This document shows positions 1 through 45,019 of a DNA stretch of 45,019 nucleotides, piece after piece. The translations under genes were made by a program, and so were the position numbers. The stretch comes from Escherichia phage vB_EcoS-22664B1, in sequence record MZ234008.1; one strand, given 5' to 3'. The notes beneath the pieces were generated by a model. That model saw only the letters and a program-made list of their open reading frames with translations. It made no database searches and had not been told where the DNA came from. How positions within the stretch are numbered: position 1 is the stretch's first letter; each line of letters starts with the position of its first letter.

Positions 1-74
1 ATGGTGAGTGAAAAATGCAGTTTGCAGTTACAGCAGATAGGGATCGGCTTTTTCATACGCATGATTAATATTGG

Positions 75-103
75 TTGCATTCAGCCTAGCACCCTGCTAG
101 ATT
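75..103 (+). promoter_or_regulatory. putative sigma70-like promoter for left-end genes (-35 TTGCAT, 17-nt spacer, -10 TAGATT) flanked by two TTGGTTGCA copies
   Basis: Motif copies at 71-79 and 102-110; hexamers read directly. Confidence 0.35.
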
Positions 104-131
104 GGTTGCACACCAACATGAGGACTGAACA

Positions 132-437
132 ATGAGAGCATTAATCTGGAAATACTCACGGGCAATAGCGAAGCTGGACGAAGCGAAAAACACAAACGGC
201 AACGTAGACTATGCGCGCCAGTTTGCGGCACGGGCACACCAACACATCATGAGTGCGCTCGACGATATGGACGCCAGCATGGATGACCTGGGTCCGCTGC
301 GTAAGGCTATCCATGAATACGCGCTGGCATTCTCCCGTGAGCGCCTGGCCTATCGCTTCGGTATTGGCGATAAGGCAGTGACAAACGTCGCCCGGATTAA
401 AGCACAGCGCGAACTATTCGCCCAGCTTGCGAAATAA
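132..437 (+). CDS. hypothetical protein (101 aa)
   Basis: Intact ORF with GAGGA RBS-like sequence upstream of ATG; downstream of putative promoter at 75-103. No recognisable motif. Confidence 0.55.
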   Translation: MRALIWKYSRAIAKLDEAKNTNGNVDYARQFAARAHQHIMSALDDMDASMDDLGPLRKAIHEYALAFSRERLAYRFGIGDKAVTNVARIKAQRELFAQLAK

Positions 438-446
438 GGGGCCAAA

Positions 447-716
447 ATGGGCCGTAGACGAGCTAATCAGCTTTCTTGGCATATTCCCCTGCATTGCATA
501 CGAATATGGGCTAAGAACGCGATTGAGGGCGATTCCGTGTACTGGTGCTATCGCGACGATGTGAAGCCACTTACGCAGACTCGCTACTTGCACCAGTTCG
601 CAGCACAACATGGATTCTATGTGCGGACTTCCTTGCAACCAATGGGAATACGTATTACATTACGCCGGAAGCCCGCCGTTGAGCGGGTAGGCAAACACTG
701 GAGACTGCGCAAATGA
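447..716 (+). CDS. hypothetical protein, paralog family member 1 (C-terminal ERVGKHWRLRK)
   Basis: ORF with AAGGGG RBS-like sequence; C-terminus resembles C-terminus of next gene (YTRVGRNATWRLRK); stop overlaps next start (ATGA). Confidence 0.45.
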   Translation: MGRRRANQLSWHIPLHCIRIWAKNAIEGDSVYWCYRDDVKPLTQTRYLHQFAAQHGFYVRTSLQPMGIRITLRRKPAVERVGKHWRLRK

Positions 717-1057
717 TTCGAGTAACCGCACGCCACGAACAATCGGGGGCCACTTACGATGTAATCGACGTTCGCGGCGCGTTCGTCATCTTCGGACGGG
801 GTGACGACCGGCTGGCGCTGCCGATCGGTATGCTGAGCACATACGACTATTTCAAGCATAACGTCCGGTGTGGCGATGTGCTGCGCGATAAGCGCACCGG
901 TGAGCTATGGACGGTGGCGAGTATTTGGGTGAAAGATAAACGGCAGCACACGTTATTGCTCGCCCGCCCGGATTGCAAACAGCAAACTATTAACACTATT
1001 GGCCTGGTGGACTACACCCGCGTAGGCCGTAACGCTACCTGGAGACTGAGAAAATGA
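713..1057 (+). CDS. hypothetical protein, paralog family member 2
   Basis: Shares GDVLRD-R-G-LW-V and RVGR motifs with 1054..1578; ATGA overlap with both neighbours. Confidence 0.55.
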   Translation: MIRVTARHEQSGATYDVIDVRGAFVIFGRGDDRLALPIGMLSTYDYFKHNVRCGDVLRDKRTGELWTVASIWVKDKRQHTLLLARPDCKQQTINTIGLVDYTRVGRNATWRLRK

Positions 1058-1578
1058 AATTACTATTCCGCCGTAAATCAGATGGCTATATCCTGAAGCC
1101 GATCCAGACCTTATCGAACTGGGTACGCCTCCACCACGTTGCAAGCGATAAAGTCTGGTGGGCGACTAAGGCAAAGCTGCCGGAGTACTACGAAATCCTC
1201 ACACACGATATCGAGCGCGGCGATGTGCTGCGGGATATTCGCGACGGGCAATTGTGGGTCGTGGAATACGTGGGTCGGCACGGCCTGCGTATGAAGTCCT
1301 GCAAGGATGTCGTAGCGGGCAACATGGTCACGGGCATGACGTACTTCGGGCTAATCCACTACGAACGAGTGGGCCGCAAATCCCAGCCAGCGTATGCGAC
1401 CTACGACGCCCGCCAGGTGCAGGCCAGACTTAACAAGGCCACGCATGAGATAATTAATCACGTTGATGCCGTGACGAATGCGCAGCGCATGGCCCGCGAA
1501 TACGGCGTAGGATTCATCCGTGTCGAGCAAGACGGCAGCATGTCCGCTATAGACCCGCGCTCGGTAATACTGAAATGA
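1054..1578 (+). CDS. hypothetical protein, paralog family member 3
   Basis: Contains GDVLRDIRDGQLWVV and HYERVGRK segments paralogous to 713..1057. Confidence 0.55.
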   Translation: MKLLFRRKSDGYILKPIQTLSNWVRLHHVASDKVWWATKAKLPEYYEILTHDIERGDVLRDIRDGQLWVVEYVGRHGLRMKSCKDVVAGNMVTGMTYFGLIHYERVGRKSQPAYATYDARQVQARLNKATHEIINHVDAVTNAQRMAREYGVGFIRVEQDGSMSAIDPRSVILK

Positions 1579-1718
1579 GCGCGACTATCCGTGATATGCT
1601 TATGCATAACCGCTTTGAGATAGGCGGGCGAGTATTCTGCAATTACTTCGTGGCGCGTGCTTGGGCGCGCCATATCGGAAAACCAGTAGGGGCAATACGA
1701 TGCTACACGATTTGATAT
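1575..1718 (+). CDS. small hypothetical ORF (47 aa)
   Basis: ATG overlapping stop of preceding gene; short, overlaps next gene start; weak support. Confidence 0.25.
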
Positions 1719-1987
1719 TTTGGTTTGGTTTGGGGTGTGCGTCACTCTTTGTTGTGGTGCTGGCGCTGTTGGTATGGCTATTCCTGGTATGGCCCGCGGT
1801 GGAAGCTGCCAGCATTACCCGCATGACGTTCCAGATATACAAGCGCCGTGGCATAACGGAACACCCGACCAGGTTGCGCATGTGGTGGCTATGGTATCTG
1901 GATATGCTTGGAGGTCGGAGGTTTGAGGCCGTCCGGTCATCCGGGTGGGAATGGAAAGGCGTAGGCAAGTGGTCCATTTTCGATTAA
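1700..1987 (+). CDS. small membrane protein
   Basis: Start MLHDL with AGGGG RBS-like sequence 8 nt upstream; long hydrophobic stretch FWFGLGCASLFVVVLALLVWLFLVW; followed by terminator. Confidence 0.5.
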   Translation: MLHDLIFWFGLGCASLFVVVLALLVWLFLVWPAVEAASITRMTFQIYKRRGITEHPTRLRMWWLWYLDMLGGRRFEAVRSSGWEWKGVGKWSIFD

Positions 1988-2004
1988 ATATGCAAGCGTG
2001 ATAT

Positions 2005-2039
2005 AGTCCCAGTGAGCTAAAACTTACTGGGACTTTTTT
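2005..2039 (+). terminator. rho-independent terminator (agtcccagt...actgggact + T-run)
   Basis: 9-bp inverted repeat followed by TTTTTT directly read from sequence. Confidence 0.6.
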
Positions 2040-2330
2040 ATGGATAAGCTAAACGAGTGGTTATTCGCCCTCGCGTGTCTTGCAGGTGGCTTCGTTGGCG
2101 CTCGCATTCACGGTGAGGCAACGAAAGGGCCACTAAACTTTGTGCTGTTTATCGTGGTCGGCTTCTTGTGTGCCGTGTTCGGTGCACCTGCTATTGCTGA
2201 GTGGTTTAATCTAACCGGACCGAGAACTGTTGCCGGGCTTGGCTTCGTTACTGCCATCTTCTGGATGCCGGTAGCTGCCAGAATCCGTGAAGCAATTTCC
2301 TCGTTCCGTCTGCCGGGGAATGCAAAATGA
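2040..2330 (+). CDS. holin-like small membrane protein
   Basis: 96 aa, two to three hydrophobic helices, immediately upstream of endolysin; function by position. Confidence 0.5.
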   Translation: MDKLNEWLFALACLAGGFVGARIHGEATKGPLNFVLFIVVGFLCAVFGAPAIAEWFNLTGPRTVAGLGFVTAIFWMPVAARIREAISSFRLPGNAK

Positions 2331-2566
2331 TTATCGCCATCCTGTTATTAGTGATCGGGGCTTCGTCGCTGTATAACGTATACGCGCCATCCGTCCAGGA
2401 TGGCATTTGCGGACGGGTGCTCTACCTGCTTACAGCAATGACCTGTATTATTGGCCTGATGCAAACGGGGGACGTATCGAATACAGTCTGGTCCGTGCTA
2501 ATCTGGCTATTCGCATTACGCACACTGCGTAATGCTGTTTTAAATGGGGTAAAACATGCGATTTAG
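2327..2566 (+). CDS. holin/antiholin-like small membrane protein
   Basis: 79 aa, two hydrophobic helices, ATGA overlap with previous gene and overlap with endolysin start. Confidence 0.5.
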   Translation: MIIAILLLVIGASSLYNVYAPSVQDGICGRVLYLLTAMTCIIGLMQTGDVSNTVWSVLIWLFALRTLRNAVLNGVKHAI

Positions 2567-3047
2567 TGACAACGGTCTAAGATTTACGGCAGCGTGGGAG
2601 TCGTTCAGCCCAGTGCCGTATTTCGCGACTAAGAAGGAGCAGGCCCGCGGCTTGTACACCTGGGGCTACGGTCATACTGGCACTAATCCGCCACAGAGCA
2701 TTACCCGCGCGGAAGCGCTGGAGCTACTCAAGCGTGATGTGGCGTATGCCGAGAACTGGGTGAACAAGTACGCACACCCGAGCATCAATCAGGCGCAATT
2801 CGACGCGCTGGTGGATCTGGTAATCAATGCCGGTCAAGGTCCGATCGTACCGGATAACATTGCCAATGACTTCGATGACGCGGTGCGCCTGGGTGATTGG
2901 GCCAAAGTCCGTGCTACGCTGCCGCAGTTCCGCAAGCAAGGCGGTGAAGTGCTCAAGGGCCTGGTACGTCGTGCAATCGGCAGACAGGCGCTATTCGATG
3001 GTAAGCAGTGGGACGTTGCCGAGAAAATCGGTCGTAACGCGGCATAA
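2556..3047 (+). CDS. endolysin, lysozyme-like (GH24/T4-lysozyme-type muramidase)
   Basis: Motif ...WESF...GLYTWGYGHTG... resembles phage lysozyme catalytic region (E ... GYGHTG); located after holin candidates. Confidence 0.75.
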   Translation: MRFSDNGLRFTAAWESFSPVPYFATKKEQARGLYTWGYGHTGTNPPQSITRAEALELLKRDVAYAENWVNKYAHPSINQAQFDALVDLVINAGQGPIVPDNIANDFDDAVRLGDWAKVRATLPQFRKQGGEVLKGLVRRAIGRQALFDGKQWDVAEKIGRNAA

Positions 3048-3063
3048 TAAGAGGAAACACAGT

Positions 3064-3231
3064 ATGTTAAAAAGTATTCTTGATCATAACGCGGACGCGC
3101 TTGCCGCACTGGCTAAAACGGAAGACCCAGGCGCGCGCGCCATTATCGCGGACACTATCAGTCATGCGGGTGTCTTTGACGTGAAGCTGCCAAGCCCGCC
3201 ACCGCCGGAAGAACCAGGCCCAGCGGCATAA
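3064..3231 (+). CDS. hypothetical protein (55 aa, proline-rich C-terminus)
   Basis: AAGAGGA RBS-like sequence before ATG; followed by terminator at 3237-3262. Confidence 0.4.
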   Translation: MLKSILDHNADALAALAKTEDPGARAIIADTISHAGVFDVKLPSPPPPEEPGPAA

Positions 3232-3236
3232 ACACG

Positions 3237-3262
3237 AAGCCCGGTTAATTCCGGGCTTTTTA
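3237..3262 (+). terminator. rho-independent terminator (aagcccgg ttaatt ccgggctt ttttt)
   Basis: Perfect stem-loop plus T-run. Confidence 0.65.
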
Positions 3263-3265
3263 TTG

Positions 3266-3295
3266 CTTGACTTGCAACCAACATAAGGGCCATAC
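3266..3295 (+). promoter_or_regulatory. putative sigma70-like promoter (-35 TTGACT, 18-nt spacer containing TGCAACCAA, -10 CATACT)
   Basis: Hexamer matches read from sequence; spacer carries the recurrent GCAACCAA motif, with a second copy just downstream. Confidence 0.35.
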
Positions 3296-3327
3296 TGCAA
3301 CCAATCAACGAGAAGGAGTAATACACT

Positions 3328-3408
3328 ATGACACGCAATGATATTTATGTACTGGCAATCTGGTCCGCCGCCGCATTCATCGGTATGGCTATTTGCGAAT
3401 TGCTATAG
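3328..3408 (+). CDS. small hydrophobic peptide (26 aa, MTRNDIYVLAIWSAAAFIGMAICELL)
   Basis: Strong RBS-like GAGAAGGAG 8 nt upstream of ATG; not in ORF track because under 60 aa. Confidence 0.3.
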   Translation: MTRNDIYVLAIWSAAAFIGMAICELL

Positions 3409-3470
3409 CCCGCCGCCATAGGGACCGTGGTATATTGTCCTCGGTCCTCTCAATCAGGAAGTAAATTAAT

Positions 3471-4668
3471 ATGCACCCGCAAACTAAAATTACCGACGAG
3501 CAATTGATCGCTGAATTGCAATCTGGCACTACCTCGAAAGATATTGCGAAGAAATACGGCATTGCCCTTCGAAATGTCTATATGCGCAAAGCCCGCCTGT
3601 CGAAGAAAGGCATTGGTCACGGTAACGATGCCGTAATCCGTAAGCGCGTTGCCGATGGCTTCGGCGTTAAGCGTGTATCAGCCCTGGTGCGCGGCAATGG
3701 CGAAGAGGTCATGTCCTGGGTCATCACCGAGCAAGACAAGGAGCGCCAGCTTGAAGCAATGCGCGCCGTTGTCGAGGGCATGAATAGCGAAATCACACCG
3801 GCAGCACCAGTGAGCGCTCCGCCAGTCCCGATCCAGGCGCTTGACCTGCTTAACCTGTATACCGTGTCGGACTTCCACCTGGGAATGTTGGCGTGGGGCG
3901 AGGAGACTGGCGAGGACTGGGATATGGCAATCGCTGAAGACCTGTTCTACCGCTGGTTTGTCGAAGCCTTCGCCCGCGCACCGGACGCTGGAAGACCTGT
4001 TCTACCGCTGGTTTGTCGAAGCCTTCGCCCGCGCACCGGACGCTGGCACTGCCGTAATCAATATTCTCGGTGATATGGCGCATTTTGACAGCCTCGACGC
4101 CGTCACGCCAGCCAGTGGTCACGTACTGGACGCAGATACCCGCTACCAGAAACTGGTCCGCTACATGATTCGCATGGTGCGCAACGTGGTTGAACTGGCG
4201 CTGCAAAAACACCATAAGGTCAAACTGTTAATCGTCCAGGGTAATCATGATGAGTCCGGTATGATTTGGCTGGCTGAGATGTTCAATACCCTGTACGAGA
4301 ACGAGCCGCGCGTTGATGTGGACACGTCCCCGGACGTTTACAAAATGGTGCAGCACGGTAAAACAACGCTGTTCTTCCACCACGGACACAAAGCACGCTT
4401 TGACGCCATCGAACCGGTCATGATTTCTAAATTCAGACAGGCTTTCGGGTCCAGTGAGTACAGCTACGCGCACGTGGGCCACTTGCACCACCAGAAGATT
4501 GTTGAATCCCGCAACATGATTGTTGAACAGCACCGGACCCTTGCCGCGAAAGACGCATATGCGAGCCGCGGCGGTTGGATGTCTGGTCGTAGTGCTAACG
4601 TCATCACCTATAGCGCCAACTACGGCGAAGTAGCGCGCTTAACCATTAGCCCGGAAATGTTGAAATGA
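3471..4668 (+). pseudogene. HTH domain + calcineurin-like metallophosphoesterase gene, split by a 55-bp tandem duplication (frameshift)
   Basis: N-terminal HTH-like segment; metallophosphoesterase motifs SDFHLG, GDMAHFD, GNHDE, HHGH, GHLHH. ORFs 3471..4073 and 3841..4668 are the same gene in two frames; removing one 55-bp copy (3936-3990 or 3991-4045) restores one ORF of about 380 aa. Confidence 0.6.
3936..4045. repeat. perfect tandem duplication, 2 x 55 bp
   Basis: Unit gaagacctgttctaccgctggtttgtcgaagccttcgcccgcgcaccggacgctg occurs twice in tandem; cgctg microhomology at the junction. Confidence 0.9.
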
Positions 4669-4877
4669 TTAGACAAGTATTCATGAGCACGCAGGCCACC
4701 CGCCTGAAAGAGCTTCGCAAACAGCTTGAAGGCTTGCGCCGATTCGAACGAACGGCAGCGGCAATAGGCATGTCTATCAGTGAGCGGATCGAGATACTAT
4801 CGCAGATACGCTACACAGAAGGCGCTATAAGCGAAGTAGAAAGCATGTTGACCAGATACTACGGTCGAGCCGTTTAA
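4665..4877 (+). CDS. hypothetical protein (70 aa)
   Basis: ORF overlapping previous stop (ATGA); followed by terminator. Confidence 0.45.
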   Translation: MIRQVFMSTQATRLKELRKQLEGLRRFERTAAAIGMSISERIEILSQIRYTEGAISEVESMLTRYYGRAV

Positions 4878-4884
4878 CCCTCCC

Positions 4885-4910
4885 AGCCCGCCGATTTGGT
4901 GGGCTTTTTT
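4885..4910 (+). terminator. rho-independent terminator
   Basis: agcccgcc / ggtgggct stem (one G-U) followed by TTTTTT. Confidence 0.5.
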
Positions 4911-4994
4911 GTGCCTGTTATAATCCCCCTTAGATGGCTGGGCCGTCTCCTATGTTGCCGATGGTCGGCGCATATGCATAAAAGGGCTTATATC

Positions 4995-5546
4995 ATGGCA
5001 GAAATCAAAGTTAAGGGCCGTCGTGCCAAACTGGACGGACGAGTAGCAGTTACCCCGCGCCGTAAACCAGGCGAGCAAACAGAACACACCAATCTTGGAC
5101 CAGAGATCGAATACGGCAAGCGTCGTAAAGGCGGCAAATGCGGACGCCCGACCGACTACCGCACCGTGTATTGTGACCAGCTTCGTCGCTATTTCGCCGA
5201 TGCCGTAGCCTGGCAGATCAACTACTCCGACAAGGGCGCTGCGCAAGTCATCCCTCGAAACATGATGCCGACTCTCGGTCGATTCGCTGCAAATATTGGT
5301 GTAGGCATCGCCTGCCTGTATCGCTGGGCGCGCGCACATGAGGAGTTCGCCGAAGCGATGGCGGACGCTATGGAGTTGCAGAAAACTTTCCTGATGGAAG
5401 CTGGCGGCGTGACCATCGCGGCGGGCTTCGCTACGTTCCTGCTTAAAGCCAACCACGGCATTCGTGACGATGCGCCGCTGGATGACGACGAAGATGATAA
5501 CGGCGACGTCGTTGTGGAACCTACCGGCAAAGGCCAGGGTGAGTAA
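4995..5546 (+). CDS. terminase small subunit (putative)
   Basis: Position immediately upstream of TerL with overlapping stop/start; basic N-terminal region, acidic C-terminus; assignment mainly by synteny. Confidence 0.5.
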   Translation: MAEIKVKGRRAKLDGRVAVTPRRKPGEQTEHTNLGPEIEYGKRRKGGKCGRPTDYRTVYCDQLRRYFADAVAWQINYSDKGAAQVIPRNMMPTLGRFAANIGVGIACLYRWARAHEEFAEAMADAMELQKTFLMEAGGVTIAAGFATFLLKANHGIRDDAPLDDDEDDNGDVVVEPTGKGQGE

Positions 5547-6931
5547 TGCGTAACTATGCGGCAGAACACCGCGCACTTGAACGCGCGATCGCAAAGCGCA
5601 ACCGACCGCCACGCCCTACGCGCGTTGCGCAGGCCGTCCGCCTGTATCAGCCTGATTGCCTTCCGCACCAGGTAGAACTGCTGCGCGACACGAAGACTAA
5701 AATCCTCGGCCTTTGCTCCGGCTTCGGTGGCGGAAAGTCGTGGGTAGCGGCGCGTAAGGTCATCCAGCTTCTCACACTTAACCCCGGTCATGATGGCATC
5801 GTTACAGAACCGACTATTCCACTCCTGGTTAAAATCATGTACCCGGAGCTTGAGAAGGCATTCGACGAGGCTGGATTCCGGTGGAAGTTCAACAAGCAAG
5901 ACAAGATTTATAGCGTGCTGGTGAAAGGCAAATGGACCCGCGTTATTTGTGAGTCAATGGAGAACTACACCCGCCTGATCGGGGTTAACGCCGCGTGGAT
6001 TGTTGCCGATGAGTTCGACACCACTAAGCAAGACGTAGCTATGGCGGCATATCACAAATTGCTTGGTCGTCTGCGTGCGGGCCTGGTGCGCCAGTTCGTC
6101 ATCGTATCCACGCCTGAAGGCTTCCGGGCGATGTACCAGATTTTCGAAGTGGAGAAGGATAGCCAGAAACGTTTGATCAGGGCGAAGACTACCGATAATC
6201 ACCACTTACCGGCAGACTTTATCGACACGCTGCGGAGCCAGTACCCGGCAAACCTGATTGATGCATACCTGAACGGCCTGTTTGTCAACCTTACGTCTGG
6301 CGCGGTCTACAAGATGTTTAACCGCGAAGAGAACGCCAGCACCGAGGAAGTGCAACCGGATGATACGCTGATTATCGGTATGGACTTTAACGTAACGAAA
6401 ATGGCGGCGGTTGTGTACGTCAGACGGCAGCACACTACCGAGAACAAGGAGTTCCGCGACGAGATTCACGCAGTGGATGAATTCGTGGACCTGTTTGATA
6501 CCCCGGCTATGATTGAGGCGATCGAGGAGCGCTACCCCGATCATTGTGCTGCCGGTCGGGTCGTCGTTTACCCGGATAGCAGTGGCAAGTCTCGTAAGAC
6601 TGTTAACGCATCGTCGTCCGATATCGCGCAACTGGAAGACGCTGGCTTCGAGGTGGAGTATGACAGCGTCAACCCGCCTGTAAAAGACAGATTGATCGCG
6701 ATGAATACGATGATGTGCAACTCGAAGGGCGTGCGCCAGTATTTTGTCAACATGGATAAATGCCCTACACTAGCGAAATGTCTGGAACAGCAGGTTTATG
6801 ACCTGAAGAAAGGCGAGCCGGATAAAACCGCCGGTGTGGACCACATGAACGATGCCGCAGGCTACCCTGTTGCGCACCTGTTCCCAGTGATTCGTCCAAT
6901 CGCCGTTGTTCCAACTGTAGACTTCTACTAA
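5546..6931 (+). CDS. terminase large subunit
   Basis: Walker A-like LCSGFGGGKS and Walker B-like IVADEFD ATPase motifs plus C-terminal nuclease-sized domain; 461 aa. Confidence 0.85.
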   Translation: MRNYAAEHRALERAIAKRNRPPRPTRVAQAVRLYQPDCLPHQVELLRDTKTKILGLCSGFGGGKSWVAARKVIQLLTLNPGHDGIVTEPTIPLLVKIMYPELEKAFDEAGFRWKFNKQDKIYSVLVKGKWTRVICESMENYTRLIGVNAAWIVADEFDTTKQDVAMAAYHKLLGRLRAGLVRQFVIVSTPEGFRAMYQIFEVEKDSQKRLIRAKTTDNHHLPADFIDTLRSQYPANLIDAYLNGLFVNLTSGAVYKMFNREENASTEEVQPDDTLIIGMDFNVTKMAAVVYVRRQHTTENKEFRDEIHAVDEFVDLFDTPAMIEAIEERYPDHCAAGRVVVYPDSSGKSRKTVNASSSDIAQLEDAGFEVEYDSVNPPVKDRLIAMNTMMCNSKGVRQYFVNMDKCPTLAKCLEQQVYDLKKGEPDKTAGVDHMNDAAGYPVAHLFPVIRPIAVVPTVDFY

Positions 6932-6941
6932 GGAAACGACC

Positions 6942-8462
6942 ATGACCGTTAACGTTGACAACCAGCACCCACTCTATGCGCGCATCGCGCAGGAATGGAA
7001 AATGATCCGGGATTGCGTAGCAGGGGAGCGCGCCGTGAAGGCGTGCGGCCCCTTATACCTGCCACACCCAGCCAGTGGCGACAATACCGACCCGAAAGCA
7101 CGGGCGCGATATAAGGCATATAAGCAACGTGCTGTATTCCTGAACGCCACCGCACGTACACTTAACGCGCTGTTAGGCGTTGCCTTCGCTAAGCCGGTTA
7201 GCGTGGACCTTACCGGGGCGATGGCTGACCTGATTGATGACGTAGACGGCAGCGGGATGCCACTGGCGCAACTCCTGCGCGGTGCTATGTCTGAAGTGCT
7301 GCAATCTGGCCGCGCGGGCTTTATGGTGGACTACGACCGCCAGGCTAACTTTGATGAACTGGGTAACGTAGTGCCGCAGACCGCCGCCGAGATGGCGACG
7401 CATCGCCCGCTTATCCGCCTGTATACGGCAGAACAGATCATCAACTGGCGGCAGACCCACGGTGTTGATACGCTAATCGTGCTGAAGGAGACGGACGAAA
7501 TCAGCACCGAAGACCCGGACGACTTTGCAAACCACGAAGTAACGATCTGGACCGAGCTTCGCATGGTTGACGGCAAGGCACACGCCCGCCGCTGGTTTTA
7601 CAACGCGGACACGTCCGAGGTGCAAATGGACTTGCCGCGCGGATTCACCCGCACCGACCTTGTACCTTTGGTAGATGCTGCCGGTCGGGCGCTTACTCAA
7701 CTGCCATTTTGCTGGTGTGGTGCAGTGGACAACAACGCCACGCCGGACGCCGCGCCGCTGGCGGATATTGCATCCATCAACATTAAGCACTACAACGCTG
7801 AGGCGGACGTCGCCGAGATTGCGCACATCGTGGGCCAGCCTACCCTGGTTGCCACGGGCTTGACTCAATCATGGGCCGACAAAAACCTGAAGGGTGGCAT
7901 CGCTCTCGGTGCGACTAAGGGCGTTATCCTGGGCCAGAACATGGACGCTAAACTGATTCAGGCCGAGGAGCGCAACTTGTCTGTTGCACTTTGTGAGCGC
8001 CGCGAATTGCAGATGGCTAAACTGGGCGCGGCCCTGGTTGAGAAGGGGACCGCACCGAAGACGGCAACCGAAGCGGCCTACGATGCGCAGACTGATAACA
8101 GTATCTTGTCGCTCATTGCCGGTAACGTTGAGAAGGCTTTCAACCGTGCGCTGCAAATCGTCCAGCTATTCACCGGTGACACCGCAGTGCAGCAAGTCAC
8201 GTTGAACAAGTTCTACACCGAAATCACGGTTGACGCGCAGCTTATGACCGCAATGATGTCAGGTGTGCAGACTGGCACGGTCCGACTGGCTGACTTTATC
8301 AAGTGGATGATGGCGCAGGGCGTTATCGACGACTCGCAAACCGTCGAGCAGGTGGAAGACGAATTGCGAAATCAGAATCCATTGCCTCAAATGTCCCCTG
8401 ATGCGGTAGAATCTACCGAAGAAGACCCGGACAAGGTAACGGACAATGGCGAGAACAATTAA
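6942..8462 (+). CDS. portal protein
   Basis: 506-aa ORF immediately after TerL with acidic C-terminus; size and synteny typical of portal. Confidence 0.75.
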   Translation: MTVNVDNQHPLYARIAQEWKMIRDCVAGERAVKACGPLYLPHPASGDNTDPKARARYKAYKQRAVFLNATARTLNALLGVAFAKPVSVDLTGAMADLIDDVDGSGMPLAQLLRGAMSEVLQSGRAGFMVDYDRQANFDELGNVVPQTAAEMATHRPLIRLYTAEQIINWRQTHGVDTLIVLKETDEISTEDPDDFANHEVTIWTELRMVDGKAHARRWFYNADTSEVQMDLPRGFTRTDLVPLVDAAGRALTQLPFCWCGAVDNNATPDAAPLADIASINIKHYNAEADVAEIAHIVGQPTLVATGLTQSWADKNLKGGIALGATKGVILGQNMDAKLIQAEERNLSVALCERRELQMAKLGAALVEKGTAPKTATEAAYDAQTDNSILSLIAGNVEKAFNRALQIVQLFTGDTAVQQVTLNKFYTEITVDAQLMTAMMSGVQTGTVRLADFIKWMMAQGVIDDSQTVEQVEDELRNQNPLPQMSPDAVESTEEDPDKVTDNGENN

Positions 8463-9549
8463 TCAACATATGGCGGATCGTATGATTCGCCGTCACATCT
8501 TCACCCAGCGCCTGAGCAATGACCAGGCGCGAAGGGTGCTGACTATGTGGGAGAAGTTCCGGCCCACGTTACTTGGTAAGCTGACCGAGTTACTTGATGG
8601 CAAAAAGTCCATGAATAACAAGGCACTGACCACACTGTTAACGCAAATCGACAAGACCGTCAAAACGGAACTGCGCACCGAGTTTAAGGCGCTGGCTGAA
8701 AGCCTTCAGGAGTTCGCCGACACGGAGGCTGATTATCTTGCCGATACATTAACGGCAGCGATCCAGCCAGCGGTCGCCGTACCGGCTGTTGAGGTTGTTG
8801 GCGTAGTGACTGGCGCGCAGATCGCAGCGACGGCTATGAAAAACCCATTCCAGGGTAACACCATGATGCAATGGCCCGATTCACTTTCGGAGTGGACCAG
8901 GACGCAGATCGGTAATCAGGTGCGCGCTGGATTCATCCAGGGCAAGCCGACTATGGAAATTATCGCGGACGTAAGGCGCGCTCTCGGCGGTCGTAGTGCG
9001 CAGGCAATCTCAAGCGTTGTTAAGTCCGCAGTAAACCACTATGCGGCGACCGCCCGCGAATTAATGGTAAAAGCTAATGACGATATTCTCGAAGGTCGCC
9101 AATGGTTGGCTACATTGGATACGCATACTTCTCCCATGTGCCAGCTACGCGATCGCCTGTTTTATCCAGTTGATGTTACTCCCGACACCAAAGGAAAGCG
9201 CGGCGGGAAAGTGGTGGCTGGGTCACAATATGGCGCTGGTCCGGGCAAGCTGCATTATTGCTGCCGGTCTACGGAGACGTGGAAAGTCAAAGGCATGGAA
9301 GATTGGCCCAGTGGTAAGCGTCCGGCACTGAAGGCTGACGCGGGTCGATTGCTGAGTGAGCAGGTCGACGCGCAGACTGATTTCTTCTCATGGGTGCAGC
9401 GCCAGCCGCGCTATATTCTGGAGGAATTATATGGGGTGCAGCGCGCAGACCAGATTATGCGCGGCGTGAAAGTGCCGAATATGTTCACCGATACTGGCGA
9501 ACTAATGACTATCGCACAGCTTAAAAACCGGGGGTTATGGCGTGATTAA
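8446..9549 (+). CDS. head morphogenesis / minor capsid protein (Mu F / SPP1 gp7-like, putative)
   Basis: 367-aa ORF directly downstream of portal, overlapping its end; assignment by synteny. Confidence 0.5.
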   Translation: MARTINQHMADRMIRRHIFTQRLSNDQARRVLTMWEKFRPTLLGKLTELLDGKKSMNNKALTTLLTQIDKTVKTELRTEFKALAESLQEFADTEADYLADTLTAAIQPAVAVPAVEVVGVVTGAQIAATAMKNPFQGNTMMQWPDSLSEWTRTQIGNQVRAGFIQGKPTMEIIADVRRALGGRSAQAISSVVKSAVNHYAATARELMVKANDDILEGRQWLATLDTHTSPMCQLRDRLFYPVDVTPDTKGKRGGKVVAGSQYGAGPGKLHYCCRSTETWKVKGMEDWPSGKRPALKADAGRLLSEQVDAQTDFFSWVQRQPRYILEELYGVQRADQIMRGVKVPNMFTDTGELMTIAQLKNRGLWRD

Positions 9550-9850
9550 ATATGCAGCGATTGGACTGGTTATCGGTCTGGCGGTTGGATTCTGGCAGGG
9601 TGATTCCTACCGCACTGGCGTTGTGGCGAAAGCGGCGCAAGAAGCGCAAGCCGAAGCCCAACGGCAGCAAACTAAGGTTGTTGAGGGGTCGGTGAAGGCT
9701 GAGCAAGCCCGCGACGTGGAATACCGGACTATCACGAAAGAGGTTGTAAAATATGTTACGCGTCCTAACCGTCCTGATTGTAGTTTTGATGCTGAGCGCG
9801 TGCGGATCAAGCAAAGCGCCATCGACGCCGCTAACCGAGTCGGTCTATAG
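9542..9850 (+). CDS. i-spanin (Rz-like) candidate
   Basis: N-terminal TM helix (YAAIGLVIGLAVGFW) followed by charged coiled-coil-like region AKAAQEAQAEAQRQQ; contains an embedded +1 frame lipoprotein gene. Confidence 0.5.
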   Translation: MIKYAAIGLVIGLAVGFWQGDSYRTGVVAKAAQEAQAEAQRQQTKVVEGSVKAEQARDVEYRTITKEVVKYVTRPNRPDCSFDAERVRIKQSAIDAANRVGL

Positions 9851-9983
9851 ACCGCCTTGCACCTTTGAGAATGCCTCGGCAGATCCAGACGAGGACTTGC
9901 TTGTTGATGTTAAAAATATGGAATGCGGGGCTAAGCTGAGGGCGCAAGTGCTGGAGTTGCAGAAAATAATTCGGGGGCCGTAA
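9753..9983 (+). CDS. o-spanin (Rz1-like outer-membrane lipoprotein) candidate
   Basis: Signal peptide with lipobox LSAC (MLRVLTVLIVVLMLSAC), proline-containing mature part; starts inside the i-spanin gene in another frame and extends past its stop. Confidence 0.55.
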   Translation: MLRVLTVLIVVLMLSACGSSKAPSTPLTESVYRPPCTFENASADPDEDLLVDVKNMECGAKLRAQVLELQKIIRGP

Positions 9984-9996
9984 TGGCCCCCTTTTT
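9973..9996. terminator. bidirectional rho-independent terminator (gggggcc gtaat ggccccc + T-run)
   Basis: Stem-loop with T5 on + strand; lies between convergent genes 9753..9983 (+) and 9998..10762 (-). Confidence 0.65.
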
Positions 9997-9997
9997 G

Positions 9998-10762
9998 TTA
10001 GCGCGGAATACCGCAAATCTCGTTTAACGTCTTCACGTCCAGCGCTACTGCCGTTGACTTCGGCTTGTCCGGGTATGGAATGAACTGTTCAACTTCAGGC
10101 CACGCCGCGATCAGCTTCTTGTCAGTATTGTGCATATCCAGCACGCCGGTAACAGTTAGTTTGAACGCGTCATACTTCGCACGCAATTCACGGCGGGCCT
10201 TGTCGTTGCGGTCCAGGCGCTTGCAGAAATCATGATCTGCCGGGTAGTCTACGCGACCGCGCGGGAGATATATCGGCAGCGCGGCCCCGTTCTCGTCCAC
10301 TTCACACACTGACGCGAGCATAACTTCCTCGTACCCCGGTACTATATCGCTGAGATCCGGCGCGAGCGTATTCATATATTTCTCTTCCCAGTATCCGCGG
10401 TGCTGGCGGTAGCGGTATCCGTCGCCGCTCATATGCAGGGTACGGATGTTACCGCCTGCGTTGATTTCGAAAGTGGAGCAGTAAACGCGTCCAATGCCTT
10501 TCGTCCGGTCCTTGTTATAGCTGTACGACGCTTTCTCGGTGTAAACGCTGACGCCGTACATCTGCGACTGGTTATCGCGGATTTCTGCGATATATGCGCG
10601 TAGCTCGGCGAACGTGTGAATGCCTTTTGGCATACAGTGCAACGTAATGTCATACGCCAGGTCGCGAGAGTCCATCATGATTTTTTTGGCTTCAGTCGCG
10701 ATTTCGTGGTCGCGCAGGATGTTAGCCAGAATCTGGTTTTTAATGTCTTTTGTCAGTCTCAT
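9998..10762 (-). CDS. hypothetical protein (254 aa), opposite-strand gene island in structural module
   Basis: Intact ORF; start MRLTKD with GAGGA RBS-like sequence; own putative promoter at 10792-10821; no motif recognised. Confidence 0.6.
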   Translation of the reverse strand: MRLTKDIKNQILANILRDHEIATEAKKIMMDSRDLAYDITLHCMPKGIHTFAELRAYIAEIRDNQSQMYGVSVYTEKASYSYNKDRTKGIGRVYCSTFEINAGGNIRTLHMSGDGYRYRQHRGYWEEKYMNTLAPDLSDIVPGYEEVMLASVCEVDENGAALPIYLPRGRVDYPADHDFCKRLDRNDKARRELRAKYDAFKLTVTGVLDMHNTDKKLIAAWPEVEQFIPYPDKPKSTAVALDVKTLNEICGIPR

Positions 10763-10791
10763 TTGTGTGTCCTCATTGTTGGTGTGCAACC

Positions 10792-10821
10792 AATATAGTG
10801 CAACCAATACCTGGATTGCAA
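10792..10821 (-). promoter_or_regulatory. putative sigma70-like promoter (-35 TTGCAA, 18-nt spacer with TTGGTTGCA, -10 TATATT) for 9998..10762
   Basis: Read on - strand; same architecture as promoter at 30187-30216 (shared block tatagtgcaaccaa ... ttgcaag ... aattttgc). Confidence 0.4.
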
Positions 10822-10911
10822 GCGAATTTTGCGATTATTTTTATCGCTGATAATATTAGAGGCGTGAAGTCGAGCGGGTGGCCCGCTCTGCCACAATCCC
10901 AGGGGGATAGC

Positions 10912-11616
10912 ATGAAACTTACTAAAGCAGAATATGACGCGTTGCCGGAAAGTATGAAGGCGCTCTTTGTTGCCGATGGCGACGGGTATAAATCAACATT
11001 TATGTCCGCTGACGAAGTACAGGCGGAAATCAAGGGTCTGAAAGACAACAACGCAAAGCTGGTGAGCGAGAAGAAAGCAGAAGCTGAACGCCGCGCCGAA
11101 GCCGAGCGCCTTGCGAAAGAGAAAGAGGAAGCCGCCGCGCGCAAAAATGGCGACCTCGAAGCGATCGATAAGTCCTGGAAGGATAAGTTTGCAAAACACG
11201 AAGCAGACACATCGGGGAAAATCGAATCCTATCGCAAGCAGATCCATGACCTTACTATCGGCAGCGCTGCCAAAGACCTGGCCTCGAAGCTATTCGGTAA
11301 GAATGCTGGCATCATGCAACGCCACGTAATGGAGCGCCTCGCGCTGGAAGACGGCGAAGACGGCAGCTTGAAAGTGCGTGTCTTGCAGGATGGCAAACCG
11401 TCCGCGTTGACTATGGACGAGCTTGAAAAAGAGTTCCGTAATAACGCTGATTTTGCATCCGTCCTGGCTGGCACGCCAGCCGGTGGCGCACCGAGCAAAC
11501 CGACACAGGTTATCGAAGATGCGAAGTCTAAAATCACGATGGGCCATAGCTTCGGTATCACCGACCTGACGAAACAGGCAGGGGATATCATCGCTAAGAT
11601 GGGCGACGACGAGTAA
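10912..11616 (+). CDS. scaffolding protein (putative)
   Basis: 234-aa ORF rich in charged/helical segments (AEAERRAEAERLAKEKEEAAARK) immediately upstream of major capsid gene; AGGGGGA RBS-like sequence. Confidence 0.55.
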   Translation: MKLTKAEYDALPESMKALFVADGDGYKSTFMSADEVQAEIKGLKDNNAKLVSEKKAEAERRAEAERLAKEKEEAAARKNGDLEAIDKSWKDKFAKHEADTSGKIESYRKQIHDLTIGSAAKDLASKLFGKNAGIMQRHVMERLALEDGEDGSLKVRVLQDGKPSALTMDELEKEFRNNADFASVLAGTPAGGAPSKPTQVIEDAKSKITMGHSFGITDLTKQAGDIIAKMGDDE

Positions 11617-11620
11617 GCAG

Positions 11621-11646
11621 ATCGCCCGCGAAAGCGGGCGATTTTG
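11621..11646 (+). terminator. rho-independent terminator (atcgcccgc gaaa gcgggcgat tttg)
   Basis: 9-bp perfect stem, GAAA tetraloop, short T-run. Confidence 0.5.
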
Positions 11647-11713
11647 CGAGCGCGTAAATCTAAGGTAACATTAACGTCACTGGGCGAATGCTCACAACTC
11701 AAAGGATTTCGAT

Positions 11714-12814
11714 ATGTCTTTAACAGTGTTCCAGCGTAAACTCGTTACCGCGGTTACGCAGATGATTCCCGACAACCTGAACGTGTTCAACGCTGCCGCT
11801 AACGGCGCTGTTGTTCTCGGTACAGGTGAAGTGCTGAAGGACGTTGTAGAAAAAATGTCCGTAGGCTTGATCGCCAACCTCGTTACTGACCGTAACGCCT
11901 ACGCCCCTGTTGGTACTCCGGCAACCGCTAAAGTGCTGGCGCGTATGCTGACCAACTCGGTTAACCTCTCCGCGAAAGTGGGTCCGGTAGCAATCACCAA
12001 GGCTATGATGGCTAAGATCGAAACCAACGTTAACAGCGTTGCGGCTGAGATTGCGGCACAGGCTACTCAAGCGATTATGCTGCATTACCTGAAGGCCGGT
12101 ATCGGTGCAAGTAAAGCGGCGATCGAGAGCAACGCAGCGGCAGCATACACCCAACCGGCGCGCGTTGATGGCGTTGGCGGTCGTACCTTCCCGACCCTGG
12201 CAGACTTCCCGCTGGCGGCTTCTAAGTTCGGCGATCAGGCGTCTTTGATTAAGTCCTGGTTTATGGACGGCGTTACCTGGGCTAACTTCATTGCCTATCA
12301 GGCACTGCCTTCTGCGGAGCAGGTATTCGCTATCGGCGATCTGCAAGTAATGGGTGATGGCCTGGGCCGTCGTTTCATTATCTCCGATGCCGCTGCCGAT
12401 GCTATGGGCGCTGGCAAAATGCTGGGTCTGGTCCCTGGCGCGGTTGCAGTTACCACCAACGGCCTCGATATGCTGGCGCAGGAAAAAGGCGGTAACGAGA
12501 ACATCGAGCGCTGGTGGCAGGGTGAGTTCGACTTCAACGTGGCTGTTAAAGGCTACCGTCTGAAGGCGTCCGCTCGTACCCCGATCGAAGGCGTCCGCTC
12601 TTTTGCCCTGGGTGATATCACCACTAAGGACAACTGGGAACTGGATCAGGGCCAGGTTGACAACGCTCCGGCAACCGTCCAGGACGTTGGCGCGCAGGAC
12701 GGTAGCGGGTCACTCGGTCGTCGTAAGAAGCAGGCTGAACAGACCGCACCTACCCGTAACATCAAGGAAACGGCTGGCGTACTGGTTACGCTGACTGCTA
12801 CCAGCGCGTCTTAA
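11714..12814 (+). CDS. major capsid protein
   Basis: 366-aa ORF after scaffold, AAAGGA RBS-like sequence, terminator downstream; position and size typical of major capsid protein. Confidence 0.75.
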   Translation: MSLTVFQRKLVTAVTQMIPDNLNVFNAAANGAVVLGTGEVLKDVVEKMSVGLIANLVTDRNAYAPVGTPATAKVLARMLTNSVNLSAKVGPVAITKAMMAKIETNVNSVAAEIAAQATQAIMLHYLKAGIGASKAAIESNAAAAYTQPARVDGVGGRTFPTLADFPLAASKFGDQASLIKSWFMDGVTWANFIAYQALPSAEQVFAIGDLQVMGDGLGRRFIISDAAADAMGAGKMLGLVPGAVAVTTNGLDMLAQEKGGNENIERWWQGEFDFNVAVKGYRLKASARTPIEGVRSFALGDITTKDNWELDQGQVDNAPATVQDVGAQDGSGSLGRRKKQAEQTAPTRNIKETAGVLVTLTATSAS

Positions 12815-12830
12815 TCGGCGCACATCCCAA

Positions 12831-12858
12831 AGGGGCGGGCTTATGCCCGCCTTTTTTA
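12831..12858 (+). terminator. rho-independent terminator (ggggcgggc ttat gcccgcc TTTTTT)
   Basis: Stem-loop and T6 run read from sequence. Confidence 0.65.
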
Positions 12859-12872
12859 TAGGAGCGAATAAA

Positions 12873-13373
12873 ATGTATGGCGACCCGCAAACCTTTACTG
12901 ATTATGCCGCAGCGCGTGGCGTTGAAATTACGCTGGGCGATGCAACGCGACACCTTACCATCGTTAATGACTTCCTCAACGGCCTCAACTGGATCGGCGA
13001 ACAAGCAGACCAGACCGGAATCGACGCATGGCCCCGCATTAATTACCCGTCAGACGGTAAGCCGGTGCGAGACACGCTCACTGAAGTTGTGGCGGTAGTG
13101 CCTGCCGGGCAAATCGTAGACTTCGCATCAATCCCCGTTGCCGTTGAGCAAGCCGTTTACCGGCTGGCGCTGTTGGTGGCGGACGATATTGATATTTCGC
13201 CGATCGGCGGTGGCAAGGAGACTATCCGCGAAACTGTTGGCCCGATTACGATGGAATATGACCCCGCTACAATTGGCGGATACGTGGCGTTCCCGTGGTG
13301 GGATGGCTTGCTGGGCTACTGGGTGAACGTAGACGGCAACGCTTCAGGTAACTTTGACGTATACAGGGGCTAA
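12873..13373 (+). CDS. head-tail connector / head completion protein (putative)
   Basis: Start MYGD with AGGAG RBS-like sequence; position between capsid and tail genes. Confidence 0.45.
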   Translation: MYGDPQTFTDYAAARGVEITLGDATRHLTIVNDFLNGLNWIGEQADQTGIDAWPRINYPSDGKPVRDTLTEVVAVVPAGQIVDFASIPVAVEQAVYRLALLVADDIDISPIGGGKETIRETVGPITMEYDPATIGGYVAFPWWDGLLGYWVNVDGNASGNFDVYRG

Positions 13374-13374
13374 T

Positions 13375-13488
13375 ATGAATCCGGCTGTTATTGCAGCGTT
13401 GCTGGCAGCGCTGGCGACGAAAGAGAAAGAGGAAGAACCAGTACCTCCGGAAGCACCGGCGCGGGAGGAAGACGATGGCGGGCTTTGA
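13375..13488 (+). CDS. small hypothetical ORF (37 aa, Ala/Glu-rich)
   Basis: AGGGG RBS-like sequence; overlaps start of next gene; weak. Confidence 0.3.
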   Translation: MNPAVIAALLAALATKEKEEEPVPPEAPAREEDDGGL

Positions 13489-13828
13489 CTACGCGGGCTT
13501 AAAGCGGAAAGTTAATCCGCTGATTAAAAAATTCGGCATGACAGTTACCGTGACGCGTCCCGGATCTGTTGACCGCGTTAACGGCGACGAAGTGGTAATC
13601 CCGCCGACCTCGTTTGATATCATCGGACTGCGTGAGGAGTACAAGCCACGCGAGATCGACGGTACCCGGGTCATTGCCGGTGATGTTAAATTCTTATGCC
13701 AGGCGGTGGAGCAATTGCAGGTAGGCGATCTGGTTAACCTGAATAACACAGACTACCGGGTCGTTAATACTAACCCCCTGCAACCGGCGGGCACGACCAT
13801 GCTGTTTCAATTACAGCTAAGGGGGTAA
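13475..13828 (+). CDS. head-tail joining protein (putative)
   Basis: Start MAGFDYAG; 117 aa; position in connector module. Confidence 0.45.
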   Translation: MAGFDYAGLKRKVNPLIKKFGMTVTVTRPGSVDRVNGDEVVIPPTSFDIIGLREEYKPREIDGTRVIAGDVKFLCQAVEQLQVGDLVNLNNTDYRVVNTNPLQPAGTTMLFQLQLRG

Positions 13829-13829
13829 C

Positions 13830-14423
13830 GTGGCTGAGGTCTACTCGTTCGCCGCTACCATTGCAACATGGGTAGATAAGACGAAGGAGAACAACGACAA
13901 GGCGGTGCGGGCGACCGGTATGCAAATACTCGGACGCCTGATTGAGATCTCCCCGGTGGGCGACCCCCGCCGGTGGAAGATTAACAAGGCTTATGCGATG
14001 GCCCGCCAGCACGCGAACAAGGTGAACGCCGCACAGCGCCGCAAGAATGGCGGCAAACTGAAGCGCGGGCAGAAGAAGCACGCCAGTGTGCTAGTATCGT
14101 TCAAGACTAAAAACGGCAACGTCACGTTCCGCCAGCGTGGCTGGGCCGCGAAGAATTACACCGGCGGGCGCTTCCGGGGAAACTGGCAGGTGTCTTTCGA
14201 CCGTCCGGCTGTTGGCGCTGTTGACCGGGTGGACAAGGCCGGAACGGCAACATTGGCGGCGGGGCGTGACGTGCTGGCGCATTACGATTCTGGCGAATAC
14301 GGGTCGATCTGGTTTACTAACAATGTGCCATATGCGCAGCGGCTTGAGTATGGCTGGAGTAAACAAGCGCCCGCGGGGATTGTTCGCGTCGTAGCGGCAG
14401 AAATCAATTCGAAGGTGAAATAA
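13830..14423 (+). CDS. neck/tail component, HK97 gp10-like (putative)
   Basis: C-terminal motif NNVPYAQRLEYGWSKQAP resembles the HK97 gp10 family; position in connector module. Confidence 0.5.
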   Translation: MAEVYSFAATIATWVDKTKENNDKAVRATGMQILGRLIEISPVGDPRRWKINKAYAMARQHANKVNAAQRRKNGGKLKRGQKKHASVLVSFKTKNGNVTFRQRGWAAKNYTGGRFRGNWQVSFDRPAVGAVDRVDKAGTATLAAGRDVLAHYDSGEYGSIWFTNNVPYAQRLEYGWSKQAPAGIVRVVAAEINSKVK

Positions 14424-14845
14424 TGAGCAATACTCTAATCCGCAAGGCGCTTAACAGCGTAGTTGAAGAATTATCGGTAAGCCTGAGCACTAACCAGCGC
14501 CCGATCAAGGTTAACTGGGAGAACGTGAAGGGCGACCACGCTATCGGCAATGGCGTGTACCTGGAGCCGTACTTGCTTCCGGCACCGACCCAGTTTGTTG
14601 GCATTCAGCAGAAGGGCCGGATCTACGCAGGCGTGTATCAGGTTGCCGTAGTGTTCCCCGCGGGCACTGGCACACAGTATGCGAGCGAACTGGCGGACGC
14701 CATCGCGACGTCAGACAAATGGCAGGGCGTAAAGATTACCGGCGCTACCTTCCAGCTTCAGGACGCGCCCTACACCAGTTCGGTGATTGAAGATATCGAC
14801 CGCGCCCGCATCGTGGTATCGGTCCTGTATAACTGTTGCGCCTGA
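14423..14845 (+). CDS. tail terminator / tail completion protein (putative)
   Basis: 140-aa ORF immediately upstream of major tail gene; by synteny. Confidence 0.4.
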   Translation: MSNTLIRKALNSVVEELSVSLSTNQRPIKVNWENVKGDHAIGNGVYLEPYLLPAPTQFVGIQQKGRIYAGVYQVAVVFPAGTGTQYASELADAIATSDKWQGVKITGATFQLQDAPYTSSVIEDIDRARIVVSVLYNCCA

Positions 14846-14906
14846 TTTGGCGCAATTCTGCGCGTGCTGTATCATTAATCCGTATATCTAAACAGGAGCT
14901 TTCATT

Positions 14907-15632
14907 ATGGGTTATCAACTTCCTAACGGGTCTAGCGTCCAGATTGGGTCCGTACTGGGCGACGGCATCGCTGTTACGGCAGCTACCAACGCCACCGCGT
15001 CGATCTCTGACCTCGCTACCGGTTGCGTTATTACCTGCGCGGAATCTCATGGTCTGGTTGTTGGTGATGTGGTTATGTTCACTAAAACCCCGTGGGTCCG
15101 TGCGCTAAACCGCGCGTTTATCGTTGGCGCAGTGTCTACCAACGATGTGACGCTGGCGCGCTTCGACTCCTCGGACGTCACCAAATATCCTACCGGTGCT
15201 TTTGCAGTAGGCACTCCGGGTGAAGTGGTGAAGGTGTCGAGCTTTATCGACTTCCCGTTTATCACCAACGTTGCCGTGTCGGGTGGCGACCAGCAGACGA
15301 CTACCTTCCAGCCGTTGCAGGTTAACACCGCGATCAGCCTGAACACCACGAAAAACCCGTTGGTCCAGACTTACACCTTCACCCACGACGAAGAAGACCC
15401 GATCCGCCCAATCCTGGAAGACCTGGACGACACGCAGAAGACCACCGTGATCAAGTTCACTAACCCAGCGGCAGCAAGCGGCAAAGGTGAAATTCGTATT
15501 TACCCGGCTAAGGTATCTTTCCAGAAGATTCCGTCCGCTGAAGTAAACAACGTTGAAACGGTACAATCCACTCTGACCATGCAGTCTGATATGGTTATCT
15601 ACCGTAAGGATCTGGTCGAGGCATTGTCTTGA
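14907..15632 (+). CDS. major tail protein
   Basis: 241-aa ORF with good RBS-like sequence, followed by terminator and then the G/GT chaperone pair and tape measure. Confidence 0.65.
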   Translation: MGYQLPNGSSVQIGSVLGDGIAVTAATNATASISDLATGCVITCAESHGLVVGDVVMFTKTPWVRALNRAFIVGAVSTNDVTLARFDSSDVTKYPTGAFAVGTPGEVVKVSSFIDFPFITNVAVSGGDQQTTTFQPLQVNTAISLNTTKNPLVQTYTFTHDEEDPIRPILEDLDDTQKTTVIKFTNPAAASGKGEIRIYPAKVSFQKIPSAEVNNVETVQSTLTMQSDMVIYRKDLVEALS

Positions 15633-15662
15633 TTTGGTCGCTTAAATAGCGAGTGTTAATAT

Positions 15663-15686
15663 GGGGCCAGCACGGCCCCTTTTTTA
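15663..15686 (+). terminator. rho-independent terminator (ggggcc agcac ggcccc + T-run)
   Basis: Member of a near-identical terminator family (also at 9973, 25641, 28981). Confidence 0.65.
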
Positions 15687-16064
15687 TTGGAGAATATTAC
15701 AATGGCGAAAGCACCACTCTTCACACTTGACCCTAAGCCGACCTTTAAGCTGCCGATTGAGATCCCGCGCCCTGGTGAGAACGAGCCGGGCAAGATGACC
15801 TTTACCGTCCGCCACCGCCCGATCGACGAGTTTTCGCAGACCATGCAGGACACCGAGCGCAAGCTGTCGGAATATGACGACAATGACCCGGACGGCTTTA
15901 ACGTTATGGTTGAGGCCATCATGCACGTCGCTGAAGGCTGGAATCTGCCAGACCAATTTAACGCTGAGAACGTCCGCCGCCTGGTAGTCAACTACCCCCG
16001 TGCGTTCGGCGTGTTCCACACCTCGTACTATCTCGAACTGATGGGATTGCGTGAAAAAAACTGA
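15687..16064 (+). CDS. tail assembly chaperone (lambda G-like)
   Basis: 125-aa ORF between major tail and tape measure; ends one codon after the slippery heptamer. Confidence 0.7.
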   Translation: MENITMAKAPLFTLDPKPTFKLPIEIPRPGENEPGKMTFTVRHRPIDEFSQTMQDTERKLSEYDDNDPDGFNVMVEAIMHVAEGWNLPDQFNAENVRRLVVNYPRAFGVFHTSYYLELMGLREKN

Positions 16065-16378
16065 TTGAGGCGGCGCGACGCTTTTATGGCCCGCCGCCAC
16101 CCTCCGAAGATTTAGCCGCTAGTTTATGGGGTGCGGCCCCCGAGGATGTTTGTCCACCTGTTGCGCTATGGCCCGACAACGCGAAGATAGTCGCCGTATT
16201 CACAGATTGCTCTACGCAATGGCGCACCGGATTCGGTGGGGCATACGGCATCGACTACGGCGTTCTGGAGTGGCTATTTAAGATGCACGGCATCGAAAAC
16301 GAGCAACGTGCATTTAAAGATATCAAGCTAATGGAGCGAATCGCGCTTGATGAAATGGCGCAACAAAACCCCGCATAA
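15687..16378 (+). CDS. tail assembly chaperone frameshift product (lambda GT-like), via -1 frameshift at 16055-16061
   Basis: The -1 frame is open from 16055 to TAA at 16376-16378 (107 codons, translated manually); slippery heptamer A AAA AAC sits at the end of the G ORF. Confidence 0.6.
16055..16061 (+). promoter_or_regulatory. -1 programmed ribosomal frameshift slippery heptamer A_AAA_AAC
   Basis: Heptamer in correct phase (zero-frame codons AAA AAC) immediately before the G stop codon. Confidence 0.6.
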
Positions 16379-16720
16379 TGAAGCGGGACAAAACGGGACG
16401 TCCCGCTTTGTCCCGTTTTGTCCCGCCACCTGCAAAACTGCATACCTACTCACTTTCATTGCATAAACTCAAAGCGGGACGAGCGGGACGTCCCGATCCG
16501 TCCCGCCCCCTAAATGTGCATACCTATTCAGATTTCGTGCATAAAACAAACGGGACAGAAAGCGGGACAAACATGGGGCGGGACAAAGCGGGACAGCACC
16601 CCGTCCCCGTCAGTGCTGCCGCGGGTTTCAGCCGATCGGGACAAGCGGGACAAACCCCAGTCTTTCAGACTAGACGGGGGTCAATGGCCCCCCTCGTCTG
16701 AGACTGAATAAGGTTTGTTT
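16378..16720. repeat. non-coding repeat region A: GGGAC palindromes, GCGGGACA iterons, TGCATA(A) repeats and conserved GC hairpin
   Basis: GCGGGACA at 16383, 16562, 16578, 16588, 16645; palindrome centred on GGGACGTCCC near 16397; about 165 bp (16548-16710) is about 85% identical to 44770-44937. Confidence 0.85.
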
Positions 16721-16774
16721 GAAATTCGCTGATACAATGTCAATCGGCAACTGCATAAAAAAGGGGACTGCATA

Positions 16775-19420
16775 ATGGCAGATCAAGCAGCAGGCATCAC
16801 GCTAAAGGCGGATGTTGCACAAATCAGAACGGCGAATACGGTGCTGGACTCATTCGCGCAGAAGTCCGAGAACACCGAAAACAAGGTTAAGAAATTAAAC
16901 GACACACTCGGCAACACGAAAAAGGTGACGGGTGACGCCGCGGGCGGAATGGGGAAGCTGGCAACTGAATCGCAGCGCGCCGCAGATGGCATGACGAAGC
17001 AGGAGCGACTTGCCAACCGCTTAGGCATGTCAACCAAAAACCTCGGCTTTGCCTCACGTAACGCCGCATTTCAGTTACAAGATATTGCGGTCACGCTAGA
17101 GATGGGTATGCCGGTGCACCGCGTCATGATTCAGCAGCTACCGCAGTTAACCGGGGCATTCGGAGGACTGGGTAATACGCTGCGTTATGTTGCTGGCTTT
17201 CTCGGTCCGGTAGGGATCGGCCTTGCTGCGGTAACGGCGACGTTAGGTGTAGGCGTGGCGATTACGTCCCGCGCAGAAAACCAGGTAGCGGCGCTGAATA
17301 AGACGCTGGCGCTATCCGGTAATATCTCTGGCCTCACCGCTAACCAGATCCTGGTGCTGTCGGAGAACGCCGAACGCATGGGCGGATCATTCAGCAAGAC
17401 GCGTGACACAATTCAGGCACTGGCGGCAGCAGGTGTGAAAGCTGGTGCTGACTTTGGCGCGCTGGCGAAAGTGGTGAACGACTTCGCGAAGGTGTCTAAT
17501 CAGCCGATCGCTGACGTGGTGGAGTCCATCTCCAAATTATCCAACGACCCGGTGGGCGGCTTGCGCGCACTGGCAGACAAGTATCACGTCGTTACCGAGG
17601 CGCAGATCCAGCAGGTGCGGTCACTGGTTACGACGGGTCGCGAAACCGAAGCGGTGGCGCTGGCTAACAAAACAGCCGCGGCGTCGTTCACCAGCATGAC
17701 CAACGAGATCAAGTCCAACATGGGTACGCTTGAGCGGTCAATGAACGTCGTCACATCGGCAGCTAAATCTATGTGGGATGCCATCCTGGATGTGGGCCGC
17801 GCGCAGTCCTCGAATGAGTCCGAGATGAAAGCGCGTGAGTCCTTGCAGCGCATGACAACGGCTTACTATGCCGAGATGAAAGCGGTAAACGCTGCCGGTG
17901 GGGTAATGACCGAGGCGCAGAAAGCACGAATTAACATGCTTTATAGCGAACTGGTCGCCCAGGAGAAGGTCGTAGCGTCACTCACCCTGCGCAACCGTGC
18001 TGAGCGCGACAACGCCAGCGCCGCGGACAAATCAGCGAAGGCGAACGAGGAGGCCAACCGCACCGCCCGCGACCGCGCCGCGTTCGAGAAGGAATTTGCC
18101 ACCAACGCGCAGAAGCGCGCCGACGAGATCGCCCGCCTCAATTTGCTGAATAAGCGCGGTGTGATTAACGAGAAAGAACTAGCCGAGGCGGTGAAGCAGG
18201 TCAACGAGCGCTACAAAGACCCCGCACCGAAGAAGGCGGCGGCTATTCGCGTGGATGCCGGTGTCAAAATGCTGGAGGTCGCACGGAGCGAACTGGCACA
18301 GCTTAAGGAGTCCGGCAAGCAGATCGAGGCCAATGCAACAACGCAGACCCGCACGCAGCGCGCACAGGCCGCGTTGAATAAGCTGGTGGCGGATAATGAG
18401 CAGATGGTCGCCGCAAGCAAGGAGCGCACTCTAACGGCAGCAGAAAAGCAGCAAATGGCGGAGTTCGAGGCGGTTAAAGCGGTACGCGAGCAGATCGTCG
18501 AAGAAGCCAAATTGCTGGACGCGAAAGAGAAGCAGATCAAGGCACACGCCCAGGTCGAGGCATTCATCAAGAACCAGAACGCTGAGCTAAGGGCCACCGC
18601 TGCGGGCTATGCGCTTTCCACTCGCGAAGCGGCTAACCTGCGCGAAGAATTACAGCTAATTGACCGCCTTCAGCGTGTCGGCGCTAACGATACTGATATT
18701 GACAACGCGGTGTCTAAGCTGCGCGAAGTGCAGGAAGCACAGACCGGTGCTAACGCCTCGTTGTGGGATGGCTTCAGCCGCGGGCTTAAGGATAGCGTGG
18801 ATGAAATGGGTAACGGCTACACGCAGATGACGTCACTCACAAAATTCACGTTCGGCGCTATGCAGGACACGATGAACAAGTTTTTCGAGACGGGCAAGCT
18901 GAGCGCGAAGGATATGGTTAAGTCCATCCTGAGCGAATTAATCAAGCTGGCTACCTCGCAGGCGTTCAAATCCATCGTTAGCGCTTTCGGCGGTGACGGC
19001 GGCAAAAACGGATTGTTCGGCGCTATCTTCTCGGGCCTCACTAAGAACGCAGACGGCGGAGCGTACGCAGGAGGCAATCTAGCGGCCTATTCCGGGCAAG
19101 TGGTAAGCCAGCCTACCTTTTTCAGTTATGGCGTTCAGGCGTTCGCTAAGGGCGCTGGATTGATGGGTGAGGCCGGACCCGAGGCCATCATGCCACTGAA
19201 GCGCGGGCCGGACGGGAAACTGGGCGTTGCCGCTGCCGGTGCTGGTGGGGGTGGGATGATTGTAACGACCAACGTGAACATGGGGACCGGTAAAACGGAC
19301 ACCAGTGTGAGCGGACCGGACCCACGCACCGCGCAGGCGTTCGGAAAGCAAATCACCGAGTCGGTCAAGGCCGAGATCGTGAAAGCGACGAAACCGGGTG
19401 GAGTACTTTACAAACGATGA
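16775..19420 (+). CDS. tail tape measure protein
   Basis: 881-aa ORF, Ala/Gln-rich coiled-coil-like sequence, C-terminal Gly-rich segment; directly after G/GT. Confidence 0.85.
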   Translation: MADQAAGITLKADVAQIRTANTVLDSFAQKSENTENKVKKLNDTLGNTKKVTGDAAGGMGKLATESQRAADGMTKQERLANRLGMSTKNLGFASRNAAFQLQDIAVTLEMGMPVHRVMIQQLPQLTGAFGGLGNTLRYVAGFLGPVGIGLAAVTATLGVGVAITSRAENQVAALNKTLALSGNISGLTANQILVLSENAERMGGSFSKTRDTIQALAAAGVKAGADFGALAKVVNDFAKVSNQPIADVVESISKLSNDPVGGLRALADKYHVVTEAQIQQVRSLVTTGRETEAVALANKTAAASFTSMTNEIKSNMGTLERSMNVVTSAAKSMWDAILDVGRAQSSNESEMKARESLQRMTTAYYAEMKAVNAAGGVMTEAQKARINMLYSELVAQEKVVASLTLRNRAERDNASAADKSAKANEEANRTARDRAAFEKEFATNAQKRADEIARLNLLNKRGVINEKELAEAVKQVNERYKDPAPKKAAAIRVDAGVKMLEVARSELAQLKESGKQIEANATTQTRTQRAQAALNKLVADNEQMVAASKERTLTAAEKQQMAEFEAVKAVREQIVEEAKLLDAKEKQIKAHAQVEAFIKNQNAELRATAAGYALSTREAANLREELQLIDRLQRVGANDTDIDNAVSKLREVQEAQTGANASLWDGFSRGLKDSVDEMGNGYTQMTSLTKFTFGAMQDTMNKFFETGKLSAKDMVKSILSELIKLATSQAFKSIVSAFGGDGGKNGLFGAIFSGLTKNADGGAYAGGNLAAYSGQVVSQPTFFSYGVQAFAKGAGLMGEAGPEAIMPLKRGPDGKLGVAAAGAGGGGMIVTTNVNMGTGKTDTSVSGPDPRTAQAFGKQITESVKAEIVKATKPGGVLYKR

Positions 19421-19427
19421 TAAAATG

Positions 19428-19456
19428 GCCCTCACATACAACGTGGGGGCTTTTTT
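19428..19456 (+). terminator. rho-independent terminator / attenuator
   Basis: gccctcac / gtgggggc stem followed by TTTTTT; T-run abuts the ATG of the next gene. Confidence 0.45.
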
Positions 19457-20056
19457 ATGGCGCAAGGTACAATCACACTAACGAACGGAAGTAAGACCGT
19501 CACGGGCGCGGGAACGGCGTTCCTGAGCGAGATCGGGAAGGTCCGCGTATTTGCCCGCATCGACGGCAACGACTACACCGGTAAAATCACAGCATTCAAC
19601 TCTGACACCGTCATCACCCTGGTGGATAACTGGGCCGGACCGACAAAAGCCGGTGCCGCCTACGAGCTAATCGAAGCGCACGACCCGCGATCAAACGAAT
19701 GGCCCTATTACTGGCACATGCAATTGCAGGGCGGCGGCGACGTGCAATTGGCTTTCCGGTCGGAGGAATTGCAATTCGGTAACGGCTACGGGCAGAACAT
19801 CGCGGACGGCCCGAACGCTGAGACGAAACAGTTCCCCGTGCAATTCATCGGACTGACTACGGACAAGTGGTGTGACCCTAAACTGGTGTACAACTTCCTT
19901 CGCGGGCACTTCGTCAAGCCGTTTGTCGTCACCGCGCCGGATGGCGAAACAGGTTTATTCGTGGTCGAGCGTTCGAGCTTGTCGTACACTGACAACGGAC
20001 ACTACACGGCAACTGTATCAGCCACCCTTAAGACTGCTATTGGATTCGTAAGATGA
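19457..20056 (+). CDS. minor tail protein (lambda M-like position)
   Basis: 199-aa ORF directly after tape measure; by synteny. Confidence 0.5.
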   Translation: MAQGTITLTNGSKTVTGAGTAFLSEIGKVRVFARIDGNDYTGKITAFNSDTVITLVDNWAGPTKAGAAYELIEAHDPRSNEWPYYWHMQLQGGGDVQLAFRSEELQFGNGYGQNIADGPNAETKQFPVQFIGLTTDKWCDPKLVYNFLRGHFVKPFVVTAPDGETGLFVVERSSLSYTDNGHYTATVSATLKTAIGFVR

Positions 20057-20841
20057 ATAAACTATATCGCGAGGCGACGCGCTTTGACCCATCGGGCCGC
20101 GTTCGCCTGATTCACATTGACGCGCAGGACGTGGAGCCGGGCGACGGCGCGATCGGCGCGGGCCACCACTATTTTCATTACTGCTTTATTCCGCATACTG
20201 CCGAAGATATTGCTGCCGCTGGTGGAGACGAGGACAAGCTGAAGCCAAAATCTATCTTCTTTGGCGGGCAGGAGTTCGAATTTTGGCCCTTCGATTTGTC
20301 CGGCCTCAACTTCTCCACATCAACGGCAGCAGAACCGCAGCTAACTATCGTCGATATTGGCGGGATTATCACCCGGCTATCCCTGAATCACGACCAGCTA
20401 CTGGGCGCGAAGGTTGAAATCATAGACACGTTTGCGAAGTTCCTGGACAACGGGCCTGATCCAGACCCAACGCAAAAACGTGTACAGGAGTTTTACATCG
20501 ACTCACAGGTCGGTCGCAATCCGGGCAAACAAATCACCTTCGCATTATCCTCGCCCGCGGATATGGAGGGGCAAGTAGTCCCGCGCCGCCAAATCATGAA
20601 TATGTGCGAATGGGCGCTCAATGGGAAGTATGCCAGCGGGGACGGGTGCACCTGGAACCTTGCACAGCCTGGCATCAAGTATTATGACGAGCGAGGCAAT
20701 GAAGTCATCGCGATGGATATGGACCGATGTGGCGGCTGTTTGTCCGACTGTTATCTTCGTTTCGGACAAGGGCTTGCAGATCCGAAAGCGGCGGTGCTGG
20801 ACTATGGCGGCTTTCCGGGGTCCAGATTAATTAAGGGGTAG
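20053..20841 (+). CDS. minor tail protein (lambda L-like position)
   Basis: 262 aa, Cys cluster near C-terminus (CGGCLSDC); by synteny. Confidence 0.55.
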   Translation: MNKLYREATRFDPSGRVRLIHIDAQDVEPGDGAIGAGHHYFHYCFIPHTAEDIAAAGGDEDKLKPKSIFFGGQEFEFWPFDLSGLNFSTSTAAEPQLTIVDIGGIITRLSLNHDQLLGAKVEIIDTFAKFLDNGPDPDPTQKRVQEFYIDSQVGRNPGKQITFALSSPADMEGQVVPRRQIMNMCEWALNGKYASGDGCTWNLAQPGIKYYDERGNEVIAMDMDRCGGCLSDCYLRFGQGLADPKAAVLDYGGFPGSRLIKG

Positions 20842-20843
20842 TC

Positions 20844-21584
20844 ATGTTAACGAAGAAGGTTAAGAGCGATATCGCCGCGCACGTTGCGGCATGTCTGCCA
20901 GAAGAAGCCTGCGGCCTGGTCGTCATGGTGGGCCGCAAACAAGTATTTATCCCGTGCCTGAACGTATTCGAAGACCCGACCGGCGCGCGATCGCGTAAGG
21001 ACGCGTTTACAATTAGTGATATGGCATGGATGGACGCCGAGGATATTGGCGACGTCGTGCGCGTAGTCCACTCACATCCAGGTCAGCGGGAGTTAACCCC
21101 ATCATTGGGCGACGTTAACGGATGCAACGGCAGCGGCATAGTGTGGACCATTACCAACGAGTACGGCGACTTTATCGAGATCGACCCTGAAGACCCACCA
21201 CTGGTAGGTCGCCGATTTGTTCTCGGAATTACGGATTGCTATGGCCTCGTCATGGACTGGCACAAAAAGCAGGGCGTGAATCTGCCTGACTTCCGCGTGC
21301 CGTACAACTGGTGGGAGATGGGCGAAAGCCTGTACATGGATAACTGGTATGATGCGGGATTCAGGGAGTGCGCGGAGAATACGCCGGGGGCAATGGTCAT
21401 CATGCAGATTAGCGCACCAGTGCCAAACCATGCTGGGATCTTCCTTCCGGGCAACCAACTACTACACCATATCTACGGCAGCCTGTCGAGCGTGGTCCCC
21501 TTCCGGGCAGGATTTTTCCGCGACAATGTGGTTAAATGGGTACGTCATAAAGACTTACCTAGGGAAATCACAGAATGGCAATGA
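20844..21584 (+). CDS. tail assembly protein, lambda K-like (JAB/MPN + NlpC/P60-type)
   Basis: JAMM-like motif VVHSHPGQRELTPSLGD (HxH...S..D); position between L-like and I-like genes. Confidence 0.65.
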   Translation: MLTKKVKSDIAAHVAACLPEEACGLVVMVGRKQVFIPCLNVFEDPTGARSRKDAFTISDMAWMDAEDIGDVVRVVHSHPGQRELTPSLGDVNGCNGSGIVWTITNEYGDFIEIDPEDPPLVGRRFVLGITDCYGLVMDWHKKQGVNLPDFRVPYNWWEMGESLYMDNWYDAGFRECAENTPGAMVIMQISAPVPNHAGIFLPGNQLLHHIYGSLSSVVPFRAGFFRDNVVKWVRHKDLPREITEWQ

Positions 21585-22192
21585 CCACATTTAAATTGTA
21601 CGGCGTCTTAGGACGTCGTTTTGGTAAAGTGCATAAGCTGGACTGCTTCACACCTGGCGAGGGTATCACCGGCCTATGCGTGAAGTTGCCAGGCTTACAG
21701 GACTTTCTAATGTCGGCCCACCTGGAAAACATGATGTTCAAGGTGCGCAAGGGTAATCACACAATGACCGGCTACGACGAGTTGGGTGAGTTCCACGGCG
21801 ACCGCGTAGTTACCATCGCGCCGGTTATGACTGGTGCTAAAAGCGGACTTGGACAATTGCTGGCTGGCGTAGCTATCGTGGTGGCGTCGTTCTACACTGG
21901 CGGGCTTGCCGCTTCCGCTTTCGGGGCTTCCGCTGCGACCGCCGCCGCTATCGGAACGGCGACGTTTTCGTTCGGTATGTCGCTTGCGCTGGGCGGCGCT
22001 ATGCAATTGTTGTCACCGCAACCGAAAGGATTGCAGACACGGCAGGACGTGGATAACAAGGCGTCGTATGCGTTTGGCGGGCCTGTAAACACGACCGCGC
22101 AAGGTACGGCACTTGGTGTATTATGGGGCGAGCGTGAGATCGGCGGCGCTATTATTTCAGCCGGAATTGTAACCGAGGATTTGAACGAATGA
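21575..22192 (+). CDS. tail assembly protein, lambda I-like
   Basis: 205 aa with Gly/Ala-rich hydrophobic C-terminal half; located just before the J-like gene. Confidence 0.6.
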   Translation: MAMTTFKLYGVLGRRFGKVHKLDCFTPGEGITGLCVKLPGLQDFLMSAHLENMMFKVRKGNHTMTGYDELGEFHGDRVVTIAPVMTGAKSGLGQLLAGVAIVVASFYTGGLAASAFGASAATAAAIGTATFSFGMSLALGGAMQLLSPQPKGLQTRQDVDNKASYAFGGPVNTTAQGTALGVLWGEREIGGAIISAGIVTEDLNE

Positions 22193-25100
22193 CGATTGTA
22201 TACGACGTCACGGGTCATAAAGGCGGCGGTGGCAAACAGCACACCCCACAGGAGACGCCTGATAGCCTGCATTCGCTGGCTAAAATCCGCATCTTGCTCG
22301 CACTGGGCGAGGGCGAATTTGAAGGCATTCCCGACCCTAACGAATTACGGCAGCGTGTATACCTGGACGGCACACCGATCCAGAACGCCGACCTGTCGGA
22401 TAACTTCCCCGGCGCGCGTGTGGAGTTCCGCCCCGGCACGCAGCACCAGGATGTGATTCACGGTTTTTCAGCGGTGGAAAGCGAGCAAACAGTAGGCGTA
22501 AAACTGGAGAACGGCGCGCCGTGGGTGCGCCAGATTTCGGACACCAGTTTGGACGCCGTGCGCATTCGAATCGGTATTCCGGCCCTGTACACCAACGAAG
22601 ATAACGGCGACCTGGTGGGCGGGCGCATCGACTATAAAATCGTTGTGTATACAGATAACGCCGATCCGCGCGAGTTCACATTCGCTGCCGTTGGTAAAAC
22701 AATGTCGCTGTACGAGCGAGATCACCGCATCGAATTACCGTCTAACGTTAACACCGGCTGGCGCGTGGAGGTGATCCGCACAACGGCAGACTCCACATCG
22801 GCGAAAGTGGTCAACGATATCCAGGTACAATCCATTACTGAGATTATCGACGCCCGCCTGCGATACCCGCTAACCGCGCTGTTGTTCGTGGAGTTCGATG
22901 CTAAGGCGTTCCAGAACATCCCGCGTGTGTCCATCAAGTGCAAAGGCCGCAAAGTGCTGGTCCCGAACAACTATGACCCCGTGAATCATACCTATTCTGG
23001 TAACTGGGACGGCACATTTAAACGCGCCTGGACGGATAACCCTGCGTGGCACTGGTACGATATTTGTATTACTGAGCGCTTCGGCCTCGGTCGTCGTGTC
23101 AAACCACAAATGCTAAACCGTTACGCGCTCTACCAGATTGCGCAGCGCTGCGACCAGATGGTCAGTGACGGCAACGGCGGTCAGGAAATCCGATTTAAGA
23201 ATGATATGTACATTCAATCGCAGACCGACGCCTGGACCGTGCTGAAGGATTTAGCGGCTATCTTTGCTGGGATGACCTGGTGGGGCAACCAGATGCTGAA
23301 TATTGTCAGTGACCAGCCGGTCGCAGCGGTATCGCATACTATCACCAACGCCTCGGTTATTGATGGTCGATTCGACTACGCATCGGGAAGCCAGAAAACT
23401 CGGTATTCCACGTTCTCGGTAGCCTACGGCAACCCGAAAAACCATTACGAGGACGCCATCGCAACGGGCCAGCGTGTCGAACTGGTGCGCCGCCATAAGA
23501 TTAACCGCCTTGATATTACGGCGATCGGCTGTACGCGTGAATCTGAAGCGCAACGCCGCGGACACTGGGCGCTAATCTCCAACCAGCTTGATCAGCAAGT
23601 TAGCTTTAAGGTTGGCATGGAGGGGTTATTCTTTATTCCGGGGAGCGTAGTCGCGATCGCAGATACTAACATTTCTGGCGGCTTCGAGACACGCGGCGGA
23701 CGTCTGTTGTCAGATCCGGGCACGCGCACCGTGCTGAACACGGACAGCGAAATCACGTTCCGCCCTGGCGATAAATTCCTGGTGCGCACCGATAGCGGTA
23801 ATGTGGAGACTCGCGAGATTGCCAGCGTCAACGGCAACCAGGTCACGCTAAAAACCGCACTGGACGCCGACCCAATTCCTGATCAGCCGTTTTGCGTTGA
23901 TGGCGATGATATCCAGTTGCAGAAGTTCCGCATCACCGACCTGGAATATGACGACGCTACCAGCACTTTCTCGGTGCGCGGGATTGAGTACAATGACAGC
24001 AAATATGATGCCGTTGATAATGGCGCGCGTCTTGATCCGGGTATCTTCACGCAAGTGCCGGACGGTGTAATGAAGGGGCCAGAATCCGTTACCATCACCC
24101 CGTCGCAGATCTCATCACAAGGCCAGCTAATCACCAACGTGGATATTGTTTTTCCGCCGGTGAAGGATGCCGTTGTGTACGAAATCCAGTGGCGACGTAC
24201 CAGCTTGCAGAATCTGGAAATCCAGTGGGGCAACGACTGGGTTAACATCCCCCGCACGGCGTCGAATGGTGCGCATATCCCGAACGTGTTTTCTGGTAAC
24301 TACCAGGCACGCGTCCGCGCTATCGGTATGGGCGAGATTTCATCCCCGTGGGTGTCATCCGCCATCACGCCGGTGGAGGGTCGTCTTGGTGGGCTTAACG
24401 CGCCTATCATCACCAACGCGATTTCGGGCCTTCACCAAATTTTGTGGAAGTGGAATCACAACAACGCCGCAACGGATATTTCGTATACCGAGCTTGAAGT
24501 ACGCAAGCTGGGCGAAACGGAATGGAAATTCCTAACCAACGTCCCATATCCGGGGTCGGACTATGCGCAAACGTCGCTGGAGTTCGGGATCTACCAGCAG
24601 TTGCGCGCACGCGTAGCGGATAAAATCGGCAACCTGTCAGACTGGTCCGATCCGTTCGACGGGCAGGTGAGTGACAAAGTTGACGAGTACATGCAGGGGC
24701 TTGATGACGAGTTCTTGACTTCCGAGGACGGTAAACACTTCCAGGAAGCAATCGACACCATTCCGCAAGGCATCTATGAGTCAATGCTTACGGACGCCCA
24801 GCAGTTATTCAACGCCCGCGCCGAGTATAAAGGGATTTATGCAGAAATTACGGTGGCGTATAACGTGGCGGCGGACGCTCACGAAGCCGTAGCGCAACTG
24901 GAAACGTTAATCGGCACGCGCCTTGACGACGCCGAAGCGTCAATCCACACGTTGCAGACCGCGCAAAGCACGCATGAGCAAGCATTCGCCCAGTACCAAC
25001 AAACTGTTGCCGCTAAGTTCGGGGAGCAGGAAGCTGCCATCCAGCAGGTACAAACGGCAACGGCAGACGTAGCGGGCGCGCTGGCGGAGTATAAGACCCA

Positions 25101-25635
25101 GGTCGCGGCACAGTTCGGTCAGCAGTCCGCAGCTATCGAGCAGAAGATGACGTCCTCGTTTAACCATGCTGGCGGTAGCGCCACATACAGCCTTAAGGCT
25201 GGCGTGACGTATAACGGGACTTACTATGATGCCGGTATGCAGCTTTCCGTCGTGGCGGAAGGTGGCGCGGTTAAATCACGCATCGCGTTCAAGGCGGACC
25301 AGTTCTACATCATGCACCCATCTAACGGGTCGCTCTCGTCCGCGTTTATCGTTGACGGCGGGCAGGTGTATATTGACACGGCACGCATCAAGAACGCGTC
25401 TATTAACTTCGCGCAGATCACGGACACGCTGCAATCCAATAACTGGAATCCAGGTAACAGCGGCTGGCGTATCGCGAAGGATGGCGGGGCGGAGTTCAAC
25501 AACGTTACGGTACGCGGCAACTTGTTCGCAACTACGGGTAACTTTGGATTCTCCGGCGGGTCAGTGACTATCGACGCAACGGGCGTCAACGTGCCATTAC
25601 CTGGAGGGGGCAGGGTGAAAGTCGGGACGTGGTAA
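22189..25635 (+). CDS. tail tip / host specificity protein (lambda J-like central fibre)
   Basis: 1148-aa ORF after K/I-like genes; size and position typical of J-like proteins. Confidence 0.8.
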   Translation: MTIVYDVTGHKGGGGKQHTPQETPDSLHSLAKIRILLALGEGEFEGIPDPNELRQRVYLDGTPIQNADLSDNFPGARVEFRPGTQHQDVIHGFSAVESEQTVGVKLENGAPWVRQISDTSLDAVRIRIGIPALYTNEDNGDLVGGRIDYKIVVYTDNADPREFTFAAVGKTMSLYERDHRIELPSNVNTGWRVEVIRTTADSTSAKVVNDIQVQSITEIIDARLRYPLTALLFVEFDAKAFQNIPRVSIKCKGRKVLVPNNYDPVNHTYSGNWDGTFKRAWTDNPAWHWYDICITERFGLGRRVKPQMLNRYALYQIAQRCDQMVSDGNGGQEIRFKNDMYIQSQTDAWTVLKDLAAIFAGMTWWGNQMLNIVSDQPVAAVSHTITNASVIDGRFDYASGSQKTRYSTFSVAYGNPKNHYEDAIATGQRVELVRRHKINRLDITAIGCTRESEAQRRGHWALISNQLDQQVSFKVGMEGLFFIPGSVVAIADTNISGGFETRGGRLLSDPGTRTVLNTDSEITFRPGDKFLVRTDSGNVETREIASVNGNQVTLKTALDADPIPDQPFCVDGDDIQLQKFRITDLEYDDATSTFSVRGIEYNDSKYDAVDNGARLDPGIFTQVPDGVMKGPESVTITPSQISSQGQLITNVDIVFPPVKDAVVYEIQWRRTSLQNLEIQWGNDWVNIPRTASNGAHIPNVFSGNYQARVRAIGMGEISSPWVSSAITPVEGRLGGLNAPIITNAISGLHQILWKWNHNNAATDISYTELEVRKLGETEWKFLTNVPYPGSDYAQTSLEFGIYQQLRARVADKIGNLSDWSDPFDGQVSDKVDEYMQGLDDEFLTSEDGKHFQEAIDTIPQGIYESMLTDAQQLFNARAEYKGIYAEITVAYNVAADAHEAVAQLETLIGTRLDDAEASIHTLQTAQSTHEQAFAQYQQTVAAKFGEQEAAIQQVQTATADVAGALAEYKTQVAAQFGQQSAAIEQKMTSSFNHAGGSATYSLKAGVTYNGTYYDAGMQLSVVAEGGAVKSRIAFKADQFYIMHPSNGSLSSAFIVDGGQVYIDTARIKNASINFAQITDTLQSNNWNPGNSGWRIAKDGGAEFNNVTVRGNLFATTGNFGFSGGSVTIDATGVNVPLPGGGRVKVGTW

Positions 25636-25640
25636 ATGAG

Positions 25641-25665
25641 AAGGGGCCATCCGGCCCCTTTTTTA
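25641..25665. terminator. rho-independent terminator (aggggcc atcc ggcccct + T-run), between convergent genes
   Basis: Stem-loop with T6 on + strand; the - strand gene 25663..26637 ends right beside it. Confidence 0.65.
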
Positions 25666-26637
25666 ATAGATATTAGGAATGACGAGTAACGGGGTGGGTA
25701 CGGCAATATTTTTGCCCGGCATTTGGAATTGCTGCCGTGAGTAGTTGCCAATGACGCGGTTTTTGGCGATGCGCACATTATTACCCGCCATTCGTATCCC
25801 GTTCATGCGCACATGGTTATAGCCGCTGTTGTTCTCAATGAGCGCACCGGTATATGAAAGCTGGATCAGACTATTACCGATGTGCTGGTCGCCGCCACCG
25901 ATATTAATCGTGCGGTCGTAGACAAACGGCTTGTTTACCGTCGAGAACGTGACCTGCCCCTGGTTGTTAGTCATGGTGATACCGGTCCCCGGTGAGGGCG
26001 GCGTATTGTTGAATATCACCAGGTCCATATCAACGGCAGCGCCTACGTCGTCAATCCCGCCATAGGACGCATTACGGACAATGATACTTCCGCCATCGAA
26101 GCCAACCGATACGTTGCCGTCGTCCCAGCGCGCGAACGGGACACCGCCGACGGGAAGCGGCATACTTCCGTTTACATGCACGCGCTGCGCATATCGGCAG
26201 GTCATTAGCCGTGCGACGTTGGATATTGCGGTGAAGTCCGTTGAGTTAGCTACCAGTAAGCCCGCATTGCGTGACCCCACCGGCAGCACTTCCATAATCA
26301 CCCCGCCCCATGTTGGAAGCCCGCTGTATGCGTTATAGGCATCCTCACCGCGCAAGGTGATTCCGCCATCCCCGTTACGTTGTATCGACGTCACATAAAA
26401 CGGGTCTGGCAAGACCAGGGTCTGGTCGAATACTTCCATCACTTCTACCGGATTAGTTAGGGCAACGACCAGTTCGGACCCCGGTGTCAGCGGTGTGTTA
26501 ATGGTCAGCGTCTTGTCAGACTGACAGCGCTGATTAAAGGTAGTGCAGAACGACGGAGCGCGAAGGCCCGCGGTTATCTCCATGACAGGTCTACCGTCGT
26601 TGTAGTCGATAAGTATTCCAGCACCCATTATTACCAC
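25663..26637 (-). CDS. hypothetical protein (324 aa), possible tail/receptor-binding-associated protein
   Basis: Intact - strand ORF between J-like gene and tail fibre; Gly/Asn/Thr-rich, beta-rich composition; function unknown. Confidence 0.5.
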   Translation of the reverse strand: MVIMGAGILIDYNDGRPVMEITAGLRAPSFCTTFNQRCQSDKTLTINTPLTPGSELVVALTNPVEVMEVFDQTLVLPDPFYVTSIQRNGDGGITLRGEDAYNAYSGLPTWGGVIMEVLPVGSRNAGLLVANSTDFTAISNVARLMTCRYAQRVHVNGSMPLPVGGVPFARWDDGNVSVGFDGGSIIVRNASYGGIDDVGAAVDMDLVIFNNTPPSPGTGITMTNNQGQVTFSTVNKPFVYDRTINIGGGDQHIGNSLIQLSYTGALIENNSGYNHVRMNGIRMAGNNVRIAKNRVIGNYSRQQFQMPGKNIAVPTPLLVIPNIY

Positions 26638-26852
26638 TCCCGTGATTTAACTGATACAGTACCTGAGAAATTGCCGTCGCTATCGGCAGATAGGCCAGTG
26701 AAGCGCATGTCCACGTCTCCGGCAGGGACTTTTTGCCCGTCAACATAACGCAACATGCAGCTTCCGTAAGCCACCGTAATGCAATCACCGTTGTTGCGTT
26801 CTACGGCACAACCGGACAAAAGAACAGCACAAATCATAATTAAAGTTTTCAT
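26631..26852 (-). CDS. small lipoprotein (73 aa; possible superinfection-exclusion lipoprotein)
   Basis: Start MKTLIMICAVLLSGC with lipobox LSGC and AGGAG RBS-like sequence; first gene of the two-gene - strand cassette. Confidence 0.6.
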   Translation of the reverse strand: MKTLIMICAVLLSGCAVERNNGDCITVAYGSCMLRYVDGQKVPAGDVDMRFTGLSADSDGNFSGTVSVKSREW

Positions 26853-26932
26853 GTTATCATCTCCTATATTTGGTTGAGTTTTAGTATTACACCGCTCGAT
26901 CAAGAATGCAACCAATTTATGAGGATTCAGCT

Positions 26933-28975
26933 ATGGCAGCGGGTACACTATCCGTAACGAATAACAGCACCGCGGTGACTGGAGACGGCACAACGCTTAC
27001 CGCGCTGAAGGCTGGCGACTTCCTGTCGCTGGTAGTAGGGCAAGTCCCTTACACTATTGCTATTGCATCCATTGAGAGCGACACCGCGCTTACACTGGCG
27101 CTGCCGTTCGATGGCCCAACGGCAACCGGCCTCGCATGGGATAGCGTGGCGCGCGATACCATGTCCCTTGCAACGATGGGCGTAACCGTCCAGGCGCAGA
27201 AAGCACTACGCTTGATGATCGCGGATGAAAACAACTGGCGTGCAATCTTCGGCGACGCTGAAGAAGTCACGGTAACGCTGCCAAACGGGCAAGTTATGCA
27301 GGGAATGTCATGGGGCTACCTGTCATCCTTGTTGAAGGAAGTAGACCCCGTCGAAATGCGCGACCTGCAACAACAAGCCGCCGCATCGGAAGCCGCCGCG
27401 CTGGTGTCGCGCAATGAGGCCGAAGGCTTCAAGAACGATGCCAATGCCATCAAGACGCAGACCGACCAAATCAAGACTGACACGCAGGCAATCCACGACG
27501 CCACCAATACGATCAAGACGCAGACCGACCAGATTAAGACCGATACGCAGTCTATCAAGGACCAGACCGACCAGATTAAGACGGATACTGGCGTTATTCG
27601 CGATGAAGCCAATACTGCGAAGACTGACGCGCAAGCCGCCAGCACTGCCGCGCAGGGATTTCGCGATCAGGCCGAAGAATGGGCGCAAAGCGTAAACGCG
27701 GATAATCTGCTAACTAAATCCGGCAACCTTGCAGGCGTTGCCGATGTGCAGACGTCGCGCACCAACCTCGAACTGGGGGAGGGTAACGAGCCTATTTTTA
27801 AGGGTGCTCTCGCTGTTAAATCAGCCCCCGACACCGTATCGGCACAGGGCGGAATGTTCCAGTCTAAGCTAAAGAATAGCAACGGTGAGGACGTGGTAAC
27901 GACGCAAAGCTACGCAGAAACACAACTAGGGACCGGAAAGCACACGATCGGCGTAATCACGCCTTCGGGGGCACATTACTATCAACTCGACGTCGAAGGT
28001 AACTTTAACGGATTCAAGCGCCTGTCGTCTGCGCAGGGTGGCGAATTACTTCTGAACGGCGTCGATAGTAACACCGTGCAGCTACTGTCGCTTAACCCAC
28101 CAAAGCCGAACGACTATACCGGATTCACGCGGTATAACTGGCAAAATAGCGCGGTGTTTACCGGGCCGATTCGTCAGGGAGGGACGGGGCTTGAAGCCTA
28201 TGAGGTCTACGTCCTGAATGCTGGCGTGGCGGAATGGCGCTACCGGTTTAGACCCGATGGAAAGATGTCCGCCAGACGACTTATCGCCGAAGGTTTCCAG
28301 ACCGGCTGGGACCAGCCTAACAACTACGGGGACAGCGGTGTGTGGCTATCTGACGTCGGAAATAACGACGGCGGCTGGGTTCCTGCAATCTCCTGGCAGT
28401 CCCAATCAACCGGCGGTTACCCTATCCGCGCCACGTGGGGGCTTATCTCTCAGGGCACGGCGAACTGGCCCCGTGCGGCATTGCGATGCCGAGGGGATGG
28501 CGAAAACTGGACAAACTTCGAGTTCGTCGTTAACAGTTGCGATATCCAGGTCAGCGGTACATTCGGCGCGTACACATTTTCCAAAGCGCCTACGTCCGAC
28601 CGTGACCTGAAGCACGATATTAAGTACACGGAAGGGAAAGAAAGCTACGATCGAGTGATGCAGTGGCTTCCCACAATGTTTAAGTATAAAGGGTCGGAAA
28701 TCCAGCGCTATGGCCTTATCGCGCAGGACCTGGTGAAAATCGATCCGCAATACGTGAAGATTATCCCCGGCGCACTTAAAAACCCGGACCTCGTAGGGAC
28801 TGAAGGATTCAAAGCCGAAGACGGCGACTACTACGACGACACGCTGGCACTTGACAGCAACGTCATGTTAACAGATATGGCGTGCGCGATGGTCTTCATG
28901 GGGCGTAAAGTGGAAGATATGCAGAAAGAACTGGAGGAATTGAAAGCTGCCGTAGCGGCACTGACCAAAGCATAA
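26933..28975 (+). CDS. tail fibre with C-terminal intramolecular chaperone (peptidase S74-like) domain
   Basis: C-terminus SDRDLKHDIKY...YGLIAQDLVKIDPQYV matches the auto-cleaving chaperone domain seen in T5 L-shaped fibres and endosialidases; central TDQIKTDTQ repeats; start MAAGTLSV with GAGGA RBS-like sequence. Confidence 0.8.
   Translation: MAAGTLSVTNNSTAVTGDGTTLTALKAGDFLSLVVGQVPYTIAIASIESDTALTLALPFDGPTATGLAWDSVARDTMSLATMGVTVQAQKALRLMIADENNWRAIFGDAEEVTVTLPNGQVMQGMSWGYLSSLLKEVDPVEMRDLQQQAAASEAAALVSRNEAEGFKNDANAIKTQTDQIKTDTQAIHDATNTIKTQTDQIKTDTQSIKDQTDQIKTDTGVIRDEANTAKTDAQAASTAAQGFRDQAEEWAQSVNADNLLTKSGNLAGVADVQTSRTNLELGEGNEPIFKGALAVKSAPDTVSAQGGMFQSKLKNSNGEDVVTTQSYAETQLGTGKHTIGVITPSGAHYYQLDVEGNFNGFKRLSSAQGGELLLNGVDSNTVQLLSLNPPKPNDYTGFTRYNWQNSAVFTGPIRQGGTGLEAYEVYVLNAGVAEWRYRFRPDGKMSARRLIAEGFQTGWDQPNNYGDSGVWLSDVGNNDGGWVPAISWQSQSTGGYPIRATWGLISQGTANWPRAALRCRGDGENWTNFEFVVNSCDIQVSGTFGAYTFSKAPTSDRDLKHDIKYTEGKESYDRVMQWLPTMFKYKGSEIQRYGLIAQDLVKIDPQYVKIIPGALKNPDLVGTEGFKAEDGDYYDDTLALDSNVMLTDMACAMVFMGRKVEDMQKELEELKAAVAALTKA
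27447..27590. repeat. imperfect tandem repeats inside tail fibre gene (cagaccgaccagattaagaccgatacg units)
   Basis: Three to four nucleotide repeats encoding (A/T)IKTQTDQIKTDTQ. Confidence 0.7.
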
Positions 28976-28980
28976 TTAGA

Positions 28981-29004
28981 AGGGGCCGTACGGCCCCTTT
29001 TTTA
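28981..29004 (+). terminator. rho-independent terminator (aggggccg ta cggcccct + T-run)
   Basis: Perfect stem-loop plus T6; the - strand gene 29002..29577 ends here. Confidence 0.7.
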
Positions 29005-29577
29005 GTTTGAGTTTTCCCAATCCATTTTGCGCCGCACCAGCGGACTCTCATAATATTCCTTGCCTTCTACTTCCACCAACGGCCAATCGTTCACGATTAC
29101 GTACGGTTCCGCAATATCCTCAATCACGCCGTGCGCGCTATGTTGTCCGAACGATACACCCACCAGGATAACACCGGCAACTCGACGGGTTAGATACTCG
29201 CGAGCGCAACGGGCTTCTACCAGTCCGCGACGGATGCCGCTGGTGGCTTTGACCTCGTAGGTCCAGACGGCGTCAATCATGTGCTCACGGAAGTCGGGGC
29301 CGGACTTAACCTTGCGCTTACCGACCATTATAATATCGCCGCGGTCGATAGTATTGGCGCTAAACAGGCCGGTACGCATAAGTAAGCCTTGCGGAATACA
29401 ACTGCGTCCGCCTGCCTGCCCTTCAAGGTACATGCCCGCAAACATCTCGCCCAGCACACCGACAAGACGGCTTTGCTTGCACGCGTCAGACTTTAAGCGC
29501 CACTGGTCAAACTCGACGCTTGCTAACATTGCCGCGATGTGGAATTGTTTACCGGTTATTTCGTATTCGCCGTACAT
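29002..29577 (-). CDS. hypothetical protein (191 aa)
   Basis: Intact ORF, last gene of leftward operon; no motif recognised. Confidence 0.5.
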   Translation of the reverse strand: MYGEYEITGKQFHIAAMLASVEFDQWRLKSDACKQSRLVGVLGEMFAGMYLEGQAGGRSCIPQGLLMRTGLFSANTIDRGDIIMVGKRKVKSGPDFREHMIDAVWTYEVKATSGIRRGLVEARCAREYLTRRVAGVILVGVSFGQHSAHGVIEDIAEPYVIVNDWPLVEVEGKEYYESPLVRRKMDWENSN

Positions 29578-29619
29578 TGTGAAGTCCTCATTGCTGCGGG
29601 CCGAAGCCCGCTATTAGAA

Positions 29620-30142
29620 TTATTTAAGTGCGCTAGTCACCAGTGTTTTTTCCATGTTGCGGAAGTCTTCCGGCGTCATGAGAATTTTGGACCCATCCTC
29701 GCCAGTGAGCACGACCATAGGCTGGACTTCTTGATCTACCACACCGAAATTGGCGGCGTTAACCATCTTGCCAGCAGATGACGAAGGATGCCACGCACCG
29801 GCAATGTCAAGGGGCCAACCCTTGAGGCTGTCGAATTGCGCTGCCGTTGTATCGATCTGAATCTCATCATGCACGGTCATGTGCGACTCACCCAGTAGTG
29901 CGGCATACGCAACCAGGTCAACAATATTGTCTTCCTGGTGCTTACGGTGCTGGCGCACCAGCTTCAGGCAGATCAGGAAGGTCCAGGCTTCTTGCTCTGT
30001 AAGGTCGCGACCGGTAAGCGCGTTAAACACGGCAGCGATTTGCTTCGCGCTGCGTTCTTCTTTCGCGTTATCATAGCCGTTCTCTTTCCCGCGCTGTTCC
30101 ATAGTGGTGGCGGCGTTCTTGCAGTATTCAAATGCTTTCATG
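29620..30142 (-). CDS. hypothetical protein (174 aa)
   Basis: Start MKAFEY with AAAAGGAAAA upstream; preceded by putative promoter 30187-30216. Confidence 0.5.
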
Positions 30143-30186
30143 ATGTTTTCCTTTTTAGTGGGGGCCGGATTGCCCCCGACGAGATA

Positions 30187-30216
30187 ACTATAGTGCAACC
30201 AACCTATTGGTTGCAA
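30187..30216 (-). promoter_or_regulatory. putative sigma70-like promoter (-35 TTGCAA, 18-nt spacer, -10 TATAGT) overlapping palindrome TGCAACCAA-ccta-TTGGTTGCA
   Basis: Read on - strand; perfect 9-bp inverted repeat at 30194-30216 inside the spacer region. Confidence 0.4.
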
Positions 30217-30674
30217 GTAAATTTTGCTACGTTTATAGAATAAATTTTAGGGACCAGATCGCTGCACGCCCGACGGATGGCTTCGATATTCTTCGGGCAG
30301 TCTTCAATGATGACCAGTTCCGACACGTCCGCATAGCACACCATTTTGAACACAGCGCACGCCTTAAACTCTGGCGGAGGGGTGTCGTCCAGCATGTGGC
30401 GCATGAACAACCGGCCCGTCGGGAATACTTCCAATTGCTTGGCGGTCGTGTCCCAGCATTCGCGCTGCCGGTTAGTCAGATACGCTATCTCGAAGCCTTG
30501 CTCTTTGTACATGCGCAGCAGCGGCAGCATATCCATGTTAAGGTCTTCGCGTACGTGTGCTTTGTGCCACTTCGCCCAAAAGGTTGATTTGGTTTTTATG
30601 CCGGGCACCAGGTCAGCACGCGCATCACTTGAACCATTAATAACGCCATCCAGATCACAAATCAGTAGTTTCAT
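30204..30674 (-). CDS. HAD-superfamily phosphatase-like protein
   Basis: N-terminal motif LICDLDGVIN (DxDG), later LTNR and C-terminal Asp-containing segments typical of HAD phosphatases/nucleotidases. Confidence 0.5.
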   Translation of the reverse strand: MKLLICDLDGVINGSSDARADLVPGIKTKSTFWAKWHKAHVREDLNMDMLPLLRMYKEQGFEIAYLTNRQRECWDTTAKQLEVFPTGRLFMRHMLDDTPPPEFKACAVFKMVCYADVSELVIIEDCPKNIEAIRRACSDLVPKIYSINVAKFTCNQ

Positions 30675-30895
30675 TTTAAGCTCTCAATAAGGGTGTAGCG
30701 GGCGCTTCGCGCAGTAACGGAGTTGCATACAAAATGGCAACGCTTGGTTATGACAAGCCAGCCGGTGAGGTCCAGGCCCAGGATGTATTCCGGGCGGCTG
30801 GCGCGCATCACTCGGTCGCGGCGCGGGTCAATGATGAAGTCCCTTTGCATTTGGTCCACTACCGCGGGGTCGCGGTCAACGATTAAGATATTCAT
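30671..30895 (-). CDS. hypothetical protein (74 aa)
   Basis: ORF with overlapping stop/start couplings to both neighbours. Confidence 0.4.
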   Translation of the reverse strand: MNILIVDRDPAVVDQMQRDFIIDPRRDRVMRASRPEYILGLDLTGWLVITKRCHFVCNSVTARSARYTLIESLK

Positions 30896-31361
30896 GTAGT
30901 TCTCTCTCGCTCATTATTTCAATTTGTGCGCTGCCGATGGGCGGCGCTTCGTCAAATATTATCAATTGCTGGCACTTGTTATTGCTCGGCCCAACTTCGC
31001 CGGTCACAGCATGGATAAATCGCACACGCCAGTCCAGAAGAATTATCATATTGGCAGTCTTCCGGGCCAGCTTCGCCCACTTCGTTGACGTGTCCTGATT
31101 CAGTAGCATGACAGTACGGCGTCCGTGCGCAGCGCACTCGACCCACGGCAGCGGATCGGAGTACGGCGGGTTGCACCACTTCCACCCTTTCAACTCTGAC
31201 CAGTCCGCATCAAGCGCGCTATGCTCTGCCGTGAAGTAGCGCGGTAGCAGGTGATTGGCGTCGCTTGCAGCCATATCGTAACGAAATCGGTACTTACGGC
31301 GCAGCGGTTTAAATAAAGCTGGCGGAGTGCGCCAGCTATCCTTTTGCTCACTCTTCTGCAT
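30876..31361 (-). CDS. DNA N6-adenine methyltransferase (phage Dam-like)
   Basis: Motifs WRTPP.LF, RF.YDMAAS..N, YFT and CNPPYS match the phage N6-adenine methyltransferase family (motif IV NPPY). Confidence 0.75.
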   Translation of the reverse strand: MQKSEQKDSWRTPPALFKPLRRKYRFRYDMAASDANHLLPRYFTAEHSALDADWSELKGWKWCNPPYSDPLPWVECAAHGRRTVMLLNQDTSTKWAKLARKTANMIILLDWRVRFIHAVTGEVGPSNNKCQQLIIFDEAPPIGSAQIEIMSERELHEYLNR

Positions 31362-31812
31362 GGTCGGTGTCTATCGCGTAAAGGGCAATCTTTTCCCCTT
31401 TCTTCAGGATTCGCTGCAATCGCTGCGTCTCCGACACCCCCAAAGGGCGCGCGTCCGGGTAGAAGTTGCCGTTTGTTGGGTGTCGCCACGCCATAAGCAC
31501 CAGGTCTTTACGGGCGACCGCGGACTGGCGGCCCTTCGGACGCACGTACGCCTCGGCACGTTTGCAATGCTCACGCAGACCTTCAGCCGTCATGCGATTA
31601 AGCACCGCGGTGGTTGTGTATCCGGTGCGCTGCATAATCCCCATCAGTTCGAACAGCAGTTCGAAGCGCTCCTCTAACTCCTTGCGCACCTTCTCCTCAC
31701 CTTCATAGCTCGCAAGGTAGGTGTCTGCCAGCGCGTTCGCGCGTTCGGCCTGTTCGCGGGCTTCGAGGCACTGCGCGGCCCAGTAATTTTTCTCTTCTTG
31801 TAAAATTTTCAT
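31348..31812 (-). CDS. hypothetical protein (154 aa, coiled-coil-like N-terminus)
   Basis: Intact ORF in operon. Confidence 0.45.
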   Translation of the reverse strand: MKILQEEKNYWAAQCLEAREQAERANALADTYLASYEGEEKVRKELEERFELLFELMGIMQRTGYTTTAVLNRMTAEGLREHCKRAEAYVRPKGRQSAVARKDLVLMAWRHPTNGNFYPDARPLGVSETQRLQRILKKGEKIALYAIDTDHAEE

Positions 31813-32055
31813 TTATTTAAGCTCCGTAGTGCGGATTTCATCGCGTGGGATAAATTTGCCGTCCATCTCTACCCAGCAAACACCGTAGCGCCATTGGGTA
31901 TTACGGCCTGTTTGCTCGGCGTACACGGTCTGGCATTCGTAGCGGTCGACGTAGTAAATAGCCGTAGAAGGGATACCAATACAACCGGCAAACATGAGGG
32001 TTAGTATTACCCAAAATCGAAGGTCGCCATCGTAGTCGAAAAACAATGATTTCAT
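31813..32055 (-). CDS. small membrane protein (80 aa)
   Basis: Start MKSLFF with GGAGAC RBS-like sequence; hydrophobic helix FWVILTLMFAGCIGI. Confidence 0.45.
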   Translation of the reverse strand: MKSLFFDYDGDLRFWVILTLMFAGCIGIPSTAIYYVDRYECQTVYAEQTGRNTQWRYGVCWVEMDGKFIPRDEIRTTELK

Positions 32056-32073
32056 CGTAATGTCTCCAGGTAT

Positions 32074-32101
32074 TAAAAAGGGCGTCCAACCGGACACCCT
32101 T
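32074..32101 (-). terminator. putative - strand terminator/attenuator hairpin (gggtgtcc ggtt ggacgccc + U-run)
   Basis: Hairpin followed by T-run when read on - strand; lies between genes 32136..32459 and 31813..32055. Confidence 0.35.
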
Positions 32102-32135
32102 AAGATAATGCAACCAATCTAATTACGCAACCAAT

Positions 32136-32459
32136 TTATTCATAAAAATTTGGGTCGCGCGCTACGTCTACCAGATACAAGTTGCTCATGCGGTTGCCGT
32201 AGTGCCCTGGCGTGCGCTGGCGGCACACAACGGCGAAACCTGGAGGGATTGTATTGCCCGTCTCGATAATCCACGCCACGCGCGCGCCAGACAGCGTCTT
32301 GCCGTTGCATTCGATACGCGTACCGCCATCGGCAGTGTTAAGGTTGCCAATCTTGCAGCCGGTAGACTTCAGACGGATGACGCCGGTCTTACTGTCGTAG
32401 GTGAATAGTTGGTTAGTCATTGCTACCGAGAAGTCGATGGCTTCGAATGTAGTATTCAT
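32136..32459 (-). CDS. HNH-like endonuclease (putative)
   Basis: Motif ...ARVAWIIETGNTIPPGFAVV...GNRMSNLYLV resembles the HNH/AP2-type homing endonuclease pattern (G..IP.G..V.H.DG...NN...NL.LV) but lacks a clear His-Asp pair. Confidence 0.35.
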   Translation of the reverse strand: MNTTFEAIDFSVAMTNQLFTYDSKTGVIRLKSTGCKIGNLNTADGGTRIECNGKTLSGARVAWIIETGNTIPPGFAVVCRQRTPGHYGNRMSNLYLVDVARDPNFYE

Positions 32460-33151
32460 TTTAAATTTTCCTCATTGACTGCAATTGCGAAGCCGCGCGG
32501 AGTGAGCGACCGGATTAATTTGGTGCGGGCAGATTTGCCACCGAGGCGACTATACTGCTTCGAGTACCCTTTTTCAACGAATACCGGCTTTTTCTCCGGC
32601 ATACGAAAGCCATTGCCGGTCCATAAACAGGTCAGCTTTGGATATGAATCGCGGTCGTTGATGTATTCCGGGAACAACGGATGTACGTCATCCTCCGGCA
32701 GATAGCCGCCATACTCCCACGGATCAAACGAGTGGTCTGGCTTGCGCCACTGGGTGGATAGCACACTGCGCGGATTCTCAATCATATATGGCACTTCAAA
32801 GAAGTCACCCAGGTAAGCGGCAATCTTCGCGGTGCGCACTGCCTTAAGCTGAAAGGCGGGGTCTTTCGCACGCTTGCACGGGAAAGCTGTCGCACCGCTC
32901 ACCGCCAGATCCGTACACGGCGGAAACGCGTAGATAATATCCGGCGTGCCGAAATCGCCATTCATCGCGCGGTCCACGAAGTCCAGATCGATAAACTCGT
33001 TACGATAGCGGATACCGCGACCATAAATCCGGTAGTCAAGGTAAGACCCGTGATCGGCTTCCGAGTAGTTGAAACAGTAGCATTTATGCCCCATCTCGGC
33101 AGCGCGCTCTATCATCAAGCCGCTGCCGTCAAATAATGACCAGATAATCAC
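32456..33151 (-). CDS. DNA cytosine-C5 methyltransferase-like protein (putative, short)
   Basis: Motif I-like SLFDGSG, motif IV-like FPPC, motif VI-like ENP; only 231 aa, so domain completeness is uncertain. Confidence 0.4.
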   Translation of the reverse strand: MIIWSLFDGSGLMIERAAEMGHKCYCFNYSEADHGSYLDYRIYGRGIRYRNEFIDLDFVDRAMNGDFGTPDIIYAFPPCTDLAVSGATAFPCKRAKDPAFQLKAVRTAKIAAYLGDFFEVPYMIENPRSVLSTQWRKPDHSFDPWEYGGYLPEDDVHPLFPEYINDRDSYPKLTCLWTGNGFRMPEKKPVFVEKGYSKQYSRLGGKSARTKLIRSLTPRGFAIAVNEENLK

Positions 33152-34572
33152 TTGCGCACCTTCTTAGCTTTCATGTATTCCATCAAGTCGTCCTGGATGT
33201 CGCGCTTACCATCGCGGCGGTCCGCCACCAGTTCGTCCAGTGTCCCGCGTGCCTGGATAATATAGACGAATACCGGTCGAGGGTGCCCGGCTTGCATCTG
33301 GCGAACTGGCCCGATACGCTCCACGATCTGCGCAAAGTGCTCATAGTTCCACGTATCCGAGAAGATAGCCAGGTGATGACCGCCGTCCTGCAAGTTAAGG
33401 CCGTGACCAGCCGATGCCGGGTGTGCGAACATGATGGGAATCTCTCCCCTGTTCCACGCTTCCATATCCTTATTGCCCTGCTTACCCTTACCCATCGCAA
33501 CGCCGTGGGGAAACTTCTTCTTCAGACGTGCCAGGTCGTGCTTGTACTGGTACGCAACGAGCAACGGCGCTCCGTTCAACTCCTCTACGATACTTTCCAG
33601 CGCGTCCAGCTTGGCGTCGTGAATCTTCTCCCACTCGTCGGTCCGCTCTCCGTCTTCGTCCACCTTATACACGGCACCGGATGCAAGCTGAAGGCACTTG
33701 ATGGTCTTAGCCGCAGCGTTCGCCGCTTCCACTGTTCCGCTTTCCAGTTCGGCAAATAGCTCACTCTCAAACTGGTCATAAATCTTGCGGGCTTTCTTCG
33801 GCAGGTCCACGACAACCGGCGTGTAGATTGGCTTGTCACATCCGAAGTATTCAGCCGCGTCCACGGTAAGGGATACATCGGACAGGCGCTGTTGGATCTC
33901 CTTCTCGGAGTTCTTTAGCGGGGCGTGCTGCATAGTGAAGCTGCCTGGCTTAACAGGCTTGCTAATAAACCAGCGATCGGTGAATGCCTTATAGCTACTG
34001 CCGAGTCGTTCGCCACCGTCGACAAACCACGTCTGGCCCCATAGGTCTTTCAGTCCGTTTGGTGCTGGTGTGCCGGTCAGGTTAATCCAGCGCCTGACGT
34101 GCTTATGTGCGATCGCCGCCAGTGCGCGTGCGCGCTTACTGCCTTGCTTGCTGCGATAGCCTTTCAGCTTAGTGGATTCATCGGCAACAACGACCGTAAA
34201 AGGCCACTCGTCGCCGCAATACTCGACAAGCCACTCAACAACATCGTAGTTGACACAAACCACGTTAGCGTTGCTCTCAAGCGCCGCAATGCGGTCCTTC
34301 TCTGGCCCGGTGCCGTCTACTACCAGCAGGGCGGGGAATCTCCATTTTTCTTGTTCCGGGGGCCACGTACCGGACGCAACGCGCAGCGGGGCCAGCACCA
34401 GTACGCGGTCCTCCTGGTTGGACAGGATGCCAGTCTGGAACATTTTGTTTAGCGCCCACATAGTCGCGCCGGTTTTACCGGACCCCATTGTCGCCCAAAT
34501 ATTGCAGCGCTCATGCTTGAGAATAAACGCGGTTATCAATTTCTGATATTCGCGACGTCGGAATCGTGCCAT
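33148..34572 (-). CDS. SNF2/SF2-family helicase (ATPase)
   Basis: Walker A ATMGSGKTG, DExx-like VVADESTKLKG, C-terminal helicase motifs HGLNLQ and QIVERIGPVRQ; start taken as MARFRRREYQ. Confidence 0.8.
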   Translation of the reverse strand: MARFRRREYQKLITAFILKHERCNIWATMGSGKTGATMWALNKMFQTGILSNQEDRVLVLAPLRVASGTWPPEQEKWRFPALLVVDGTGPEKDRIAALESNANVVCVNYDVVEWLVEYCGDEWPFTVVVADESTKLKGYRSKQGSKRARALAAIAHKHVRRWINLTGTPAPNGLKDLWGQTWFVDGGERLGSSYKAFTDRWFISKPVKPGSFTMQHAPLKNSEKEIQQRLSDVSLTVDAAEYFGCDKPIYTPVVVDLPKKARKIYDQFESELFAELESGTVEAANAAAKTIKCLQLASGAVYKVDEDGERTDEWEKIHDAKLDALESIVEELNGAPLLVAYQYKHDLARLKKKFPHGVAMGKGKQGNKDMEAWNRGEIPIMFAHPASAGHGLNLQDGGHHLAIFSDTWNYEHFAQIVERIGPVRQMQAGHPRPVFVYIIQARGTLDELVADRRDGKRDIQDDLMEYMKAKKVRK

Positions 34573-34576
34573 ATCT

Positions 34577-34801
34577 TTATTCCGCCTTTTTCCAGACTTC
34601 GGTTTCACTGTTCCAATTCCTCTTTGTGGCGTCGTAGTTGGTGGCGTGTCCAATGTGCACACCGGTCGCGCGGAAGCTCTTAAACTTCTGCCAGCACACT
34701 GTCAACGGCAGCGGGTAATTCATGCCTGCGATAAACCATACGCGATCGCCAGGTTTGCACTCGCCCAGCTTGGTGAGTCGGTAATGTTCTTTCATCGTCA
34801 T
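34577..34801 (-). CDS. hypothetical protein (74 aa)
   Basis: Intact ORF in operon. Confidence 0.4.
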   Translation of the reverse strand: MTMKEHYRLTKLGECKPGDRVWFIAGMNYPLPLTVCWQKFKSFRATGVHIGHATNYDATKRNWNSETEVWKKAE

Positions 34802-34837
34802 GCCTCCAAAAATGGCGGGACAAGCCCGCCGTATTGA

Positions 34838-35011
34838 TTATTCTTGTTCTGCGCGATAGCGGCGCTGCCGTTCACGTTCTTTCTTATTGCGGCACGATTT
34901 GCACTCGGCCCGATGCCCGTCTGGACTGCGCGCAGTCTTTCCGGTGTATTTGTGGAACTGGGATAGCGGCTTGATGCATCCGCAATTACTACAACGTTTT
35001 TCTTCAATCAT
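34838..35011 (-). CDS. small zinc-ribbon-like protein (CxxC...CxxC)
   Basis: Start MIEEKRCSNCGC...; two Cys pairs (CSNCGC and CKSCRN) and basic C-terminus. Confidence 0.4.
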   Translation of the reverse strand: MIEEKRCSNCGCIKPLSQFHKYTGKTARSPDGHRAECKSCRNKKERERQRRYRAEQE

Positions 35012-35051
35012 TTCTAAAATCCTCGATAGGGCTAACCGGCACACTATACCG

Positions 35052-35330
35052 CTACGCGACCAATTCAGCAACCAATAAATCGCAGTCGGCTATGTTGTCA
35101 ATAACGCGAACGTCAGCACCGCGGCGGGCCATTCGCTCATGTTCTCGCACCTGGTGCGGCTTCGGTTTTCCTCCGGGGCGCTTCACTTCGACGAATACTA
35201 TGATGCCGTTGATGATAATAATCAGGTCGGGCGCACCTGCGCGCCCCTCCCATGCCAGCTTGCGGCAGAATCCGCCAACCTCTTTCACCCGTCGCATCAG
35301 GTGACTTTGAATCTTGCCTTCTGGTGTCAT
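35052..35330 (-). CDS. VRR-NUC domain nuclease
   Basis: Motif GAPDLIIIINGIIVFVEVKRPGGKPKPHQ matches the VRR-NUC signature (PDL ... E.K ... Q). Confidence 0.6.
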   Translation of the reverse strand: MTPEGKIQSHLMRRVKEVGGFCRKLAWEGRAGAPDLIIIINGIIVFVEVKRPGGKPKPHQVREHERMARRGADVRVIDNIADCDLLVAELVA

Positions 35331-35518
35331 TTGGTTTGCAACTCCACGTTACGCAGACGTAGATCTACCGGTATGTCAGATCTACCGGTTAGCGCCAGCG
35401 CCAGGTTTTCAGGCGTGACAAGTGCCGTGATGGTCTTGCCACGTTCCAGTCTAAGGACGATGCGAATCTCGTCATCGTCCGTCGCGCCAGCGCGCATTAT
35501 GCTTAATTCTGCTTTCAT
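35327..35518 (-). CDS. hypothetical protein (63 aa)
   Basis: Start MKAELSIM with AGGAAGT RBS-like sequence; between DNA polymerase and VRR-NUC. Confidence 0.4.
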   Translation of the reverse strand: MKAELSIMRAGATDDDEIRIVLRLERGKTITALVTPENLALALTGRSDIPVDLRLRNVELQTK

Positions 35519-35522
35519 AATC

Positions 35523-37814
35523 TTACTTCCTATACCGATACATGATGTCGCCTTCGGCGGCAAGTGGGAAACCTTTCGCCCATATAGGCAGGTCACACAT
35601 CAGCGCGCAAAGCTCCTCGGTCGTGTAATCGTCGGTGTCCGGCACTTCGGTGATCAATTCATCGTGCACTGACAGGACGATTTCATAGCCCGCAGCTTCA
35701 ACACCAGGCATGGACCATGCGAGAATATCGCGGCACAACGCCTGTACGATGTTCTCCGTAAGTTTGCCGCCGTAGGTGTACTGGAATCCCCACTGGCGCG
35801 TCGTCTGATTCTCGCCCTGGTATTTGATGCGGGTACTGGTGCGCTTCTTGCCGGTGTCTTCGTCAATCTCGGTAGTGACAGACAGCGCGATTCCGGGGTA
35901 GCTCATGATTCGCCCTGACGGCAACTCAACCTTCAGCCACCAGCCCGCGGCGTTCGGGTCGTCGCGTTCCTCGTCAAAGGTGGGGTCGTGCTTCGCCTTC
36001 GTGCGCACAATCTTGAGCGCTTTCTTGCCATCCGGGCGAACGTTCGCGCCAGCCCAGTATGCCTTACCTGGATTGCGTATCGCACATAACACCGCCTCCT
36101 CAAGCTCGGCCCAAAAGGCTACGGTCTTCGGGTGAGATTCACGCCACATACGTTTGATCGCGTCGCAGGTCAACCACACGTTTTTAGGCAGTATGTAAGT
36201 CGGGCGCTCGTCTTTCTTGCCGGGCTTCGGCGGGCGCTTCGCTTCGTTGATGCGGGCAAACTCATAACCGCGTTTAGCCGCCGCCCAAATATGATCGGGG
36301 AATGTTCCCTTCATGACGTCAGCCATTGCGTACAGGTCGAGGCCCAGGTTTTTAGCAAACTGCAAGAACGCCGCGACGCCGCCACCATAGCCCAGTCCCA
36401 ATTCACACGCCTTACCAATCTGGCGTAGGTCTTTGCGGTTGGCTTTGATGTAGTCCGGGTCAAGGCCAAACATCTTACCGGCAGTTTCACAATAGATATC
36501 GCGTCCGGCCTTAAACACCATAAGCGCGGTTTTCTCGCCAGCGATCCAGGCAAGGCCACGCCCTTCCACGTTGGAGTAGTCCGCTACAACAAACTTCTTG
36601 CCCTTAGCCGGGATAATGCACCCGCGAACGGTCGAGGCGGTTAGCTTCGATATGTCATACGCCCAGTGCGCGGTCCCGCGTAACAGGGAGTTGATGCCGT
36701 TGGTGAGCATGTGCGACCGTACCCAAAACGAGACGTCGCTCTCACCTTCGCGGCGCTTAATCTTCCCTTCGTGGTCATCACTGTACTCGCCACGTGCCAG
36801 GTTTTGAGGCTGAAAGCCTTTACCGGCCCAGCGTAGTGTGCGCTTTGCCCCACCATACTGAAGACAACCACGGCGGCGACCATCGGCAGAAAGACCATTG
36901 ACGAGCGGATTGTATTTAGTCGATGCCGTTGATGACGCGCCGAGGCGCATTTCAATAAGCACTTTGCCCTCGTCGGGGAAGTCTGGATCTTCCAGCAAAT
37001 CATTCAGCGTGGATTTCTGCGCGTTGTGAATGGTGAACGCCGGGGCAATATCACGCAGGATTGGCAGGAAGTCATTACCGGTCAGTTTACCGCCGAACAG
37101 TTCCCAGGCTTCTTCCTTCAATTCTTCTTTGTGCACCTGCACCGCCTTGATCGCGGCGTTCGCCAGGTCAACGTCCACATAGAAGCCACGGTCGTTAATC
37201 AACTGGTCGATACGCAGGATTTCATCTTCCTTCGGTGAGTTGCCCCAGTCCGGTATTCGCCAGTAGACTTCACGCATTGCGATAATATCCAGCGCGGCAT
37301 AGCGCAGGAATTTAGCCCATTCTTCAGGGTGAGTCTCGCGCGTGTAGCGGCGGATTTTGTAGGTCTTAGGGGTCGGCTTACAAAATCGCTTAATCAGCGC
37401 CTTGCCTGCCTTATCCTTCGCGTGCTCTGCGTCAACGCCCAGCACCTGGCATTGCATATCGAGGCCACCCGGCAGCGCGTGACGAAAGGCCATAATCATC
37501 GTATCTTCGATCTGGCTTACCGGCAGGTCGATGCCCCACTTTTCACGGATAACCAGGCGGTCAAACAGGAGGCCGTTAGCCATCACTATTTTTGCTTTCT
37601 TGCGGGTTACCTGGCGTAGCGCCTTGCGCAGTTCACGCGGCATCGTGGGGGATTCAGTGGCGTCCCATGTCTGCACGCGGCCCTCGTCGATGGCGTAGGT
37701 GCAAATCATAATCTCGGTGGATGGGTGTTCTGCATAGGCATACGCACCTGCTTTCTTCAGGTCCACCCCGCTATATGTCTCGGTGTCAAGAAACAGGCGT
37801 TCGAAGTCTTTCAT
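35523..37814 (-). CDS. DNA polymerase, family A (Pol I-like) with 3'-5' exonuclease domain
   Basis: Exo motif FLDTETYS; polymerase motif A VVADYSNVEGR, motif B K...LGLGYGGG, motif C LSVHDEL; 763 aa. Confidence 0.9.
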   Translation of the reverse strand: MKDFERLFLDTETYSGVDLKKAGAYAYAEHPSTEIMICTYAIDEGRVQTWDATESPTMPRELRKALRQVTRKKAKIVMANGLLFDRLVIREKWGIDLPVSQIEDTMIMAFRHALPGGLDMQCQVLGVDAEHAKDKAGKALIKRFCKPTPKTYKIRRYTRETHPEEWAKFLRYAALDIIAMREVYWRIPDWGNSPKEDEILRIDQLINDRGFYVDVDLANAAIKAVQVHKEELKEEAWELFGGKLTGNDFLPILRDIAPAFTIHNAQKSTLNDLLEDPDFPDEGKVLIEMRLGASSTASTKYNPLVNGLSADGRRRGCLQYGGAKRTLRWAGKGFQPQNLARGEYSDDHEGKIKRREGESDVSFWVRSHMLTNGINSLLRGTAHWAYDISKLTASTVRGCIIPAKGKKFVVADYSNVEGRGLAWIAGEKTALMVFKAGRDIYCETAGKMFGLDPDYIKANRKDLRQIGKACELGLGYGGGVAAFLQFAKNLGLDLYAMADVMKGTFPDHIWAAAKRGYEFARINEAKRPPKPGKKDERPTYILPKNVWLTCDAIKRMWRESHPKTVAFWAELEEAVLCAIRNPGKAYWAGANVRPDGKKALKIVRTKAKHDPTFDEERDDPNAAGWWLKVELPSGRIMSYPGIALSVTTEIDEDTGKKRTSTRIKYQGENQTTRQWGFQYTYGGKLTENIVQALCRDILAWSMPGVEAAGYEIVLSVHDELITEVPDTDDYTTEELCALMCDLPIWAKGFPLAAEGDIMYRYRK

Positions 37815-37981
37815 TGCTTTATCCTCACTACTGCGTCAGCGCTGCCGATCATGGAGAAGATACCATCCGACAAGGCAATCTCTTCGCCGTTGTTGCGAAT
37901 CTCGGCAACGGTAAAATACTCGCCCAGCAATTTGGACCATACACGCATTCCGACTTTTACTTCACTGGCTTTAATACGCAT
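37811..37981 (-). CDS. small hypothetical protein (56 aa), translationally coupled to DNA polymerase
   Basis: ATG with AGGA upstream; its TGA overlaps the polymerase ATG (ATGA). Not in ORF track (<60 aa). Confidence 0.35.
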   Translation of the reverse strand: MRIKASEVKVGMRVWSKLLGEYFTVAEIRNNGEEIALSDGIFSMIGSADAVVRIKQ

Positions 37982-37993
37982 TTTTCATTGTCC

Positions 37994-38020
37994 TAATAAA
38001 AAGCCCGCAATAAGCGGGCT
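37994..38020 (-). terminator. rho-independent terminator on - strand (agcccgc ... gcgggct + U-run)
   Basis: On - strand the hairpin is followed by TTTTATT; sits directly after the in-frame stop of the SSB tail frame (38040-38042). Confidence 0.55.
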
Positions 38021-38039
38021 TGAATAGTGGGCTTTGCCC

Positions 38040-38773
38040 TTAACGGCGGCGACGTTTACGTGGTGCTTCGTCTTCGTCGTCGTCGTCCTCGTCTTCGTCA
38101 TCACGACGTTTGGACTTCTTAGCCTTGCGCGGTGCTTCATCTTCGTCATCGTCATCACGACGTTTGGACTTCTTAGCCTTGCGCGGTGCTTCATCTTCGT
38201 CATCGCGTCGCCCAGGTCGTCATCGGAACAAGAAGACCCGCCGCCACCGAAGGAGTCACCATCGTCACGGAAGCGAAGACCCATCAAACCCGCACCTAGA
38301 CCTTTGCCGTTGGTGTTGTTCCACGCCCAAATATCCAGGGACACGTTGCAATAACAACCGGAATAGATTTCCTGGCCTTCGATCTCGTCGCCGTCGATAG
38401 TCAGACCCTGTTCGGTCTGCTTCTCGCCCAGTGACGTTTGGATGTTAGGCTGTTTGAACGATTTGGCGTTGATGTACAACATTCCTTCGAATTCTTCGGT
38501 TACTTCGTCGCGCTCGTCACCGTCGCGAACTGCGCATTCCTTAGAATCCTGGGCGTAGTGGCGGTCCATCCACTTATCGGCGTTCTTCTCGGATTTCAGC
38601 TTGTCGGTAAGCACTGCGCGCGCTGCCGCTTCCACTTTGTCCACCTGCGGATCTTCTTTATCAAGAAGAATCACGGCACGGTATGCCGGTTTTTGTCCAT
38701 CCTGTTTAGGGGTATCACGTTCCCAAATTTTCAGGAAGCATACGCGTACATTTTTCAGGTTGACTTTAGCCAT
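38040..38773 (-). CDS. ssDNA-binding-protein-like (T7 gp2.5 / DUF2815-like) with charged repeat tail; -1 frame discontinuity near 38200-38219
   Basis: Body (start MAKVNLKNVRV, GAGGA RBS-like) is in the ORF-track frame. The C-terminal tail (DDEDEAPRKAKKSKRR x2 then DDEDEDDDDEDEAPRKRRRR) is in another frame ending at TAA 38040-38042; its third module differs from the first two only by synonymous changes in that frame. Confidence 0.5.
38098..38205. repeat. perfect tandem duplication, 2 x 54 bp, inside SSB-like tail
   Basis: Unit tcatcacgacgtttggacttcttagccttgcgcggtgcttcatcttcgtcatcg repeated head-to-tail; a degenerate third copy lies at about 38044-38097. Confidence 0.9.
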
Positions 38774-38836
38774 TTTCATTTCCTCATTTCGCATGTATCG
38801 GGGTTATTGTGAGCCACCCCGTTCGGCTTGGTTGCT

Positions 38837-38865
38837 AATTTACTTGGTTGCGCCTAAGCGGTCAA
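38837..38865 (-). promoter_or_regulatory. putative sigma70-like promoter (-35 TTGACC, 17-nt spacer with GCAACCAAG, -10 TAAATT) upstream of SSB-like gene
   Basis: Read on - strand; a second GCAACCAAG copy lies just downstream of the -10. Confidence 0.4.
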
Positions 38866-39104
38866 GCACTTTTATTAAAAAGATTTCGTGTCACGTAGTT
38901 GGTGGCGTTCTCGATCCAGCTTAACGGCGGGCGGTCGATGTGCTTCTCAACCCAGTCGACGGCGACGTCGCTATATCCGTCGTCCAGCCAGCGGGATGGA
39001 TGGCGAATCATCCAGGCCAACATTAACACGCCTTGCACGCAATGCAGGATAAATCCCAGCGCGCCGAGCATAATCATCAATACGAATGCGAATACCTTAT
39101 TCAT
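38862..39104 (-). CDS. small membrane protein (80 aa)
   Basis: Hydrophobic N-terminus VFAFVLMIMLGALGFILHCVQGVLMLAWMI; overlaps end of upstream nuclease gene. Confidence 0.45.
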   Translation of the reverse strand: MNKVFAFVLMIMLGALGFILHCVQGVLMLAWMIRHPSRWLDDGYSDVAVDWVEKHIDRPPLSWIENATNYVTRNLFNKSA

Positions 39105-40527
39105 TGCTTAAGTCCTCGTCAGTAGCTTCAGACCACGCGGGGCGCGGGTCGTCGATTGGTGCCAATACCGGTTTAGCCGGTGCGCGCGTGATTTTATCAC
39201 ACAATTTAGCCCACACTTTCGGTTTCTCGTCCTTCAATACCTTCTCGGCATCGGTAGGACTGAGCAATGTTTCTTTGTACATTACATCGCGCTTGATCCG
39301 GGCCTTCGTGAAGATTTCAATCACTTCGCTCTCATCCGCCCACTTGCGATTACCTTCCTTACCGGCAACCATCTTGAGGCCCAGCGATTCGCCATCACCC
39401 GCCATCACCGCCTTGAATACTGCGGACTCGATAGCCTTGATGTGCTGACGCATTGCGTCGAGGCCTTCGTATGCATTACGCAGTTCCGCCGCGCTCATAG
39501 CGCCATTGGATTCTTCCTTATAGCCGCGCTTCGCACGTCGTGCCGCTTTCCGGGCTTCGCGGGCTGTATTGCGGTCGTGGTTGGCGCATTCTTCTTCTGT
39601 CGCCACGCTCACGTCGTCCGCCAGGTCGTCGTCTGTTGCCGTTGGTGGGGTCATCGTGTCGACGGCGGCCTTAGCGCGGGCACTACACTGATCCGCAAAT
39701 CGGCACCACTGACAGGCGTCAACGCTCGGTCGGAAGTCGGCACGGGTAAGTCCCTTCTTGCCTCGGGAATACGCGTCCAGTGCCGCGACCGCTCGCTTGG
39801 ACGCAAACTTAGCGAATATCTCCAGCGCTCCCACTGTAATATCCCACTCCGACGCCCCGCCGCAATACGGCTGGAAGATTACCAGGCGAACGGTCGTAAT
39901 GTCGTACATGGTTTGCAGCTTGCGCAGCAGGCCCAGCGCGTACAACATAAGCTGTTTGTTTTCTTTCGCCTCGACCTTATGTCGCCCGGTCTTCAGGTCG
40001 CCAACAATAAGCATGTACGTGCCGTCGGTCTTCTTCATGACCATGACCATATCGGCAGTTCCGAACGTCTTCACCTTGTTGCCGTCTATCTCGAAGCCAG
40101 GGTGCAAGATGCGGGTGAGATCGGCGCGCATTTCAAGCTGAACAAACTCCGCCACTTCAAGGAGCGGTCGCCAGTGGTCGATGTATGCATCGCACTGTTT
40201 CACCATATCGTCGTTGACCAGTACGCCGCCTTTCGGTGCTTTCGGGTGGGCCTTTACCGGTCCCTTACCTTCGTTCTCGACGTAGCACCCTTTGTACGTC
40301 TTCGCGGATAGCTTCTTCTCACCGGCAATGATGCGGTTTAACACGACCTCTGATACGGTGTGCATACTCGTACCGTTAATCGCAGCTTGCCCGGATTCGT
40401 TCGGGATACCTTTTTCGACTACCAGGGCGGCAGGACACCCCATCCATTTTTTAGATCCCGATGGTCCGAGTAATGAGTGTTCCGTATTGCTACCGGATTG
40501 CGTTTTGCGCTTCGGTTTAATAGCCAT
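39097..40527 (-). CDS. PD-(D/E)XK / Cas4-like exonuclease (DUF2800-like, RecB-family nuclease with Cys cluster)
   Basis: 476 aa; conserved-looking core with Cys cluster DACQWCRFADQC typical of Cas4/RecB-like nucleases; co-located with SSB-like gene and PolA. Confidence 0.55.
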   Translation of the reverse strand: MAIKPKRKTQSGSNTEHSLLGPSGSKKWMGCPAALVVEKGIPNESGQAAINGTSMHTVSEVVLNRIIAGEKKLSAKTYKGCYVENEGKGPVKAHPKAPKGGVLVNDDMVKQCDAYIDHWRPLLEVAEFVQLEMRADLTRILHPGFEIDGNKVKTFGTADMVMVMKKTDGTYMLIVGDLKTGRHKVEAKENKQLMLYALGLLRKLQTMYDITTVRLVIFQPYCGGASEWDITVGALEIFAKFASKRAVAALDAYSRGKKGLTRADFRPSVDACQWCRFADQCSARAKAAVDTMTPPTATDDDLADDVSVATEEECANHDRNTAREARKAARRAKRGYKEESNGAMSAAELRNAYEGLDAMRQHIKAIESAVFKAVMAGDGESLGLKMVAGKEGNRKWADESEVIEIFTKARIKRDVMYKETLLSPTDAEKVLKDEKPKVWAKLCDKITRAPAKPVLAPIDDPRPAWSEATDEDLSNE

Positions 40528-40715
40528 TATTCCACCCTTGAAAATTGAGCAATGTAATAATCGTGTTTAACATTGGCGCGCTTCGCGGCTTCGTTCATGG
40601 TTGATGCCAGTCCGCGGGCTTGCGTCCAGCAACAATTCCAGTTTTGATTCATAACAATTTCTGGTTGCTCGTCGCCGGTAATACGGCAGCGAAATAAAAC
40701 AAAGAATATAGTCAT
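40527..40715 (-). CDS. hypothetical protein (62 aa)
   Basis: Start MTIFFVLF overlapping upstream stop (TAATG); weak RBS. Confidence 0.35.
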   Translation of the reverse strand: MTIFFVLFRCRITGDEQPEIVMNQNWNCCWTQARGLASTMNEAAKRANVKHDYYIAQFSRVE

Positions 40716-40966
40716 TATTTTGTTTCCCAACGGTCAATTACTTTTTCTTCCGACGATACGGCAAAGCGAACATATTCCAGATTGGAGTCCGCCCAAATAT
40801 AGAAGTCGGGGTTAGTAAGTGTGGTGCGCTTAATTTGCGCGGGGTTATCGCGGCGTTTATCTATTACGGCAACGCGTGATTTAAAGTTGCCGATGCGTTC
40901 GAATAGCCAATAATAAGGGCGCTGGTTGCGTGAATCCACCGCCTCGATTAGCGTGAAGCGTGCCAT
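40715..40966 (-). CDS. hypothetical protein (83 aa)
   Basis: Start MARFTL with GAGGACGAGA RBS-like sequence; preceded by terminator hairpin. Confidence 0.5.
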   Translation of the reverse strand: MARFTLIEAVDSRNQRPYYWLFERIGNFKSRVAVIDKRRDNPAQIKRTTLTNPDFYIWADSNLEYVRFAVSSEEKVIDRWETK

Positions 40967-40980
40967 TGTCTCGTCCTCTA

Positions 40981-41006
40981 AAAATAGGCCCGCAGATTAG
41001 CGGGCC
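40981..41006 (-). terminator. rho-independent terminator on - strand (ggcccgc agatta gcgggcc + U-run)
   Basis: Perfect 7-bp stem; on - strand followed by TATTTTTAG. Confidence 0.5.
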
Positions 41007-41014
41007 GGATAATA

Positions 41015-41128
41015 TTAATCTTCACCGCCGAGTTGTCTATAAACCTCGTCCGGGTCGTCGCCTCTTTCTTCGCAGAAGGCGGTGAATGCCGCCCAATTTT
41101 CTGCTATGAAATCGAGCGTGATTCTCAT
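41015..41128 (-). CDS. small hypothetical ORF (37 aa)
   Basis: ATG..TAA ORF between charged-repeat gene and terminator; not in ORF track; weak. Confidence 0.25.
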   Translation of the reverse strand: MRITLDFIAENWAAFTAFCEERGDDPDEVYRQLGGED

Positions 41129-41144
41129 TTCATAGTCCATTATA

Positions 41145-41663
41145 TTAATCTTCTAATTCGAAATAAGTTTCGACGATTGCTTTTAATTCCTGGTGGAACT
41201 CTTCCACGTCGTCATCTTCCAGCTTGGCAACGGATTTAATTTCGAATTCTTCCAGCAGGTCGTCAAATTCGTCGTTTGCGTCGTCGTCATCACCGCCAGC
41301 AATAATAGCGGCATACTGCTTGATTTCGTCGCGCATCTCTTTCAGCGGATCGGCATCTTTCTTGCCTTTACCTTTCGCCGGTGCTTTCTTAGATTTCGCC
41401 GGGGCTTCTTCTTCGTCGTCCGCGTCGTCTTCTTCTACGGCTTCTTTCTTAGCCTTGCCCTTTGCTGGCGCTTTTTTTGTCTTAGCCGGTGCTTCGTCTT
41501 CAGCGTCGTCATCTTCGACTACTTCTTCTTTTGCCTTGCCCTTAGCCGGGGCTTTCTTCGCTTCCTGTTTACCAACGGCAGCGCCAGCAGTTTCATAATG
41601 CTTAGCGATGGTTTCCAGTGCTACTACGCCGCGTGTGATCAGGTTTACGATTTGCTCAAACAT
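41145..41663 (-). CDS. charged-repeat protein (172 aa; repeated DEAPAK-KKAPAKGKAKK modules), first gene of leftward early operon
   Basis: Start MFEQIVNLITRG with GGAGA RBS-like sequence; internal nucleotide repeats 41363-41550 encode alternating acidic/basic modules. Confidence 0.55.
   Translation of the reverse strand: MFEQIVNLITRGVVALETIAKHYETAGAAVGKQEAKKAPAKGKAKEEVVEDDDAEDEAPAKTKKAPAKGKAKKEAVEEDDADDEEEAPAKSKKAPAKGKGKKDADPLKEMRDEIKQYAAIIAGGDDDDANDEFDDLLEEFEIKSVAKLEDDDVEEFHQELKAIVETYFELED
41363..41550. repeat. imperfect tandem repeats (about 66-bp unit, about 2.5 copies) within charged-repeat gene
   Basis: Units containing cttagccggtgcttcgtcttc...gtcgtcatcttc recur; they encode the charged protein repeats. 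Confidence 0.7.
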
Positions 41664-41859
41664 TGTATATCTCCGATTGGTTAAGTTTAGGTGTCGGCAG
41701 TCAACTTCGTCGGTGGCCTTAACATAGTGCCAGGTTACGCGTTCTCCCTTTCGGGTAGTGGACCTGGTTATATAATCACGGTTGGGAATCCTGACACTTC
41801 GATCCGGCCCCTGCGTTGCCCCTCTCCAGTTTGCGTCCTGCATCCTGTCGACGGAGTGA

Positions 41860-41910
41860 ATAATAGATTGGTTGCAGGTGGGGTGTCAACAACTAATTTC
41901 AAAAAAAAAA
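41860..41910 (-). promoter_or_regulatory. putative strong early promoter for leftward operon (-10 TATTAT, 18-nt spacer with TGCAACCAA, -35 TTGACA, upstream A/T tract as UP-like element)
   Basis: On - strand: T10 tract (plus 41901-41910), TTGACA (41889-41884), spacer, TATTAT (41865-41860). Confidence 0.5.
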
Positions 41911-42006
41911 GCGCCGAGGCAAAATGCGACGGCGCTAACCAATAAGAGACAATGAGACGTGATTATTATTACACGCGTGCGCGCCCGTTTCAATATACAA
42001 AAGGAG

Positions 42007-42035
42007 TTGACACCCTGCAATTTTAGGTGTAGTTT
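42007..42035 (+). promoter_or_regulatory. putative sigma70-like promoter (-35 TTGACA, 17-nt spacer, -10 TAGTTT) for HTH regulator and primase-helicase
   Basis: Consensus -35 with 17-nt spacing, divergent from the leftward promoter. Confidence 0.5.
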
Positions 42036-42066
42036 CGTTGGTCATTAACCAATAGGAGACAGAACA

Positions 42067-42396
42067 ATGCATATCAACGACGCAATCGAAATGTTAACTA
42101 AGACCGTTAGTTGTGAGACAAGCCGGTCCTGGGCTTATACCGATGCCGTTGGTGCGGCGTTATTTGAAATCGAACGCCTGCGCAGTGTCGAAAAAGAATT
42201 GCGCGCCAAGCTGGAATTACTCAACGGTACGGCAGCAAGCAAGCTGCAAAAACACAATGAAGAAATGGAAGAATACAAAAAGCAGGTTATCCGTTTACGC
42301 GACGAGGGCAAGTCCTGGGCGATGATTGCCGAGTTGACCGGAATTAATCAGAGCACCGTGCGCTCCTGGGTACGCAATAATAAAACTTCTAAGTAA
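42067..42396 (+). CDS. HTH DNA-binding protein (putative transcriptional regulator)
   Basis: C-terminal helix-turn-helix-like segment SWAMIAELTGINQSTVRSWVRN; coiled-coil-like middle; AGGAGA RBS-like sequence. Confidence 0.55.
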   Translation: MHINDAIEMLTKTVSCETSRSWAYTDAVGAALFEIERLRSVEKELRAKLELLNGTAASKLQKHNEEMEEYKKQVIRLRDEGKSWAMIAELTGINQSTVRSWVRNNKTSK

Positions 42397-42406
42397 GGCA
42401 ACGGCA

Positions 42407-44671
42407 ATGAGCTTAATTAAATTCGCAGTAACAAGACCCGCTAAAAAAGGCGAAAAAGCCAGGGCGGAAAACTTCGAGATGACCACTGATGAGTTTTTCG
42501 AATTTATCAATGATGCGAAAGAAATCTCCTCGGTGCACATCAACAAGACTGAAGATAAAGCCGAGTATGCGCGCCGCAAGCGTAAGGCCGATGGCATCGT
42601 GGCCTATACCAATGATGGGTTACGCCGCAAGACCAGTGCGGTCGACCGCTCGATCCTGTTCTTCGATATTGACCGCACCGACACCCGCACATTACGCCGC
42701 TGCCGTAAAGCGTTCACCGACGCTGGTCTGGAGCATGTATTCCACACCACGACCGGCGACCGTCACCCACTGAAAGGCGGCACACGTTGCGCCCGTTTCC
42801 TGGTGCTCACTGACAAGCCTGTACCGGCTGAAGACCTGGGCCGCGTCCAGTATGCGCTATTAGACCAACTGGGCCTGTCAGATGTGGACTTCGACGATTG
42901 TACGAAAGACACCAACCGCCTTATGTACCTGCCTCACCAGCAGTCTGTCATAAAGTGCCACTATGGAAAGCGCGCCCGTGTCCGTCGTCTGCTTCGCCTG
43001 GCTGACAAGCTGGGAGTGGAGAAAGAGGAAGTGCGCCGCGAACTGACCCAGGGCGCCGATGGCGTGGCGGACGGCATTCTGGATTGGTGCTTCCAGGCTG
43101 GCTTTGAACCACTGTCATCCGGTCGCGGTTATGAAGTGCCTTGCCCGAACGAGCACCTGCATAGCGGCGGCGGGTCGACGGCTATCATGGTTAAGGATGG
43201 CGAGATCCGTTTCAAGTGTATGCACACCGGCAACGAATGCTGTTCCGAACTGAATAAACACCAGCACCTGGCGTTACGTCTGATTGGTATCCCGGACCAC
43301 TTGAACGTCGAGCCACACAACATGTCACGCAAGCAAATCGCCGCCATCCTTCCGGGACTGGACGACGAGGAAGTGGAATCGTGCTATGAACATATTGTTG
43401 ATGCGGTCGGAGACGGCGACGAGTACGGCGAATGCACCGACGCTGACCTGGACAACGAGCCGGTCGCTCTGTTCAGTAAGCACGACCCGATTATCGAAGG
43501 CCTGGTCAACTTCAAATCTACCTGGTATATGGCGGGTGAGTCGAACATTGGTAAGTCGTTCTACGTGCTGGGCCAGATGGGCGCTGTTGCCGCGGGGATT
43601 CCGTTCGGTGGCGCGAAGGTCGTCCAGTCGCATTGCTTCTATTTCGATGCGGAAGGTGGCGAAGCCTCCAACCAGCGTAAGGAAGCATTGCAGATTAAAT
43701 ACGAGCACGACCTCGACAAGCTGCACATTATCGACCTGCAATCACGCGGCTGGGATATTACCAGCAAGTCAGGCTTGCGCGAGGTTATCAGCTTTATCAA
43801 CCGCACCGCTAACGGGGAGCCGGTTGGCCTGGTGGCCTTCGACTCACTCAACCAGACTGTAGCGCTGCGGTCCGCTGATGCCAAACCGTTCGACGAGAAC
43901 AACGCAAGCGATATGGGTGAAGTGGTCAAAGCGCTGAAGTCCATTGCGGAAAATACAGGCGGCAGTGCGGGCGTCATCCATCACCCGGCTAAGGGTGCAA
44001 ACGGCAGCAGATCCCCACGCGGGTCCGGCGCGCTTCATGGTGCTGTCGATTCTGCGTTCTTCCTGGAACAGCCGGACGATAATCAGCCAGGCCAACTCAA
44101 CCTGTATCACGAAAAATCCCGTAACGGCATCAAGCAAGCGCCGCGTGGCTTCGTCCTGCTCAAGTGCAAGGTTAAGGTGGATCTCCGCAAGTCTGATGCG
44201 TTCGAAGCCCACCAATCCACCAGCACCGGGCCAGACTTCGGTGATGTGGTTGCCGGTTGGGACGTCAAGCCAATTGCATCTACACCACGCGACGAGACTC
44301 TTTACCTCGTACCGGTCGCCCTGGCACCGTTCGCTATCGAACAGGCTAAGGCAGCAGGCAAGGCAGCAGTTAAGGAAGAGAACACCGCCGGACCGCGCAA
44401 CGAGAAAGAGAAGGTGCTTTATGCGGCACTGGAAAAACTGATGGAAGATAACCCGGACCATACTGGATTCAGTAAATCGGCAATTGTCCGCCAGGCTGGA
44501 CTTGCGAAAGGTGGCACATCGACGAAGGCAATTGACGATATGGTGGAGCGCGGCGTGCTCGGGTTTTATACAGATCCACACACCGGGGCCATCTATGGGT
44601 CGTCGAATCTGGTCATCAAATCGGATATACCCATCACGCTTTCAGCGACCGATGATGACTTAAAAGATTAA
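42407..44671 (+). CDS. DNA primase/helicase (N-terminal primase-like domain, C-terminal RecA/DnaB-like ATPase)
   Basis: N-terminal acidic motif LFFDIDRTD; C-terminal Walker A GESNIGKS and Walker B-like LVAFDSLN, plus HHPAKG; 754 aa. Confidence 0.75.
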   Translation: MSLIKFAVTRPAKKGEKARAENFEMTTDEFFEFINDAKEISSVHINKTEDKAEYARRKRKADGIVAYTNDGLRRKTSAVDRSILFFDIDRTDTRTLRRCRKAFTDAGLEHVFHTTTGDRHPLKGGTRCARFLVLTDKPVPAEDLGRVQYALLDQLGLSDVDFDDCTKDTNRLMYLPHQQSVIKCHYGKRARVRRLLRLADKLGVEKEEVRRELTQGADGVADGILDWCFQAGFEPLSSGRGYEVPCPNEHLHSGGGSTAIMVKDGEIRFKCMHTGNECCSELNKHQHLALRLIGIPDHLNVEPHNMSRKQIAAILPGLDDEEVESCYEHIVDAVGDGDEYGECTDADLDNEPVALFSKHDPIIEGLVNFKSTWYMAGESNIGKSFYVLGQMGAVAAGIPFGGAKVVQSHCFYFDAEGGEASNQRKEALQIKYEHDLDKLHIIDLQSRGWDITSKSGLREVISFINRTANGEPVGLVAFDSLNQTVALRSADAKPFDENNASDMGEVVKALKSIAENTGGSAGVIHHPAKGANGSRSPRGSGALHGAVDSAFFLEQPDDNQPGQLNLYHEKSRNGIKQAPRGFVLLKCKVKVDLRKSDAFEAHQSTSTGPDFGDVVAGWDVKPIASTPRDETLYLVPVALAPFAIEQAKAAGKAAVKEENTAGPRNEKEKVLYAALEKLMEDNPDHTGFSKSAIVRQAGLAKGGTSTKAIDDMVERGVLGFYTDPHTGAIYGSSNLVIKSDIPITLSATDDDLKD

Positions 44672-44759
44672 ATTTTGCGCGCATTGGTTGCCATTTTGAG
44701 TGTTTTTAGCTGGTCGCATTGGTTGCCGTGTAGTGTAAATATAGTGAATAGTTATGCAG

Positions 44760-44940
44760 TTTTATTGCATAAAGTAAGCGGGACAAAAAGCGGGACAGAC
44801 AGGGGGCGGGACAAGGCGGGACAGCACCCCCGTCCCGCCCCGGATTACGCGGCTTGCGGGGGAGCGGGACAGGCGGGACAAACCCCAGTCTTTCAGACTA
44901 GACGGGGGTCAGTTGGCCCCCTCGTCTGAGACTGCATAAA
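44760..44940. repeat. non-coding repeat region B: GCGGGACA iterons, inverted GGGAC and conserved GC hairpin (homologous to 16548-16710)
   Basis: GCGGGACA at 44778, 44789, 44806, 44816, 44864, 44873; the 3' 60 nt is nearly identical to region A. Confidence 0.85.
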
Positions 44941-45019
44941 ATCCGGGATTGCATAATACACGGCAACATGATGTGAATTGCGGTCGTTGATGAACTAGGC
45001 AACCAATGCGAGTTGTATT

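What the first reader, a model, noticed from the sequence alone, without database searches (positions are those of the whole stretch)
16055..16378. Conserved -1 programmed frameshift producing a G/GT-type tail assembly chaperone
The slippery heptamer A AAA AAC (16055-16061) lies one codon before the stop of the G-like ORF. The -1 frame is open for 107 more codons to TAA at 16376-16378, ending just where repeat region A begins and upstream of the tape measure gene. This matches the conserved translational frameshift of lambda-like tail chaperone genes. The ORF track does not show the extension because it lacks an ATG.
Basis: partly seen in the sequence, partly recalled or inferred. Interest (0 to 1): 0.45.

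Follow-up and report, generated by a model that had tools for sequence, protein, structure and literature searches.

The report
Tail chaperone G/GT programmed frameshift
This is the usual "slippery" site at which some ribosomes shift back one base at the end of a phage tail-assembly chaperone gene and make a longer fusion protein; it is real and well conserved, but it is an ordinary, already understood feature that this phage's database record does not annotate.

Summary
A_AAA_AAC sits at 16055-16061, in frame. It is followed directly by the UGA stop of a 120-aa ORF (15702-16064). The -1 frame is open only from 16055 and runs to TAA at 16376-16378.

The window is Escherichia phage vB_EcoS-101114B2 (Dhillonvirus). 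The upstream ORF is a full-length Pfam Phage_TAC_4 protein. The 105-aa extension is a Pfam DUF1799 domain with no usable start codon of its own. The pair lies between the tail tube gene and the tape measure gene.

In 19 related Dhillonvirus sequences the heptamer never varies. The extension is under strong purifying selection in the -1 frame only (dN/dS 0.04-0.07). Synonymous changes are suppressed over a GC hairpin that starts 7 nt after the heptamer.

Across 98 diverse viral contigs with an upstream ORF and DUF1799 in the -1 frame, 96 have an in-frame heptamer in the overlap (A_AAA_AAC or G_GGA_AAC). In 81 of these 96 the heptamer abuts the stop.

Homologous pairs in T1-like phages are already annotated as frameshift products, and a frameshift was predicted in print for the Edwardsiella phage eiAU homologue.

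The predicted fusion is 225 aa, not about 231. Nothing here is surprising. The practical outcome is an annotation correction for Dhillonvirus records.

The parts
15689..15692 (+). Shine-Dalgarno GGAG of the chaperone gene, 9 nt upstream of ATG 15702
   Evidence: Read directly from the sequence. The GenBank record uses the same ATG start.
15702..16064 (+). G-like tail assembly chaperone ORF, 120 aa, UGA stop at 16062-16064. This is the major 0-frame product.
   Evidence: Translation. Pfam Phage_TAC_4 PF08748, E = 3.7e-23, covering 1-120 of the protein and 1-124/124 of the profile. Variable sites by codon position are 11/6/76. dN/dS is 0.01-0.05.
16052..16054 (+). TGA stop in the -1 frame, which closes that frame immediately 5' of the heptamer
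   Evidence: Translation; ORF boundaries.
16055..16061 (+). Slippery heptamer A_AAA_AAC. AAA (Lys119) would be in the P site and AAC (Asn120) in the A site.
   Evidence: It is invariant in 19 unique Dhillonvirus sequences. The same heptamer is found in Tlsvirus, Warwickvirus, Guelphvirus and Webervirus F20 relatives and in 49 of 98 diverse contigs. Lys119 is invariant in the G alignment.
16062..16064 (+). 0-frame stop codon UGA directly abutting the heptamer. It is UAA in most relatives; the change is synonymous (CUG/CUA Leu) in the -1 frame.
   Evidence: The heptamer abuts the stop in 81 of 96 surveyed relatives.
16069..16098 (+). Candidate stimulatory hairpin. The stem is GGCGGCG (16069-16075) paired with CGCCGCC (16092-16098), with a 16-nt loop, starting 7 nt after the heptamer.
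   Evidence: Predicted energy is -17.1 kcal/mol, but z is only -1.3. The stem is invariant in Dhillonvirus. Third-position variability is 3/13 in this stretch against 66/92 in the rest of T, Fisher p = 0.001. The same register is found in Tlsvirus-like relatives, with 2 pairs changed on both sides. Some relatives lack it.
16061..16378 (+). T-like extension read in the -1 frame: 105 codons starting at CUG 16061, with TAA stop at 16376-16378. It encodes the DUF1799 domain.
   Evidence: Translation. Pfam PF08809, E = 6.1e-21. Variable sites by -1-frame codon position are 26/13/72. dN/dS is 0.04-0.07 in the -1 frame and above 1.7 in the other frames. The first canonical start in this frame is ATG 16283, 31 codons from the end, too late to encode the domain.
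15702..16378 (+). Predicted GT fusion CDS, join(15702..16061,16061..16378), 225 aa, with junction ...MGLREKN|LIEAARRF...
   Evidence: Inferred from the parts above. phrog_17368 (213 positions) matches the fusion end to end, residues 1-223, E = 2e-31.

Best explanation

Most ribosomes translate 15702-16061 and stop at UGA 16062, giving the 120-aa chaperone 'G'. A minority behave differently. With tRNA-Lys on AAA (16056-58) in the P site and tRNA-Asn on AAC (16059-61) in the A site, they slip one base 5' and re-pair on AAA AAA (16055-60). They then continue with CUG at 16061, bypass the stop, and add 105 residues carrying a DUF1799 domain. The product is a 225-aa 'GT' fusion.

The GC hairpin 7 nt downstream, and possibly the adjacent stop codon, probably raise the slip rate.

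By analogy with lambda G/GT, both proteins would coat the tape measure protein (16775-19420). The T domain would recruit the tail tube protein so that the tube polymerises around it. Neither protein would remain in the finished tail.

Shown here: the sequence anatomy, family membership, conservation and selection. Inferred: that slippage really occurs, how efficient it is, and what the proteins do in assembly.
For: - Anatomy: the heptamer is in the correct register and fills the entire 7-nt overlap of the two ORFs.
- Families: Phage_TAC_4 for G and DUF1799 for T. phrog_17368 spans the fusion.
- Gene order: terminator protein, tube, G, T, tape measure, minor tail protein.
- Start codon: T has no usable canonical start; the first one leaves only the last 31 aa.
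- Selection: T is under purifying selection in the -1 frame only.
- Dual coding: the heptamer is invariant, and the stop varies UGA/UAA while staying Leu in the -1 frame.
- Wider conservation: 744 phage records carry G and T covering at least 80% of the fusion, as two tblastn pieces in nearly every listed row. The same A_AAA_AAC-plus-stop is seen in T1-like genera whose G proteins are 30-45% identical to this one. In 98 diverse viral contigs with an upstream ORF and DUF1799 in the -1 frame, 96 have an in-frame heptamer, and 81 of these abut the stop.
- Existing annotation: homologues are annotated as frameshift products in Klebsiella phages Skenny and Sanco and in Serratia phage Smarc4. Serratia phage Scapp has both a 129-aa and a 236-aa chaperone form.
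- Literature: a frameshift is predicted for the eiAU homologue of SO-1 gp15 (PMC3025963), and for Stevie and U136B.
- Motif: A_AAA_AAC is a proven -1 motif in E. coli IS1 (PMC4066793).
- Downstream structure: synonymous-site suppression and a family-wide excess of stability (-15.8 against -11.1 kcal/mol, p = 1.5e-6).
Against: - There is no protein, Ribo-seq or reporter evidence for this phage or any Dhillonvirus.
- None of the roughly 60 Dhillonvirus records sampled annotates a frameshift. HK578 and SO-1 annotate T as a separate gene, apparently starting at ATT.
- Hairpin stability is not significant against shuffles for this sequence alone (z = -1.3). The stem is invariant within the genus, so there is no covariation there. 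Its arms encode conserved Ala and Pro-Pro residues, and several relatives lack the hairpin.
- PMC4066793 cites IS1, whose motif is A_AAA_AAC, as an example of a low-efficiency motif, so GT may be made at about 1% or less.
- There is no detectable sequence similarity to lambda G or T.
Confidence: 0.88

Rival explanations
1. Transcriptional slippage rather than ribosomal slippage. RNA polymerase stutters on the A7 run (16054-16060) and adds one A to a fraction of transcripts. This puts T in frame with G and gives the junction REKK-LIEA.
For: The site is a run of 7 A. One metagenomic relative (L166) carries 8 A with G and T in one frame, which shows that the +1A product is a coherent protein.
Against: In T1-like relatives the run is only 6 A (GTA AAA AAC or GCA AAA AAC). 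Half of the wider family uses G_GGA_AAC, with only 3 A. What is conserved is the codon-phased X_XXA_AAC pattern, not homopolymer length. From my own knowledge, efficient bacterial transcriptional slippage needs runs of about 9 or more. L166 also ends prematurely and may be a homopolymer sequencing error.
Confidence: 0.06
2. T is a separate protein, started independently or by termination-reinitiation at the non-canonical ATT (16064-16066) that overlaps the G stop. HK578 gp16 and SO-1 gp16 are annotated this way.
For: The HK578 and SO-1 records annotate a 104-aa CDS starting at the last base of the G stop. Automatic gene callers list DUF1799 proteins as stand-alone ORFs of 60-150 aa.
Against: No ATG, GTG or TTG occurs in the T frame before 16283. 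There is no Shine-Dalgarno sequence ahead of ATT. In T1-like relatives the ATT position is AAA or AAG, while the heptamer is conserved. In 21.9% of the 114 surveyed relatives the first start codon lies less than 25 codons upstream of the conserved TQWR motif, or downstream of it. phrog_17368 and the annotated long forms join both domains.
Confidence: 0.05
3. Chance, or decay: a broken gene, or a fortuitously open frame with no function.
For: In a compact phage genome, 19% of ORFs of at least 100 aa are followed by a -1 frame open for at least 105 codons. Openness alone is therefore weak evidence.
Against: dN/dS is 0.04-0.07 in the -1 frame. The extension has a Pfam domain hit at E = 6e-21. The arrangement is conserved across more than 700 phage records and in 96 of 98 metagenomic relatives. 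The heptamer is depleted elsewhere in the genome.
Confidence: 0.01

Closest known systems
Bacteriophage lambda G/GT tail assembly chaperones (-1 frameshift at G_GGA_AAG; Levin, Hendrix & Casjens 1993; Xu, Hendrix & Duda 2004, as cited in PMC3025963 and PMC8104045)
   Same: Two ORFs lie between the major tail gene and the tape measure gene. The second is in the -1 frame, has no start of its own, and is reached through a slippery heptamer near the end of the first. The tape measure protein is lambda-H-like (TMP_2 plus Tape_meas_lam_C).
   Different: The protein families differ: Phage_TAC_4 and DUF1799 here, against Phage_TAC_2 and Phage_tail_T in lambda. Neither BLASTP nor a profile comparison finds similarity. 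The heptamer is A_AAA_AAC and abuts the stop codon. About 400 bp of non-coding repeats (region A) separate T from the tape measure gene, whereas in lambda T overlaps H.
Tape measure chaperone frameshift of T1-like phages (Drexlerviridae: Stevie, U136B, Skenny, Sanco) and of Serratia phages Smarc4 and Scapp
   Same: The Pfam families are the same, and G and T appear as two tblastn pieces. Tlsvirus, Warwickvirus, Guelphvirus and Webervirus F20 have the same A_AAA_AAC-plus-stop site. Tlsvirus-like phages have a hairpin in the same register. The frameshift is annotated or stated for these phages.
   Different: The G proteins are only 29-45% identical to this one. In those phages the -1 ORF overlaps G by 28-112 nt rather than 7 nt. 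Skenny, Sanco and Smarc4 lack the heptamer and have only A_AAA_G or A_AAG type sites. Where the tape measure gene is annotated in the stretches fetched, it starts 20-95 nt after the end of T, with no repeat region between them.
Edwardsiella phage eiAU ORF22/ORF23 (Carrias et al. 2011, PMC3025963)
   Same: ORF23 is described as a homologue of SO-1 gp15. eiAU Gp15 is the best structural match to the model of G, at 35% identity. The paper states that the conserved tail-gene frameshift is present between the tail tube gene and the tape measure gene.
   Different: It belongs to a different genus and host. The prediction was made with FrameD only. I did not examine its slip site.
IS1 insA-insB' -1 frameshift at A_AAA_AAC in E. 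coli
   Same: The heptamer and the host translation apparatus are identical. It is a proven case of -1 frameshifting, cited as an example of a low-efficiency motif (PMC4066793).
   Different: It is a transposase, not a phage chaperone. IS1 has no established stimulator, whereas a conserved hairpin and an adjacent stop codon are present here.

Membership tests
G/GT-type phage tail assembly chaperone with programmed frameshift (Xu-Hendrix-Duda class) | A pair of ORFs located between the major tail (tube) gene and the tape measure gene | tested here: met
   Tube gene 14907-15632 (PF08813); G 15702-16064; T to 16378; tape measure gene 16775-19420 (PF06791, PF09718).
G/GT-type phage tail assembly chaperone with programmed frameshift (Xu-Hendrix-Duda class) | The second ORF overlaps the 3' end of the first in another frame and has no initiation signal of its own | tested here: met
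   The -1 frame is open from 16055. The first canonical start is ATG 16283. There is no Shine-Dalgarno sequence.
G/GT-type phage tail assembly chaperone with programmed frameshift (Xu-Hendrix-Duda class) | A slippery sequence, in the correct codon phase, inside the overlap | tested here: met
   A_AAA_AAC at 16055-16061 fills the whole overlap and is the only + strand copy in 45 kb.
G/GT-type phage tail assembly chaperone with programmed frameshift (Xu-Hendrix-Duda class) | The arrangement and the slip site are conserved among diverged relatives, with both parts under protein-level selection | tested here: met
   An in-frame heptamer is present in 96 of 98 relatives, and dN/dS is 0.04-0.07.
G/GT-type phage tail assembly chaperone with programmed frameshift (Xu-Hendrix-Duda class) | Both a short and a long protein are made in a fixed ratio. 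Both are needed for tail assembly, and both are absent from virions. | not testable with these tools
   Needs western blot or mass spectrometry and genetics. No such data for Dhillonvirus turned up in the literature searches.
Pfam Phage_TAC_4 (PF08748) | Score above the curated gathering threshold over the full profile | tested here: met
   82.5 bits against a cut-off of 21.1, covering profile positions 1-124 of 124.
Pfam DUF1799 (PF08809) | Score above the curated gathering threshold over the full profile | tested here: met
   74.9 bits against a cut-off of 26, covering profile positions 1-80 of 80.
Lambda G (PF06894 Phage_TAC_2) and lambda T (PF06223 Phage_tail_T) sequence families | Detectable sequence or profile similarity to lambda G and T | tested here: not met
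   There are no Pfam hits to these families. BLASTP gives E = 1.5 and 0.24. hhalign gives a probability of 1%. The relationship is one of position and mechanism, not demonstrable homology.
Stimulated -1 PRF cassette (heptamer, 5-9 nt spacer, downstream RNA structure) | A stable structure 5-9 nt 3' of the heptamer, supported by conservation or covariation | tested here: inconclusive
   A 7-bp GC stem follows a 7-nt spacer, at -17.1 kcal/mol and z = -1.3. Synonymous-site suppression gives p = 0.001. In relatives 80% of cells are paired, against 26-63% when the partners are slid, and 2 pairs change on both sides. There is a family-wide excess of stability. The hairpin is absent in some relatives, and its arms are constrained by coding.
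dnaX-type upstream Shine-Dalgarno-like stimulator | A GGAGG-like element about 10 nt 5' of the heptamer | tested here: not met
   The 16 nt upstream read CTGATGGGATTGCGTG. This contains only GGGA, from the conserved Gly codon.
Programmed transcriptional slippage | A long homopolymer run whose length, rather than its codon phase, is conserved | tested here: not met
   The run is A7 here, A6 in T1-like relatives, and G3A3 in half of the family.

The most novel reading that the evidence does not exclude
In the whole TAC_4/DUF1799 family the heptamer (A_AAA_AAC or G_GGA_AAC) is followed directly by the 0-frame stop codon in 81 of 96 cases, with a GC hairpin a few nucleotides further on. The least ordinary reading is that the adjacent stop is itself part of the signal. 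Slow termination at the stop would compete with slippage, so the G:GT ratio would depend on release-factor activity and on the hairpin. That would make this a distinct 'heptamer-stop-hairpin' cassette rather than a plain lambda-type site.
Probability: 0.2. Interest if true: 0.35.

Novelty: new member of a known kind. Interest (0 to 1): 0.15.

Why it matters
The practical value is in annotation. In this record, and in all of about 60 Dhillonvirus records sampled, the chaperone pair is labelled 'hypothetical protein', 'tail length tape measure protein' or 'DUF1799 domain-containing protein'. The T region is often cut into spurious small ORFs. The correct call is G (120 aa) plus a joined 225-aa GT product.

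Dhillonviruses are common E. coli phages in therapy and defence-system collections. Tail assembly chaperones have recently been reported as triggers of Avs-type immunity (bioRxiv 10.64898/2026.01.04.697583). Knowing both isoforms therefore has some practical use. Biologically the finding adds nothing unexpected.

Tried and rejected
- The search for homologous proteins with the fusion returned only 3 hits, so it did not help build alignments.
Run with T alone, it found 1081 cluster representatives; all of the best 150 were stand-alone ORFs of 38-150 aa and none was a natural fusion.
The Serratia Smarc4 G and P0001 found nothing in IMG/VR. I used a degenerate DNA pattern for the TQWR..G..G..G.D motif instead.
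- No solved structure is related by sequence.
- An AlphaFold model of G from a 3-sequence alignment was only moderate (pLDDT 67.6). It had no PDB match. In BFVD it matched eiAU Gp15 and the Serratia phage Scapp tape measure chaperones.
- The comparison with lambda G and T found no significant similarity.
- The length of the open -1 frame is not informative on its own, because 19% of long ORFs have one.
- Teewinot looked like an in-frame fusion in tblastn. It aligned to the window without gaps at 93% identity and has the normal two-frame arrangement.
- The long T-frame ORFs in the survey are mostly open frames in GC-rich DNA, not fusions.

Full report
**What the window is.** The stretch 15600-16800 is 100% identical to Escherichia phage vB_EcoS-101114B2 (MZ234014.1, genus Dhillonvirus). 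It is 80-98% identical to the other 157 matching records, which include HK578, SSL-2009a and Sodalis phage SO-1.

**Checking the observation.** The sequence reads ...CGT GAA AAA AAC TGA... in the frame of an ORF that starts at ATG 15702, with GGAG 9 nt upstream.
- A_AAA_AAC lies at 16055-16061 in the X_XXY_YYZ phase. Its last codon, AAC, is the last sense codon. The UGA stop is at 16062-16064.
- The -1 frame has TGA at 16052-16054 and is then open for 107 codons to TAA at 16376-16378. The +1 frame closes after 8 codons.
- The two ORFs therefore overlap by exactly the seven bases of the heptamer, so only a shift on the heptamer can join them.
- AAAAAAC occurs twice in the 45-kb window on both strands, against 7.3 expected. 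This is the only + strand copy.
- In the -1 frame the first ATG, GTG or TTG is ATG 16283, 31 codons from the end.
The exception is the product size: G is 120 aa and the fusion is 120 + 105 = 225 aa, not about 231.

**What the two ORFs encode.**
- The 120-aa protein matches Pfam Phage_TAC_4 (tail assembly chaperone) end to end, E = 3.7e-23.
- The 105-aa extension matches DUF1799 end to end, E = 6.1e-21.
- PHROG family 17368, with 213 positions, matches the conceptual fusion from residue 1 to 223. Proteins that join the two parts therefore already exist in phage annotation.
- The neighbours are a tail terminator protein (14423-14845), the tail tube protein (14907-15632, PF08813), a lambda-H-like tape measure protein (16775-19420) and a minor tail protein.
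- This is the canonical gene order: tube, G, T, tape measure.

**Conservation within the genus.** Nineteen unique Dhillonvirus sequences align to the 677-nt G-T stretch without gaps.
- The heptamer never varies. The stop varies between UGA and UAA, a change that is synonymous (CUG/CUA) in the -1 frame.
- Variable sites fall 11/6/76 on codon positions 1/2/3 of G, and 26/13/72 on the positions of the -1 frame in T (chi-square p = 5e-12).
- dN/dS for T is 0.04-0.07 in the -1 frame and above 1.7 in the other two frames.
- T is therefore a real coding region in a frame that has no start codon.

**Conservation beyond the genus.**
- tblastn with the fusion finds 1152 phage records. In 744 of them one place covers at least 80% of the fusion, as two pieces in nearly every listed row. 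These are mostly T1-like Drexlerviridae of Escherichia and Klebsiella, with some Ralstonia, Serratia and other phages.
- The G proteins of the sampled T1-like relatives are 29-45% identical to this one. Lys119, the AAA codon of the heptamer, is invariant in the alignment.
- Tlsvirus, Warwickvirus, Guelphvirus and Webervirus F20 relatives end with GTA/GCA AAA AAC TAA, the same heptamer abutting the stop.
- A degenerate DNA pattern for the conserved TQWR..G..G..G.D motif of DUF1799 returned 114 unique ORFs from IMG/VR. In 98 of these a ≥80-codon upstream ORF places T in the -1 frame.
- Of those 98, 96 have an in-phase heptamer in the overlap: A_AAA_AAC 49, G_GGA_AAC 46, G_GGA_AAA 1. In 81 of the 96 the heptamer abuts the stop codon.
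- The frameshift arrangement is thus a property of the whole TAC_4/DUF1799 family.

**Stimulatory elements.**
- A 7-bp all-GC stem, GGCGGCG (16069-75) with CGCCGCC (16092-98), starts 7 nt after the heptamer. Its energy is -17.1 kcal/mol. In this GC-rich stretch that is not unusual against shuffles (z = -1.3).
- The stem is invariant in the genus.
- Third-codon positions vary at 3 of the 13 codons after the heptamer, against 66 of 92 in the rest of T (Fisher p = 0.001). Pairwise diversity is 0.031 against 0.214. This points to an overlapping RNA constraint.
- Relatives whose G is 61% identical in the alignment (L029, L031) keep the stem, with a G-C to U-G change and different loops. Tlsvirus-like phages have GGCGGUU/AACCGCC in the same register.
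- Over 16 diverse sequences, 80% of cells pair, against 26-63% when partners are slid. Two pairs change on both sides.
- Across the survey, the 45 nt after the heptamer fold better than a control window 120 nt further on (-15.8 against -11.1 kcal/mol, p = 1.5e-6; z below -2 in 30% against 5%).
- Against this, some relatives lack the hairpin (L051, L026, L025), and the arms encode conserved Ala and Pro-Pro. I rate the hairpin as probable but not proven.
- No GGAGG-like element precedes the site.

**Rivals.**
- Independent translation of T is what the HK578 and SO-1 records imply, with gp16 starting on the last base of the stop, apparently at ATT. The ATT is not conserved in T1-like relatives, while the heptamer is. 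No ribosome-binding site is present.
- Transcriptional slippage on the A7 run would give the same protein with K instead of N at the junction. The run is only A6 in T1-like relatives and G3A3 in half of the family. What is conserved is codon phase, not run length.
- One metagenomic contig (L166) has A8 with G and T in one frame, but T ends early. It may be a homopolymer sequencing error.
- Chance is excluded by the selection and conservation data.

**Comparison with known systems.**
- The mechanism and gene position are those of lambda G/GT.
- The proteins are not detectably related to lambda G (Phage_TAC_2) or T (Phage_tail_T) by Pfam, BLASTP or a profile comparison.
- Homologues in the same Pfam families are already annotated as frameshift products in Klebsiella phages Skenny and Sanco and in Serratia phage Smarc4. 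Serratia phage Scapp has both a 129-aa and a 236-aa chaperone form.
- Genome papers state the frameshift for Stevie and U136B. A frameshift was predicted in 2011 for the Edwardsiella phage eiAU homologue of SO-1 gp15 (PMC3025963).
- A_AAA_AAC is a proven -1 site in E. coli IS1, which the paper cites as an example of a low-efficiency motif (PMC4066793). GT is therefore probably a small fraction of G.

**Annotation status.**
- This phage's own record splits the region into 'hypothetical protein' CDSs. One of them (window 16126-16281) is in the +1 frame, where dN/dS is above 3. Another (16283-16378) is just the last 31 codons of T.
- Among about 60 Dhillonvirus records sampled, none names a chaperone or a frameshift. 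Labels include 'tail length tape measure protein', which matches the description attached to the PHROG families that G and T hit.

**Verdict.** It is an ordinary member of a well-known class. The outcome is an annotation correction, so interest is low.

Noticed in passing
window 16379-16700 and 44778-44879: A non-coding stretch of about 320 bp lies between the T stop and the tape measure gene. It holds at least 10 exact GCGGGAC heptamers in both orientations. The window as a whole has 22 copies against 9 expected, and 0 of 100 shuffles reach that number. The stretch also carries a 34-nt direct repeat, TGCATACCTA...TGCATAAA. A second cluster of 7 copies lies near the window end and shares the same 3' tail, GCGGGACAAACCCCAGTCTTTCAGACTAGACGGGGGTCA. 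The SO-1 record calls these regions A and B. The pattern looks like an array of protein-binding sites, in an unusual position inside the tail operon.
   Followed up: partly
L029 (contig ends about 23 nt after the T ORF) and L031: Two metagenomic contigs carry G relatives that are 61% identical in the alignment (58% by BLASTP). Both stop shortly after the T ORF, where the repeat region would begin. This suggests either an assembly break at repeats or a genome end there.
   Followed up: no
window 15663-15685: A strong intrinsic-terminator-like hairpin (GGGGCC-AGCAC-GGCCCC followed by T6) lies between the tail tube gene and G. A terminator is annotated at the same place in Klebsiella phage Skenny. 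It may be an attenuator that sets chaperone and tape measure levels below the level of tube protein.
   Followed up: no
window 16126-16281, 16283-16378, 16418-16513, 16514-16711: The phage's GenBank record annotates four small 'hypothetical protein' CDSs here. The first is in the wrong frame inside T, the second is the tail end of T, and the last two lie in the repeat region. The two ORFs scanned (16126-16281 and 16514-16711) have no Pfam hit. These are probably gene-caller artefacts.
   Followed up: partly
PHROG families 569, 680 and 17368: The PHROG families that match G, T and the GT fusion are all described as 'tail length tape measure protein'. Many phage records carry that same label on the chaperone genes, which wrongly names them as tape measure proteins.
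   Followed up: no
IMG/VR survey loci L060-L179: The DUF1799 family splits almost evenly between two slip sites, A_AAA_AAC (49) and G_GGA_AAC (46). The heptamer abuts the stop codon in 81 of 96 cases. After the shift the peptide usually reads (K/G)K-L..A....Y.
   Followed up: partly
L166 (IMG/VR contig), junction CGC GAA AAA AAA CTG: One relative has 8 A instead of 7, which puts G and T in a single frame (REKK-LRQV...). T then ends prematurely. It may be a homopolymer sequencing error or a natural in-frame variant.
   Followed up: partly
T residues 61-73 (window about 16241-16279) compared with lambda T residues 54-66: The most conserved DUF1799 motif, G(L/I)DY.VL, aligns with FSGLTYTVL in lambda T. 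The profile comparison is not significant (probability 1%). This could be a trace of remote homology or a coincidence.
   Followed up: partly
L023 (OM262540.1, phage vB_EcoS_L-h 1M): The feature table of this record is offset by about 726 nt from its sequence, and the sequence contains N bases in the G-T region.
   Followed up: no

What the first reader, a model, noticed from the sequence alone, without database searches (positions are those of the whole stretch)
16378..16720. Two-copy conserved non-coding element of GCGGGACA iterons, GGGACGTCCC-type palindromes and a conserved GC hairpin
Two non-coding regions about 28 kb apart (16378-16720 and 44760-44940) share about 165 bp at roughly 85% identity, in the same orientation. 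Each carries five to six direct GCGGGACA copies, inverted GGGAC copies and a near-identical 3' block gcgggacaaaccccagtctttcagactagacggggg...gccccctcgtctgagactg that can fold into a GC-rich hairpin. Region A also has a near-perfect 19-bp palindrome centred on GGGACGTCCC and repeated TGCATA(A) units. Region A interrupts the tightly packed tail operon between the GT chaperone and tape measure; region B follows the primase-helicase gene. Candidate roles are a replication origin with iterons, a packaging or late-transcription control site with a qut-like hairpin, or a binding array for a phage HTH protein. An extended -10 (TGaTACAAT, 16730-16738) lies between region A and the tape measure start.
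Basis: seen in the sequence. Interest (0 to 1): 0.85.

Follow-up and report, generated by a model that had tools for sequence, protein, structure and literature searches.

The report
Duplicated phage replication-origin-like iteron element
Two conserved non-coding repeat arrays in this E. coli phage look like a replication origin and a second copy of it, probably read by the phage's own primase-helicase; this is a familiar kind of element that has not been worked out for this phage group.

Summary
The window is a Dhillonvirus genome, 100% identical over the 1.8 kb compared to Escherichia phage vB_EcoS-101114B2. Regions 16378-16720 (A) and 44740-44940 (B) share about 190 nt at 83% identity in the same orientation. 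Twelve of the 14 exact GCGGGACA copies lie in these two regions. All 158 related records carry the element, nearly all of them twice. The Sodalis phage SO-1 GenBank entry already flags 'region A' and 'region B'.

Distant relatives keep the same layout directly after the primase-helicase gene. The layout is AT-rich 13-mers, four direct iterons and one inverted, a spacer, two more iterons, then hairpins. The iteron word differs between relatives (CGGACAA, TCCGACA, GGGGGAGA, ACTCGCAA and others). The word tracks the C-terminal winged-helix domain of the primase-helicase, not the upstream helix-turn-helix (HTH) protein. The winged helix and the iteron region swap together as a cassette. Edwardsiella phage eiAU-183 also has two regions at the same two sites, both with a different iteron.

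Best reading: B is an iteron-type replication origin. A is a duplicated origin-like site inside the tail operon, comparable to SPP1 oriL/oriR or P4 ori/crr. No binding or initiation experiment exists. Confidence is about 0.6. It is a new member of a known kind, of moderate interest.

The parts
16383..16426 (.). Region A module 1: a palindromic iteron set (2 forward and 3 reverse CGGGAC cores) with perfect 17-nt arms
   Evidence: DNA fold -22.5 kcal/mol, z = -8.2. The architecture is conserved in 14 Dhillonvirus region A copies.
16434..16467 (+). Region A AT-rich unit 1 (ctgcatacctac...ttgcataaa), homologous to the AT-rich unit 5' of the iterons in region B
   Evidence: Direct repeat D4; TGCATAA hits; local GC 42.5%.
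16474..16506 (.). Region A module 2: a palindromic iteron set (2 forward and 2 reverse CGGGAC cores)
   Evidence: -14.7 kcal/mol, z = -4.1; conserved in other Dhillonviruses.
16512..16545 (+). Region A AT-rich unit 2, which aligns with 44744-44777 of region B
   Evidence: local GC 37.5%.
16550..16595 (+). Region A: four direct iterons (CGGGACA) with start-to-start spacing of 12, 16 and 10 nt, identical to region B
   Evidence: Invariant in all 31 A and B copies aligned.
16636..16652 (+). Region A: a pair of direct iterons 9 nt apart, just 5' of the hairpin
16658..16706 (.). Region A GC-rich hairpin or inverted repeat (CAGTCT..CAGAC..GGGGG loop CCCCC..GTCTG..AGACTG)
   Evidence: z = -3.65. The stems are invariant and the loop is free to vary within the genus. 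Stems change in a compensatory way across iteron classes.
16730..16738 (+). Extended -10-like TGATACAAT upstream of the tape measure gene, inside a roughly 45-nt insert that is specific to region A
   Evidence: Read from sequence. Conserved in all region A copies and absent from region B. Not called by the -35/-10 scan.
16745..16775 (+). CGGCAAC box and two TGCATAA boxes, also present 3' of the region B hairpin. The second TGCATAA box overlaps the tape measure ATG.
   Evidence: The CACGGCA(A/G)C box is conserved in relatives of all iteron classes.
42407..44671 (+). Primase-helicase gene, the proposed initiator. Domains: AEP PrimPol domain, Cys/His cluster, RepA-like AAA_25 helicase, C-terminal winged helix (about residues 665-735) and an acidic tail.
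44744..44777 (+). Region B AT-rich unit (gtgaatagttatgcagttttattgcataaagtaa), the candidate DNA-unwinding element. The GTGAATAGTTATGCA unit is conserved across iteron classes.
   Evidence: 27.5% GC at 44740-44779. Conserved in phiEap-2, SaI_NFG_5577 and IMG/VR loci.
44778..44838 (+). Region B: four direct iterons (GCGGGACA at 44778, 44790, 44806, 44816) and one inverted copy (core at 44832-44837)
44864..44880 (+). Region B: a pair of direct iterons 9 nt apart
44886..44934 (.). Region B GC-rich hairpin or inverted repeat
   Evidence: z = -3.17.
44933..44968 (+). Two TGCATAA boxes and the CACGGCAAC box 3' of the hairpin

Best explanation
Region B is the phage's iteron-type replication origin. 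It sits directly downstream of the gene for its initiator, a single 754-aa protein. That protein combines an AEP primase domain, a RepA-like hexameric-helicase domain and a C-terminal winged-helix DNA-binding domain. The proposed mechanism is as follows. The winged helix reads the 8-bp iterons (four direct, one inverted, then two direct). Bound protomers assemble the helicase next to the AT-rich 13-mer unit, which melts. The conserved GC-rich hairpin beside the iterons is then extruded and serves as a priming or loading signal, comparable to the ssi hairpins used by the RSF1010 RepB' primase. Region A is a duplicated and expanded copy of the same element: three iteron-plus-AT-rich units and the same hairpin. 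It lies in the tail operon between the chaperone and tape measure genes and is read by the same protein. It could act as a second origin, or as a bound roadblock or enhancer. Precedents are SPP1 oriR, which is proposed to stall forks and trigger the theta-to-sigma switch, and P4 crr. Region A also carries its own extended -10 promoter, which would restart tape measure transcription. Shown here: the anatomy, genus-wide conservation, the change of iteron word between relatives, its association with the winged-helix domain, and the protein folds. Inferred: binding, melting, priming and any initiation at either site.
For: (1) Position. In every relative examined, an iteron array lies within 100 nt downstream of the primase-helicase stop. 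These relatives have 37-97% protein identity and comprise 42 IMG/VR loci plus phiEap-2, SaI_NFG_5577, Tsm2 and eiAU-183.

(2) A common layout with changing specificity. The layout is AT-rich GAATAGTTATGCA units, then 3-4 direct and 1 inverted iteron, a GGGTTT..GCCGA spacer, 2 iterons, hairpins, and a TTATTCA/CACGGCARC box. The iteron word differs between groups: GCGGGACA, CGGACAA, TCCGACA, GGGGGAGA, AGGGATAA, GGGGATG, ACTCGCAA, GCAACCAAC.

(3) The word tracks the primase-helicase C-terminus. L049 and L037 have 96% identical cores and near-identical upstream HTH proteins, but only 44% identical winged helices, and their iterons differ. L044 and L046 show core 98%, HTH 93%, winged helix 48%, and different iterons. 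Same-iteron pairs keep the winged helix at 65-81% despite HTH identity of 36-40%.

(4) In both near-identical pairs, DNA similarity stops at residue ~664, just before the winged helix, and resumes after the iteron/hairpin region. The winged helix and origin therefore move as one cassette.

(5) The unlinked copy follows too. Dhillonvirus region A, 28 kb away, uses the same word as region B. In eiAU-183 both regions, at the same two sites, use GCAACCAAC and share a 52-nt block at 88%.

(7) An AT-rich trough of 27.5% GC lies immediately 5' of an iteron block of 67-80% GC.

(8) The selection pattern is non-coding and structural. Iterons and hairpin stems are invariant in 31 copies. Hairpin loops and spacers vary, 1-nt indels occur, and the 107-aa ORF is not conserved. 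Hairpin stems covary across classes (83.8% paired against 72.6% in shuffles, 0 of 500).

(9) Precedent. SPP1 has oriL at the initiator gene and oriR interrupting the morphogenesis genes. Both have direct repeats plus an AT-rich unwinding element and both are bound by gp38 (PMC6316719).

(10) HK578 escapers from the OLD defence map to the helicase-primase gene and its promoter. The authors link OLD to hairpins at iteron origins (bioRxiv 10.64898/2026.07.10.737580).
Confidence: 0.6

Rival explanations
1. The regions are transcription-control cassettes. The iterons would be operator sites for a phage regulator, and the hairpins would act as RNA-level terminator, antiterminator or processing signals. 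Together they would divide the long rightward transcription unit into replication genes, small genes plus head genes, and tape measure plus tail genes.
For: Both regions sit between gene blocks on the same strand. Region A carries a conserved extended -10 (TGATACAAT) 37 nt upstream of the tape measure start. Relatives have a strong promoter-like TTGCAC-N17-TATTGT just after the element. TGCATAA boxes are enriched. WFI annotators called the first palindrome a terminator.
Against: No U-tract follows any of the forward-strand hairpins, and the scan finds no forward-strand terminator inside region A. No Rfam family matches. The iteron word is independent of the adjacent HTH regulator: identical HTH proteins occur with three different words. 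The word instead follows a domain of the replication protein. An AT-rich unit followed by an iteron array is an origin layout rather than an operator layout.
Confidence: 0.17
2. The regions are packaging (pac) or terminase recognition sites.
For: Repeated short boxes resemble TerS binding arrays such as SPP1 pacL/pacR (from memory). Several GenBank records start or end beside the element. The eiAU-183 linear record ends inside its region A.
Against: Headful packaging with circular permutation is reported for the genus (PMC9022532). Two sites 28 kb apart in a 45-kb headful genome make no sense for pac. The sites lie 5-10 kb from the terminase genes (4896-6931). The iteron word follows the primase-helicase, not the terminase. 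Record ends at a two-copy repeat are more simply explained as assembly breakpoints.
Confidence: 0.03
3. Region A is not a firing origin. It would be a bound accessory site: a replication-fork barrier or mode switch (as proposed for SPP1 oriR), a cis enhancer (as P4 crr), or a handcuffing or titration site that regulates initiation at region B.
For: Only region B's position is ancestral. phiEap-2 and SaI_NFG_5577 have a single cluster and no gap between the chaperone and tape measure genes. Region A has extra palindromic iteron sets not found in B. The SPP1 model proposes fork stalling at gp38-bound oriR.
Against: Region A retains every part of B, including the AT-rich unit, the iteron spacing and the hairpin, so nothing in the sequence disqualifies it as an origin. 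This is a sub-variant of the main explanation rather than a true alternative.
Confidence: 0.15
4. The element is a selfish or mobile repeat, or a recombination hotspot, duplicated by chance and without function for the phage.
For: There are two copies. Same-genome A-B identity slightly exceeds between-genome A-B identity (0.90 against 0.87, p = 0.026; 0.92 against 0.89, p = 0.005), which suggests gene conversion.
Against: The element holds a fixed position in all 158 records. Iterons and stems are invariant while loops vary. The layout is retained across genera while the iteron word changes. No transposase or homing endonuclease is attached.
Confidence: 0.05

Closest known systems
Bacillus phage SPP1 oriL / oriR (bound by gp38)
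   Same: SPP1 is a roughly 44-kb headful siphovirus with two similar origin sequences, each built of direct repeats plus an AT-rich unwinding element. One lies at the initiator gene. The other lies in a non-coding segment that interrupts the conserved order of virion-assembly genes. The same initiator binds both (PMC6316719).
   Different: The initiator is unrelated: gp38 works with a separate loader (gp39) and DnaB-type helicase (gp40), whereas here there is one fused primase-helicase-winged-helix protein. oriL lies inside gene 38, whereas region B lies just after the gene. The repeats share no sequence similarity. Binding is shown for SPP1 and only inferred here.
Satellite phage P4 ori / crr with the alpha protein (from memory; not retrieved here)
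   Same: P4 has octamer iterons in direct and inverted orientation in two separate cis regions. They are read by the C-terminal winged-helix domain of a multifunctional primase-helicase.
IncQ plasmid RSF1010 oriV (iterons, AT-rich region, ssiA/ssiB hairpins; RepC, RepA, RepB')
   Different: RSF1010 uses three separate proteins, whereas here there is one polypeptide. Its iterons are 20-mers, not 8-mers. It has two ssi hairpins on opposite strands, whereas here there is one palindromic hairpin region. Priming at the hairpin is untested here.
Lambdoid ori with O protein
   Same: Initiator specificity domain and cognate iterons are exchanged together between related phages as one linked module.
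   Different: Lambda iterons lie inside the O gene and are read by the N-terminal domain of a protein that has no enzymatic activity. Lambda relies on host DnaB and DnaG.

Membership tests
Iteron-type replication origin | Array of three or more short direct repeats at roughly helical spacing | tested here: met
   There are 4 + 2 direct CGGGACA copies with spacing of 12, 16, 10 and 9 nt, identical in A and B. They are invariant in 31 copies.
Iteron-type replication origin | AT-rich unwinding element adjacent to the iterons | tested here: met
   GC is 27.5% at 44740-44779 and 37.5% at 16520-16559, directly 5' of the arrays. The repeated 13-mer-like units are conserved across genera.
Iteron-type replication origin | Origin linked in cis to the gene of its initiator | tested here: met
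   Region B starts about 70 nt after the primase-helicase stop. The position is the same in all 42 IMG/VR loci and 4 GenBank relatives.
Iteron-type replication origin | Iteron sequence co-varies with a DNA-binding domain of the initiator | tested here: met
   The caveat of physical linkage is partly answered by the unlinked region A and by eiAU-183.
Iteron-type replication origin | Initiator binds the iterons, and replication starts there | not testable with these tools
   This needs EMSA or ChIP and origin mapping. No published data were found.
Iteron-type replication origin | DnaA boxes (present in many but not all such origins) | tested here: not met
   TTATNCACA with up to 1 mismatch occurs 29 times against 28 expected. 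Two lie in A and none in B.
Dual origin of the SPP1 oriL/oriR type | Two similar origin sequences in one genome, one at the initiator gene and one in the late-gene region | tested here: met
   The same arrangement occurs in eiAU-183.
Dual origin of the SPP1 oriL/oriR type | Homology of the initiator to SPP1 gp38 | not tested
   The domain architecture (AEP, AAA_25, winged helix) differs from what I recall of gp38. No direct comparison was run.
P4 ori/crr with alpha-type initiator | Multifunctional primase-helicase with a C-terminal winged-helix origin-binding domain | tested here: met
RSF1010-type ssi priming signal | Conserved hairpin next to the iterons that is recognised by an AEP primase | tested here: inconclusive
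   The hairpin is present and its complementarity is maintained across classes. The primase domain resembles RepB'. Recognition and priming are untested, and the same pattern would fit a palindromic double-stranded DNA site.
Rho-independent terminator | GC-rich stem-loop followed directly by a U-tract on the transcribed strand | tested here: not met
   No forward-strand terminator was called within 16378-16720 or 44672-45019. The only forward-strand site nearby is at 15663-15679, after the major tail protein gene.
Known structured RNA (Rfam) | Match to a curated covariance model | tested here: not met
   Only microRNA-precursor models matched, at 18-22 bits against gathering thresholds of 77-180 bits. 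Nothing matched in region B.

The most novel reading that the evidence does not exclude
These phages may use an all-in-one initiator (AEP primase, SF4 helicase and winged helix) whose winged-helix-plus-origin cassette is exchanged between phages like an incompatibility or specificity module. Dhillonviruses and Eiauviruses may have installed a second, expanded origin in the tail operon. That site could work as a programmed replication-mode switch or fork barrier, and could couple replication to tape measure and tail gene expression through its own promoter. Its perfect iteron palindromes could also be the hairpin structures sensed by defence systems such as OLD or Lamassu.
Probability: 0.2. Interest if true: 0.65.

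Novelty: new member of a known kind. Interest (0 to 1): 0.45.

Why it matters
Dhillonviruses and the related Guernseyvirinae-like phages are among the most frequently isolated coliphages and Salmonella phages. They are used in phage collections and in therapy work, yet I found no published description of their replication origin.

The result gives three usable things:
- a concrete origin candidate;
- a named reader domain, the winged helix at the primase-helicase C-terminus;
- a natural series of eight or more iteron/winged-helix specificities, which allows direct swap experiments.

It also offers a Gram-negative counterpart to the SPP1 oriL/oriR puzzle of why a lytic siphovirus keeps a second origin among its late genes. 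It suggests where hairpin-sensing defence systems might see these phages.

On the practical side, the ORFs annotated as hypothetical proteins across region A in many GenBank records are probably spurious. The two-copy repeat may also explain assembly break points.

Tried and rejected
- **GC skew as an origin marker.** It follows gene orientation only, with its minimum at the divergent promoter near 42 kb.
- **DnaA boxes in the TGCATAA/TTATGCA units.** They are not enriched.
- **Coding potential of the 107-aa ORF at 16378-16701.** The ORF is absent or frame-shifted in several Dhillonviruses.
- **Rfam families.** None matched.
- **Sequence search of the primase-helicase against PDB.** Nothing significant was found.
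- **Plasmids carrying the same initiator as a replicon.** The only hits were one 44-kb record that looks like a phage genome and one partial hit.
- **IMG/VR scan for ACTCGCAA pairs**, meant to test for a second copy in that lineage.
- **Literature searches for a described origin in Dhillonvirus or Guernseyvirinae.** None was found. Two early searches were poorly targeted.
- **The full text of the SO-1 GenBank note.** It could not be read, because the tool truncates it after 'possible ...'.

Full report
**Identity of the window.** The 1.8 kb around the finding is 100% identical to Escherichia phage vB_EcoS-101114B2 (MZ234014). It is 92-99% identical to 157 other records, almost all Dhillonvirus siphoviruses of E. 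coli, Shigella and Sodalis. The gene map has three blocks:
- A long forward-strand block holds small genes, terminase (4896-6931), head, tail, the tail assembly chaperone (15687-16064 plus its frameshift extension ending at 16378), the tape measure gene (16775-19420) and tail tip genes, running to about 28975.
- A reverse-strand replication block (29002-41843) holds an SNF2 helicase, a family A DNA polymerase, an Enc34-type SSB and a DUF2800 nuclease.
- A short forward-strand unit holds a 109-aa HTH protein (42067-42396) and a 754-aa primase-helicase (42407-44671).

**Checking the observation.**
- The two regions align at 83% over about 190 nt, with a nearly identical 3' block.
- GCGGGACA occurs 14 times against 2.35 expected (0 of 100 shuffles reach 14), and 12 of those copies lie in the two regions.
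- The CGGGAC core occurs 15 times in region A and 7 times in region B.
- Region A is modular. Two palindromic iteron sets (16383-1642 6 and 16474-16506) are each followed by an AT-rich TGCATA...TGCATAAA unit. Then comes a third unit collinear with region B: four direct iterons, a spacer, two iterons and a GC-rich hairpin.
- The hairpins fold better than shuffles, with z about -3.2 to -3.7. The first palindrome reaches z = -8.2.
- The 107-aa ORF across region A is not conserved in other Dhillonviruses, and single-base indels are common. The region is therefore non-coding, although several GenBank records annotate hypothetical proteins there.

**Prior notice.** The Sodalis phage SO-1 record (GQ502199) annotates both sites as repeat regions. 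Its note reads 'region A; consists of direct, inverted and palindromic repeat sequences; sequence similarity with region B; possible ...'. Phage 'rolling' has a repeat_region there, and WFI calls the first palindrome a terminator. I found no paper that analyses the element or maps an origin in this group.

**Conservation within the genus.** All 158 records hold the element, nearly all with two places. I aligned 31 copies, 14 of region A and 17 of region B, from IMG/VR and the window.
- The iteron cores and both arms of the hairpin are invariant.
- The hairpin loop, the inter-iteron spacers and the central spacer vary freely.
- The central spacer is type-specific, with an A-type and a B-type.
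- Region A carries a roughly 45-nt insert containing TGATACAAT.

Within the shared blocks, A-B identity is as high as A-A or B-B identity between phages. It is slightly higher within a genome than between genomes (0.90 against 0.87, p = 0.026; 0.92 against 0.89, p = 0.005). This points to common constraint plus some gene conversion.

**The decisive comparison: distant relatives.** A tblastn search with the primase-helicase found relatives at 32-49% identity in Guernseyvirinae-like phages. In phiEap-2, SaI_NFG_5577 and Tsm2, the gene is followed by 300-600 nt of non-coding DNA. An IMG/VR scan gave 42 loci. Most have the same layout directly after the stop codon:
- one or two iterons;
- two AT-rich GAATAGTTATGCA units;
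- three or four direct iterons and one inverted;
- a GGGTTT..GCCGA spacer;
- two iterons;
- a small hairpin plus a G-run/C-run hairpin;
- a TTATTCA and CACGGCA(A/G)C box;
- a promoter-like TTGCAC-N17-TATTGT.

The iteron word, however, differs by lineage: GCGGGACA (Dhillonvirus, including a 68%-identity outlier), ACTCGCAA, GGGGGAGA, CGGACAA, TCCGACA, AGGGATAA, GGGGATG and GCAACCAAC. A conserved scaffold with a changing repeat word is the signature of a co-evolving sequence-specific DNA-binding protein.

**Which protein reads the iterons?** The upstream HTH protein is excluded for the relatives. One 73-aa allele is essentially identical in loci with CGGACAA, GGGGGAGA and TCCGACA iterons. A second allele is identical in loci with CGGACAA, TCCGACA and GGGGATG.

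The last ~95 residues of the primase-helicase do follow the word:

| Pair | Iterons | Core identity | Upstream HTH identity | Winged-helix identity |
|---|---|---|---|---|
| L049 / L037 | different | 96% | 82% | 44% |
| L044 / L046 | different | 98% | 93% | 48% |
| L037 / L044 | same | 82% | 36% | 65% |
| L038 / L050 | same | 78% | 40% | 81% |

The 82% HTH figure for L049/L037 reflects only an N-terminal ORF-calling extension; the proteins are otherwise near-identical.

In both near-identical pairs, DNA similarity stops at the same point, residue ~664. In L044/L046 it resumes right after the iteron/hairpin region. The C-terminal domain and the repeats are therefore exchanged as one cassette.

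**Linkage caveat and the unlinked copy.** The winged-helix coding segment and region B are adjacent, so co-inheritance alone could produce the association. Two facts argue for recognition in trans.
- Region A in Dhillonviruses, 28 kb away, uses the same word with the same spacing.
- Edwardsiella phage eiAU-183 (Eiauvirus) also has long non-coding regions at the same two places, after the primase-helicase gene and between the chaperone and tape measure genes. Both contain GCAACCAAC repeats and a shared 52-nt block at 88% identity. Its region A has a GC hairpin much like the Dhillonvirus one.

By contrast, phiEap-2 and SaI_NFG_5577 have a single cluster and no gap before the tape measure gene. 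Region B's position is therefore ancestral, and region A is a later duplication held in at least two genera.

**Hairpin.** Each class folds into either one long imperfect hairpin or a small hairpin plus a G/C hairpin, with z from -1.9 to -4.3. The small stem changes in a compensatory way: AGTCT/AGACT, ATCATC/GATGA, ATCCTC/GAGGA, CTCCT/AGGAG. In the count, 83.8% of cells pair against 72.6% in shuffles, and 13 double changes occur against 5.9 expected (0 of 500). This shows that complementarity is selected. It does not tell whether the relevant form is extruded DNA, single-stranded DNA, RNA, or a palindromic duplex site. No U-tract follows, so it is not an intrinsic terminator. No Rfam family matches.

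**Interpretation.** The layout is that of an iteron-type origin: an initiator gene in cis, an AT-rich unit (27.5% GC), an iteron array and hairpins. The closest analogues are these:
- SPP1 has oriL at the initiator gene and oriR interrupting the morphogenesis genes. Both have direct repeats plus an AT-rich unwinding element and both are bound by gp38. oriR is proposed to stall forks and trigger the theta-to-sigma switch (PMC6316719).
- P4 has ori and crr, read by the alpha primase-helicase through a C-terminal winged helix (from memory).
- RSF1010 oriV has iterons plus ssi hairpins used by an AEP primase and a RepA helicase. The fold match to RepB' supports this comparison.

A 2026 preprint reports that HK578 escapers from the OLD defence map to the helicase-primase gene and its promoter. 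It argues that OLD senses hairpins at iteron origins. That would fit the perfect iteron palindromes of region A, but no origin was mapped in that work.

**What remains inferred.** Binding of the winged helix to the iterons, melting, priming at the hairpin, and initiation at either site are all untested. Whether region A fires or acts as a barrier, enhancer or titration site is also open. A transcriptional role is plausible in addition, given the conserved extended -10 before the tape measure gene and the promoters after region B in relatives. A packaging role is unlikely, for three reasons: headful packaging is reported, there are two sites, and the word follows the replication protein.

**Verdict.** The proposed HTH binder is probably wrong, and the primase-helicase winged helix is the better candidate. 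This is a new member of a known kind of element. The repeats themselves were already flagged in a GenBank record, and the interest is moderate.

Noticed in passing
window 44680-44692 (-), 44715-44727 (-), 44998-45010 (+), 71-80 and 102-111 (ATTGGTTGCA): A second repeat family, GGCAACCAATGCG, brackets region B and the start of the next operon. It has three perfect 13-mers plus two shorter copies just before the ATG at 132. The word resembles the GCAACCAAC iterons of eiAU-183. Related GCCAACA boxes flank the element in Guernseyvirinae-like relatives. These may be operators of the upstream HTH regulator, or relics of another iteron specificity.
   Followed up: partly
window 44400-44560 (primase-helicase residues ~665-715): A profile of the C-terminal domain matches the 33-residue repeats of the TALE-like protein BurrH, through the motif G-F/Y-S-x-S-E-I-V-K-I-A-G-x-x-G-G. 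The summed E-value is 9e-27, built from about 20 weak per-repeat hits. The AF2 model is a single winged helix, so this is probably a local helix-turn resemblance, but it is striking.
   Followed up: partly
window 44645-44668 (end of the primase-helicase): A conserved acidic C-terminal tail (D-D-D-L-K/E-D; the D-L pair is invariant in all relatives) follows the winged helix. From memory, it resembles the acidic tails with which T7 gp4 and gp2.5 contact the DNA polymerase.
   Followed up: no
window 16378-16701 and 16514-16711: ORFs of 107 and 65 aa lie across region A, and many GenBank Dhillonvirus records annotate 'hypothetical protein' here. The ORFs are not conserved between genomes, so these annotations are probably spurious.
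   Followed up: yes
L049 vs L037 and L044 vs L046, locus positions 4492-4495 (equivalent to window ~44398): In two independent pairs, recombination breakpoints fall at the same point in the linker before the winged-helix domain. This suggests a preferred module boundary inside the gene.
   Followed up: partly
L081 (eiAU-183) ends; several Dhillonvirus records: The linear eiAU-183 record begins and ends inside its region A. Several Dhillonvirus records start or stop within a few hundred bases of the element, and the window itself ends about 80 nt after region B. The likely cause is assembly breaks at a two-copy repeat rather than physical termini.
   Followed up: no
proteins P0030-P0107: Dozens of Salmonella enterica genome assemblies contain 42-44 kb contigs encoding a 44%-identical primase-helicase, annotated 'AAA family ATPase'. 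These are probably whole phage genomes co-assembled with their hosts, either as a carrier state or as contamination.
   Followed up: no
window 15663-15679: A canonical intrinsic terminator (GGGGCC..GGCCCC followed by TTTTTT) lies between the major tail protein gene and the tail chaperone gene. The chaperone genes may therefore be expressed at a lower level by read-through.
   Followed up: no
window 42067-42396: The 109-aa protein upstream of the primase-helicase matches a PHROG labelled 'transposase' and Pfam HTH_23/Sigma70_r4_2 through its C-terminal HTH only. It is a different protein family from the 73-aa Cro-like HTH found at the same position in Guernseyvirinae-like relatives.
   Followed up: partly

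What the first reader, a model, noticed from the sequence alone, without database searches (positions are those of the whole stretch)
25663..26852. Opposite-strand lipoprotein + 324-aa protein cassette between the J-like gene and the tail fibre
Between the J-like gene and the S74-chaperone fibre, both on the + strand, lies a two-gene - strand cassette: a small lipoprotein (signal peptide with lipobox LSGC) overlapping by 7 nt a 324-aa Gly/Asn-rich protein. In T5-like phages the lipoprotein Llp blocks the receptor and is encoded next to the receptor-binding protein gene; T1-family cor genes play a similar role. By analogy the lipoprotein may be a superinfection-exclusion factor and the 324-aa protein a receptor-binding or fibre-associated protein. 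The first motif copy at 26907-26915 lies in the intergenic region shared with the fibre gene.
Basis: inference. Interest (0 to 1): 0.65.

Follow-up and report, generated by a model that had tools for sequence, protein, structure and literature searches.

The report
LptD-binding tail protein plus exclusion lipoprotein
This two-gene cassette of a Dhillonvirus coliphage encodes the tail-tip protein that docks the phage onto the host's LptD outer-membrane channel, plus a small lipoprotein that jams that channel from the periplasm to stop further phage binding.

Summary
Between the J-like gene (22189-25635, +) and the S74-chaperone fibre (+) lies a minus-strand operon: a 73-aa lipoprotein (26852-26631, lipobox LSGC) followed by a receptor-binding protein (RBP). 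The RBP most likely starts at ATG 26628 (321 aa), 2 nt after the lipoprotein stop. The 324-aa GTG start with a 7-nt overlap is less likely.

The lipoprotein belongs to Pfam PF24052. It is 99% identical to phage Oekolampad's exclusion lipoprotein and 36% identical to Rtp45 (PDB 9RPS), with both disulfide cysteines conserved. The larger protein is DUF6453 (397 bits) and 89% identical over its full length to Oekolampad's RBP (PDB 9RPT). [quoted passage not shown]

Published genetics (Maffei 2021) and cryo-EM (Dunbar 2025) already define this "RBP locus downstream of gpJ" as the LptD-specificity module. Its lipoprotein binds the periplasmic face of LptD and displaces loop EL4.

The resemblance to T5 Llp/pb5 and to Cor is functional only, not homology. 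The cassette region is 100% identical to GenBank MZ234014.1. Novelty: already known; interest is low. Side observations: a 9-mer operator-like motif found across the genome, twin bidirectional terminators, and a DUF6453 gene next to the Kuravirus tail needle gene.

The parts
22189..25635 (+). J-like central tail fibre / tail-tip protein (1148 aa). Its C-terminal Phage_Tail_Tip domain (aa 982-1118) is the presumed docking platform for the RBP.
   Evidence: Pfam PF24801, PF13550 and PF09327; phrog_31 'central tail fiber J'. It is 94.8% identical to, and the same length as, Oekolampad J. Docking of the RBP onto it is inferred from Maffei 2021 and the 2026 preprint.
25643..25658 (.). Bidirectional intrinsic terminator hairpin GGGGCC-ATCC-GGCCCC. 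It is flanked by A/T runs and sits between the convergent stops of J (25635) and the RBP gene (25663).
   Evidence: Folds at -18.7 kcal/mol (+ strand) and -15.7 kcal/mol (- strand), z = -2.7 and -2.5. Coordinates. A 'terminator' feature is annotated here in phage WFI. The consensus scan missed it.
25663..26628 (-). Receptor-binding protein of the central tail fibre (321 aa, 34.4 kDa, DUF6453). Predicted to bind the extracellular face and lumen of LptD.
   Evidence: PF20051 at 397 bits; phrog_1265. 89.1% identical to PDB 9RPT_C, 98.8% to Bas85 and 33% to Rtp44. No transmembrane segment: maximum Kyte-Doolittle 19-residue score is 1.2.
26631..26852 (-). Superinfection-exclusion lipoprotein precursor (73 aa; mature form 59 aa, 6.3 kDa). 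The signal peptide is aa 1-14, the lipobox is LSGC with lipidated Cys15 (codon 26810-26808), and the +2 residue is Ala.
   Evidence: PF24052 Phage_lipoprotein at 75 bits; phrog_4281. 99% identical to Oekolampad gp26. 36% identical to Rtp45 / PDB 9RPS_D. Cys24 and Cys32 align with the Rtp45 Cys30-Cys38 disulfide.
26637..26641 (-). Shine-Dalgarno GGGAG for the RBP gene, 8 nt upstream of ATG 26628 and inside the 3' end of the lipoprotein gene. This arrangement suggests translational coupling.
   Evidence: Read directly from the sequence.
26853..26932 (.). 80-nt AT-rich (36% GC) divergent intergenic region. It should hold the promoters for the SE-RBP operon (leftward) and the fibre gene (rightward). 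The candidate leftward promoter is TTGCAT (26911-26906), a 17-nt spacer, then TG-T-AATACT (-10 at 26888-26883). The lipoprotein Shine-Dalgarno AGGAG is at 26865-26861.
   Evidence: GC content and sequence. The region is conserved in Bas85 and Oekolampad. The promoter is my reading of the sequence: it matches only 7 of 12 consensus positions plus an extended -10, and it fell below the scan threshold. It is inferred, not shown.
26907..26915 (+). Copy of the genome-wide 9-mer TGCAACCAA. It overlaps the candidate -35 of the leftward promoter. A degenerate inverted copy (TTGGTTGAG) lies at 26870-26878.
   Evidence: 12 exact copies in the window against about 0.34 expected. The copy is conserved in Bas85 and Oekolampad.
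26933..28975 (+). Lateral tail fibre (680 aa from ATG 26933) with a C-terminal S74 intramolecular chaperone. It is the presumed primary receptor (O-antigen) binder and is not part of the cassette.
   Evidence: Peptidase_S74 at aa 564-618 of the longer ORF; phrog_1980. The start follows MZ234014.1, Bas85 and Oekolampad. Its role follows Maffei 2021 and Humolli 2025.
28982..28997 (.). Second bidirectional terminator hairpin, GGGGCC-GTAC-GGCCCC, between the fibre stop (28975) and the next minus-strand gene (stop at 29002). It isolates the fibre gene as its own transcription unit. The SE-RBP operon therefore cannot be fed by read-through from the minus-strand early/replication block.
   Evidence: Folds at -20.7 kcal/mol, z = -3.85.

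Best explanation
The cassette is the LptD-type 'receptor-binding-protein locus' that small siphoviruses carry directly downstream of their gpJ homologue. This locus is found in Drexlerviridae, Dhillonvirus and Queuovirinae.

The two genes form a leftward operon. It starts in the 80-nt divergent intergenic region and ends at the hairpin shared with J.

Gene 1 encodes a lipoprotein precursor. After Sec export and lipidation at Cys15 it should be sorted to the inner leaflet of the outer membrane, because the +2 residue is Ala. There it binds the periplasmic rim of the LptDE lipopolysaccharide translocon. It pushes a beta-hairpin up the LptD lumen and displaces extracellular loop EL4. Incoming phage, and progeny released among cell debris, can then no longer bind. 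This is superinfection exclusion.

Gene 2 encodes a soluble 34-kDa protein. [quoted passage not shown] At infection it plugs deep into an open state of the LptD barrel, contacting loops EL3-5 and EL11. This gives irreversible adsorption after the lateral fibre has found the O-antigen.

What is shown and what is inferred: the binding modes of the RBP and the exclusion lipoprotein are shown experimentally for orthologues (89% and 36-99% identity). For this phage, the receptor, the docking on J, the operon structure and the promoter are inferred.
For: Sequence identity to solved proteins:
- RBP versus PDB 9RPT_C: E=2e-192, 286/321 identical, no gaps.
- Lipoprotein versus PDB 9RPS_D (Rtp45): E=2e-8, 36% identical, both disulfide cysteines and a VPAG(D/E)VD(M/V)R(F/Y) block conserved.
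- Lipoprotein versus Oekolampad bas18_0026: 72/73 identical.

Family membership: PF20051 at 397 bits and PF24052 at 75 bits.

Synteny: the layout J -> (RBP <- lipoprotein) on the opposite strand is the same in Bas85, Oekolampad, Rtp and Shfl1.

Literature:
- Maffei 2021 matched this locus allele to LptD through lptD resistance mutants of Oekolampad.
- Dunbar 2025 solved the RBPOeko-LptDE and Rtp45-LptDE structures and showed that LptD point mutants abolish binding.
- Humolli 2025 predicts LptD for Bas83-85; the Bas85 RBP is 98.8% identical to this one.
- The 2026 preprint finds that the RBP families at this locus, each defined by more than 30% identity, are receptor-specific.

Both genes are under purifying selection relative to Oekolampad: differing codons are 113 synonymous against 35 non-synonymous in the RBP gene, and 19 against 1 in the lipoprotein gene. 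Gln299, named in the paper as an LptD contact, is conserved.
Against: Nothing has been measured for this phage itself.
- The RBP differs from Oekolampad's at 35 positions, concentrated in aa 27-108. I could not map these onto the interface, because the contact table in the SI is an image.
- The exclusion structure was solved for Rtp45, which is only 36% identical. The Oekolampad lipoprotein could not be expressed by the authors.
- An in vivo exclusion phenotype for this lipoprotein family rests on Wietzorrek 2006. I could not read that paper and cite it only from memory.
- No consensus sigma-70 promoter passes the scan in the intergenic region.
- Attachment of the RBP to J has not been visualised in any phage.
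Confidence: 0.9

Rival explanations
1. The module has the same architecture, but this RBP allele recognises a different outer-membrane protein, or a different set of LptD loops or LptD variants, than Oekolampad's RBP. Its 35 substitutions would be the cause.
For: There are 35 amino-acid differences clustered in aa 27-108, and the RBP gene has lower nucleotide identity (81%) than its flanks (89-90%). Maffei 2021 reports a similarity dip at this locus among Dhillonviruses. Single LptD point mutations can abolish binding, so the interface is sensitive.
Against: Far more divergent members (33-43% identity: Rtp44, Bas01, Shfl1-type) are still LptD-associated. The families at this locus are reported to be receptor-specific at more than 30% identity. 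The cognate lipoprotein is 99% identical to Oekolampad's, so it targets the same receptor. The C-terminal third, including Gln299, is almost unchanged.
Confidence: 0.05
2. The lipoprotein is a Cor/Llp-type blocker of FhuA or another TonB-dependent transporter and acts by allostery.
For: A weak PHROG hit to 'Cor superinfection exclusion protein' (phrog_1119, E=6e-4). Some homologues are auto-annotated as Cor in GenBank (H45).
Against: The Cor hit covers only aa 1-30, which is the signal peptide and lipobox. The whole protein matches PF24052 and phrog_4281 instead. It aligns end to end with Rtp45, which was solved on LptDE. The partner RBP binds LptD, which is not a TonB-dependent transporter.
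Confidence: 0.01
3. The 321-aa protein is a non-structural 'membrane protein' moron expressed for host takeover, as the PHROG and pharokka labels say, and is not a virion component.
For: phrog_1265 is labelled 'membrane protein; moron, auxiliary metabolic gene and host takeover'. The same label is propagated in many GenBank records. The gene is on the opposite strand to the tail operon.
Against: There is no hydrophobic segment compatible with a transmembrane helix: maximum Kyte-Doolittle 19-residue score is 1.2. The 89%-identical protein is soluble and binds the extracellular face of LptDE at 2.8 Å. Allelic variants at this locus track receptor specificity. In Kuravirus SU10 a DUF6453 gene directly follows the tail-needle gene, which carries the same tip domain as J.
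Confidence: 0.02

Closest known systems
Phage Oekolampad (Bas18, Dhillonvirus) RBP_Oeko (gp25) and SE_Oeko (gp26 / bas18_0026); PDB 9RPT, 9RPW, 9RQI
   Same: Same genus, same gene order and strand, and same gene lengths (321 and 73 aa). The RBP is 89.1% identical and the lipoprotein 98.6%. J is the same length and 94.8% identical.
   Different: The RBP has 35 substitutions, mostly in aa 27-108, including an extra Cys35. The lateral fibre is different. Nothing has been measured for this phage.
Phage Rtp (Drexlerviridae) Rtp44 / Rtp45; PDB 9RPS (Rtp45-LptDE-LptM)
   Same: Same two-gene minus-strand module immediately after the J homologue and the same Pfam families. The disulfide cysteines and the central VPAGxVDxR block of the lipoprotein are conserved.
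   Different: Identity is only 33% (RBP) and 36% (lipoprotein). The genes overlap by 1 nt in Rtp, against a 2-nt gap here. The phage family is different.
Phage T5 pb5 (RBP) and Llp (lipoprotein), targeting FhuA
   Same: Same logic: a dedicated RBP at the tip of the central fibre, with an adjacent gene for a small periplasmic lipoprotein that blocks the same receptor from inside.
   Different: No detectable sequence homology in my family searches. The receptor is a TonB-dependent transporter. Llp acts by long-range allostery, whereas Rtp45-type lipoproteins physically push loop EL4 out of place.
Cor lipoproteins of T1, phi80 and N15 (FhuA exclusion)
   Same: A small outer-membrane lipoprotein encoded near the tail-fibre genes that prevents adsorption of the same phage.
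   Different: Not the same family: only the signal peptide matches phrog_1119. Cor proteins target FhuA.

Membership tests
DUF6453 / LptD-type RBP of small siphoviruses (Rtp44, RBP_Oeko) | Full-length match to Pfam PF20051 above the gathering score | tested here: met
   396.7 bits against a cut-off of 25; aa 4-297 match profile positions 1-290 of 291.
DUF6453 / LptD-type RBP of small siphoviruses (Rtp44, RBP_Oeko) | More than 30% identity over about the full length to experimentally LptD-linked RBPs (criterion of the 2026 preprint) | tested here: met
   89.1% to RBP_Oeko / 9RPT_C over 321 of 321 aa. 33% to Rtp44 over the full length.
DUF6453 / LptD-type RBP of small siphoviruses (Rtp44, RBP_Oeko) | [quoted passage not shown] | tested here: met
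   The J stop is at 25635 and the RBP stop at 25663, with the lipoprotein gene immediately upstream. The layout is the same in Bas85, Oekolampad, Rtp and Shfl1.
DUF6453 / LptD-type RBP of small siphoviruses (Rtp44, RBP_Oeko) | Physical binding to LptDE, and dependence of infection on LptD loops EL4, EL5 and EL11 | not testable with these tools
   Shown only for Oekolampad. It needs plating on lptD mutants or a pull-down.
DUF6453 / LptD-type RBP of small siphoviruses (Rtp44, RBP_Oeko) | Virion component attached to the tip of the J-like fibre | not testable with these tools
   Inferred in the literature. Indirect support comes from Kuravirus SU10, where a gene with the Phage_Tail_Tip domain is adjacent to a DUF6453 gene.
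Rtp45-type superinfection-exclusion lipoprotein (Pfam PF24052 Phage_lipoprotein) | Match to PF24052 above the gathering score | tested here: met
   75.4 bits against a cut-off of 27; aa 3-73 match profile positions 8-80 of 80.
Rtp45-type superinfection-exclusion lipoprotein (Pfam PF24052 Phage_lipoprotein) | Type II signal peptide with a lipobox Cys and no Asp at +2 (outer-membrane sorting) | tested here: met
   MKTLIMICAVLLSG|C-A-V: lipobox LSGC with Ala at +2. The hydrophobic core scores 2.7 on the Kyte-Doolittle scale. The sorting rule is established knowledge (Lol avoidance signal).
Rtp45-type superinfection-exclusion lipoprotein (Pfam PF24052 Phage_lipoprotein) | Conserved intramolecular disulfide pair (Rtp45 Cys30-Cys38) | tested here: met
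   Cys24 and Cys32 align with Rtp45 Cys30 and Cys38 and are invariant in the 4-sequence alignment. The disulfide is described.
Rtp45-type superinfection-exclusion lipoprotein (Pfam PF24052 Phage_lipoprotein) | Binds the periplasmic face of LptDE and confers exclusion | not testable with these tools
   A structure exists only for Rtp45. The Oekolampad orthologue, 99% identical to this one, could not be expressed by the authors.
Cor superinfection-exclusion family (T1, phi80, N15) | Homology across the mature protein | tested here: not met
   The phrog_1119 hit (E=6e-4) covers only aa 1-30, which is the signal peptide.
T5 Llp / pb5 | Sequence homology to Llp or pb5 | tested here: not met
   No Llp or pb5 family appears among the Pfam or PHROG hits. 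No T5 chain appears among the PDB hits for the RBP at E<=0.01 or for the lipoprotein at E<=1.

The most novel reading that the evidence does not exclude
The lipoprotein may do more than exclude phage. It threads a hairpin up the LptD lumen and sits between LptE and LptM, so it might also throttle or re-route lipopolysaccharide export in the infected cell. In addition, it is co-transcribed and probably translationally coupled with a structural gene from a promoter overlapped by a genome-wide operator-like motif. Exclusion may therefore be a regulated, late function, aimed mainly at saving progeny from binding to debris rather than at blocking superinfection.
Probability: 0.12. Interest if true: 0.45.

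Novelty: already known. Interest (0 to 1): 0.12.

Why it matters
It matters little as a discovery. The module, its receptor and both binding modes were published between 2021 and 2025, and the sequence of this cassette is already in GenBank, labelled only 'hypothetical protein' and 'lipoprotein'.

Its practical value is in annotation and prediction. This phage can be assigned LptD as its terminal receptor with high confidence. The PHROG-derived label 'membrane protein / moron' for DUF6453 proteins is misleading. The case also shows that reading the sequence alone can recover an RBP/exclusion module correctly.

Tried and rejected
- Cor membership: rejected. The PHROG hit covers only the signal peptide.
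- The 'membrane protein' label: rejected. There is no transmembrane segment, and the orthologue is soluble and binds LptDE extracellularly.
- GTG 26637 start with a 7-nt overlap: rejected in favour of ATG 26628.
- ATG 26906 as the fibre start: rejected in favour of 26933.
- The consensus promoter/terminator scan found neither the obvious hairpin terminator nor a convincing promoter in the intergenic region. I confirmed the hairpins by folding. The promoter stays a hand-read candidate.
- I tried to map the 35 substitutions onto the LptD interface using the paper's SI, but the contact table is an image.
- I tried to read Wietzorrek 2006 for the Rtp45 phenotype, but it is not held.
- I did not run structure prediction or fold search, because an 89%-identical experimental structure exists.
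- The window is not base-for-base identical to MZ234014.1 across the genome. The coordinate offsets differ (30 nt at the start, 85 nt at the cassette), so there are indels elsewhere. The 1701 nt around the cassette are 100% identical.
Full report
**What is there.** The ORF list and the sequence confirm a two-gene minus-strand cassette at 25663-26852. It sits between the J-like gene (22189-25635, +) and a + strand fibre with a C-terminal Peptidase_S74 chaperone.

The upstream gene (26852-26631) encodes a 73-aa precursor, MKTLIMICAVLLSG|CAVE.... It has a lipobox LSGC, a lipidated Cys15 and Ala at +2.

The downstream gene is listed mechanically as 324 aa from GTG 26637, which overlaps the lipoprotein gene by 7 nt. 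An ATG at 26628 lies 2 nt after the lipoprotein's TAA and 8 nt after a GGGAG Shine-Dalgarno, and the last G of that Shine-Dalgarno is the first base of the GTG. GenBank records for MZ234014.1, Bas85 and Oekolampad all use the 321-aa start. Rtp44 aligns from that same Met, and the functional recombinant protein in the PDB begins there. So the protein is 321 aa, and the two genes are adjacent rather than overlapping.

**Transcription unit.** J and the RBP gene converge on a GC-rich hairpin at 25643-25658 (GGGGCC-ATCC-GGCCCC). It is flanked by A/T runs and folds well on both strands. A near-identical hairpin at 28982-28997 separates the fibre gene from the next minus-strand gene.

The fibre gene and the cassette are therefore two isolated, divergent units. 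Both must start in the 80-nt, 36%-GC intergenic region 26853-26932; this takes the fibre start as ATG 26933, as in the GenBank annotations. By eye there is a candidate leftward promoter: TTGCAT, a 17-nt spacer, then TG-T-AATACT. The consensus scan did not report it, so it remains an inference.

It is conserved in Bas85 and Oekolampad.

**Identity of the genes.** The lipoprotein matches Pfam PF24052 'Phage lipoprotein family' (75 bits, cut-off 27) and phrog_4281. The larger protein matches DUF6453 / PF20051 (397 bits, cut-off 25) and phrog_1265.

The region 25400-27100 is 100% identical to Escherichia phage vB_EcoS-101114B2 (MZ234014.1, Dhillonvirus). It is 96-98% identical to WFI, CHD2B1 and the BASEL phages Bas83 and Bas85. 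tblastn finds the larger protein in 435 phage records of Escherichia, Shigella, Klebsiella, Salmonella and Cronobacter phages.

Against the PDB, the 321-aa protein hits a single sequence: 9RPT chain C ('Tail fiber protein', also in 9RPW and 9RQI). The match has E=2e-192 with 286/321 identical and no gaps. The lipoprotein hits 9RPS chain D ('Phage lipoprotein') at E=2e-8.

**What those structures are.** Dunbar et al. 2025 (PNAS, PMC12685063) report two relevant structures.
- 9RPT is the RBP of Dhillonvirus Oekolampad (Bas18). It is inserted deep into an open state of the Shigella/E. coli LptDE lipopolysaccharide translocon, with an interface of about 1,700 Å2 and contacts to EL3-5 and EL11. Single LptD mutations (D352Y, Y671N) abolish both binding and infection.
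- 9RPS is the lipoprotein Rtp45 of phage Rtp, bound at the periplasmic rim of LptD between LptE and LptM. A hairpin reaches up through the lumen and displaces EL4 by up to 20 Å, which is incompatible with RBP binding. This exclusion mechanism is steric, not allosteric as in T5 Llp/FhuA.

Earlier, Maffei et al. 2021 (PMC8594841) showed that small siphoviruses carry exchangeable 'bona fide RBP loci' directly downstream of gpJ, together with exclusion lipoproteins. They also showed that the Oekolampad/Rtp allele tracks with LptD. Humolli et al. 2025 predict LptD for Bas83-85. A 2026 preprint reports that the RBP families at this locus, each defined by more than 30% identity, are each specific for one receptor.

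**How this window's genes compare.** The lipoprotein is identical to Bas85's, 72/73 identical to Oekolampad's, and 36% identical to Rtp45. Cys24 and Cys32 align with the Rtp45 Cys30-Cys38 disulfide, and a VPAG(D/E)VD(M/V)R(F/Y) block is conserved.

The RBP is 98.8% identical to Bas85's, 89.1% to Oekolampad's, 43% to Shfl1's and 33% to Rtp44. The 35 differences from Oekolampad cluster in aa 27-108. The C-terminal third is nearly invariant, including Gln299, which the paper names as an LptD EL4 contact.

Relative to Oekolampad, differing codons are 113 synonymous against 35 non-synonymous in the RBP gene and 19 against 1 in the lipoprotein gene. Both genes are therefore under purifying selection, and the RBP evolves faster.

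Gene order and strand are the same in Bas85, Oekolampad, Rtp and Shfl1. J is the same length as Oekolampad's and 94.8% identical. It does not have the C-terminal extensions seen in phages whose J itself binds TolC or LamB.

**Mechanism, with its basis.**
- Shown for orthologues: the RBP binds extracellular LptD, and the lipoprotein binds periplasmic LptD and blocks the RBP.
- Inferred here from 89-99% identity: the same holds for this phage, so its terminal receptor is LptD.
- Inferred from established lipoprotein sorting rules: the mature 6.3-kDa lipoprotein goes to the inner leaflet of the outer membrane.
- Inferred from the literature, and from the adjacent pairing of a Phage_Tail_Tip gene with a DUF6453 gene in an unrelated podovirus: the RBP docks non-covalently on the tip domain of J.
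- Inferred from sequence: the two genes are co-transcribed and probably translationally coupled.

**Rivals.**
- A switch of receptor by the divergent N-terminal half is unlikely. Members at 33-43% identity are still LptD-linked, and the cognate lipoprotein is essentially unchanged.
- Cor or Llp membership fails. The only Cor signal is the signal peptide.
- The widespread 'membrane protein / moron' label fails. There is no transmembrane segment, and the orthologue is a soluble extracellular ligand of LptD.

**Verdict.** The feature is already known and structurally characterised, and its sequence is public. Interest is low.

Noticed in passing
window 71-79, 102-110, 634-642, 3273-3281, 3296-3304, 10785-10793, 10799-10807, 26907-26915, 30194-30202, 30207-30215, 32109-32117, 41868-41876: The 9-mer TGCAACCAA occurs 12 times exactly, against about 0.34 expected, plus about 10 one-mismatch copies. 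Almost all copies are in intergenic regions. They often come in pairs 13-35 nt apart or as a palindrome (TGCAACCAAcctaTTGGTTGCA at 30194-30215). Some lie inside sigma-70-like promoters: at 41868 the copy sits in the spacer of TTGACA-N17-TATTAT, and at 3273 it lies just after TTGACT. It looks like the operator of an unidentified phage DNA-binding regulator.
   Followed up: partly
L005 (Kuravirus SU10, KM044272.1) 3689-5690: In the podovirus SU10, the tail-needle gene gp18 carries the same Phage_Tail_Tip domain (PF09327) as the C-terminus of J. It is followed directly by SU10_019, a full-length DUF6453 protein (83.5 bits; 26% identical to this RBP). The SU10 virion structure paper never mentions SU10_019. 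Kuraviruses may carry an unrecognised needle-tip RBP related to the LptD binders. No adjacent lipoprotein gene is annotated.
   Followed up: partly
window 25643-25658 and 28982-28997: Two near-identical bidirectional terminator hairpins (GGGGCC-NNNN-GGCCCC with flanking A and T runs) sit at both convergent gene junctions around the cassette and the fibre gene. The consensus terminator scan missed the first one.
   Followed up: yes
window 25663-26852 versus L002 (Oekolampad): The RBP gene diverges much faster than its partner and its flanks. Nucleotide identity to Oekolampad is 81% for the RBP gene, 90% for the lipoprotein gene and 89% for J. Amino-acid identity is 89% for the RBP against 99% for the lipoprotein. 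The lipoprotein gene also has a lower GC content (47.7%) than the genome (54.5%).
   Followed up: partly
search hits H18 (OQ221563.1 'Acinetobacter phage NJ01') and H42 (MG065665.1 'Campylobacter phage A131'): Records labelled as Acinetobacter and Campylobacter phages carry this E. coli-type J/RBP/lipoprotein locus (86% DNA identity for NJ01, 61% protein identity for A131). Their host labels look doubtful.
   Followed up: no
window 26906-26932: The longest fibre ORF starts at ATG 26906, but all annotated relatives start at ATG 26933, which has a GAGGA Shine-Dalgarno. The 27 extra nucleotides are intergenic and contain the TGCAACCAA motif.
   Followed up: yes
whole window versus MZ234014.1 (L006): The window (45,019 nt) and the GenBank record (44,971 nt) are collinear, but the coordinate offset changes from 30 nt at the start to 85 nt at the cassette. 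There are therefore indels in the first 25 kb, and the window is a very close relative or a different assembly rather than the identical record.
   Followed up: partly

What the first reader, a model, noticed from the sequence alone, without database searches (positions are those of the whole stretch)
26933..28975. Tail fibre with internal TDQIKTDTQ repeats and a self-cleaving S74-type chaperone domain
The fibre ends with a domain closely matching the intramolecular chaperone of T5 L-shaped fibres and endosialidases (SDRDLKHDIKY...YGLIAQDL), which is cleaved off after trimerisation. The shaft contains three to four nucleotide-level tandem repeats (27447-27590) that could vary in number. Combined with a separate J-like central fibre, the phage likely carries two receptor-recognition systems.
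Basis: partly seen in the sequence, partly recalled or inferred. Interest (0 to 1): 0.4.

Follow-up and report, generated by a model that had tools for sequence, protein, structure and literature searches.

The report
Phage side fibre with self-cleaving chaperone
This is the ordinary lateral (side) tail fibre gene of a Dhillonvirus coliphage: anchor domain, coiled-coil shaft built of 7-residue repeats, swappable receptor-binding domain, and a C-terminal self-cleaving folding chaperone, an architecture already described for this phage group and for T5-like phages.

Summary
The gene is real (26933-28975, +, 680 aa). It is 100% identical in nucleotide sequence to a gene of the deposited Dhillonvirus vB_EcoS-101114B2.

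- **Chaperone domain:** the C-terminus (aa 555-680) is a genuine Peptidase_S74 / intramolecular-chaperone domain. It passes the Pfam threshold. The Ser555/Lys560 dyad is invariant in 67 homologues. The model's best structural matches are the MyRF ICA domain and the K1F endosialidase chaperone.
- **"Closely matching T5 pb1/endosialidase" is overstated:** pairwise alignments to both are non-significant. Real homology is to the L-shaped fibres of other T5-like phages (VEc33 48% over 422 aa; DT57C LtfA).
- **Repeats:** the "TDQIKTDTQ repeats" are heptads (21 nt) of an uninterrupted ~16-heptad coiled coil with an Ile/Thr-Ala core. Relatives differ by whole heptads, but rarely (8 of 61 variants). 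The closest isolates do not differ at all.
- **Cleavage site:** by analogy with T5, cleavage should fall before Ser555 (Thr554|Ser555), not after it.
- **Two receptor systems:** this is already published for the genus. Central-fibre specificity is attributed there to the locus downstream of J; here that is a DUF6453 protein plus a lipoprotein.

Verdict: correct in the main, ordinary, low interest.

The parts
26933..28975 (+). Lateral tail fibre gene, 680 aa (73.5 kDa precursor)
   Evidence: ORF; start supported; PHROG 1980 tail fiber E 1e-115; 100% nt identity to MZ234014.1.
26921..26925 (+). Shine-Dalgarno GAGGA, 7 nt upstream of ATG 26933
   Evidence: Read directly from the sequence.
26933..27346 (+). 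N-terminal virion-anchor region (aa 1-138): beta domain aa 1-72, then helix, hairpin, helix
   Evidence: AF2 model. Profile hits to the Depo32 N-terminus (E ~1e-38), T7 gp17 N-terminal part (7e-24), 'distal tail protein gp20' and an F2-pyocin side fibre. Median 88% identity across Dhillonvirus homologues.
27347..27703 (+). Coiled-coil shaft (aa 139-257), about 16 uninterrupted heptads; one core position is L/S/F/I/A/W (8 consecutive Ile), the other is A/T/V
   Evidence: Continuous helix aa 139-251 in the model. Heptad phase table. Weak phmmer matches to trimeric Lpp and T7 gp17.
27449..27583 (+).
   Evidence: TRF period 21 x 6.4 and period 63 x 2.1; the repeat finder family D1; motif count 3 against 0 expected.
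27704..27745 (+). Conserved junction motif NLLTKSGNLAGVAD (aa 258-271); nucleotide similarity to most Dhillonviruses ends at about this point
   Evidence: Megablast matches of most relatives stop at query nt 824-860. Consensus NLLxKxxNLSDLxD in A1. The same motif is in DT57C LtfA and VEc33.
27830..28576 (+). Variable receptor-binding domain (aa 300-548), all-beta
   Evidence: AF2 pLDDT about 90. Only 11 of 108 fibres with a Dhillon-type N-terminus share it; 56 fibres with other N-termini do. Together with the chaperone domain it is 48% identical to the Tequintavirus VEc33 L-shaped fibre (alignment aa 268-679). No convincing PDB fold match.
28592..28612 (+). Predicted autoproteolysis site T554|S555-D-R-D-L-K560 (Ser/Lys dyad)
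   Evidence: S555 and K560 are invariant in 67 sequences. Pfam profile position 1 falls on S555, as it does on Ser1264 of T5 pb1. T5 mechanism from PMC4690869.
28595..28972 (+). Intramolecular chaperone / Peptidase_S74 domain (aa 555-680, 14.3 kDa): alpha/beta body, long hairpin about aa 608-640, C-terminal helix aa 642-679
   Evidence: PDB sequence hits to DT57C LtfA (E 1.6e-4 single sequence; 3.8e-42 profile) and to S16 gp37 6f45 (1.2e-4).
28978..29001 (+). Intrinsic-terminator-like hairpin (10-bp stem, 6 GC pairs, T-run) directly after the stop codon, between convergent genes
   Evidence: A terminator is annotated at the same place in phage WFI.

Best explanation
The gene encodes the lateral (side) tail fibre of a Dhillonvirus siphophage, built from four modules.

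(i) aa 1-138: an anchor domain, related to the T7 gp17 N-terminal region and to siphovirus side-fibre anchors, that attaches the fibre to the tail tip.
(ii) aa 139-257: a coiled-coil shaft of about 16 heptads, roughly 17 nm long. Ile (or other hydrophobic residues) and Thr/Ala occupy the two core positions. The 'TDQIKTDTQ repeats' are simply these heptads.
(iii) aa ~300-548: an all-beta receptor-binding domain. It is the exchangeable specificity cassette.
(iv) aa 555-680: a C-terminal Peptidase_S74 intramolecular chaperone.

Proposed mechanism. The chaperone trimerises through its C-terminal helix and templates folding of the beta domain. Ser555, activated by Lys560, then cuts the Thr554-Ser555 bond. 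This releases a 14.3-kDa chaperone and leaves a 59.3-kDa mature fibre whose distal tip is unmasked. The mature fibre binds a surface glycan, most likely an O-antigen, reversibly. That lets the phage cross the O-antigen layer. The central fibre (J plus the DUF6453 protein) then engages a porin irreversibly.

Shown here: domain boundaries, family membership, the invariant dyad, the heptad register and the mosaic distribution of modules.
Inferred, not shown: trimer state, actual cleavage, and the identity of the glycan receptor.
For: Gene and start.

Tail fibre identity: PHROG hit; N-terminus 82-89% identical to fibres annotated as Dhillonvirus lateral tail fibres; profile hits to T7 gp17, the Depo32 anchor and an F2-pyocin side fibre.

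Coiled coil: continuous helix aa 139-251; single heptad register with I and T/A at the core positions; phmmer matches to trimeric Lpp and to T7 gp17; indels among relatives are always 7 or 14 aa.

Chaperone domain:
- PF13884 above threshold, starting at S555 just as it starts at Ser1264 of T5 pb1.
- S555 and K560 invariant in 67 homologues.
- Foldseek E 2e-4 to MyRF ICA and probability 0.98 to the K1F chaperone 3GW6.
- Sequence hits to DT57C LtfA and S16 gp37.

Cassette behaviour:
- The receptor-binding and chaperone part is 48% identical over 422 aa to the gene at the ltf position of Tequintavirus VEc33.
- Only 11 of 108 Dhillon-type fibres share the receptor-binding domain.
- Chaperone identity tracks the receptor-binding-domain type: median 64% in fibres that share it, against 37% across the Dhillon-type fibres.

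Mechanism and role, from the literature:
- T5 pb1 is cleaved at Thr1263-Ser1264, and the uncleaved protein fails to compete for the receptor (PMC4690869).
- Dhillonvirus lateral fibres are proposed to target the O-antigen (PMC8594841), and infection data for Bas83-85 support this (PMC11990801).
Against: No experiment on this protein exists.

The structure model is a monomer, so trimerisation, intertwining and active-site geometry are untested. In T5 the active site needs an Arg from a neighbouring chain.

The position that is Arg in most homologues ('GDGxxxR') is Thr527 here. The upstream oxyanion or 'sensor' residues therefore cannot be assigned.

Pairwise similarity to the two experimentally studied chaperones, T5 pb1 and K1F endoNF, is not significant.

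The receptor-binding domain has no recognisable solved-structure relative. Its ligand class (glycan or protein) is inferred from genus-level literature only.
Confidence: 0.82

Rival explanations
1. The S74-like domain is a degenerate, non-cleaving relic. It stays on the mature fibre as a structural cap or as part of the receptor-binding tip.
For: Similarity to the experimentally cleaved chaperones (T5 pb1, K1F endoNF) is only at profile level. The consensus Arg upstream of the site is Thr in this protein.
Against: Ser555 and Lys560 are invariant in 67 diverse homologues, as are R592, G594, I596, Y607, D641 and D648. That is the pattern expected under selection for catalysis. The domain is complete, covering Pfam profile positions 1-58 of 58. 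Its fold matches a self-cleaving ICA domain.
Confidence: 0.07
2. The nucleotide repeats form a hypervariable (slippage- or recombination-prone) locus that rapidly changes fibre length between isolates.
For: Relatives differ by exact heptad units at three or more positions. The 63-nt units are 79% identical.
Against: 53 of 61 distinct shafts have the same length. 101114B2, CHD2B1 and WFI (97.4-100% nt identity) have an identical gene length of 2070 nt from the upstream ATG. The DNA copies are too diverged for efficient slippage: 57% matches at period 21. The periodicity is explained by coiled-coil coding constraints.
Confidence: 0.05
3. The distal domain is an enzymatic depolymerase (a tailspike-like glycanase), not a binding-only fibre tip.
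Against: Those hits align only about 116-120 residues. By sequence, the Depo32 match covers only the N-terminal aa 1-205. The 250-aa distal domain gives no Pfam, NCBIfam or PDB hit to any glycosidase, lyase or beta-helix. It is far smaller than known tailspike catalytic domains.
Confidence: 0.05
4. This fibre, rather than the J / DUF6453 module, is the essential terminal receptor-binding protein and recognises an outer-membrane protein.
For: Some GenBank records call homologues 'tail tip protein'.
Against: In Dhillonviruses the porin specificity maps to the locus directly downstream of J, and lateral fibres are dispensable on rough strains (PMC8594841; PMC11990801). That locus is present here, as a DUF6453 protein plus a lipoprotein.
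Confidence: 0.05

Closest known systems
Dhillonvirus lateral tail fibre proteins (e.g. BASEL phages GeorgBuechner and Oekolampad; phage WFI gp36)
   Same: Same genomic position, after J, the receptor-binding-protein gene and the lipoprotein gene. N-terminal anchor and shaft are 77-89% identical. All end in PF13884. WFI, 101114B2 and CHD2B1 carry the same allele at 97-100% nt identity.
   Different: The distal 60% (receptor-binding domain plus cognate chaperone) is a rare allele in this genus. It covers at least 80% of the gene in only 4 of 141 matching phage records.
L-shaped tail fibres of T5-like phages other than T5 (Tequintavirus VEc33 gp135; DT57C LtfA, PDB 8HQZ chain d)
   Same: The receptor-binding and chaperone cassette is 48% identical over 422 aa to VEc33, E 3e-138. 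DT57C LtfA matches at E 1.6e-4 with the single sequence and 3.8e-42 with the profile. Both share the NL(S/A)DL junction motif and a heptad-rich shaft.
   Different: Different N-terminal anchor. The shaft is much shorter: 680 aa in total against 940-1076 aa.
T5 pb1 C-terminal intramolecular chaperone (residues 1264-1396; PDB 4UW8)
   Same: Same Pfam family, starting at the catalytic Ser. Same T-S-D-x-x-L-K motif. Same position at the extreme C-terminus. Presumably the same Ser/Lys autoproteolysis.
K1F endosialidase C-terminal chaperone (PDB 3GW6) and the MyRF ICA domain (PDB 7DC3)
   Different: 12-16% sequence identity. Those chaperones assist a triple beta-helix stalk; here the preceding domain is a different all-beta module.
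Trimeric Ala/Ile-zipper coiled coils (E. coli Lpp; T7 gp17 shaft)
   Same: Hydrophobic 3-4 spacing with small or beta-branched core residues. Weak direct phmmer matches, E 0.02-0.06.
   Different: The core here is unusually Thr-rich, with seven consecutive Thr at one core position. The oligomeric state was not tested.

Membership tests
Peptidase_S74 / intramolecular chaperone auto-cleavage domain (Pfam PF13884, MEROPS S74) | Match to the family HMM above the curated gathering score | tested here: met
   36.7 bits against a cutoff of 22, E 5.4e-9, profile positions 1-58 of 58. 39.3 bits on the isolated C-terminus.
Peptidase_S74 / intramolecular chaperone auto-cleavage domain (Pfam PF13884, MEROPS S74) | Catalytic Ser-x4-Lys dyad at the domain start | tested here: met
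   S555-D-R-D-L-K560. Both residues are invariant in the 67-sequence alignment A1. The HMM start falls on S555, as it falls on Ser1264 of T5.
Peptidase_S74 / intramolecular chaperone auto-cleavage domain (Pfam PF13884, MEROPS S74) | Characteristic fold: alpha/beta body, long beta-hairpin, C-terminal helix that forms the central coiled coil | tested here: met
Peptidase_S74 / intramolecular chaperone auto-cleavage domain (Pfam PF13884, MEROPS S74) | Trimer-dependent autoproteolytic release from the mature fibre | not testable with these tools
   Needs virion mass spectrometry or recombinant expression with S555A/K560A mutants.
Peptidase_S74 / intramolecular chaperone auto-cleavage domain (Pfam PF13884, MEROPS S74) | Upstream Arg/Asp 'folding sensor' residues supplied by a neighbouring chain (T5 Arg1250/Asp1239) | tested here: inconclusive
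   G521 and D522 are conserved, and R517/R519 are present. The consensus Arg of 'GDGxxxR' is Thr527 here. No trimer model was available.
T5 pb1 (L-shaped tail fibre of phage T5) orthologue | Significant sequence alignment to pb1 | tested here: not met
   Best BLASTP E 5.1. hhalign of A1 against pb1 residues 1200-1396 aligns 13 columns, E 0.11. It is not an orthologue of pb1 itself. It is homologous to the L-shaped fibres of other T5-like phages.
Dhillonvirus lateral tail fibre | Conserved N-terminal anchor and shaft, plus synteny downstream of the J, receptor-binding-protein and lipoprotein genes | tested here: met
   82-89% aa identity over the first ~280 aa to annotated Dhillonvirus fibres, and 77% to Oekolampad. 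Identical gene order in WFI and 101114B2.
T7 gp17-type N-terminal fibre adaptor | Profile-level homology to the gp17 N-terminal region | tested here: met
   Profile A1 against 7boz_a, E 7e-24, positions 16-401. With the single sequence the match is weak, E 0.022, and lies mostly in the coiled coil.
Trimeric alpha-helical coiled coil | Uninterrupted heptad register with hydrophobic or small residues at the two core positions | tested here: met
   Phase table for aa 145-257: one core position reads L S S F I I I I I I I I A A F W, the other A A A A T T T T T T T A A A A V. The model has a single helix over aa 139-251. The trimeric state itself was not tested.

The most novel reading that the evidence does not exclude
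Probability: 0.2. Interest if true: 0.35.

Novelty: already known. Interest (0 to 1): 0.12.

Why it matters
It matters little for basic science. The architecture (anchor, coiled-coil shaft, swappable receptor-binding domain, self-cleaving chaperone) and the two-receptor infection strategy of Dhillonviruses are already published.

The practical value is in annotation and engineering.
- Two of the three closest deposited records label this gene 'hypothetical protein'.
- The mapped module boundaries are the natural splice points for host-range swapping in phage-therapy candidates against uropathogenic E. coli. They are the junction motif at aa 258-271 and the cleavage site at T554|S555.
- The chaperone should be moved together with its receptor-binding domain, because chaperone identity tracks the receptor-binding-domain type.

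Tried and rejected
BLASTP and hhalign were not significant beyond short motifs. I rejected 'closely matching' and kept family-level membership only.
- **Single-sequence and profile searches of PDB sequences.** Neither found the T5 pb1 or endoNF chaperones at E <= 0.1. They found only DT57C LtfA, S16 gp37 and an uncharacterised fibre.
- **NCBIfam.** It gave only a trivial coiled-coil hit to SMC, far below its cutoff.
- **Repeats as a contingency or slippage locus.** Rejected: length is conserved in 53 of 61 variants and in all close isolates.
- **This allele targets O25b.** 101114B2, CHD2B1 and probably this phage were isolated on O25b ST131 hosts. But 101114BS4, from the same host as 101114B2, carries a different fibre. 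Korf et al. link O25:H4 specificity to the fibre of WF5505, not to that of WFI, which shares the present allele. The question is left open, not supported.
- **A separate downstream tail-fibre assembly gene.** None is present. The next gene is convergent and of unknown function.
Full report
**What is there**

The window is a Dhillonvirus (HK578-like siphovirus) genome. The region 26906-28975 is 100% identical in nucleotide sequence to Escherichia phage vB_EcoS-101114B2. It is 99.5% identical to CHD2B1 and 97.4% to WFI.

The ORF listing gives a + strand ORF at 26906..28975. It is preceded by GAGGA with 7-nt spacing, and it is the start annotated in both GenBank relatives. The product is 680 aa.

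The gene stands alone on the + strand. Upstream lies a minus-strand pair (DUF6453 protein and lipoprotein). Downstream lie convergent minus-strand genes. A strong terminator-like hairpin sits at 28978-29001.

**Checking the observation**

*Repeats.* Both observed features exist.
- TRF reports an array at 27449-27583, with period 21 x 6.4 copies (57% matches) or period 63 x 2.1 copies (77%).
- The repeat finder reports a 63-nt unit with copies at 79% and 62% identity.
- A 17-nt degenerate motif from the repeat occurs three times exactly, against 0.00 expected in shuffles.

Translated in register, the region is a run of heptads: IKTQTDQ, IKTDTQA, IHDATNT, IKTQTDQ, IKTDTQS, IKDQTDQ, IKTDTGV, IRDEANT and so on. 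The real unit is therefore 7 aa / 21 nt, not three or four clean tandem copies.

*S74 domain.* The motif TSDRDLKHDIKY...RYGLIAQDL sits at aa 554-600. Pfam PF13884 (Peptidase_S74, 'chaperone of endosialidase') matches aa 555-609 over the full profile length, at 36.7 bits against a gathering score of 22.

**How close is it to T5 pb1 and the endosialidase?**

It is not close. I fetched T5 ltf and K1F gene 17 and aligned them.
- BLASTP against pb1: best E 5.1. The only relevant segment is TSDRDLKHDIK ~ TSDARLKNDVR at pb1 residues 1263-1273, E 5.9.
- hhalign of a 67-sequence family profile against the pb1 C-terminus: 13 columns, E 0.11.
- K1F endoNF C-terminus: BLASTP E 0.051 over 25 residues, hhalign E 0.005 over 27 columns.

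Both the T5 C-terminus and this C-terminus nevertheless hit PF13884 with similar scores. In each case profile position 1 falls on the catalytic Ser. The relationship is at family level.

Genuine, strong homology exists to the L-shaped fibres of other T5-like phages.
- The gene at the ltf position of Tequintavirus VEc33 is 48% identical over 422 aa, E 3e-138.
- DT57C LtfA (PDB 8HQZ chain d) matches at E 1.6e-4 with the single sequence and 3.8e-42 with the profile.

**Anatomy**

An AF2 model built on 67 homologues has mean pLDDT 78.7. Together with profile searches it gives four modules.

1. *aa 1-138, anchor.* A beta domain (aa 1-72) is followed by a helix, a hairpin and a helix. The profile matches the N-terminus of the siphovirus depolymerase Depo32 (E ~1e-38), the T7 gp17 N-terminal part (7e-24), a 'distal tail protein gp20' chain and an F2-pyocin side fibre. 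This is the virion-attachment module. Its median identity across Dhillonvirus homologues is 88%.

2. *aa 139-257, shaft.* The model has one uninterrupted helix over aa 139-251. The heptad phase table has a single register. One core position reads L S S F I I I I I I I I A A F W. The position four residues on reads A A A A T T T T T T T A A A A V. This is the 3-4 hydrophobic pattern of a coiled coil. It also gives weak direct matches to trimeric Lpp and the T7 gp17 shaft.

3. *aa ~300-548, receptor-binding domain.* It follows a conserved junction motif, NLLTKSGNLAGVAD, and is all-beta with pLDDT about 90 (a separate model gave 87.3).

4. *aa 555-680, chaperone.* It has an alpha/beta body, a long hairpin (about aa 608-640) and a C-terminal helix (aa 642-679).

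**Is the chaperone functional?**

In the 67-sequence alignment the only invariant residues of the whole protein are S555, K560, R592, G594, I596, Y607, D641 and D648. S555 and K560 form the Ser-x4-Lys dyad.

In T5 the scissile bond is Thr1263-Ser1264. The Ser leaves with the chaperone, S1264A blocks cleavage, and only the cleaved protein competes with phage for the receptor (PMC4690869). By analogy:
- the cut here should be Thr554|Ser555, before the Ser and not after it;
- the products would be a 59.3-kDa mature fibre and a 14.3-kDa chaperone.

Cleavage itself, the trimeric state and the upstream 'sensor' residues could not be tested. The consensus Arg in 'GDGxxxR' is Thr527 in this protein.

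**Mosaic structure**

Megablast matches of most Dhillonviruses stop at gene nucleotide ~824-860, which is at the junction motif. Only four records carry the whole gene. I tallied 185 retrieved homologues.
- 108 have a Dhillon-type N-terminus (at least 70% identity).
- Only 11 of those 108 share a detectable receptor-binding domain.
- 56 proteins share the receptor-binding domain on other N-termini: Drexlerviridae, T5-like phages and prophages.
- Chaperone identity follows the receptor-binding domain. The median is 64% in fibres that share it, against 37% across the Dhillon-type fibres.

The receptor-binding domain and its chaperone therefore move together as a cassette. [quoted passage not shown]

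**Do the repeats vary?**

I used conserved anchor motifs on either side of the shaft. Of 61 distinct shaft sequences, 53 are 123 aa long. Seven are 116 aa, with deletions at three different positions, and one is 109 aa. Every difference is a multiple of 7.

The three closest isolates have identical gene length. Whole-heptad indels do happen, which preserves the coiled-coil register. The length is predominantly conserved, and the DNA copies are too diverged for a slippage-type hypervariable locus.

**Two receptor systems**

This is the published model for the genus. Lateral fibres bind the O-antigen as a facultative primary receptor, and the central fibre binds a porin (PMC8594841). Infection data for Bas83-85 support it (PMC11990801).

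Those papers place terminal-receptor specificity in the 'bona fide RBP locus' downstream of J. In this window that locus is:
- the DUF6453 protein (25663-26628, minus strand; E 8e-119 to PF20051), which is 33% identical to Rtp rtp44;
- a 73-aa lipoprotein (26631-26852, minus strand).

A 2025 modelling paper also notes that Dhillonvirus J lacks the Ig-like receptor-binding domain of lambda J (PMC12309495).

**Verdict**

- similarity to T5 pb1 and endoNF is only at family level;
- the repeats are coiled-coil heptads;
- cleavage should precede the Ser;
- the second receptor system is J plus the DUF6453 protein.

The feature is an ordinary member of a well-described kind. The exact protein is already in GenBank, and its cluster already carries the precomputed Pfam PF13884 domain. 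The only open points are the ligand and the fold of this particular distal-domain allele.

Noticed in passing
window 25663-26852 (- strand): A DUF6453 protein (PF20051, E 8e-119; PHROG 'membrane protein') lies next to a 73-aa lipoprotein with the lipobox LSGC and a weak Cor-like hit. Together they sit at the position of the 'bona fide RBP locus' that Maffei et al. link to porin specificity. The DUF6453 protein is 33% identical to Rtp rtp44. Which porin it targets is unknown.
   Followed up: partly
whole window (45,019 nt): The window length equals the genome size listed for Dhillonvirus 22664B1 (MZ234008) in PMC8614997. That phage, like 101114B2 and CHD2B1 (which carry the same fibre allele), was isolated on O25b ST131 uropathogenic E. 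coli. 101114BS4, from the same host as 101114B2, has a different fibre. Korf et al. link O25:H4 specificity to a different allele (WF5505).
   Followed up: partly
window 28978-29001: A GC-rich 10-bp-stem hairpin with a T-run sits 2 nt after the fibre stop codon, between convergent genes. It may act as a bidirectional terminator. WFI annotates a terminator at the same place, on the opposite strand.
   Followed up: no
window 26813-26860: Weak divergent sigma-70-like promoter matches (9 of 12 on each strand) lie in the 80-nt gap between the lipoprotein gene and the fibre gene. The number of such matches in the scanned region is not above chance.
   Followed up: no
window 29002-29577 (- strand): A conserved 191-aa protein of unknown function (phrog_10558, E 2e-118; 'gp26' in relatives) lies immediately downstream of, and convergent with, the fibre gene. 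It has no Pfam hit.
   Followed up: no
L004 (Tequintavirus VEc33) 1947-4769: The VEc33 L-shaped fibre shares the receptor-binding and chaperone cassette. Its shaft also contains similar heptads (LKSDVEQLKSDTQLIKD...), so this heptad style recurs across fibre families.
   Followed up: partly
window 26933-27346 (aa 1-138): The N-terminal anchor is homologous at profile level to the N-terminus of the Klebsiella K2 depolymerase Depo32 (7VYV, 7VZ3, 7LZJ), to an F2-pyocin side fibre and to T7 gp17. This points to a widely shared side-fibre docking module across siphoviruses, podoviruses and tailocins.
   Followed up: partly
window 15626-15642 (- strand): A single one-mismatch match to the heptad DNA motif lies elsewhere in the genome. 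It is probably chance.
   Followed up: no

What the first reader, a model, noticed from the sequence alone, without database searches (positions are those of the whole stretch)
30876..33151. DNA-modification and nuclease cluster: Dam-like methyltransferase, C5-methyltransferase-like protein and HNH-like gene
A clear phage Dam-type N6-adenine methyltransferase (motif IV NPPY) is followed within about 1.5 kb by a short protein with C5-cytosine methyltransferase-like motifs (FDGSG, FPPC, ENP) and an HNH-like ORF between them. Two different methylation specificities would give broad anti-restriction protection. The C5-like protein is unusually short, so it may be a truncated or novel modification enzyme.
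Basis: partly seen in the sequence, partly recalled or inferred. Interest (0 to 1): 0.45.

Follow-up and report, generated by a model that had tools for sequence, protein, structure and literature searches.

The report
Known phage Dam and Dcm-like methyltransferases
This stretch of an E. coli Dhillonvirus phage genome carries two ordinary, already annotated DNA methyltransferase genes, one for adenine and a compact one for cytosine, with a decayed, probably inactive HNH-nuclease relic between them; it is not a truncated or new enzyme.

Summary
All the ORFs and motifs exist at the stated coordinates, on the minus strand. The window is 100% identical over the 5 kb tested to Escherichia phage vB_EcoS-101114B2 (genus Dhillonvirus).

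- **Dam-like gene (30876-31361):** a clear Pfam PF05869 phage N6-adenine methyltransferase (E 4.9e-36) with NPPY.
- **HNH-like ORF (32136-32459):** a relic of an HNH_3 endonuclease. It has lost both signature histidines and the AP2 domain. It is fixed in nearly all Dhillonvirus genomes, so it is probably not an active or mobile nuclease.
- **"Broad anti-restriction protection":** not supported. Near-identical BASEL phages remain restriction-sensitive.

Verdict: already known, low interest. The only open point is the true sequence specificity of the compact enzyme.

The parts
33148..34662 (-). SNF2-family DNA helicase gene. It lies directly upstream and its stop overlaps the start of the Dcm-like gene by 4 nt (GTGA). 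Context only, not part of the modification function.
   Evidence: PF00176 at 1.2e-10 and phrog_62 at 6.4e-156. Overlap read.
32456..33151 (-). Compact Dcm-like C5-cytosine DNA methyltransferase (231 aa). Motif I-like FDGSG at 7-11, catalytic Pro78-Cys79, Glu125-Asn126-Pro127, conserved Lys172 and Arg214. It has no separate target-recognition domain.
32136..32459 (-). Degenerate HNH_3-like ORF (107 aa), translationally coupled to the Dcm-like gene by an ATGA overlap. It lacks the signature histidines and an AP2 domain, so it is probably non-catalytic.
   Evidence: phrog_99 at 3.7e-15. No Pfam hit even at E<=10. Alignment with bona fide HNH_3+AP2 endonucleases. Present in about 157 of 160 Dhillonvirus records. 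Overlap read.
32110..32135 (-). Pair of ATTGGTTGC motifs immediately downstream of the HNH-like stop codon. They are copies of a Dhillonvirus-specific intergenic motif and are presumed regulatory.
   Evidence: 15 copies in the window against 0.5 expected. The same positions are conserved in phage Oekolampad. The motif is at chance level in Drexlerviridae phage KarlJaspers.
32072..32101 (-). Terminator-like hairpin with a 10-bp stem followed by UUUUU, separating the helicase/Dcm-like/HNH-like block from the downstream block that ends with Dam.
   Evidence: RNA fold. The hairpin is present in both the MFE and the centroid structure; the z-score of the whole 101-nt segment is only -1.73. Function is inferred only.
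31813..32055 (-). Small ORF (80 aa from the ATG at 32055) with one hydrophobic segment (WVILTLMFAGCIGIPSTAI). Function unknown.
   Evidence: phrog_18961 at 1.7e-51, function unknown. Kyte-Doolittle maximum 1.85 over 19 residues. Annotated as a 243-bp gene in Oekolampad.
31348..31812 (-). 154-aa ORF with a coiled-coil-like N-terminus, function unknown. The PHROG label 'DNA ligase' has no support here.
   Evidence: phrog_10530 at 1.7e-92. No Pfam or NCBIfam hit. Only insignificant coiled-coil hits in the PDB.
30876..31361 (-). Phage Dam-like N6-adenine DNA methyltransferase (161 aa) with NPPY at residues 64-67.
   Evidence: PF05869 at 4.9e-36, 124.4 bits against a cutoff of 28.1, covering 5-153 of 169 profile positions. 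phrog_111 at 1.9e-54. TIGR01712 scores 86.2 bits, below its 97.05 equivalog cutoff. Homologs in 1,746 phage records.

Best explanation
The region is part of the leftward replication and nucleotide-metabolism gene block of a Dhillonvirus. It encodes two independent, orphan, SAM-dependent DNA methyltransferases.

1. **Compact Dcm-like enzyme.** The 231-aa protein is a minimal C5-cytosine methyltransferase. Inferred from the family mechanism, it flips out a target cytosine, Cys79 (Pro-Cys motif) attacks C6, Glu125 (Glu-Asn-Pro motif) protonates N3, and the methyl group of SAM is transferred to C5. It has only the catalytic Rossmann domain and, like the DNMT3 catalytic domain it most resembles, almost no target-recognition domain.
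2. **Dam-like enzyme.** The 161-aa PF05869 protein methylates adenine N6, using its NPPY motif to hold the flipped base.

Both would mark newly replicated phage DNA. The likely sites, by analogy with characterised relatives, are CCWGG-type and GATC-type. This would shield the DNA only from restriction enzymes blocked by those particular methylations, which is narrow rather than broad protection. The cytosine enzyme also makes the phage detectable by retron Ec86/Eco1, which senses methylation of its msDNA.

The ORF between them is a decayed HNH_3 endonuclease relic that has become a fixed, translationally coupled small gene. It most likely no longer cuts DNA.

Shown here: gene identities, fold, conserved catalytic residues, family size, synteny and fixation. 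Inferred: actual methylation of this phage's DNA, the site specificities and the biological pay-off.
For: Identity of the phage:
- The 5-kb region is 100% identical to vB_EcoS-101114B2, and 160 phage records match it, most of them named Escherichia phages plus records named Dhillonvirus.

Dam-like enzyme:
- PF05869 at E 4.9e-36 with near-full profile coverage, plus NPPY.
- 40% identical to the PF05869 Dam of Edwardsiella phage eiAU.

Dcm-like enzyme:
- phrog_757 at 5e-82.
- AF2 model with pLDDT 90.5 and pTM 0.89.
- Foldseek top hits are DNMT3A/3B catalytic domains, and 53 PDB hits have E<=1e-3.
- A profile-versus-PDB search aligns FDGSG and PPC in register with M.HaeIII motifs I and IV, though at a non-significant E of 1.
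- 29 of 44 relatives hit PF00145, best E 1.3e-6.
- Across 97 representatives at 31-54% identity, Cys79 is kept in 95 of 98 sequences and Glu125 in 97 of 98 (the 97 representatives plus the window copy), and Asn126, Pro127, Lys172 and Arg214 are also conserved.
- 53% identity over the full length (E 6e-85) to KarlJaspers Bas06 Dcm. Its residues C82, E128 and K175 align with C79, E125 and K172 here.
- The K42 Dcm raised 5mC in Ec86 msDNA by LC-MS, and the C82A/E128A/K175A/K176A mutant did not (bioRxiv 10.1101/2023.08.16.553469). The preprint gives K42's genome as 95.4% identical to Bas06.
- Pantoea phage AAS23 carries a cytosine methyltransferase described in the same terms (no conserved domain by BLASTP, cytosine methylases by HHpred), and its DNA behaves as Dam- and Dcm-methylated on digestion (PMC8004638). 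I did not check that it belongs to this family.

Operon structure:
- 4-nt overlaps link helicase to Dcm-like and Dcm-like to HNH-like.

Narrow protection:
- The BASEL papers describe Dhillonvirus phages as restriction-sensitive or only moderately resistant.

HNH relic:
-.
Against: - No methylation data exist for this phage, and none can be produced with these tools.
- The window's Dcm-like copy has no Pfam PF00145 hit even at E<=10 and no significant pairwise similarity to E. coli Dcm. 'Dcm-like' is therefore a functional label only.
- The CCWGG specificity was assumed rather than mapped in the K42 preprint. Its own control, dcm+ MG1655 without the phage enzyme, showed low msDNA 5mC. This hints that the phage enzyme differs from host Dcm in substrate or site.
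- The fourth residue mutated in K42 (K176) is Leu173 here.
- The motif II acidic residue, Asp in 89 of 98 sequences (97 representatives plus the window copy), is Asn28 here. KarlJaspers Dcm shares that Asn.
- Site frequencies give no signal: CCWGG observed/expected 0.92 and GATC 0.71.
- E. coli K-12 already has Dam and Dcm, so the selective benefit of phage copies is not demonstrated.
Confidence: 0.8

Rival explanations
1. The C5-like gene is a truncated or decaying remnant of a normal-sized C5-methyltransferase and is inactive.
For: At 231 aa it is shorter than the classical bacterial C5-methyltransferases that come up as structural matches here (about 320-390 aa). It has no Pfam PF00145 hit.
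Against: Lengths of 210-260 aa are the norm across 2,881 homologs and 1,921 clusters at 50% identity. The catalytic Cys, Glu and other residues are conserved down to 31% identity. The model is compact and confident over the whole chain. A preprint reports that the 236-aa Dcm of phage K42 is active; the window protein is 53% identical to the equally long Dcm of K42's close relative KarlJaspers. The gene is translationally coupled within an operon.
Confidence: 0.02
2. The compact enzyme is a C5-methyltransferase-fold protein with a different chemistry or target than CCWGG 5mC. Possibilities include another sequence motif, low sequence specificity, a preference for hairpin or single-stranded DNA, or transfer of a group other than methyl.
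Against: LC-MS identified 5mC against a standard. Mutating the CCTGG site of the msDNA abolished defence. AAS23 DNA, from a phage that may carry a related enzyme, behaves as Dcm-methylated with EcoRII.
Confidence: 0.2
3. The methyltransferases do not mainly serve anti-restriction. Instead they serve phage DNA transactions such as timing of replication or packaging, avoidance of host mismatch repair or Vsr repair, or gene regulation.
For: They sit inside the replication block next to the helicase, polymerase and phosphatase genes. The K-12 host already has Dam and Dcm. BASEL found no simple link between methyltransferase genes and restriction resistance, a statement made for Drexlerviridae.
Against: There is no direct evidence for any such role. 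The restriction-modification (RM) systems tested in BASEL are, to my knowledge, not ones blocked by GATC or CCWGG methylation, so they do not test the anti-restriction role. Orphan phage methyltransferases are classically protective (review cited in PMC8004638).
Confidence: 0.25
4. The HNH-like ORF is an active homing or other HNH nuclease, so the cluster is a modification-plus-nuclease unit.
For: phrog_99 'HNH endonuclease' at E 3.7e-15. Relatives annotate it as an HNH or homing endonuclease. His86 in a Gly-His-Tyr insertion is invariant.
Against: There is no PF13392 hit even at E<=10. Aligned with true HNH_3+AP2 enzymes, the AHR histidine is Ala and the catalytic DH histidine is Cys, or Leu in relatives. 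The chain ends 13 residues after the NL motif and has no AP2 domain. The ORF is fixed at one position in about 157 of 160 genomes, unlike mobile homing genes.
Confidence: 0.1

Closest known systems
Phage K42 / KarlJaspers (Bas06) Dcm, the trigger of retron Ec86 (Eco1) (bioRxiv 10.1101/2023.08.16.553469)
   Same: Same compact family. The window protein is 53% identical over the full length to KarlJaspers Dcm (231 vs 236 aa). It has the same Pro-Cys, Glu-Asn-Pro and Lys residues, with C82/E128/K175 there aligning to C79/E125/K172 here, and the same DNMT3-like predicted fold.
   Different: The host phage family differs (Drexlerviridae versus Dhillonvirus). K176 is Leu173 here. In Bas06 the Dcm and Dam genes lie about 6 kb apart and tblastn finds no HNH-like homolog in that genome. 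No experiment has been done on the Dhillonvirus copy.
DNMT3A/DNMT3B catalytic domain and classical bacterial C5-methyltransferases (M.HhaI, M.HaeIII; Pfam PF00145)
   Different: Only 10-16% identity. This copy has no PF00145 hit. There is no separate target-recognition domain. Motif I glycine 9 is not conserved in the family. Motif VI reads ENP rather than ENV, and motif IV reads PCT rather than PCQ.
E. coli Dcm (CCWGG C5-methyltransferase, 472 aa)
   Same: The presumed reaction (5mC) and, by assumption in the literature, the presumed site.
   Different: No significant pairwise similarity (best E 0.49). The window protein is half the length. It is an analogue or distant superfamily relative, not an orthologue.
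Phage Dam family PF05869 (e.g. the Dam genes of Stx-converting phages, HK97 and T1-like phages)
   Same: Pfam hit far above threshold, NPPY motif and a similar small size. 36% identity to the Stx-phage and HK97 homologs and 30% to the KarlJaspers Dam.
   Different: It scores below the TIGR01712 equivalog cutoff (86.2 vs 97.05 bits). GATC specificity is known, from my memory of the literature, for a few members only and is untested here. PF05869 is, from my own knowledge and not tested here, a Pfam family separate from that of E. coli Dam.
HNH_3 + AP2 phage homing endonucleases (PF13392; e.g. Xanthomonas phage Xop411 p17)
   Same: Shared N-terminal scaffold: Y-D/N-P-x-T-G, R-x-A-W and N-R-x-x-N-L.
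   Different: Both signature histidines and the AP2 domain are missing, and there is no Pfam hit. The ORF is fixed in the genus rather than sporadic.
Edwardsiella phage eiAU module (helicase, gp31, methyltransferase, N6-adenine methyltransferase)
   Same: Syntenic block containing a helicase, an HNH-like homolog (41% identity), a C5-methyltransferase and a PF05869 Dam (40% identity).
   Different: The eiAU C5 enzyme is a 330-aa PF00145 protein with no detectable sequence similarity to the compact one. It lies after rather than before the HNH-like gene. This looks like a non-orthologous replacement.

Membership tests
C5-cytosine DNA methyltransferase superfamily (PF00145 / DNMT fold) | SAM-dependent Rossmann-like catalytic fold shared with solved C5-methyltransferases | tested here: met
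C5-cytosine DNA methyltransferase superfamily (PF00145 / DNMT fold) | Motif IV Pro-Cys catalytic nucleophile | tested here: met
   Pro78-Cys79. Cys is invariant in 44 close relatives and present in 95 of 98 sequences (97 representatives plus the window copy).
C5-cytosine DNA methyltransferase superfamily (PF00145 / DNMT fold) | Motif VI Glu-Asn-Val glutamate | tested here: met
   Glu125-Asn126-Pro127 (ENP variant). Glu is present in 97 of 98 sequences.
C5-cytosine DNA methyltransferase superfamily (PF00145 / DNMT fold) | Motif I F-x-G-x-G SAM-binding loop | tested here: inconclusive
   FDGSG is present in this copy, but Gly9 is not conserved in the wider family, where the pattern is F/Y-D-x-T/S-G.
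C5-cytosine DNA methyltransferase superfamily (PF00145 / DNMT fold) | Separate target-recognition (small) domain between motifs VIII and IX | tested here: not met
   The whole protein is 231 aa and forms a single compact domain in the model. Only about 30-40 partly lower-confidence residues (about 180-210) lie where a target-recognition domain would sit.
C5-cytosine DNA methyltransferase superfamily (PF00145 / DNMT fold) | Significant match to the Pfam PF00145 profile | tested here: not met
   No hit for the window protein even at E<=10. 29 of 44 relatives hit at E<=1, best 1.3e-6.
C5-cytosine DNA methyltransferase superfamily (PF00145 / DNMT fold) | Formation of 5-methylcytosine in DNA | not testable with these tools
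   Reported by LC-MS for the Dcm of phage K42; the window protein is 53% identical to the Dcm of K42's close relative KarlJaspers. Nothing has been done for this phage.
Compact phage Dcm-like family (phrog_757; K42 / KarlJaspers Dcm) | Full-length homology and a length of about 210-260 aa | tested here: met
   phrog_757 at 5e-82 over residues 1-229. 53% identity and E 6e-85 to the Bas06 Dcm over 231 of 236 aa. Family lengths.
Compact phage Dcm-like family (phrog_757; K42 / KarlJaspers Dcm) | Residues mutated in the inactive K42 enzyme (C82, E128, K175, K176) | tested here: met
   C79, E125 and K172 are conserved. The K176 equivalent is Leu173 here; across the wider family this position is Lys in 45 of 98 sequences.
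E. coli Dcm orthologues (CCWGG-specific) | Significant sequence similarity to E. coli Dcm | tested here: not met
   The best BLASTP HSP has E 0.49.
E. coli Dcm orthologues (CCWGG-specific) | CCWGG site specificity | not testable with these tools
   The site was assumed rather than mapped in the K42 preprint. CCWGG observed/expected is 0.92 in the window, which is uninformative.
Phage Dam family (Pfam PF05869) | Profile match above the gathering threshold with near-full coverage | tested here: met
   124.4 bits against a cutoff of 28.1, covering residues 3-144 and profile positions 5-153 of 169.
Phage Dam family (Pfam PF05869) | Motif IV (D/N)PP(Y/F) | tested here: met
   NPPY at residues 64-67.
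NCBIfam TIGR01712 phage_N6A_met (equivalog) | Score at or above the curated equivalog cutoff | tested here: not met
   86.2 bits against a cutoff of 97.05.
HNH_3 endonucleases (Pfam PF13392) | Profile match and the signature and catalytic histidines of the beta-beta-alpha-metal core | tested here: not met
   No Pfam hit at E<=10. In the alignment with two PF13392 proteins the AHR histidine is Ala59 and the DH histidine is Cys79, or Leu in relatives. The structure model was unusable, with pLDDT 42.8.
Homing endonuclease genes (mobile) | Sporadic presence or absence among closely related genomes | tested here: not met
   The ORF is found in about 157 of the 160 phage records that match the region. 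In every record where the position was examined it lies next to the Dcm-like gene.

The most novel reading that the evidence does not exclude
The compact family is very widespread, with 1,510 phage records and about 1,900 clusters at 50% identity. It lacks a target-recognition domain and is missed by Pfam and NCBIfam for this copy. It may not simply duplicate host Dcm. It could have its own, still unmapped recognition mode: a different or relaxed motif, or a preference for hairpin or replicating DNA. The K42 control hints at this, because dcm+ cells did not methylate the retron msDNA. In Dhillonvirus the translationally coupled, catalytically dead HNH_3 relic could act as a DNA-binding partner.
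Probability: 0.2. Interest if true: 0.45.

Novelty: already known. Interest (0 to 1): 0.13.

Why it matters
The finding matters little in itself. Both methyltransferases are annotated in near-identical genomes, and a member of the compact family has been reported to be active.

Three practical points follow:
- The 'hypothetical protein' label on this gene in the identical GenBank record (MZ234014) could be upgraded.
- Phages carrying this gene are predicted to be detectable by retron Ec86/Eco1, which is present in E. coli BL21. That is relevant to host choice and phage therapy design.
- The true site specificity of this very common minimal C5-methyltransferase is still unmapped. One bisulfite or EM-seq experiment would settle it.

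Tried and rejected
- **Sequence searches against the PDB.** The Dcm-like, Dam and HNH-like proteins gave no significant hits. The A1 profile gave only M.HaeIII at E=1.
- **Pfam at E<=10.** The four unassigned ORFs returned nothing.
- **Profile-profile comparison.** hhalign of the family profile against the single eiAU PF00145 methyltransferase returned only a spurious 29-column match with probability 1%. A single-sequence template is too weak.
- **AlphaFold model of the HNH-like ORF.** The alignment held only five near-identical sequences, the mean pLDDT was 42.8 and the model was unusable, so no fold search was run on it.
- **Searches for distant relatives of the HNH-like ORF.** An iterated homolog search with an alignment including eiAU gp31 found only 10 proteins, none a canonical HNH enzyme. 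The link to real HNH_3 enzymes came from weak tblastn hits instead.
- **Restriction-site statistics.** CCWGG 0.92, GATC 0.71, GGCC 0.70, GAATTC 0.33 and CTAG 0.26 of Markov expectation do not discriminate between specificities.
- **Truncation or pseudogene.** Rejected on family length and conservation.
- **HNH-like ORF as an obligate partner of the compact methyltransferase.** Rejected. The ORF occurs in 162 phage records against 1,510 for the methyltransferase.
- **The 154-aa ORF as a DNA ligase (PHROG label).** No support was found.


Full report
**What the window is.** A megablast of 30000-35000 gives 100% identity over all 5 kb to Escherichia phage vB_EcoS-101114B2 (MZ234014). It gives 97% identity to the BASEL phages Haito_Bas83 and RuthEpting_Bas85, and about 90% to many other Dhillonvirus phages. 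In all, 160 phage records match and 151 of them cover at least 80% of the query. The finding lies in the long minus-strand block of replication and nucleotide-metabolism genes. That block runs from about 42 kb down to a bidirectional terminator-like hairpin at about 29.0 kb.

**Observation check.** All features are present on the minus strand.
- 33148-34662: SNF2 helicase.
- 32456-33151: 231-aa C5-like protein, with FDGSG at 7-11, FPPC at 76-79 and ENP at 125-127.
- 32136-32459: 107-aa HNH-like ORF.
- 31813-32055: 80-aa ORF with one hydrophobic segment.
- 31348-31812: 154-aa ORF.
- 30876-31361: 161-aa Dam-like protein, with NPPY at 64-67.

The helicase, C5-like and HNH-like genes are linked by 4-nt GTGA and ATGA overlaps. 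In transcription order the C5-like gene comes first and Dam last.

**The Dam-like gene.** Pfam PF05869 (DNA N-6-adenine-methyltransferase, Dam) matches at E 4.9e-36. The score is 124.4 bits against a cutoff of 28.1, over profile positions 5-153 of 169. phrog_111 matches at 1.9e-54. The NCBIfam equivalog TIGR01712 scores 86.2 bits, below its 97.05 cutoff. The protein is therefore a family member but not a curated equivalog. tblastn finds homologs in 1,746 phage records, including Stx-converting phages and HK97 at 36% identity. It is 40% identical to the Dam of Edwardsiella phage eiAU and 30% identical to that of KarlJaspers.

**The C5-like gene: family and length.** The protein hits nothing in Pfam or NCBIfam, even at E<=10, and nothing in the PDB by sequence. 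It does match phrog_757 'DNA methyltransferase' at 5e-82 over its whole length.
- A homolog search returns 2,881 proteins. Nearly all complete ones among those listed are 225-250 aa, and a few carry precomputed PF00145 hits.
- An exhaustive profile search of 1.84 billion cluster representatives returns 1,921 clusters at E<=1e-3, with typical lengths of 210-260 aa.
- tblastn finds the gene in 1,510 of 50,697 phage records. These span small siphoviruses of Escherichia and Klebsiella, rV5-like and T4-like myoviruses, and phages of Salmonella, Vibrio and Campylobacter.

The short length is therefore the family norm, not a truncation.

**The C5-like gene: fold and active site.** An AlphaFold2 model built on 44 relatives is confident (mean pLDDT 90.5, pTM 0.89).
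- Foldseek against the PDB puts the DNMT3A and DNMT3B catalytic domains first, at E about 1e-6.
- The family profile against the PDB weakly aligns FDGSG and PPC with motifs I and IV of M.HaeIII in the correct register, at a non-significant E of 1.
- 29 of 44 relatives hit PF00145 at E<=1, best 1.3e-6.
- In the viral structure library the nearest neighbours are other 225-aa phage 'DNA-cytosine methylases' (TM 0.8-0.9), followed by ordinary viral C5-methyltransferases.

Across 97 family representatives that are only 31-54% identical to the window protein, these positions are kept in at least 89 of 98 sequences (the 97 representatives plus the window copy): Pro77, Cys79, Gly86, Lys93, Glu125, Asn126, Pro127, Arg136, Asp168, Tyr170, Lys172, Thr174, Trp177 and Arg214. 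Gly9 of 'FDGSG' is not conserved. Asn28 is Asp in 89 of 98 sequences. The protein is a minimal C5-methyltransferase catalytic domain without a separate target-recognition domain. That explains why the DNMT3 catalytic domain, the classical enzyme with the smallest such domain, is its best structural match.

**Experimental anchor from the literature.** A preprint on retron Ec86 (bioRxiv 10.1101/2023.08.16.553469) reports the following.
- Escape mutants of Drexlerviridae phage K42 map to a 711-bp dcm gene. K42's genome is given as 95.4% identical to KarlJaspers Bas06.
- Expressing this Dcm raises 5mC in msDNA by LC-MS.
- A C82A/E128A/K175A/K176A mutant does not.
- The authors superposed the AlphaFold model of this Dcm on DNMT3A.

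The 711-bp 'Dcm-like C5 cytosine methyltransferase' gene of KarlJaspers encodes a protein 53% identical to the window protein over its full length (E 6e-85). C82, E128 and K175 align with C79, E125 and K172; K176 aligns with Leu173. The window gene therefore belongs to a family for which activity has been reported.

Independent workers made a similar inference for Pantoea phage AAS23 gp52. BLASTP found no conserved domain, HHpred matched cytosine methylases, and the DNA behaved as Dam- and Dcm-methylated on digestion (PMC8004638). I did not verify that gp52 belongs to this family. Close Dhillonvirus relatives already annotate the gene as 'Dcm-like C5 cytosine methyltransferase'.

**A caveat on specificity.** There is no significant pairwise similarity to E. 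coli Dcm (best E 0.49). The K42 preprint took CCWGG from E. coli Dcm rather than mapping it. Its empty-vector control in dcm+ MG1655 showed low msDNA 5mC. The real recognition mode of the compact family is therefore still open. Site statistics in the window do not help: CCWGG is at 0.92 of expectation and GATC at 0.71.

**The HNH-like ORF.** phrog_99 'HNH endonuclease' matches at 3.7e-15, but no Pfam model matches even at E<=10. The profile finds nothing in the PDB. An AlphaFold model was unusable, with pLDDT 42.8.
- Homologs are essentially confined to Dhillonvirus, plus Edwardsiella phage eiAU gp31 at 41% identity.
- Weak tblastn hits from the eiAU-group protein (eiDWF gp31) led to genuine HNH_3+AP2 endonucleases: Xop411 p17 and a Klebsiella phage protein, with PF13392 at 2.4e-15 and 1.8e-19.
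- In the joint alignment the scaffold is shared: Y-D-x-x-T-G, R-x-A-W and N-R-x-x-N-L. The 'AHR' histidine is Ala here. The catalytic 'DH' histidine is Cys, or Leu in relatives. The chain ends 13 residues after N-L and there is no AP2 domain.
- The ORF occurs in about 157 of the 160 phage records that match the region. In every record where the position was examined it lies next to the Dcm-like gene. Mobile homing endonuclease genes are distributed sporadically.
- It is present in only 162 phage records against 1,510 for the compact methyltransferase, so it is not an obligate partner.

The best reading is a domesticated, probably non-catalytic relic. An active nuclease cannot be excluded without biochemistry (about 10%).

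**Function of the pair.**
- The first BASEL paper describes Dhillonvirus and Drexlerviridae as restriction-sensitive compared with deazaguanine-modified phages. For Drexlerviridae it states that no simple pattern links methyltransferase genes to restriction resistance (PMC8594841).
- The second BASEL paper describes Bas83-85 as showing 'only moderate sensitivity' or 'moderate resistance' to RM systems (PMC11990801). The Bas83 Dcm-like protein is 99.6% identical to the window copy.

Two site-specific methyltransferases can only block enzymes whose sites overlap theirs. The cytosine enzyme also has a cost: the K42 preprint reports that 34 of 35 Ec86-sensitive phages encode such a Dcm.

**Module structure.** Between the HNH-like gene and the next ORF lie two copies of ATTGGTTGC and a terminator-like hairpin with a 10-bp stem followed by U5. 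The two methyltransferase genes may therefore belong to separately controlled sub-units of the block. In Edwardsiella phage eiAU the syntenic block reads helicase, HNH-like gp31, a 330-aa PF00145 methyltransferase, then PF05869 Dam. That C5 enzyme shows no sequence similarity to the compact one, so it looks like a non-orthologous replacement at a conserved position.

**Verdict.** The two methyltransferases are real. The C5-like protein is neither truncated nor new. The nuclease is probably dead. The protection is narrow. The finding is already known and of low interest. The one residual question of some value is the unmapped specificity and substrate preference of this very common minimal C5-methyltransferase.

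Noticed in passing
window 70, 101, 635, 3297, 10786, 10800, 26908, 30206, 32110, 32127, 35068, 41867, 44683, 44718, 44999: The 9-mer ATTGGTTGC (usually ATTGGTTGCA) occurs 15 times against 0.5 expected, and none of 100 shuffles reaches 15. The copies examined lie in gaps between ORFs or at ORF ends, often in pairs about 14-35 nt apart just upstream of gene starts. The copy at 30194-30215 forms a palindrome with a one-mismatch partner. The equivalent positions are conserved in phage Oekolampad, and the motif is at chance level in Drexlerviridae phage KarlJaspers. It is probably a Dhillonvirus-specific operator or promoter element.
   Followed up: partly
window 32072-32101 (-): A terminator-like hairpin (AAGGGUGUCC-GGUU-GGACGCCCUU followed by UUU) lies between the HNH-like gene and the next ORF. 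It overlaps the long GTG-started version of ORF 31813-32097. This argues for the shorter ATG start at 32055, as annotated in Oekolampad.
   Followed up: partly
window 31348-31812 (-): This 154-aa ORF matches phrog_10530, labelled 'DNA ligase', at 1.7e-92. It has no Pfam or NCBIfam hit and only insignificant coiled-coil hits in the PDB. The ligase label looks like an annotation artefact, one that has been propagated into Bas83 and Bas85.
   Followed up: partly
L005 (Edwardsiella phage eiAU, KF772233) 1352-4882: A syntenic module reads helicase, HNH-like gp31, a 330-aa PF00145 C5-methyltransferase, then a PF05869 Dam. The C5 enzyme is unrelated in sequence to the compact Dhillonvirus one (E 0.14), while Dam (40% identity) and the HNH-like ORF (41% identity) are homologous. 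This suggests non-orthologous replacement of the cytosine methyltransferase at a conserved locus.
   Followed up: partly
window 32456-33151 (-), residue 28: The motif II acidic residue is Asp in 89 of 98 aligned sequences (97 representatives plus the window copy) but is an invariant Asn in the 44-sequence subfamily that includes this phage. KarlJaspers Dcm also has Asn.
   Followed up: partly
bioRxiv 10.1101/2023.08.16.553469 (K42 Dcm), relevant to window 32456-33151: In dcm+ E. coli MG1655 the retron Ec86 msDNA had low 5mC unless the phage Dcm was expressed, although the presumed target is a CCTGG site. The compact phage enzyme is therefore not simply redundant with host Dcm. Its site specificity was assumed, not mapped.
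   Followed up: no
BFVD hits A0A6J5SE15 (1397 aa) and A0A6J5NPY6 (1126 aa): In uncultured phages, the window protein's model matches part of two very large proteins with good TM-score (0.65, 21-27% identity). One of them is annotated 'Helicase/UvrB, N-terminal'. In the window the same two functions are encoded by adjacent, overlapping genes.
   Followed up: no
window 29620-30674 (-): Downstream neighbours are a HAD-superfamily phosphatase-like ORF (30204-30674; PF03767 below cutoff, phrog_415 'polynucleotide kinase') and a DUF6378 protein (29620-30216). The PHROG labels on the DUF6378 protein's secondary hits read 'phosphofructokinase', which is implausible.
   Followed up: no
whole window: Short palindrome statistics against a Markov expectation: CTAG 0.26, GAATTC 0.33 (3 sites against 9 expected), GATATC 0.63, GGCC 0.70, GATC 0.71. 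CCWGG (0.92), CCGG and GCGC are near expectation.
   Followed up: no
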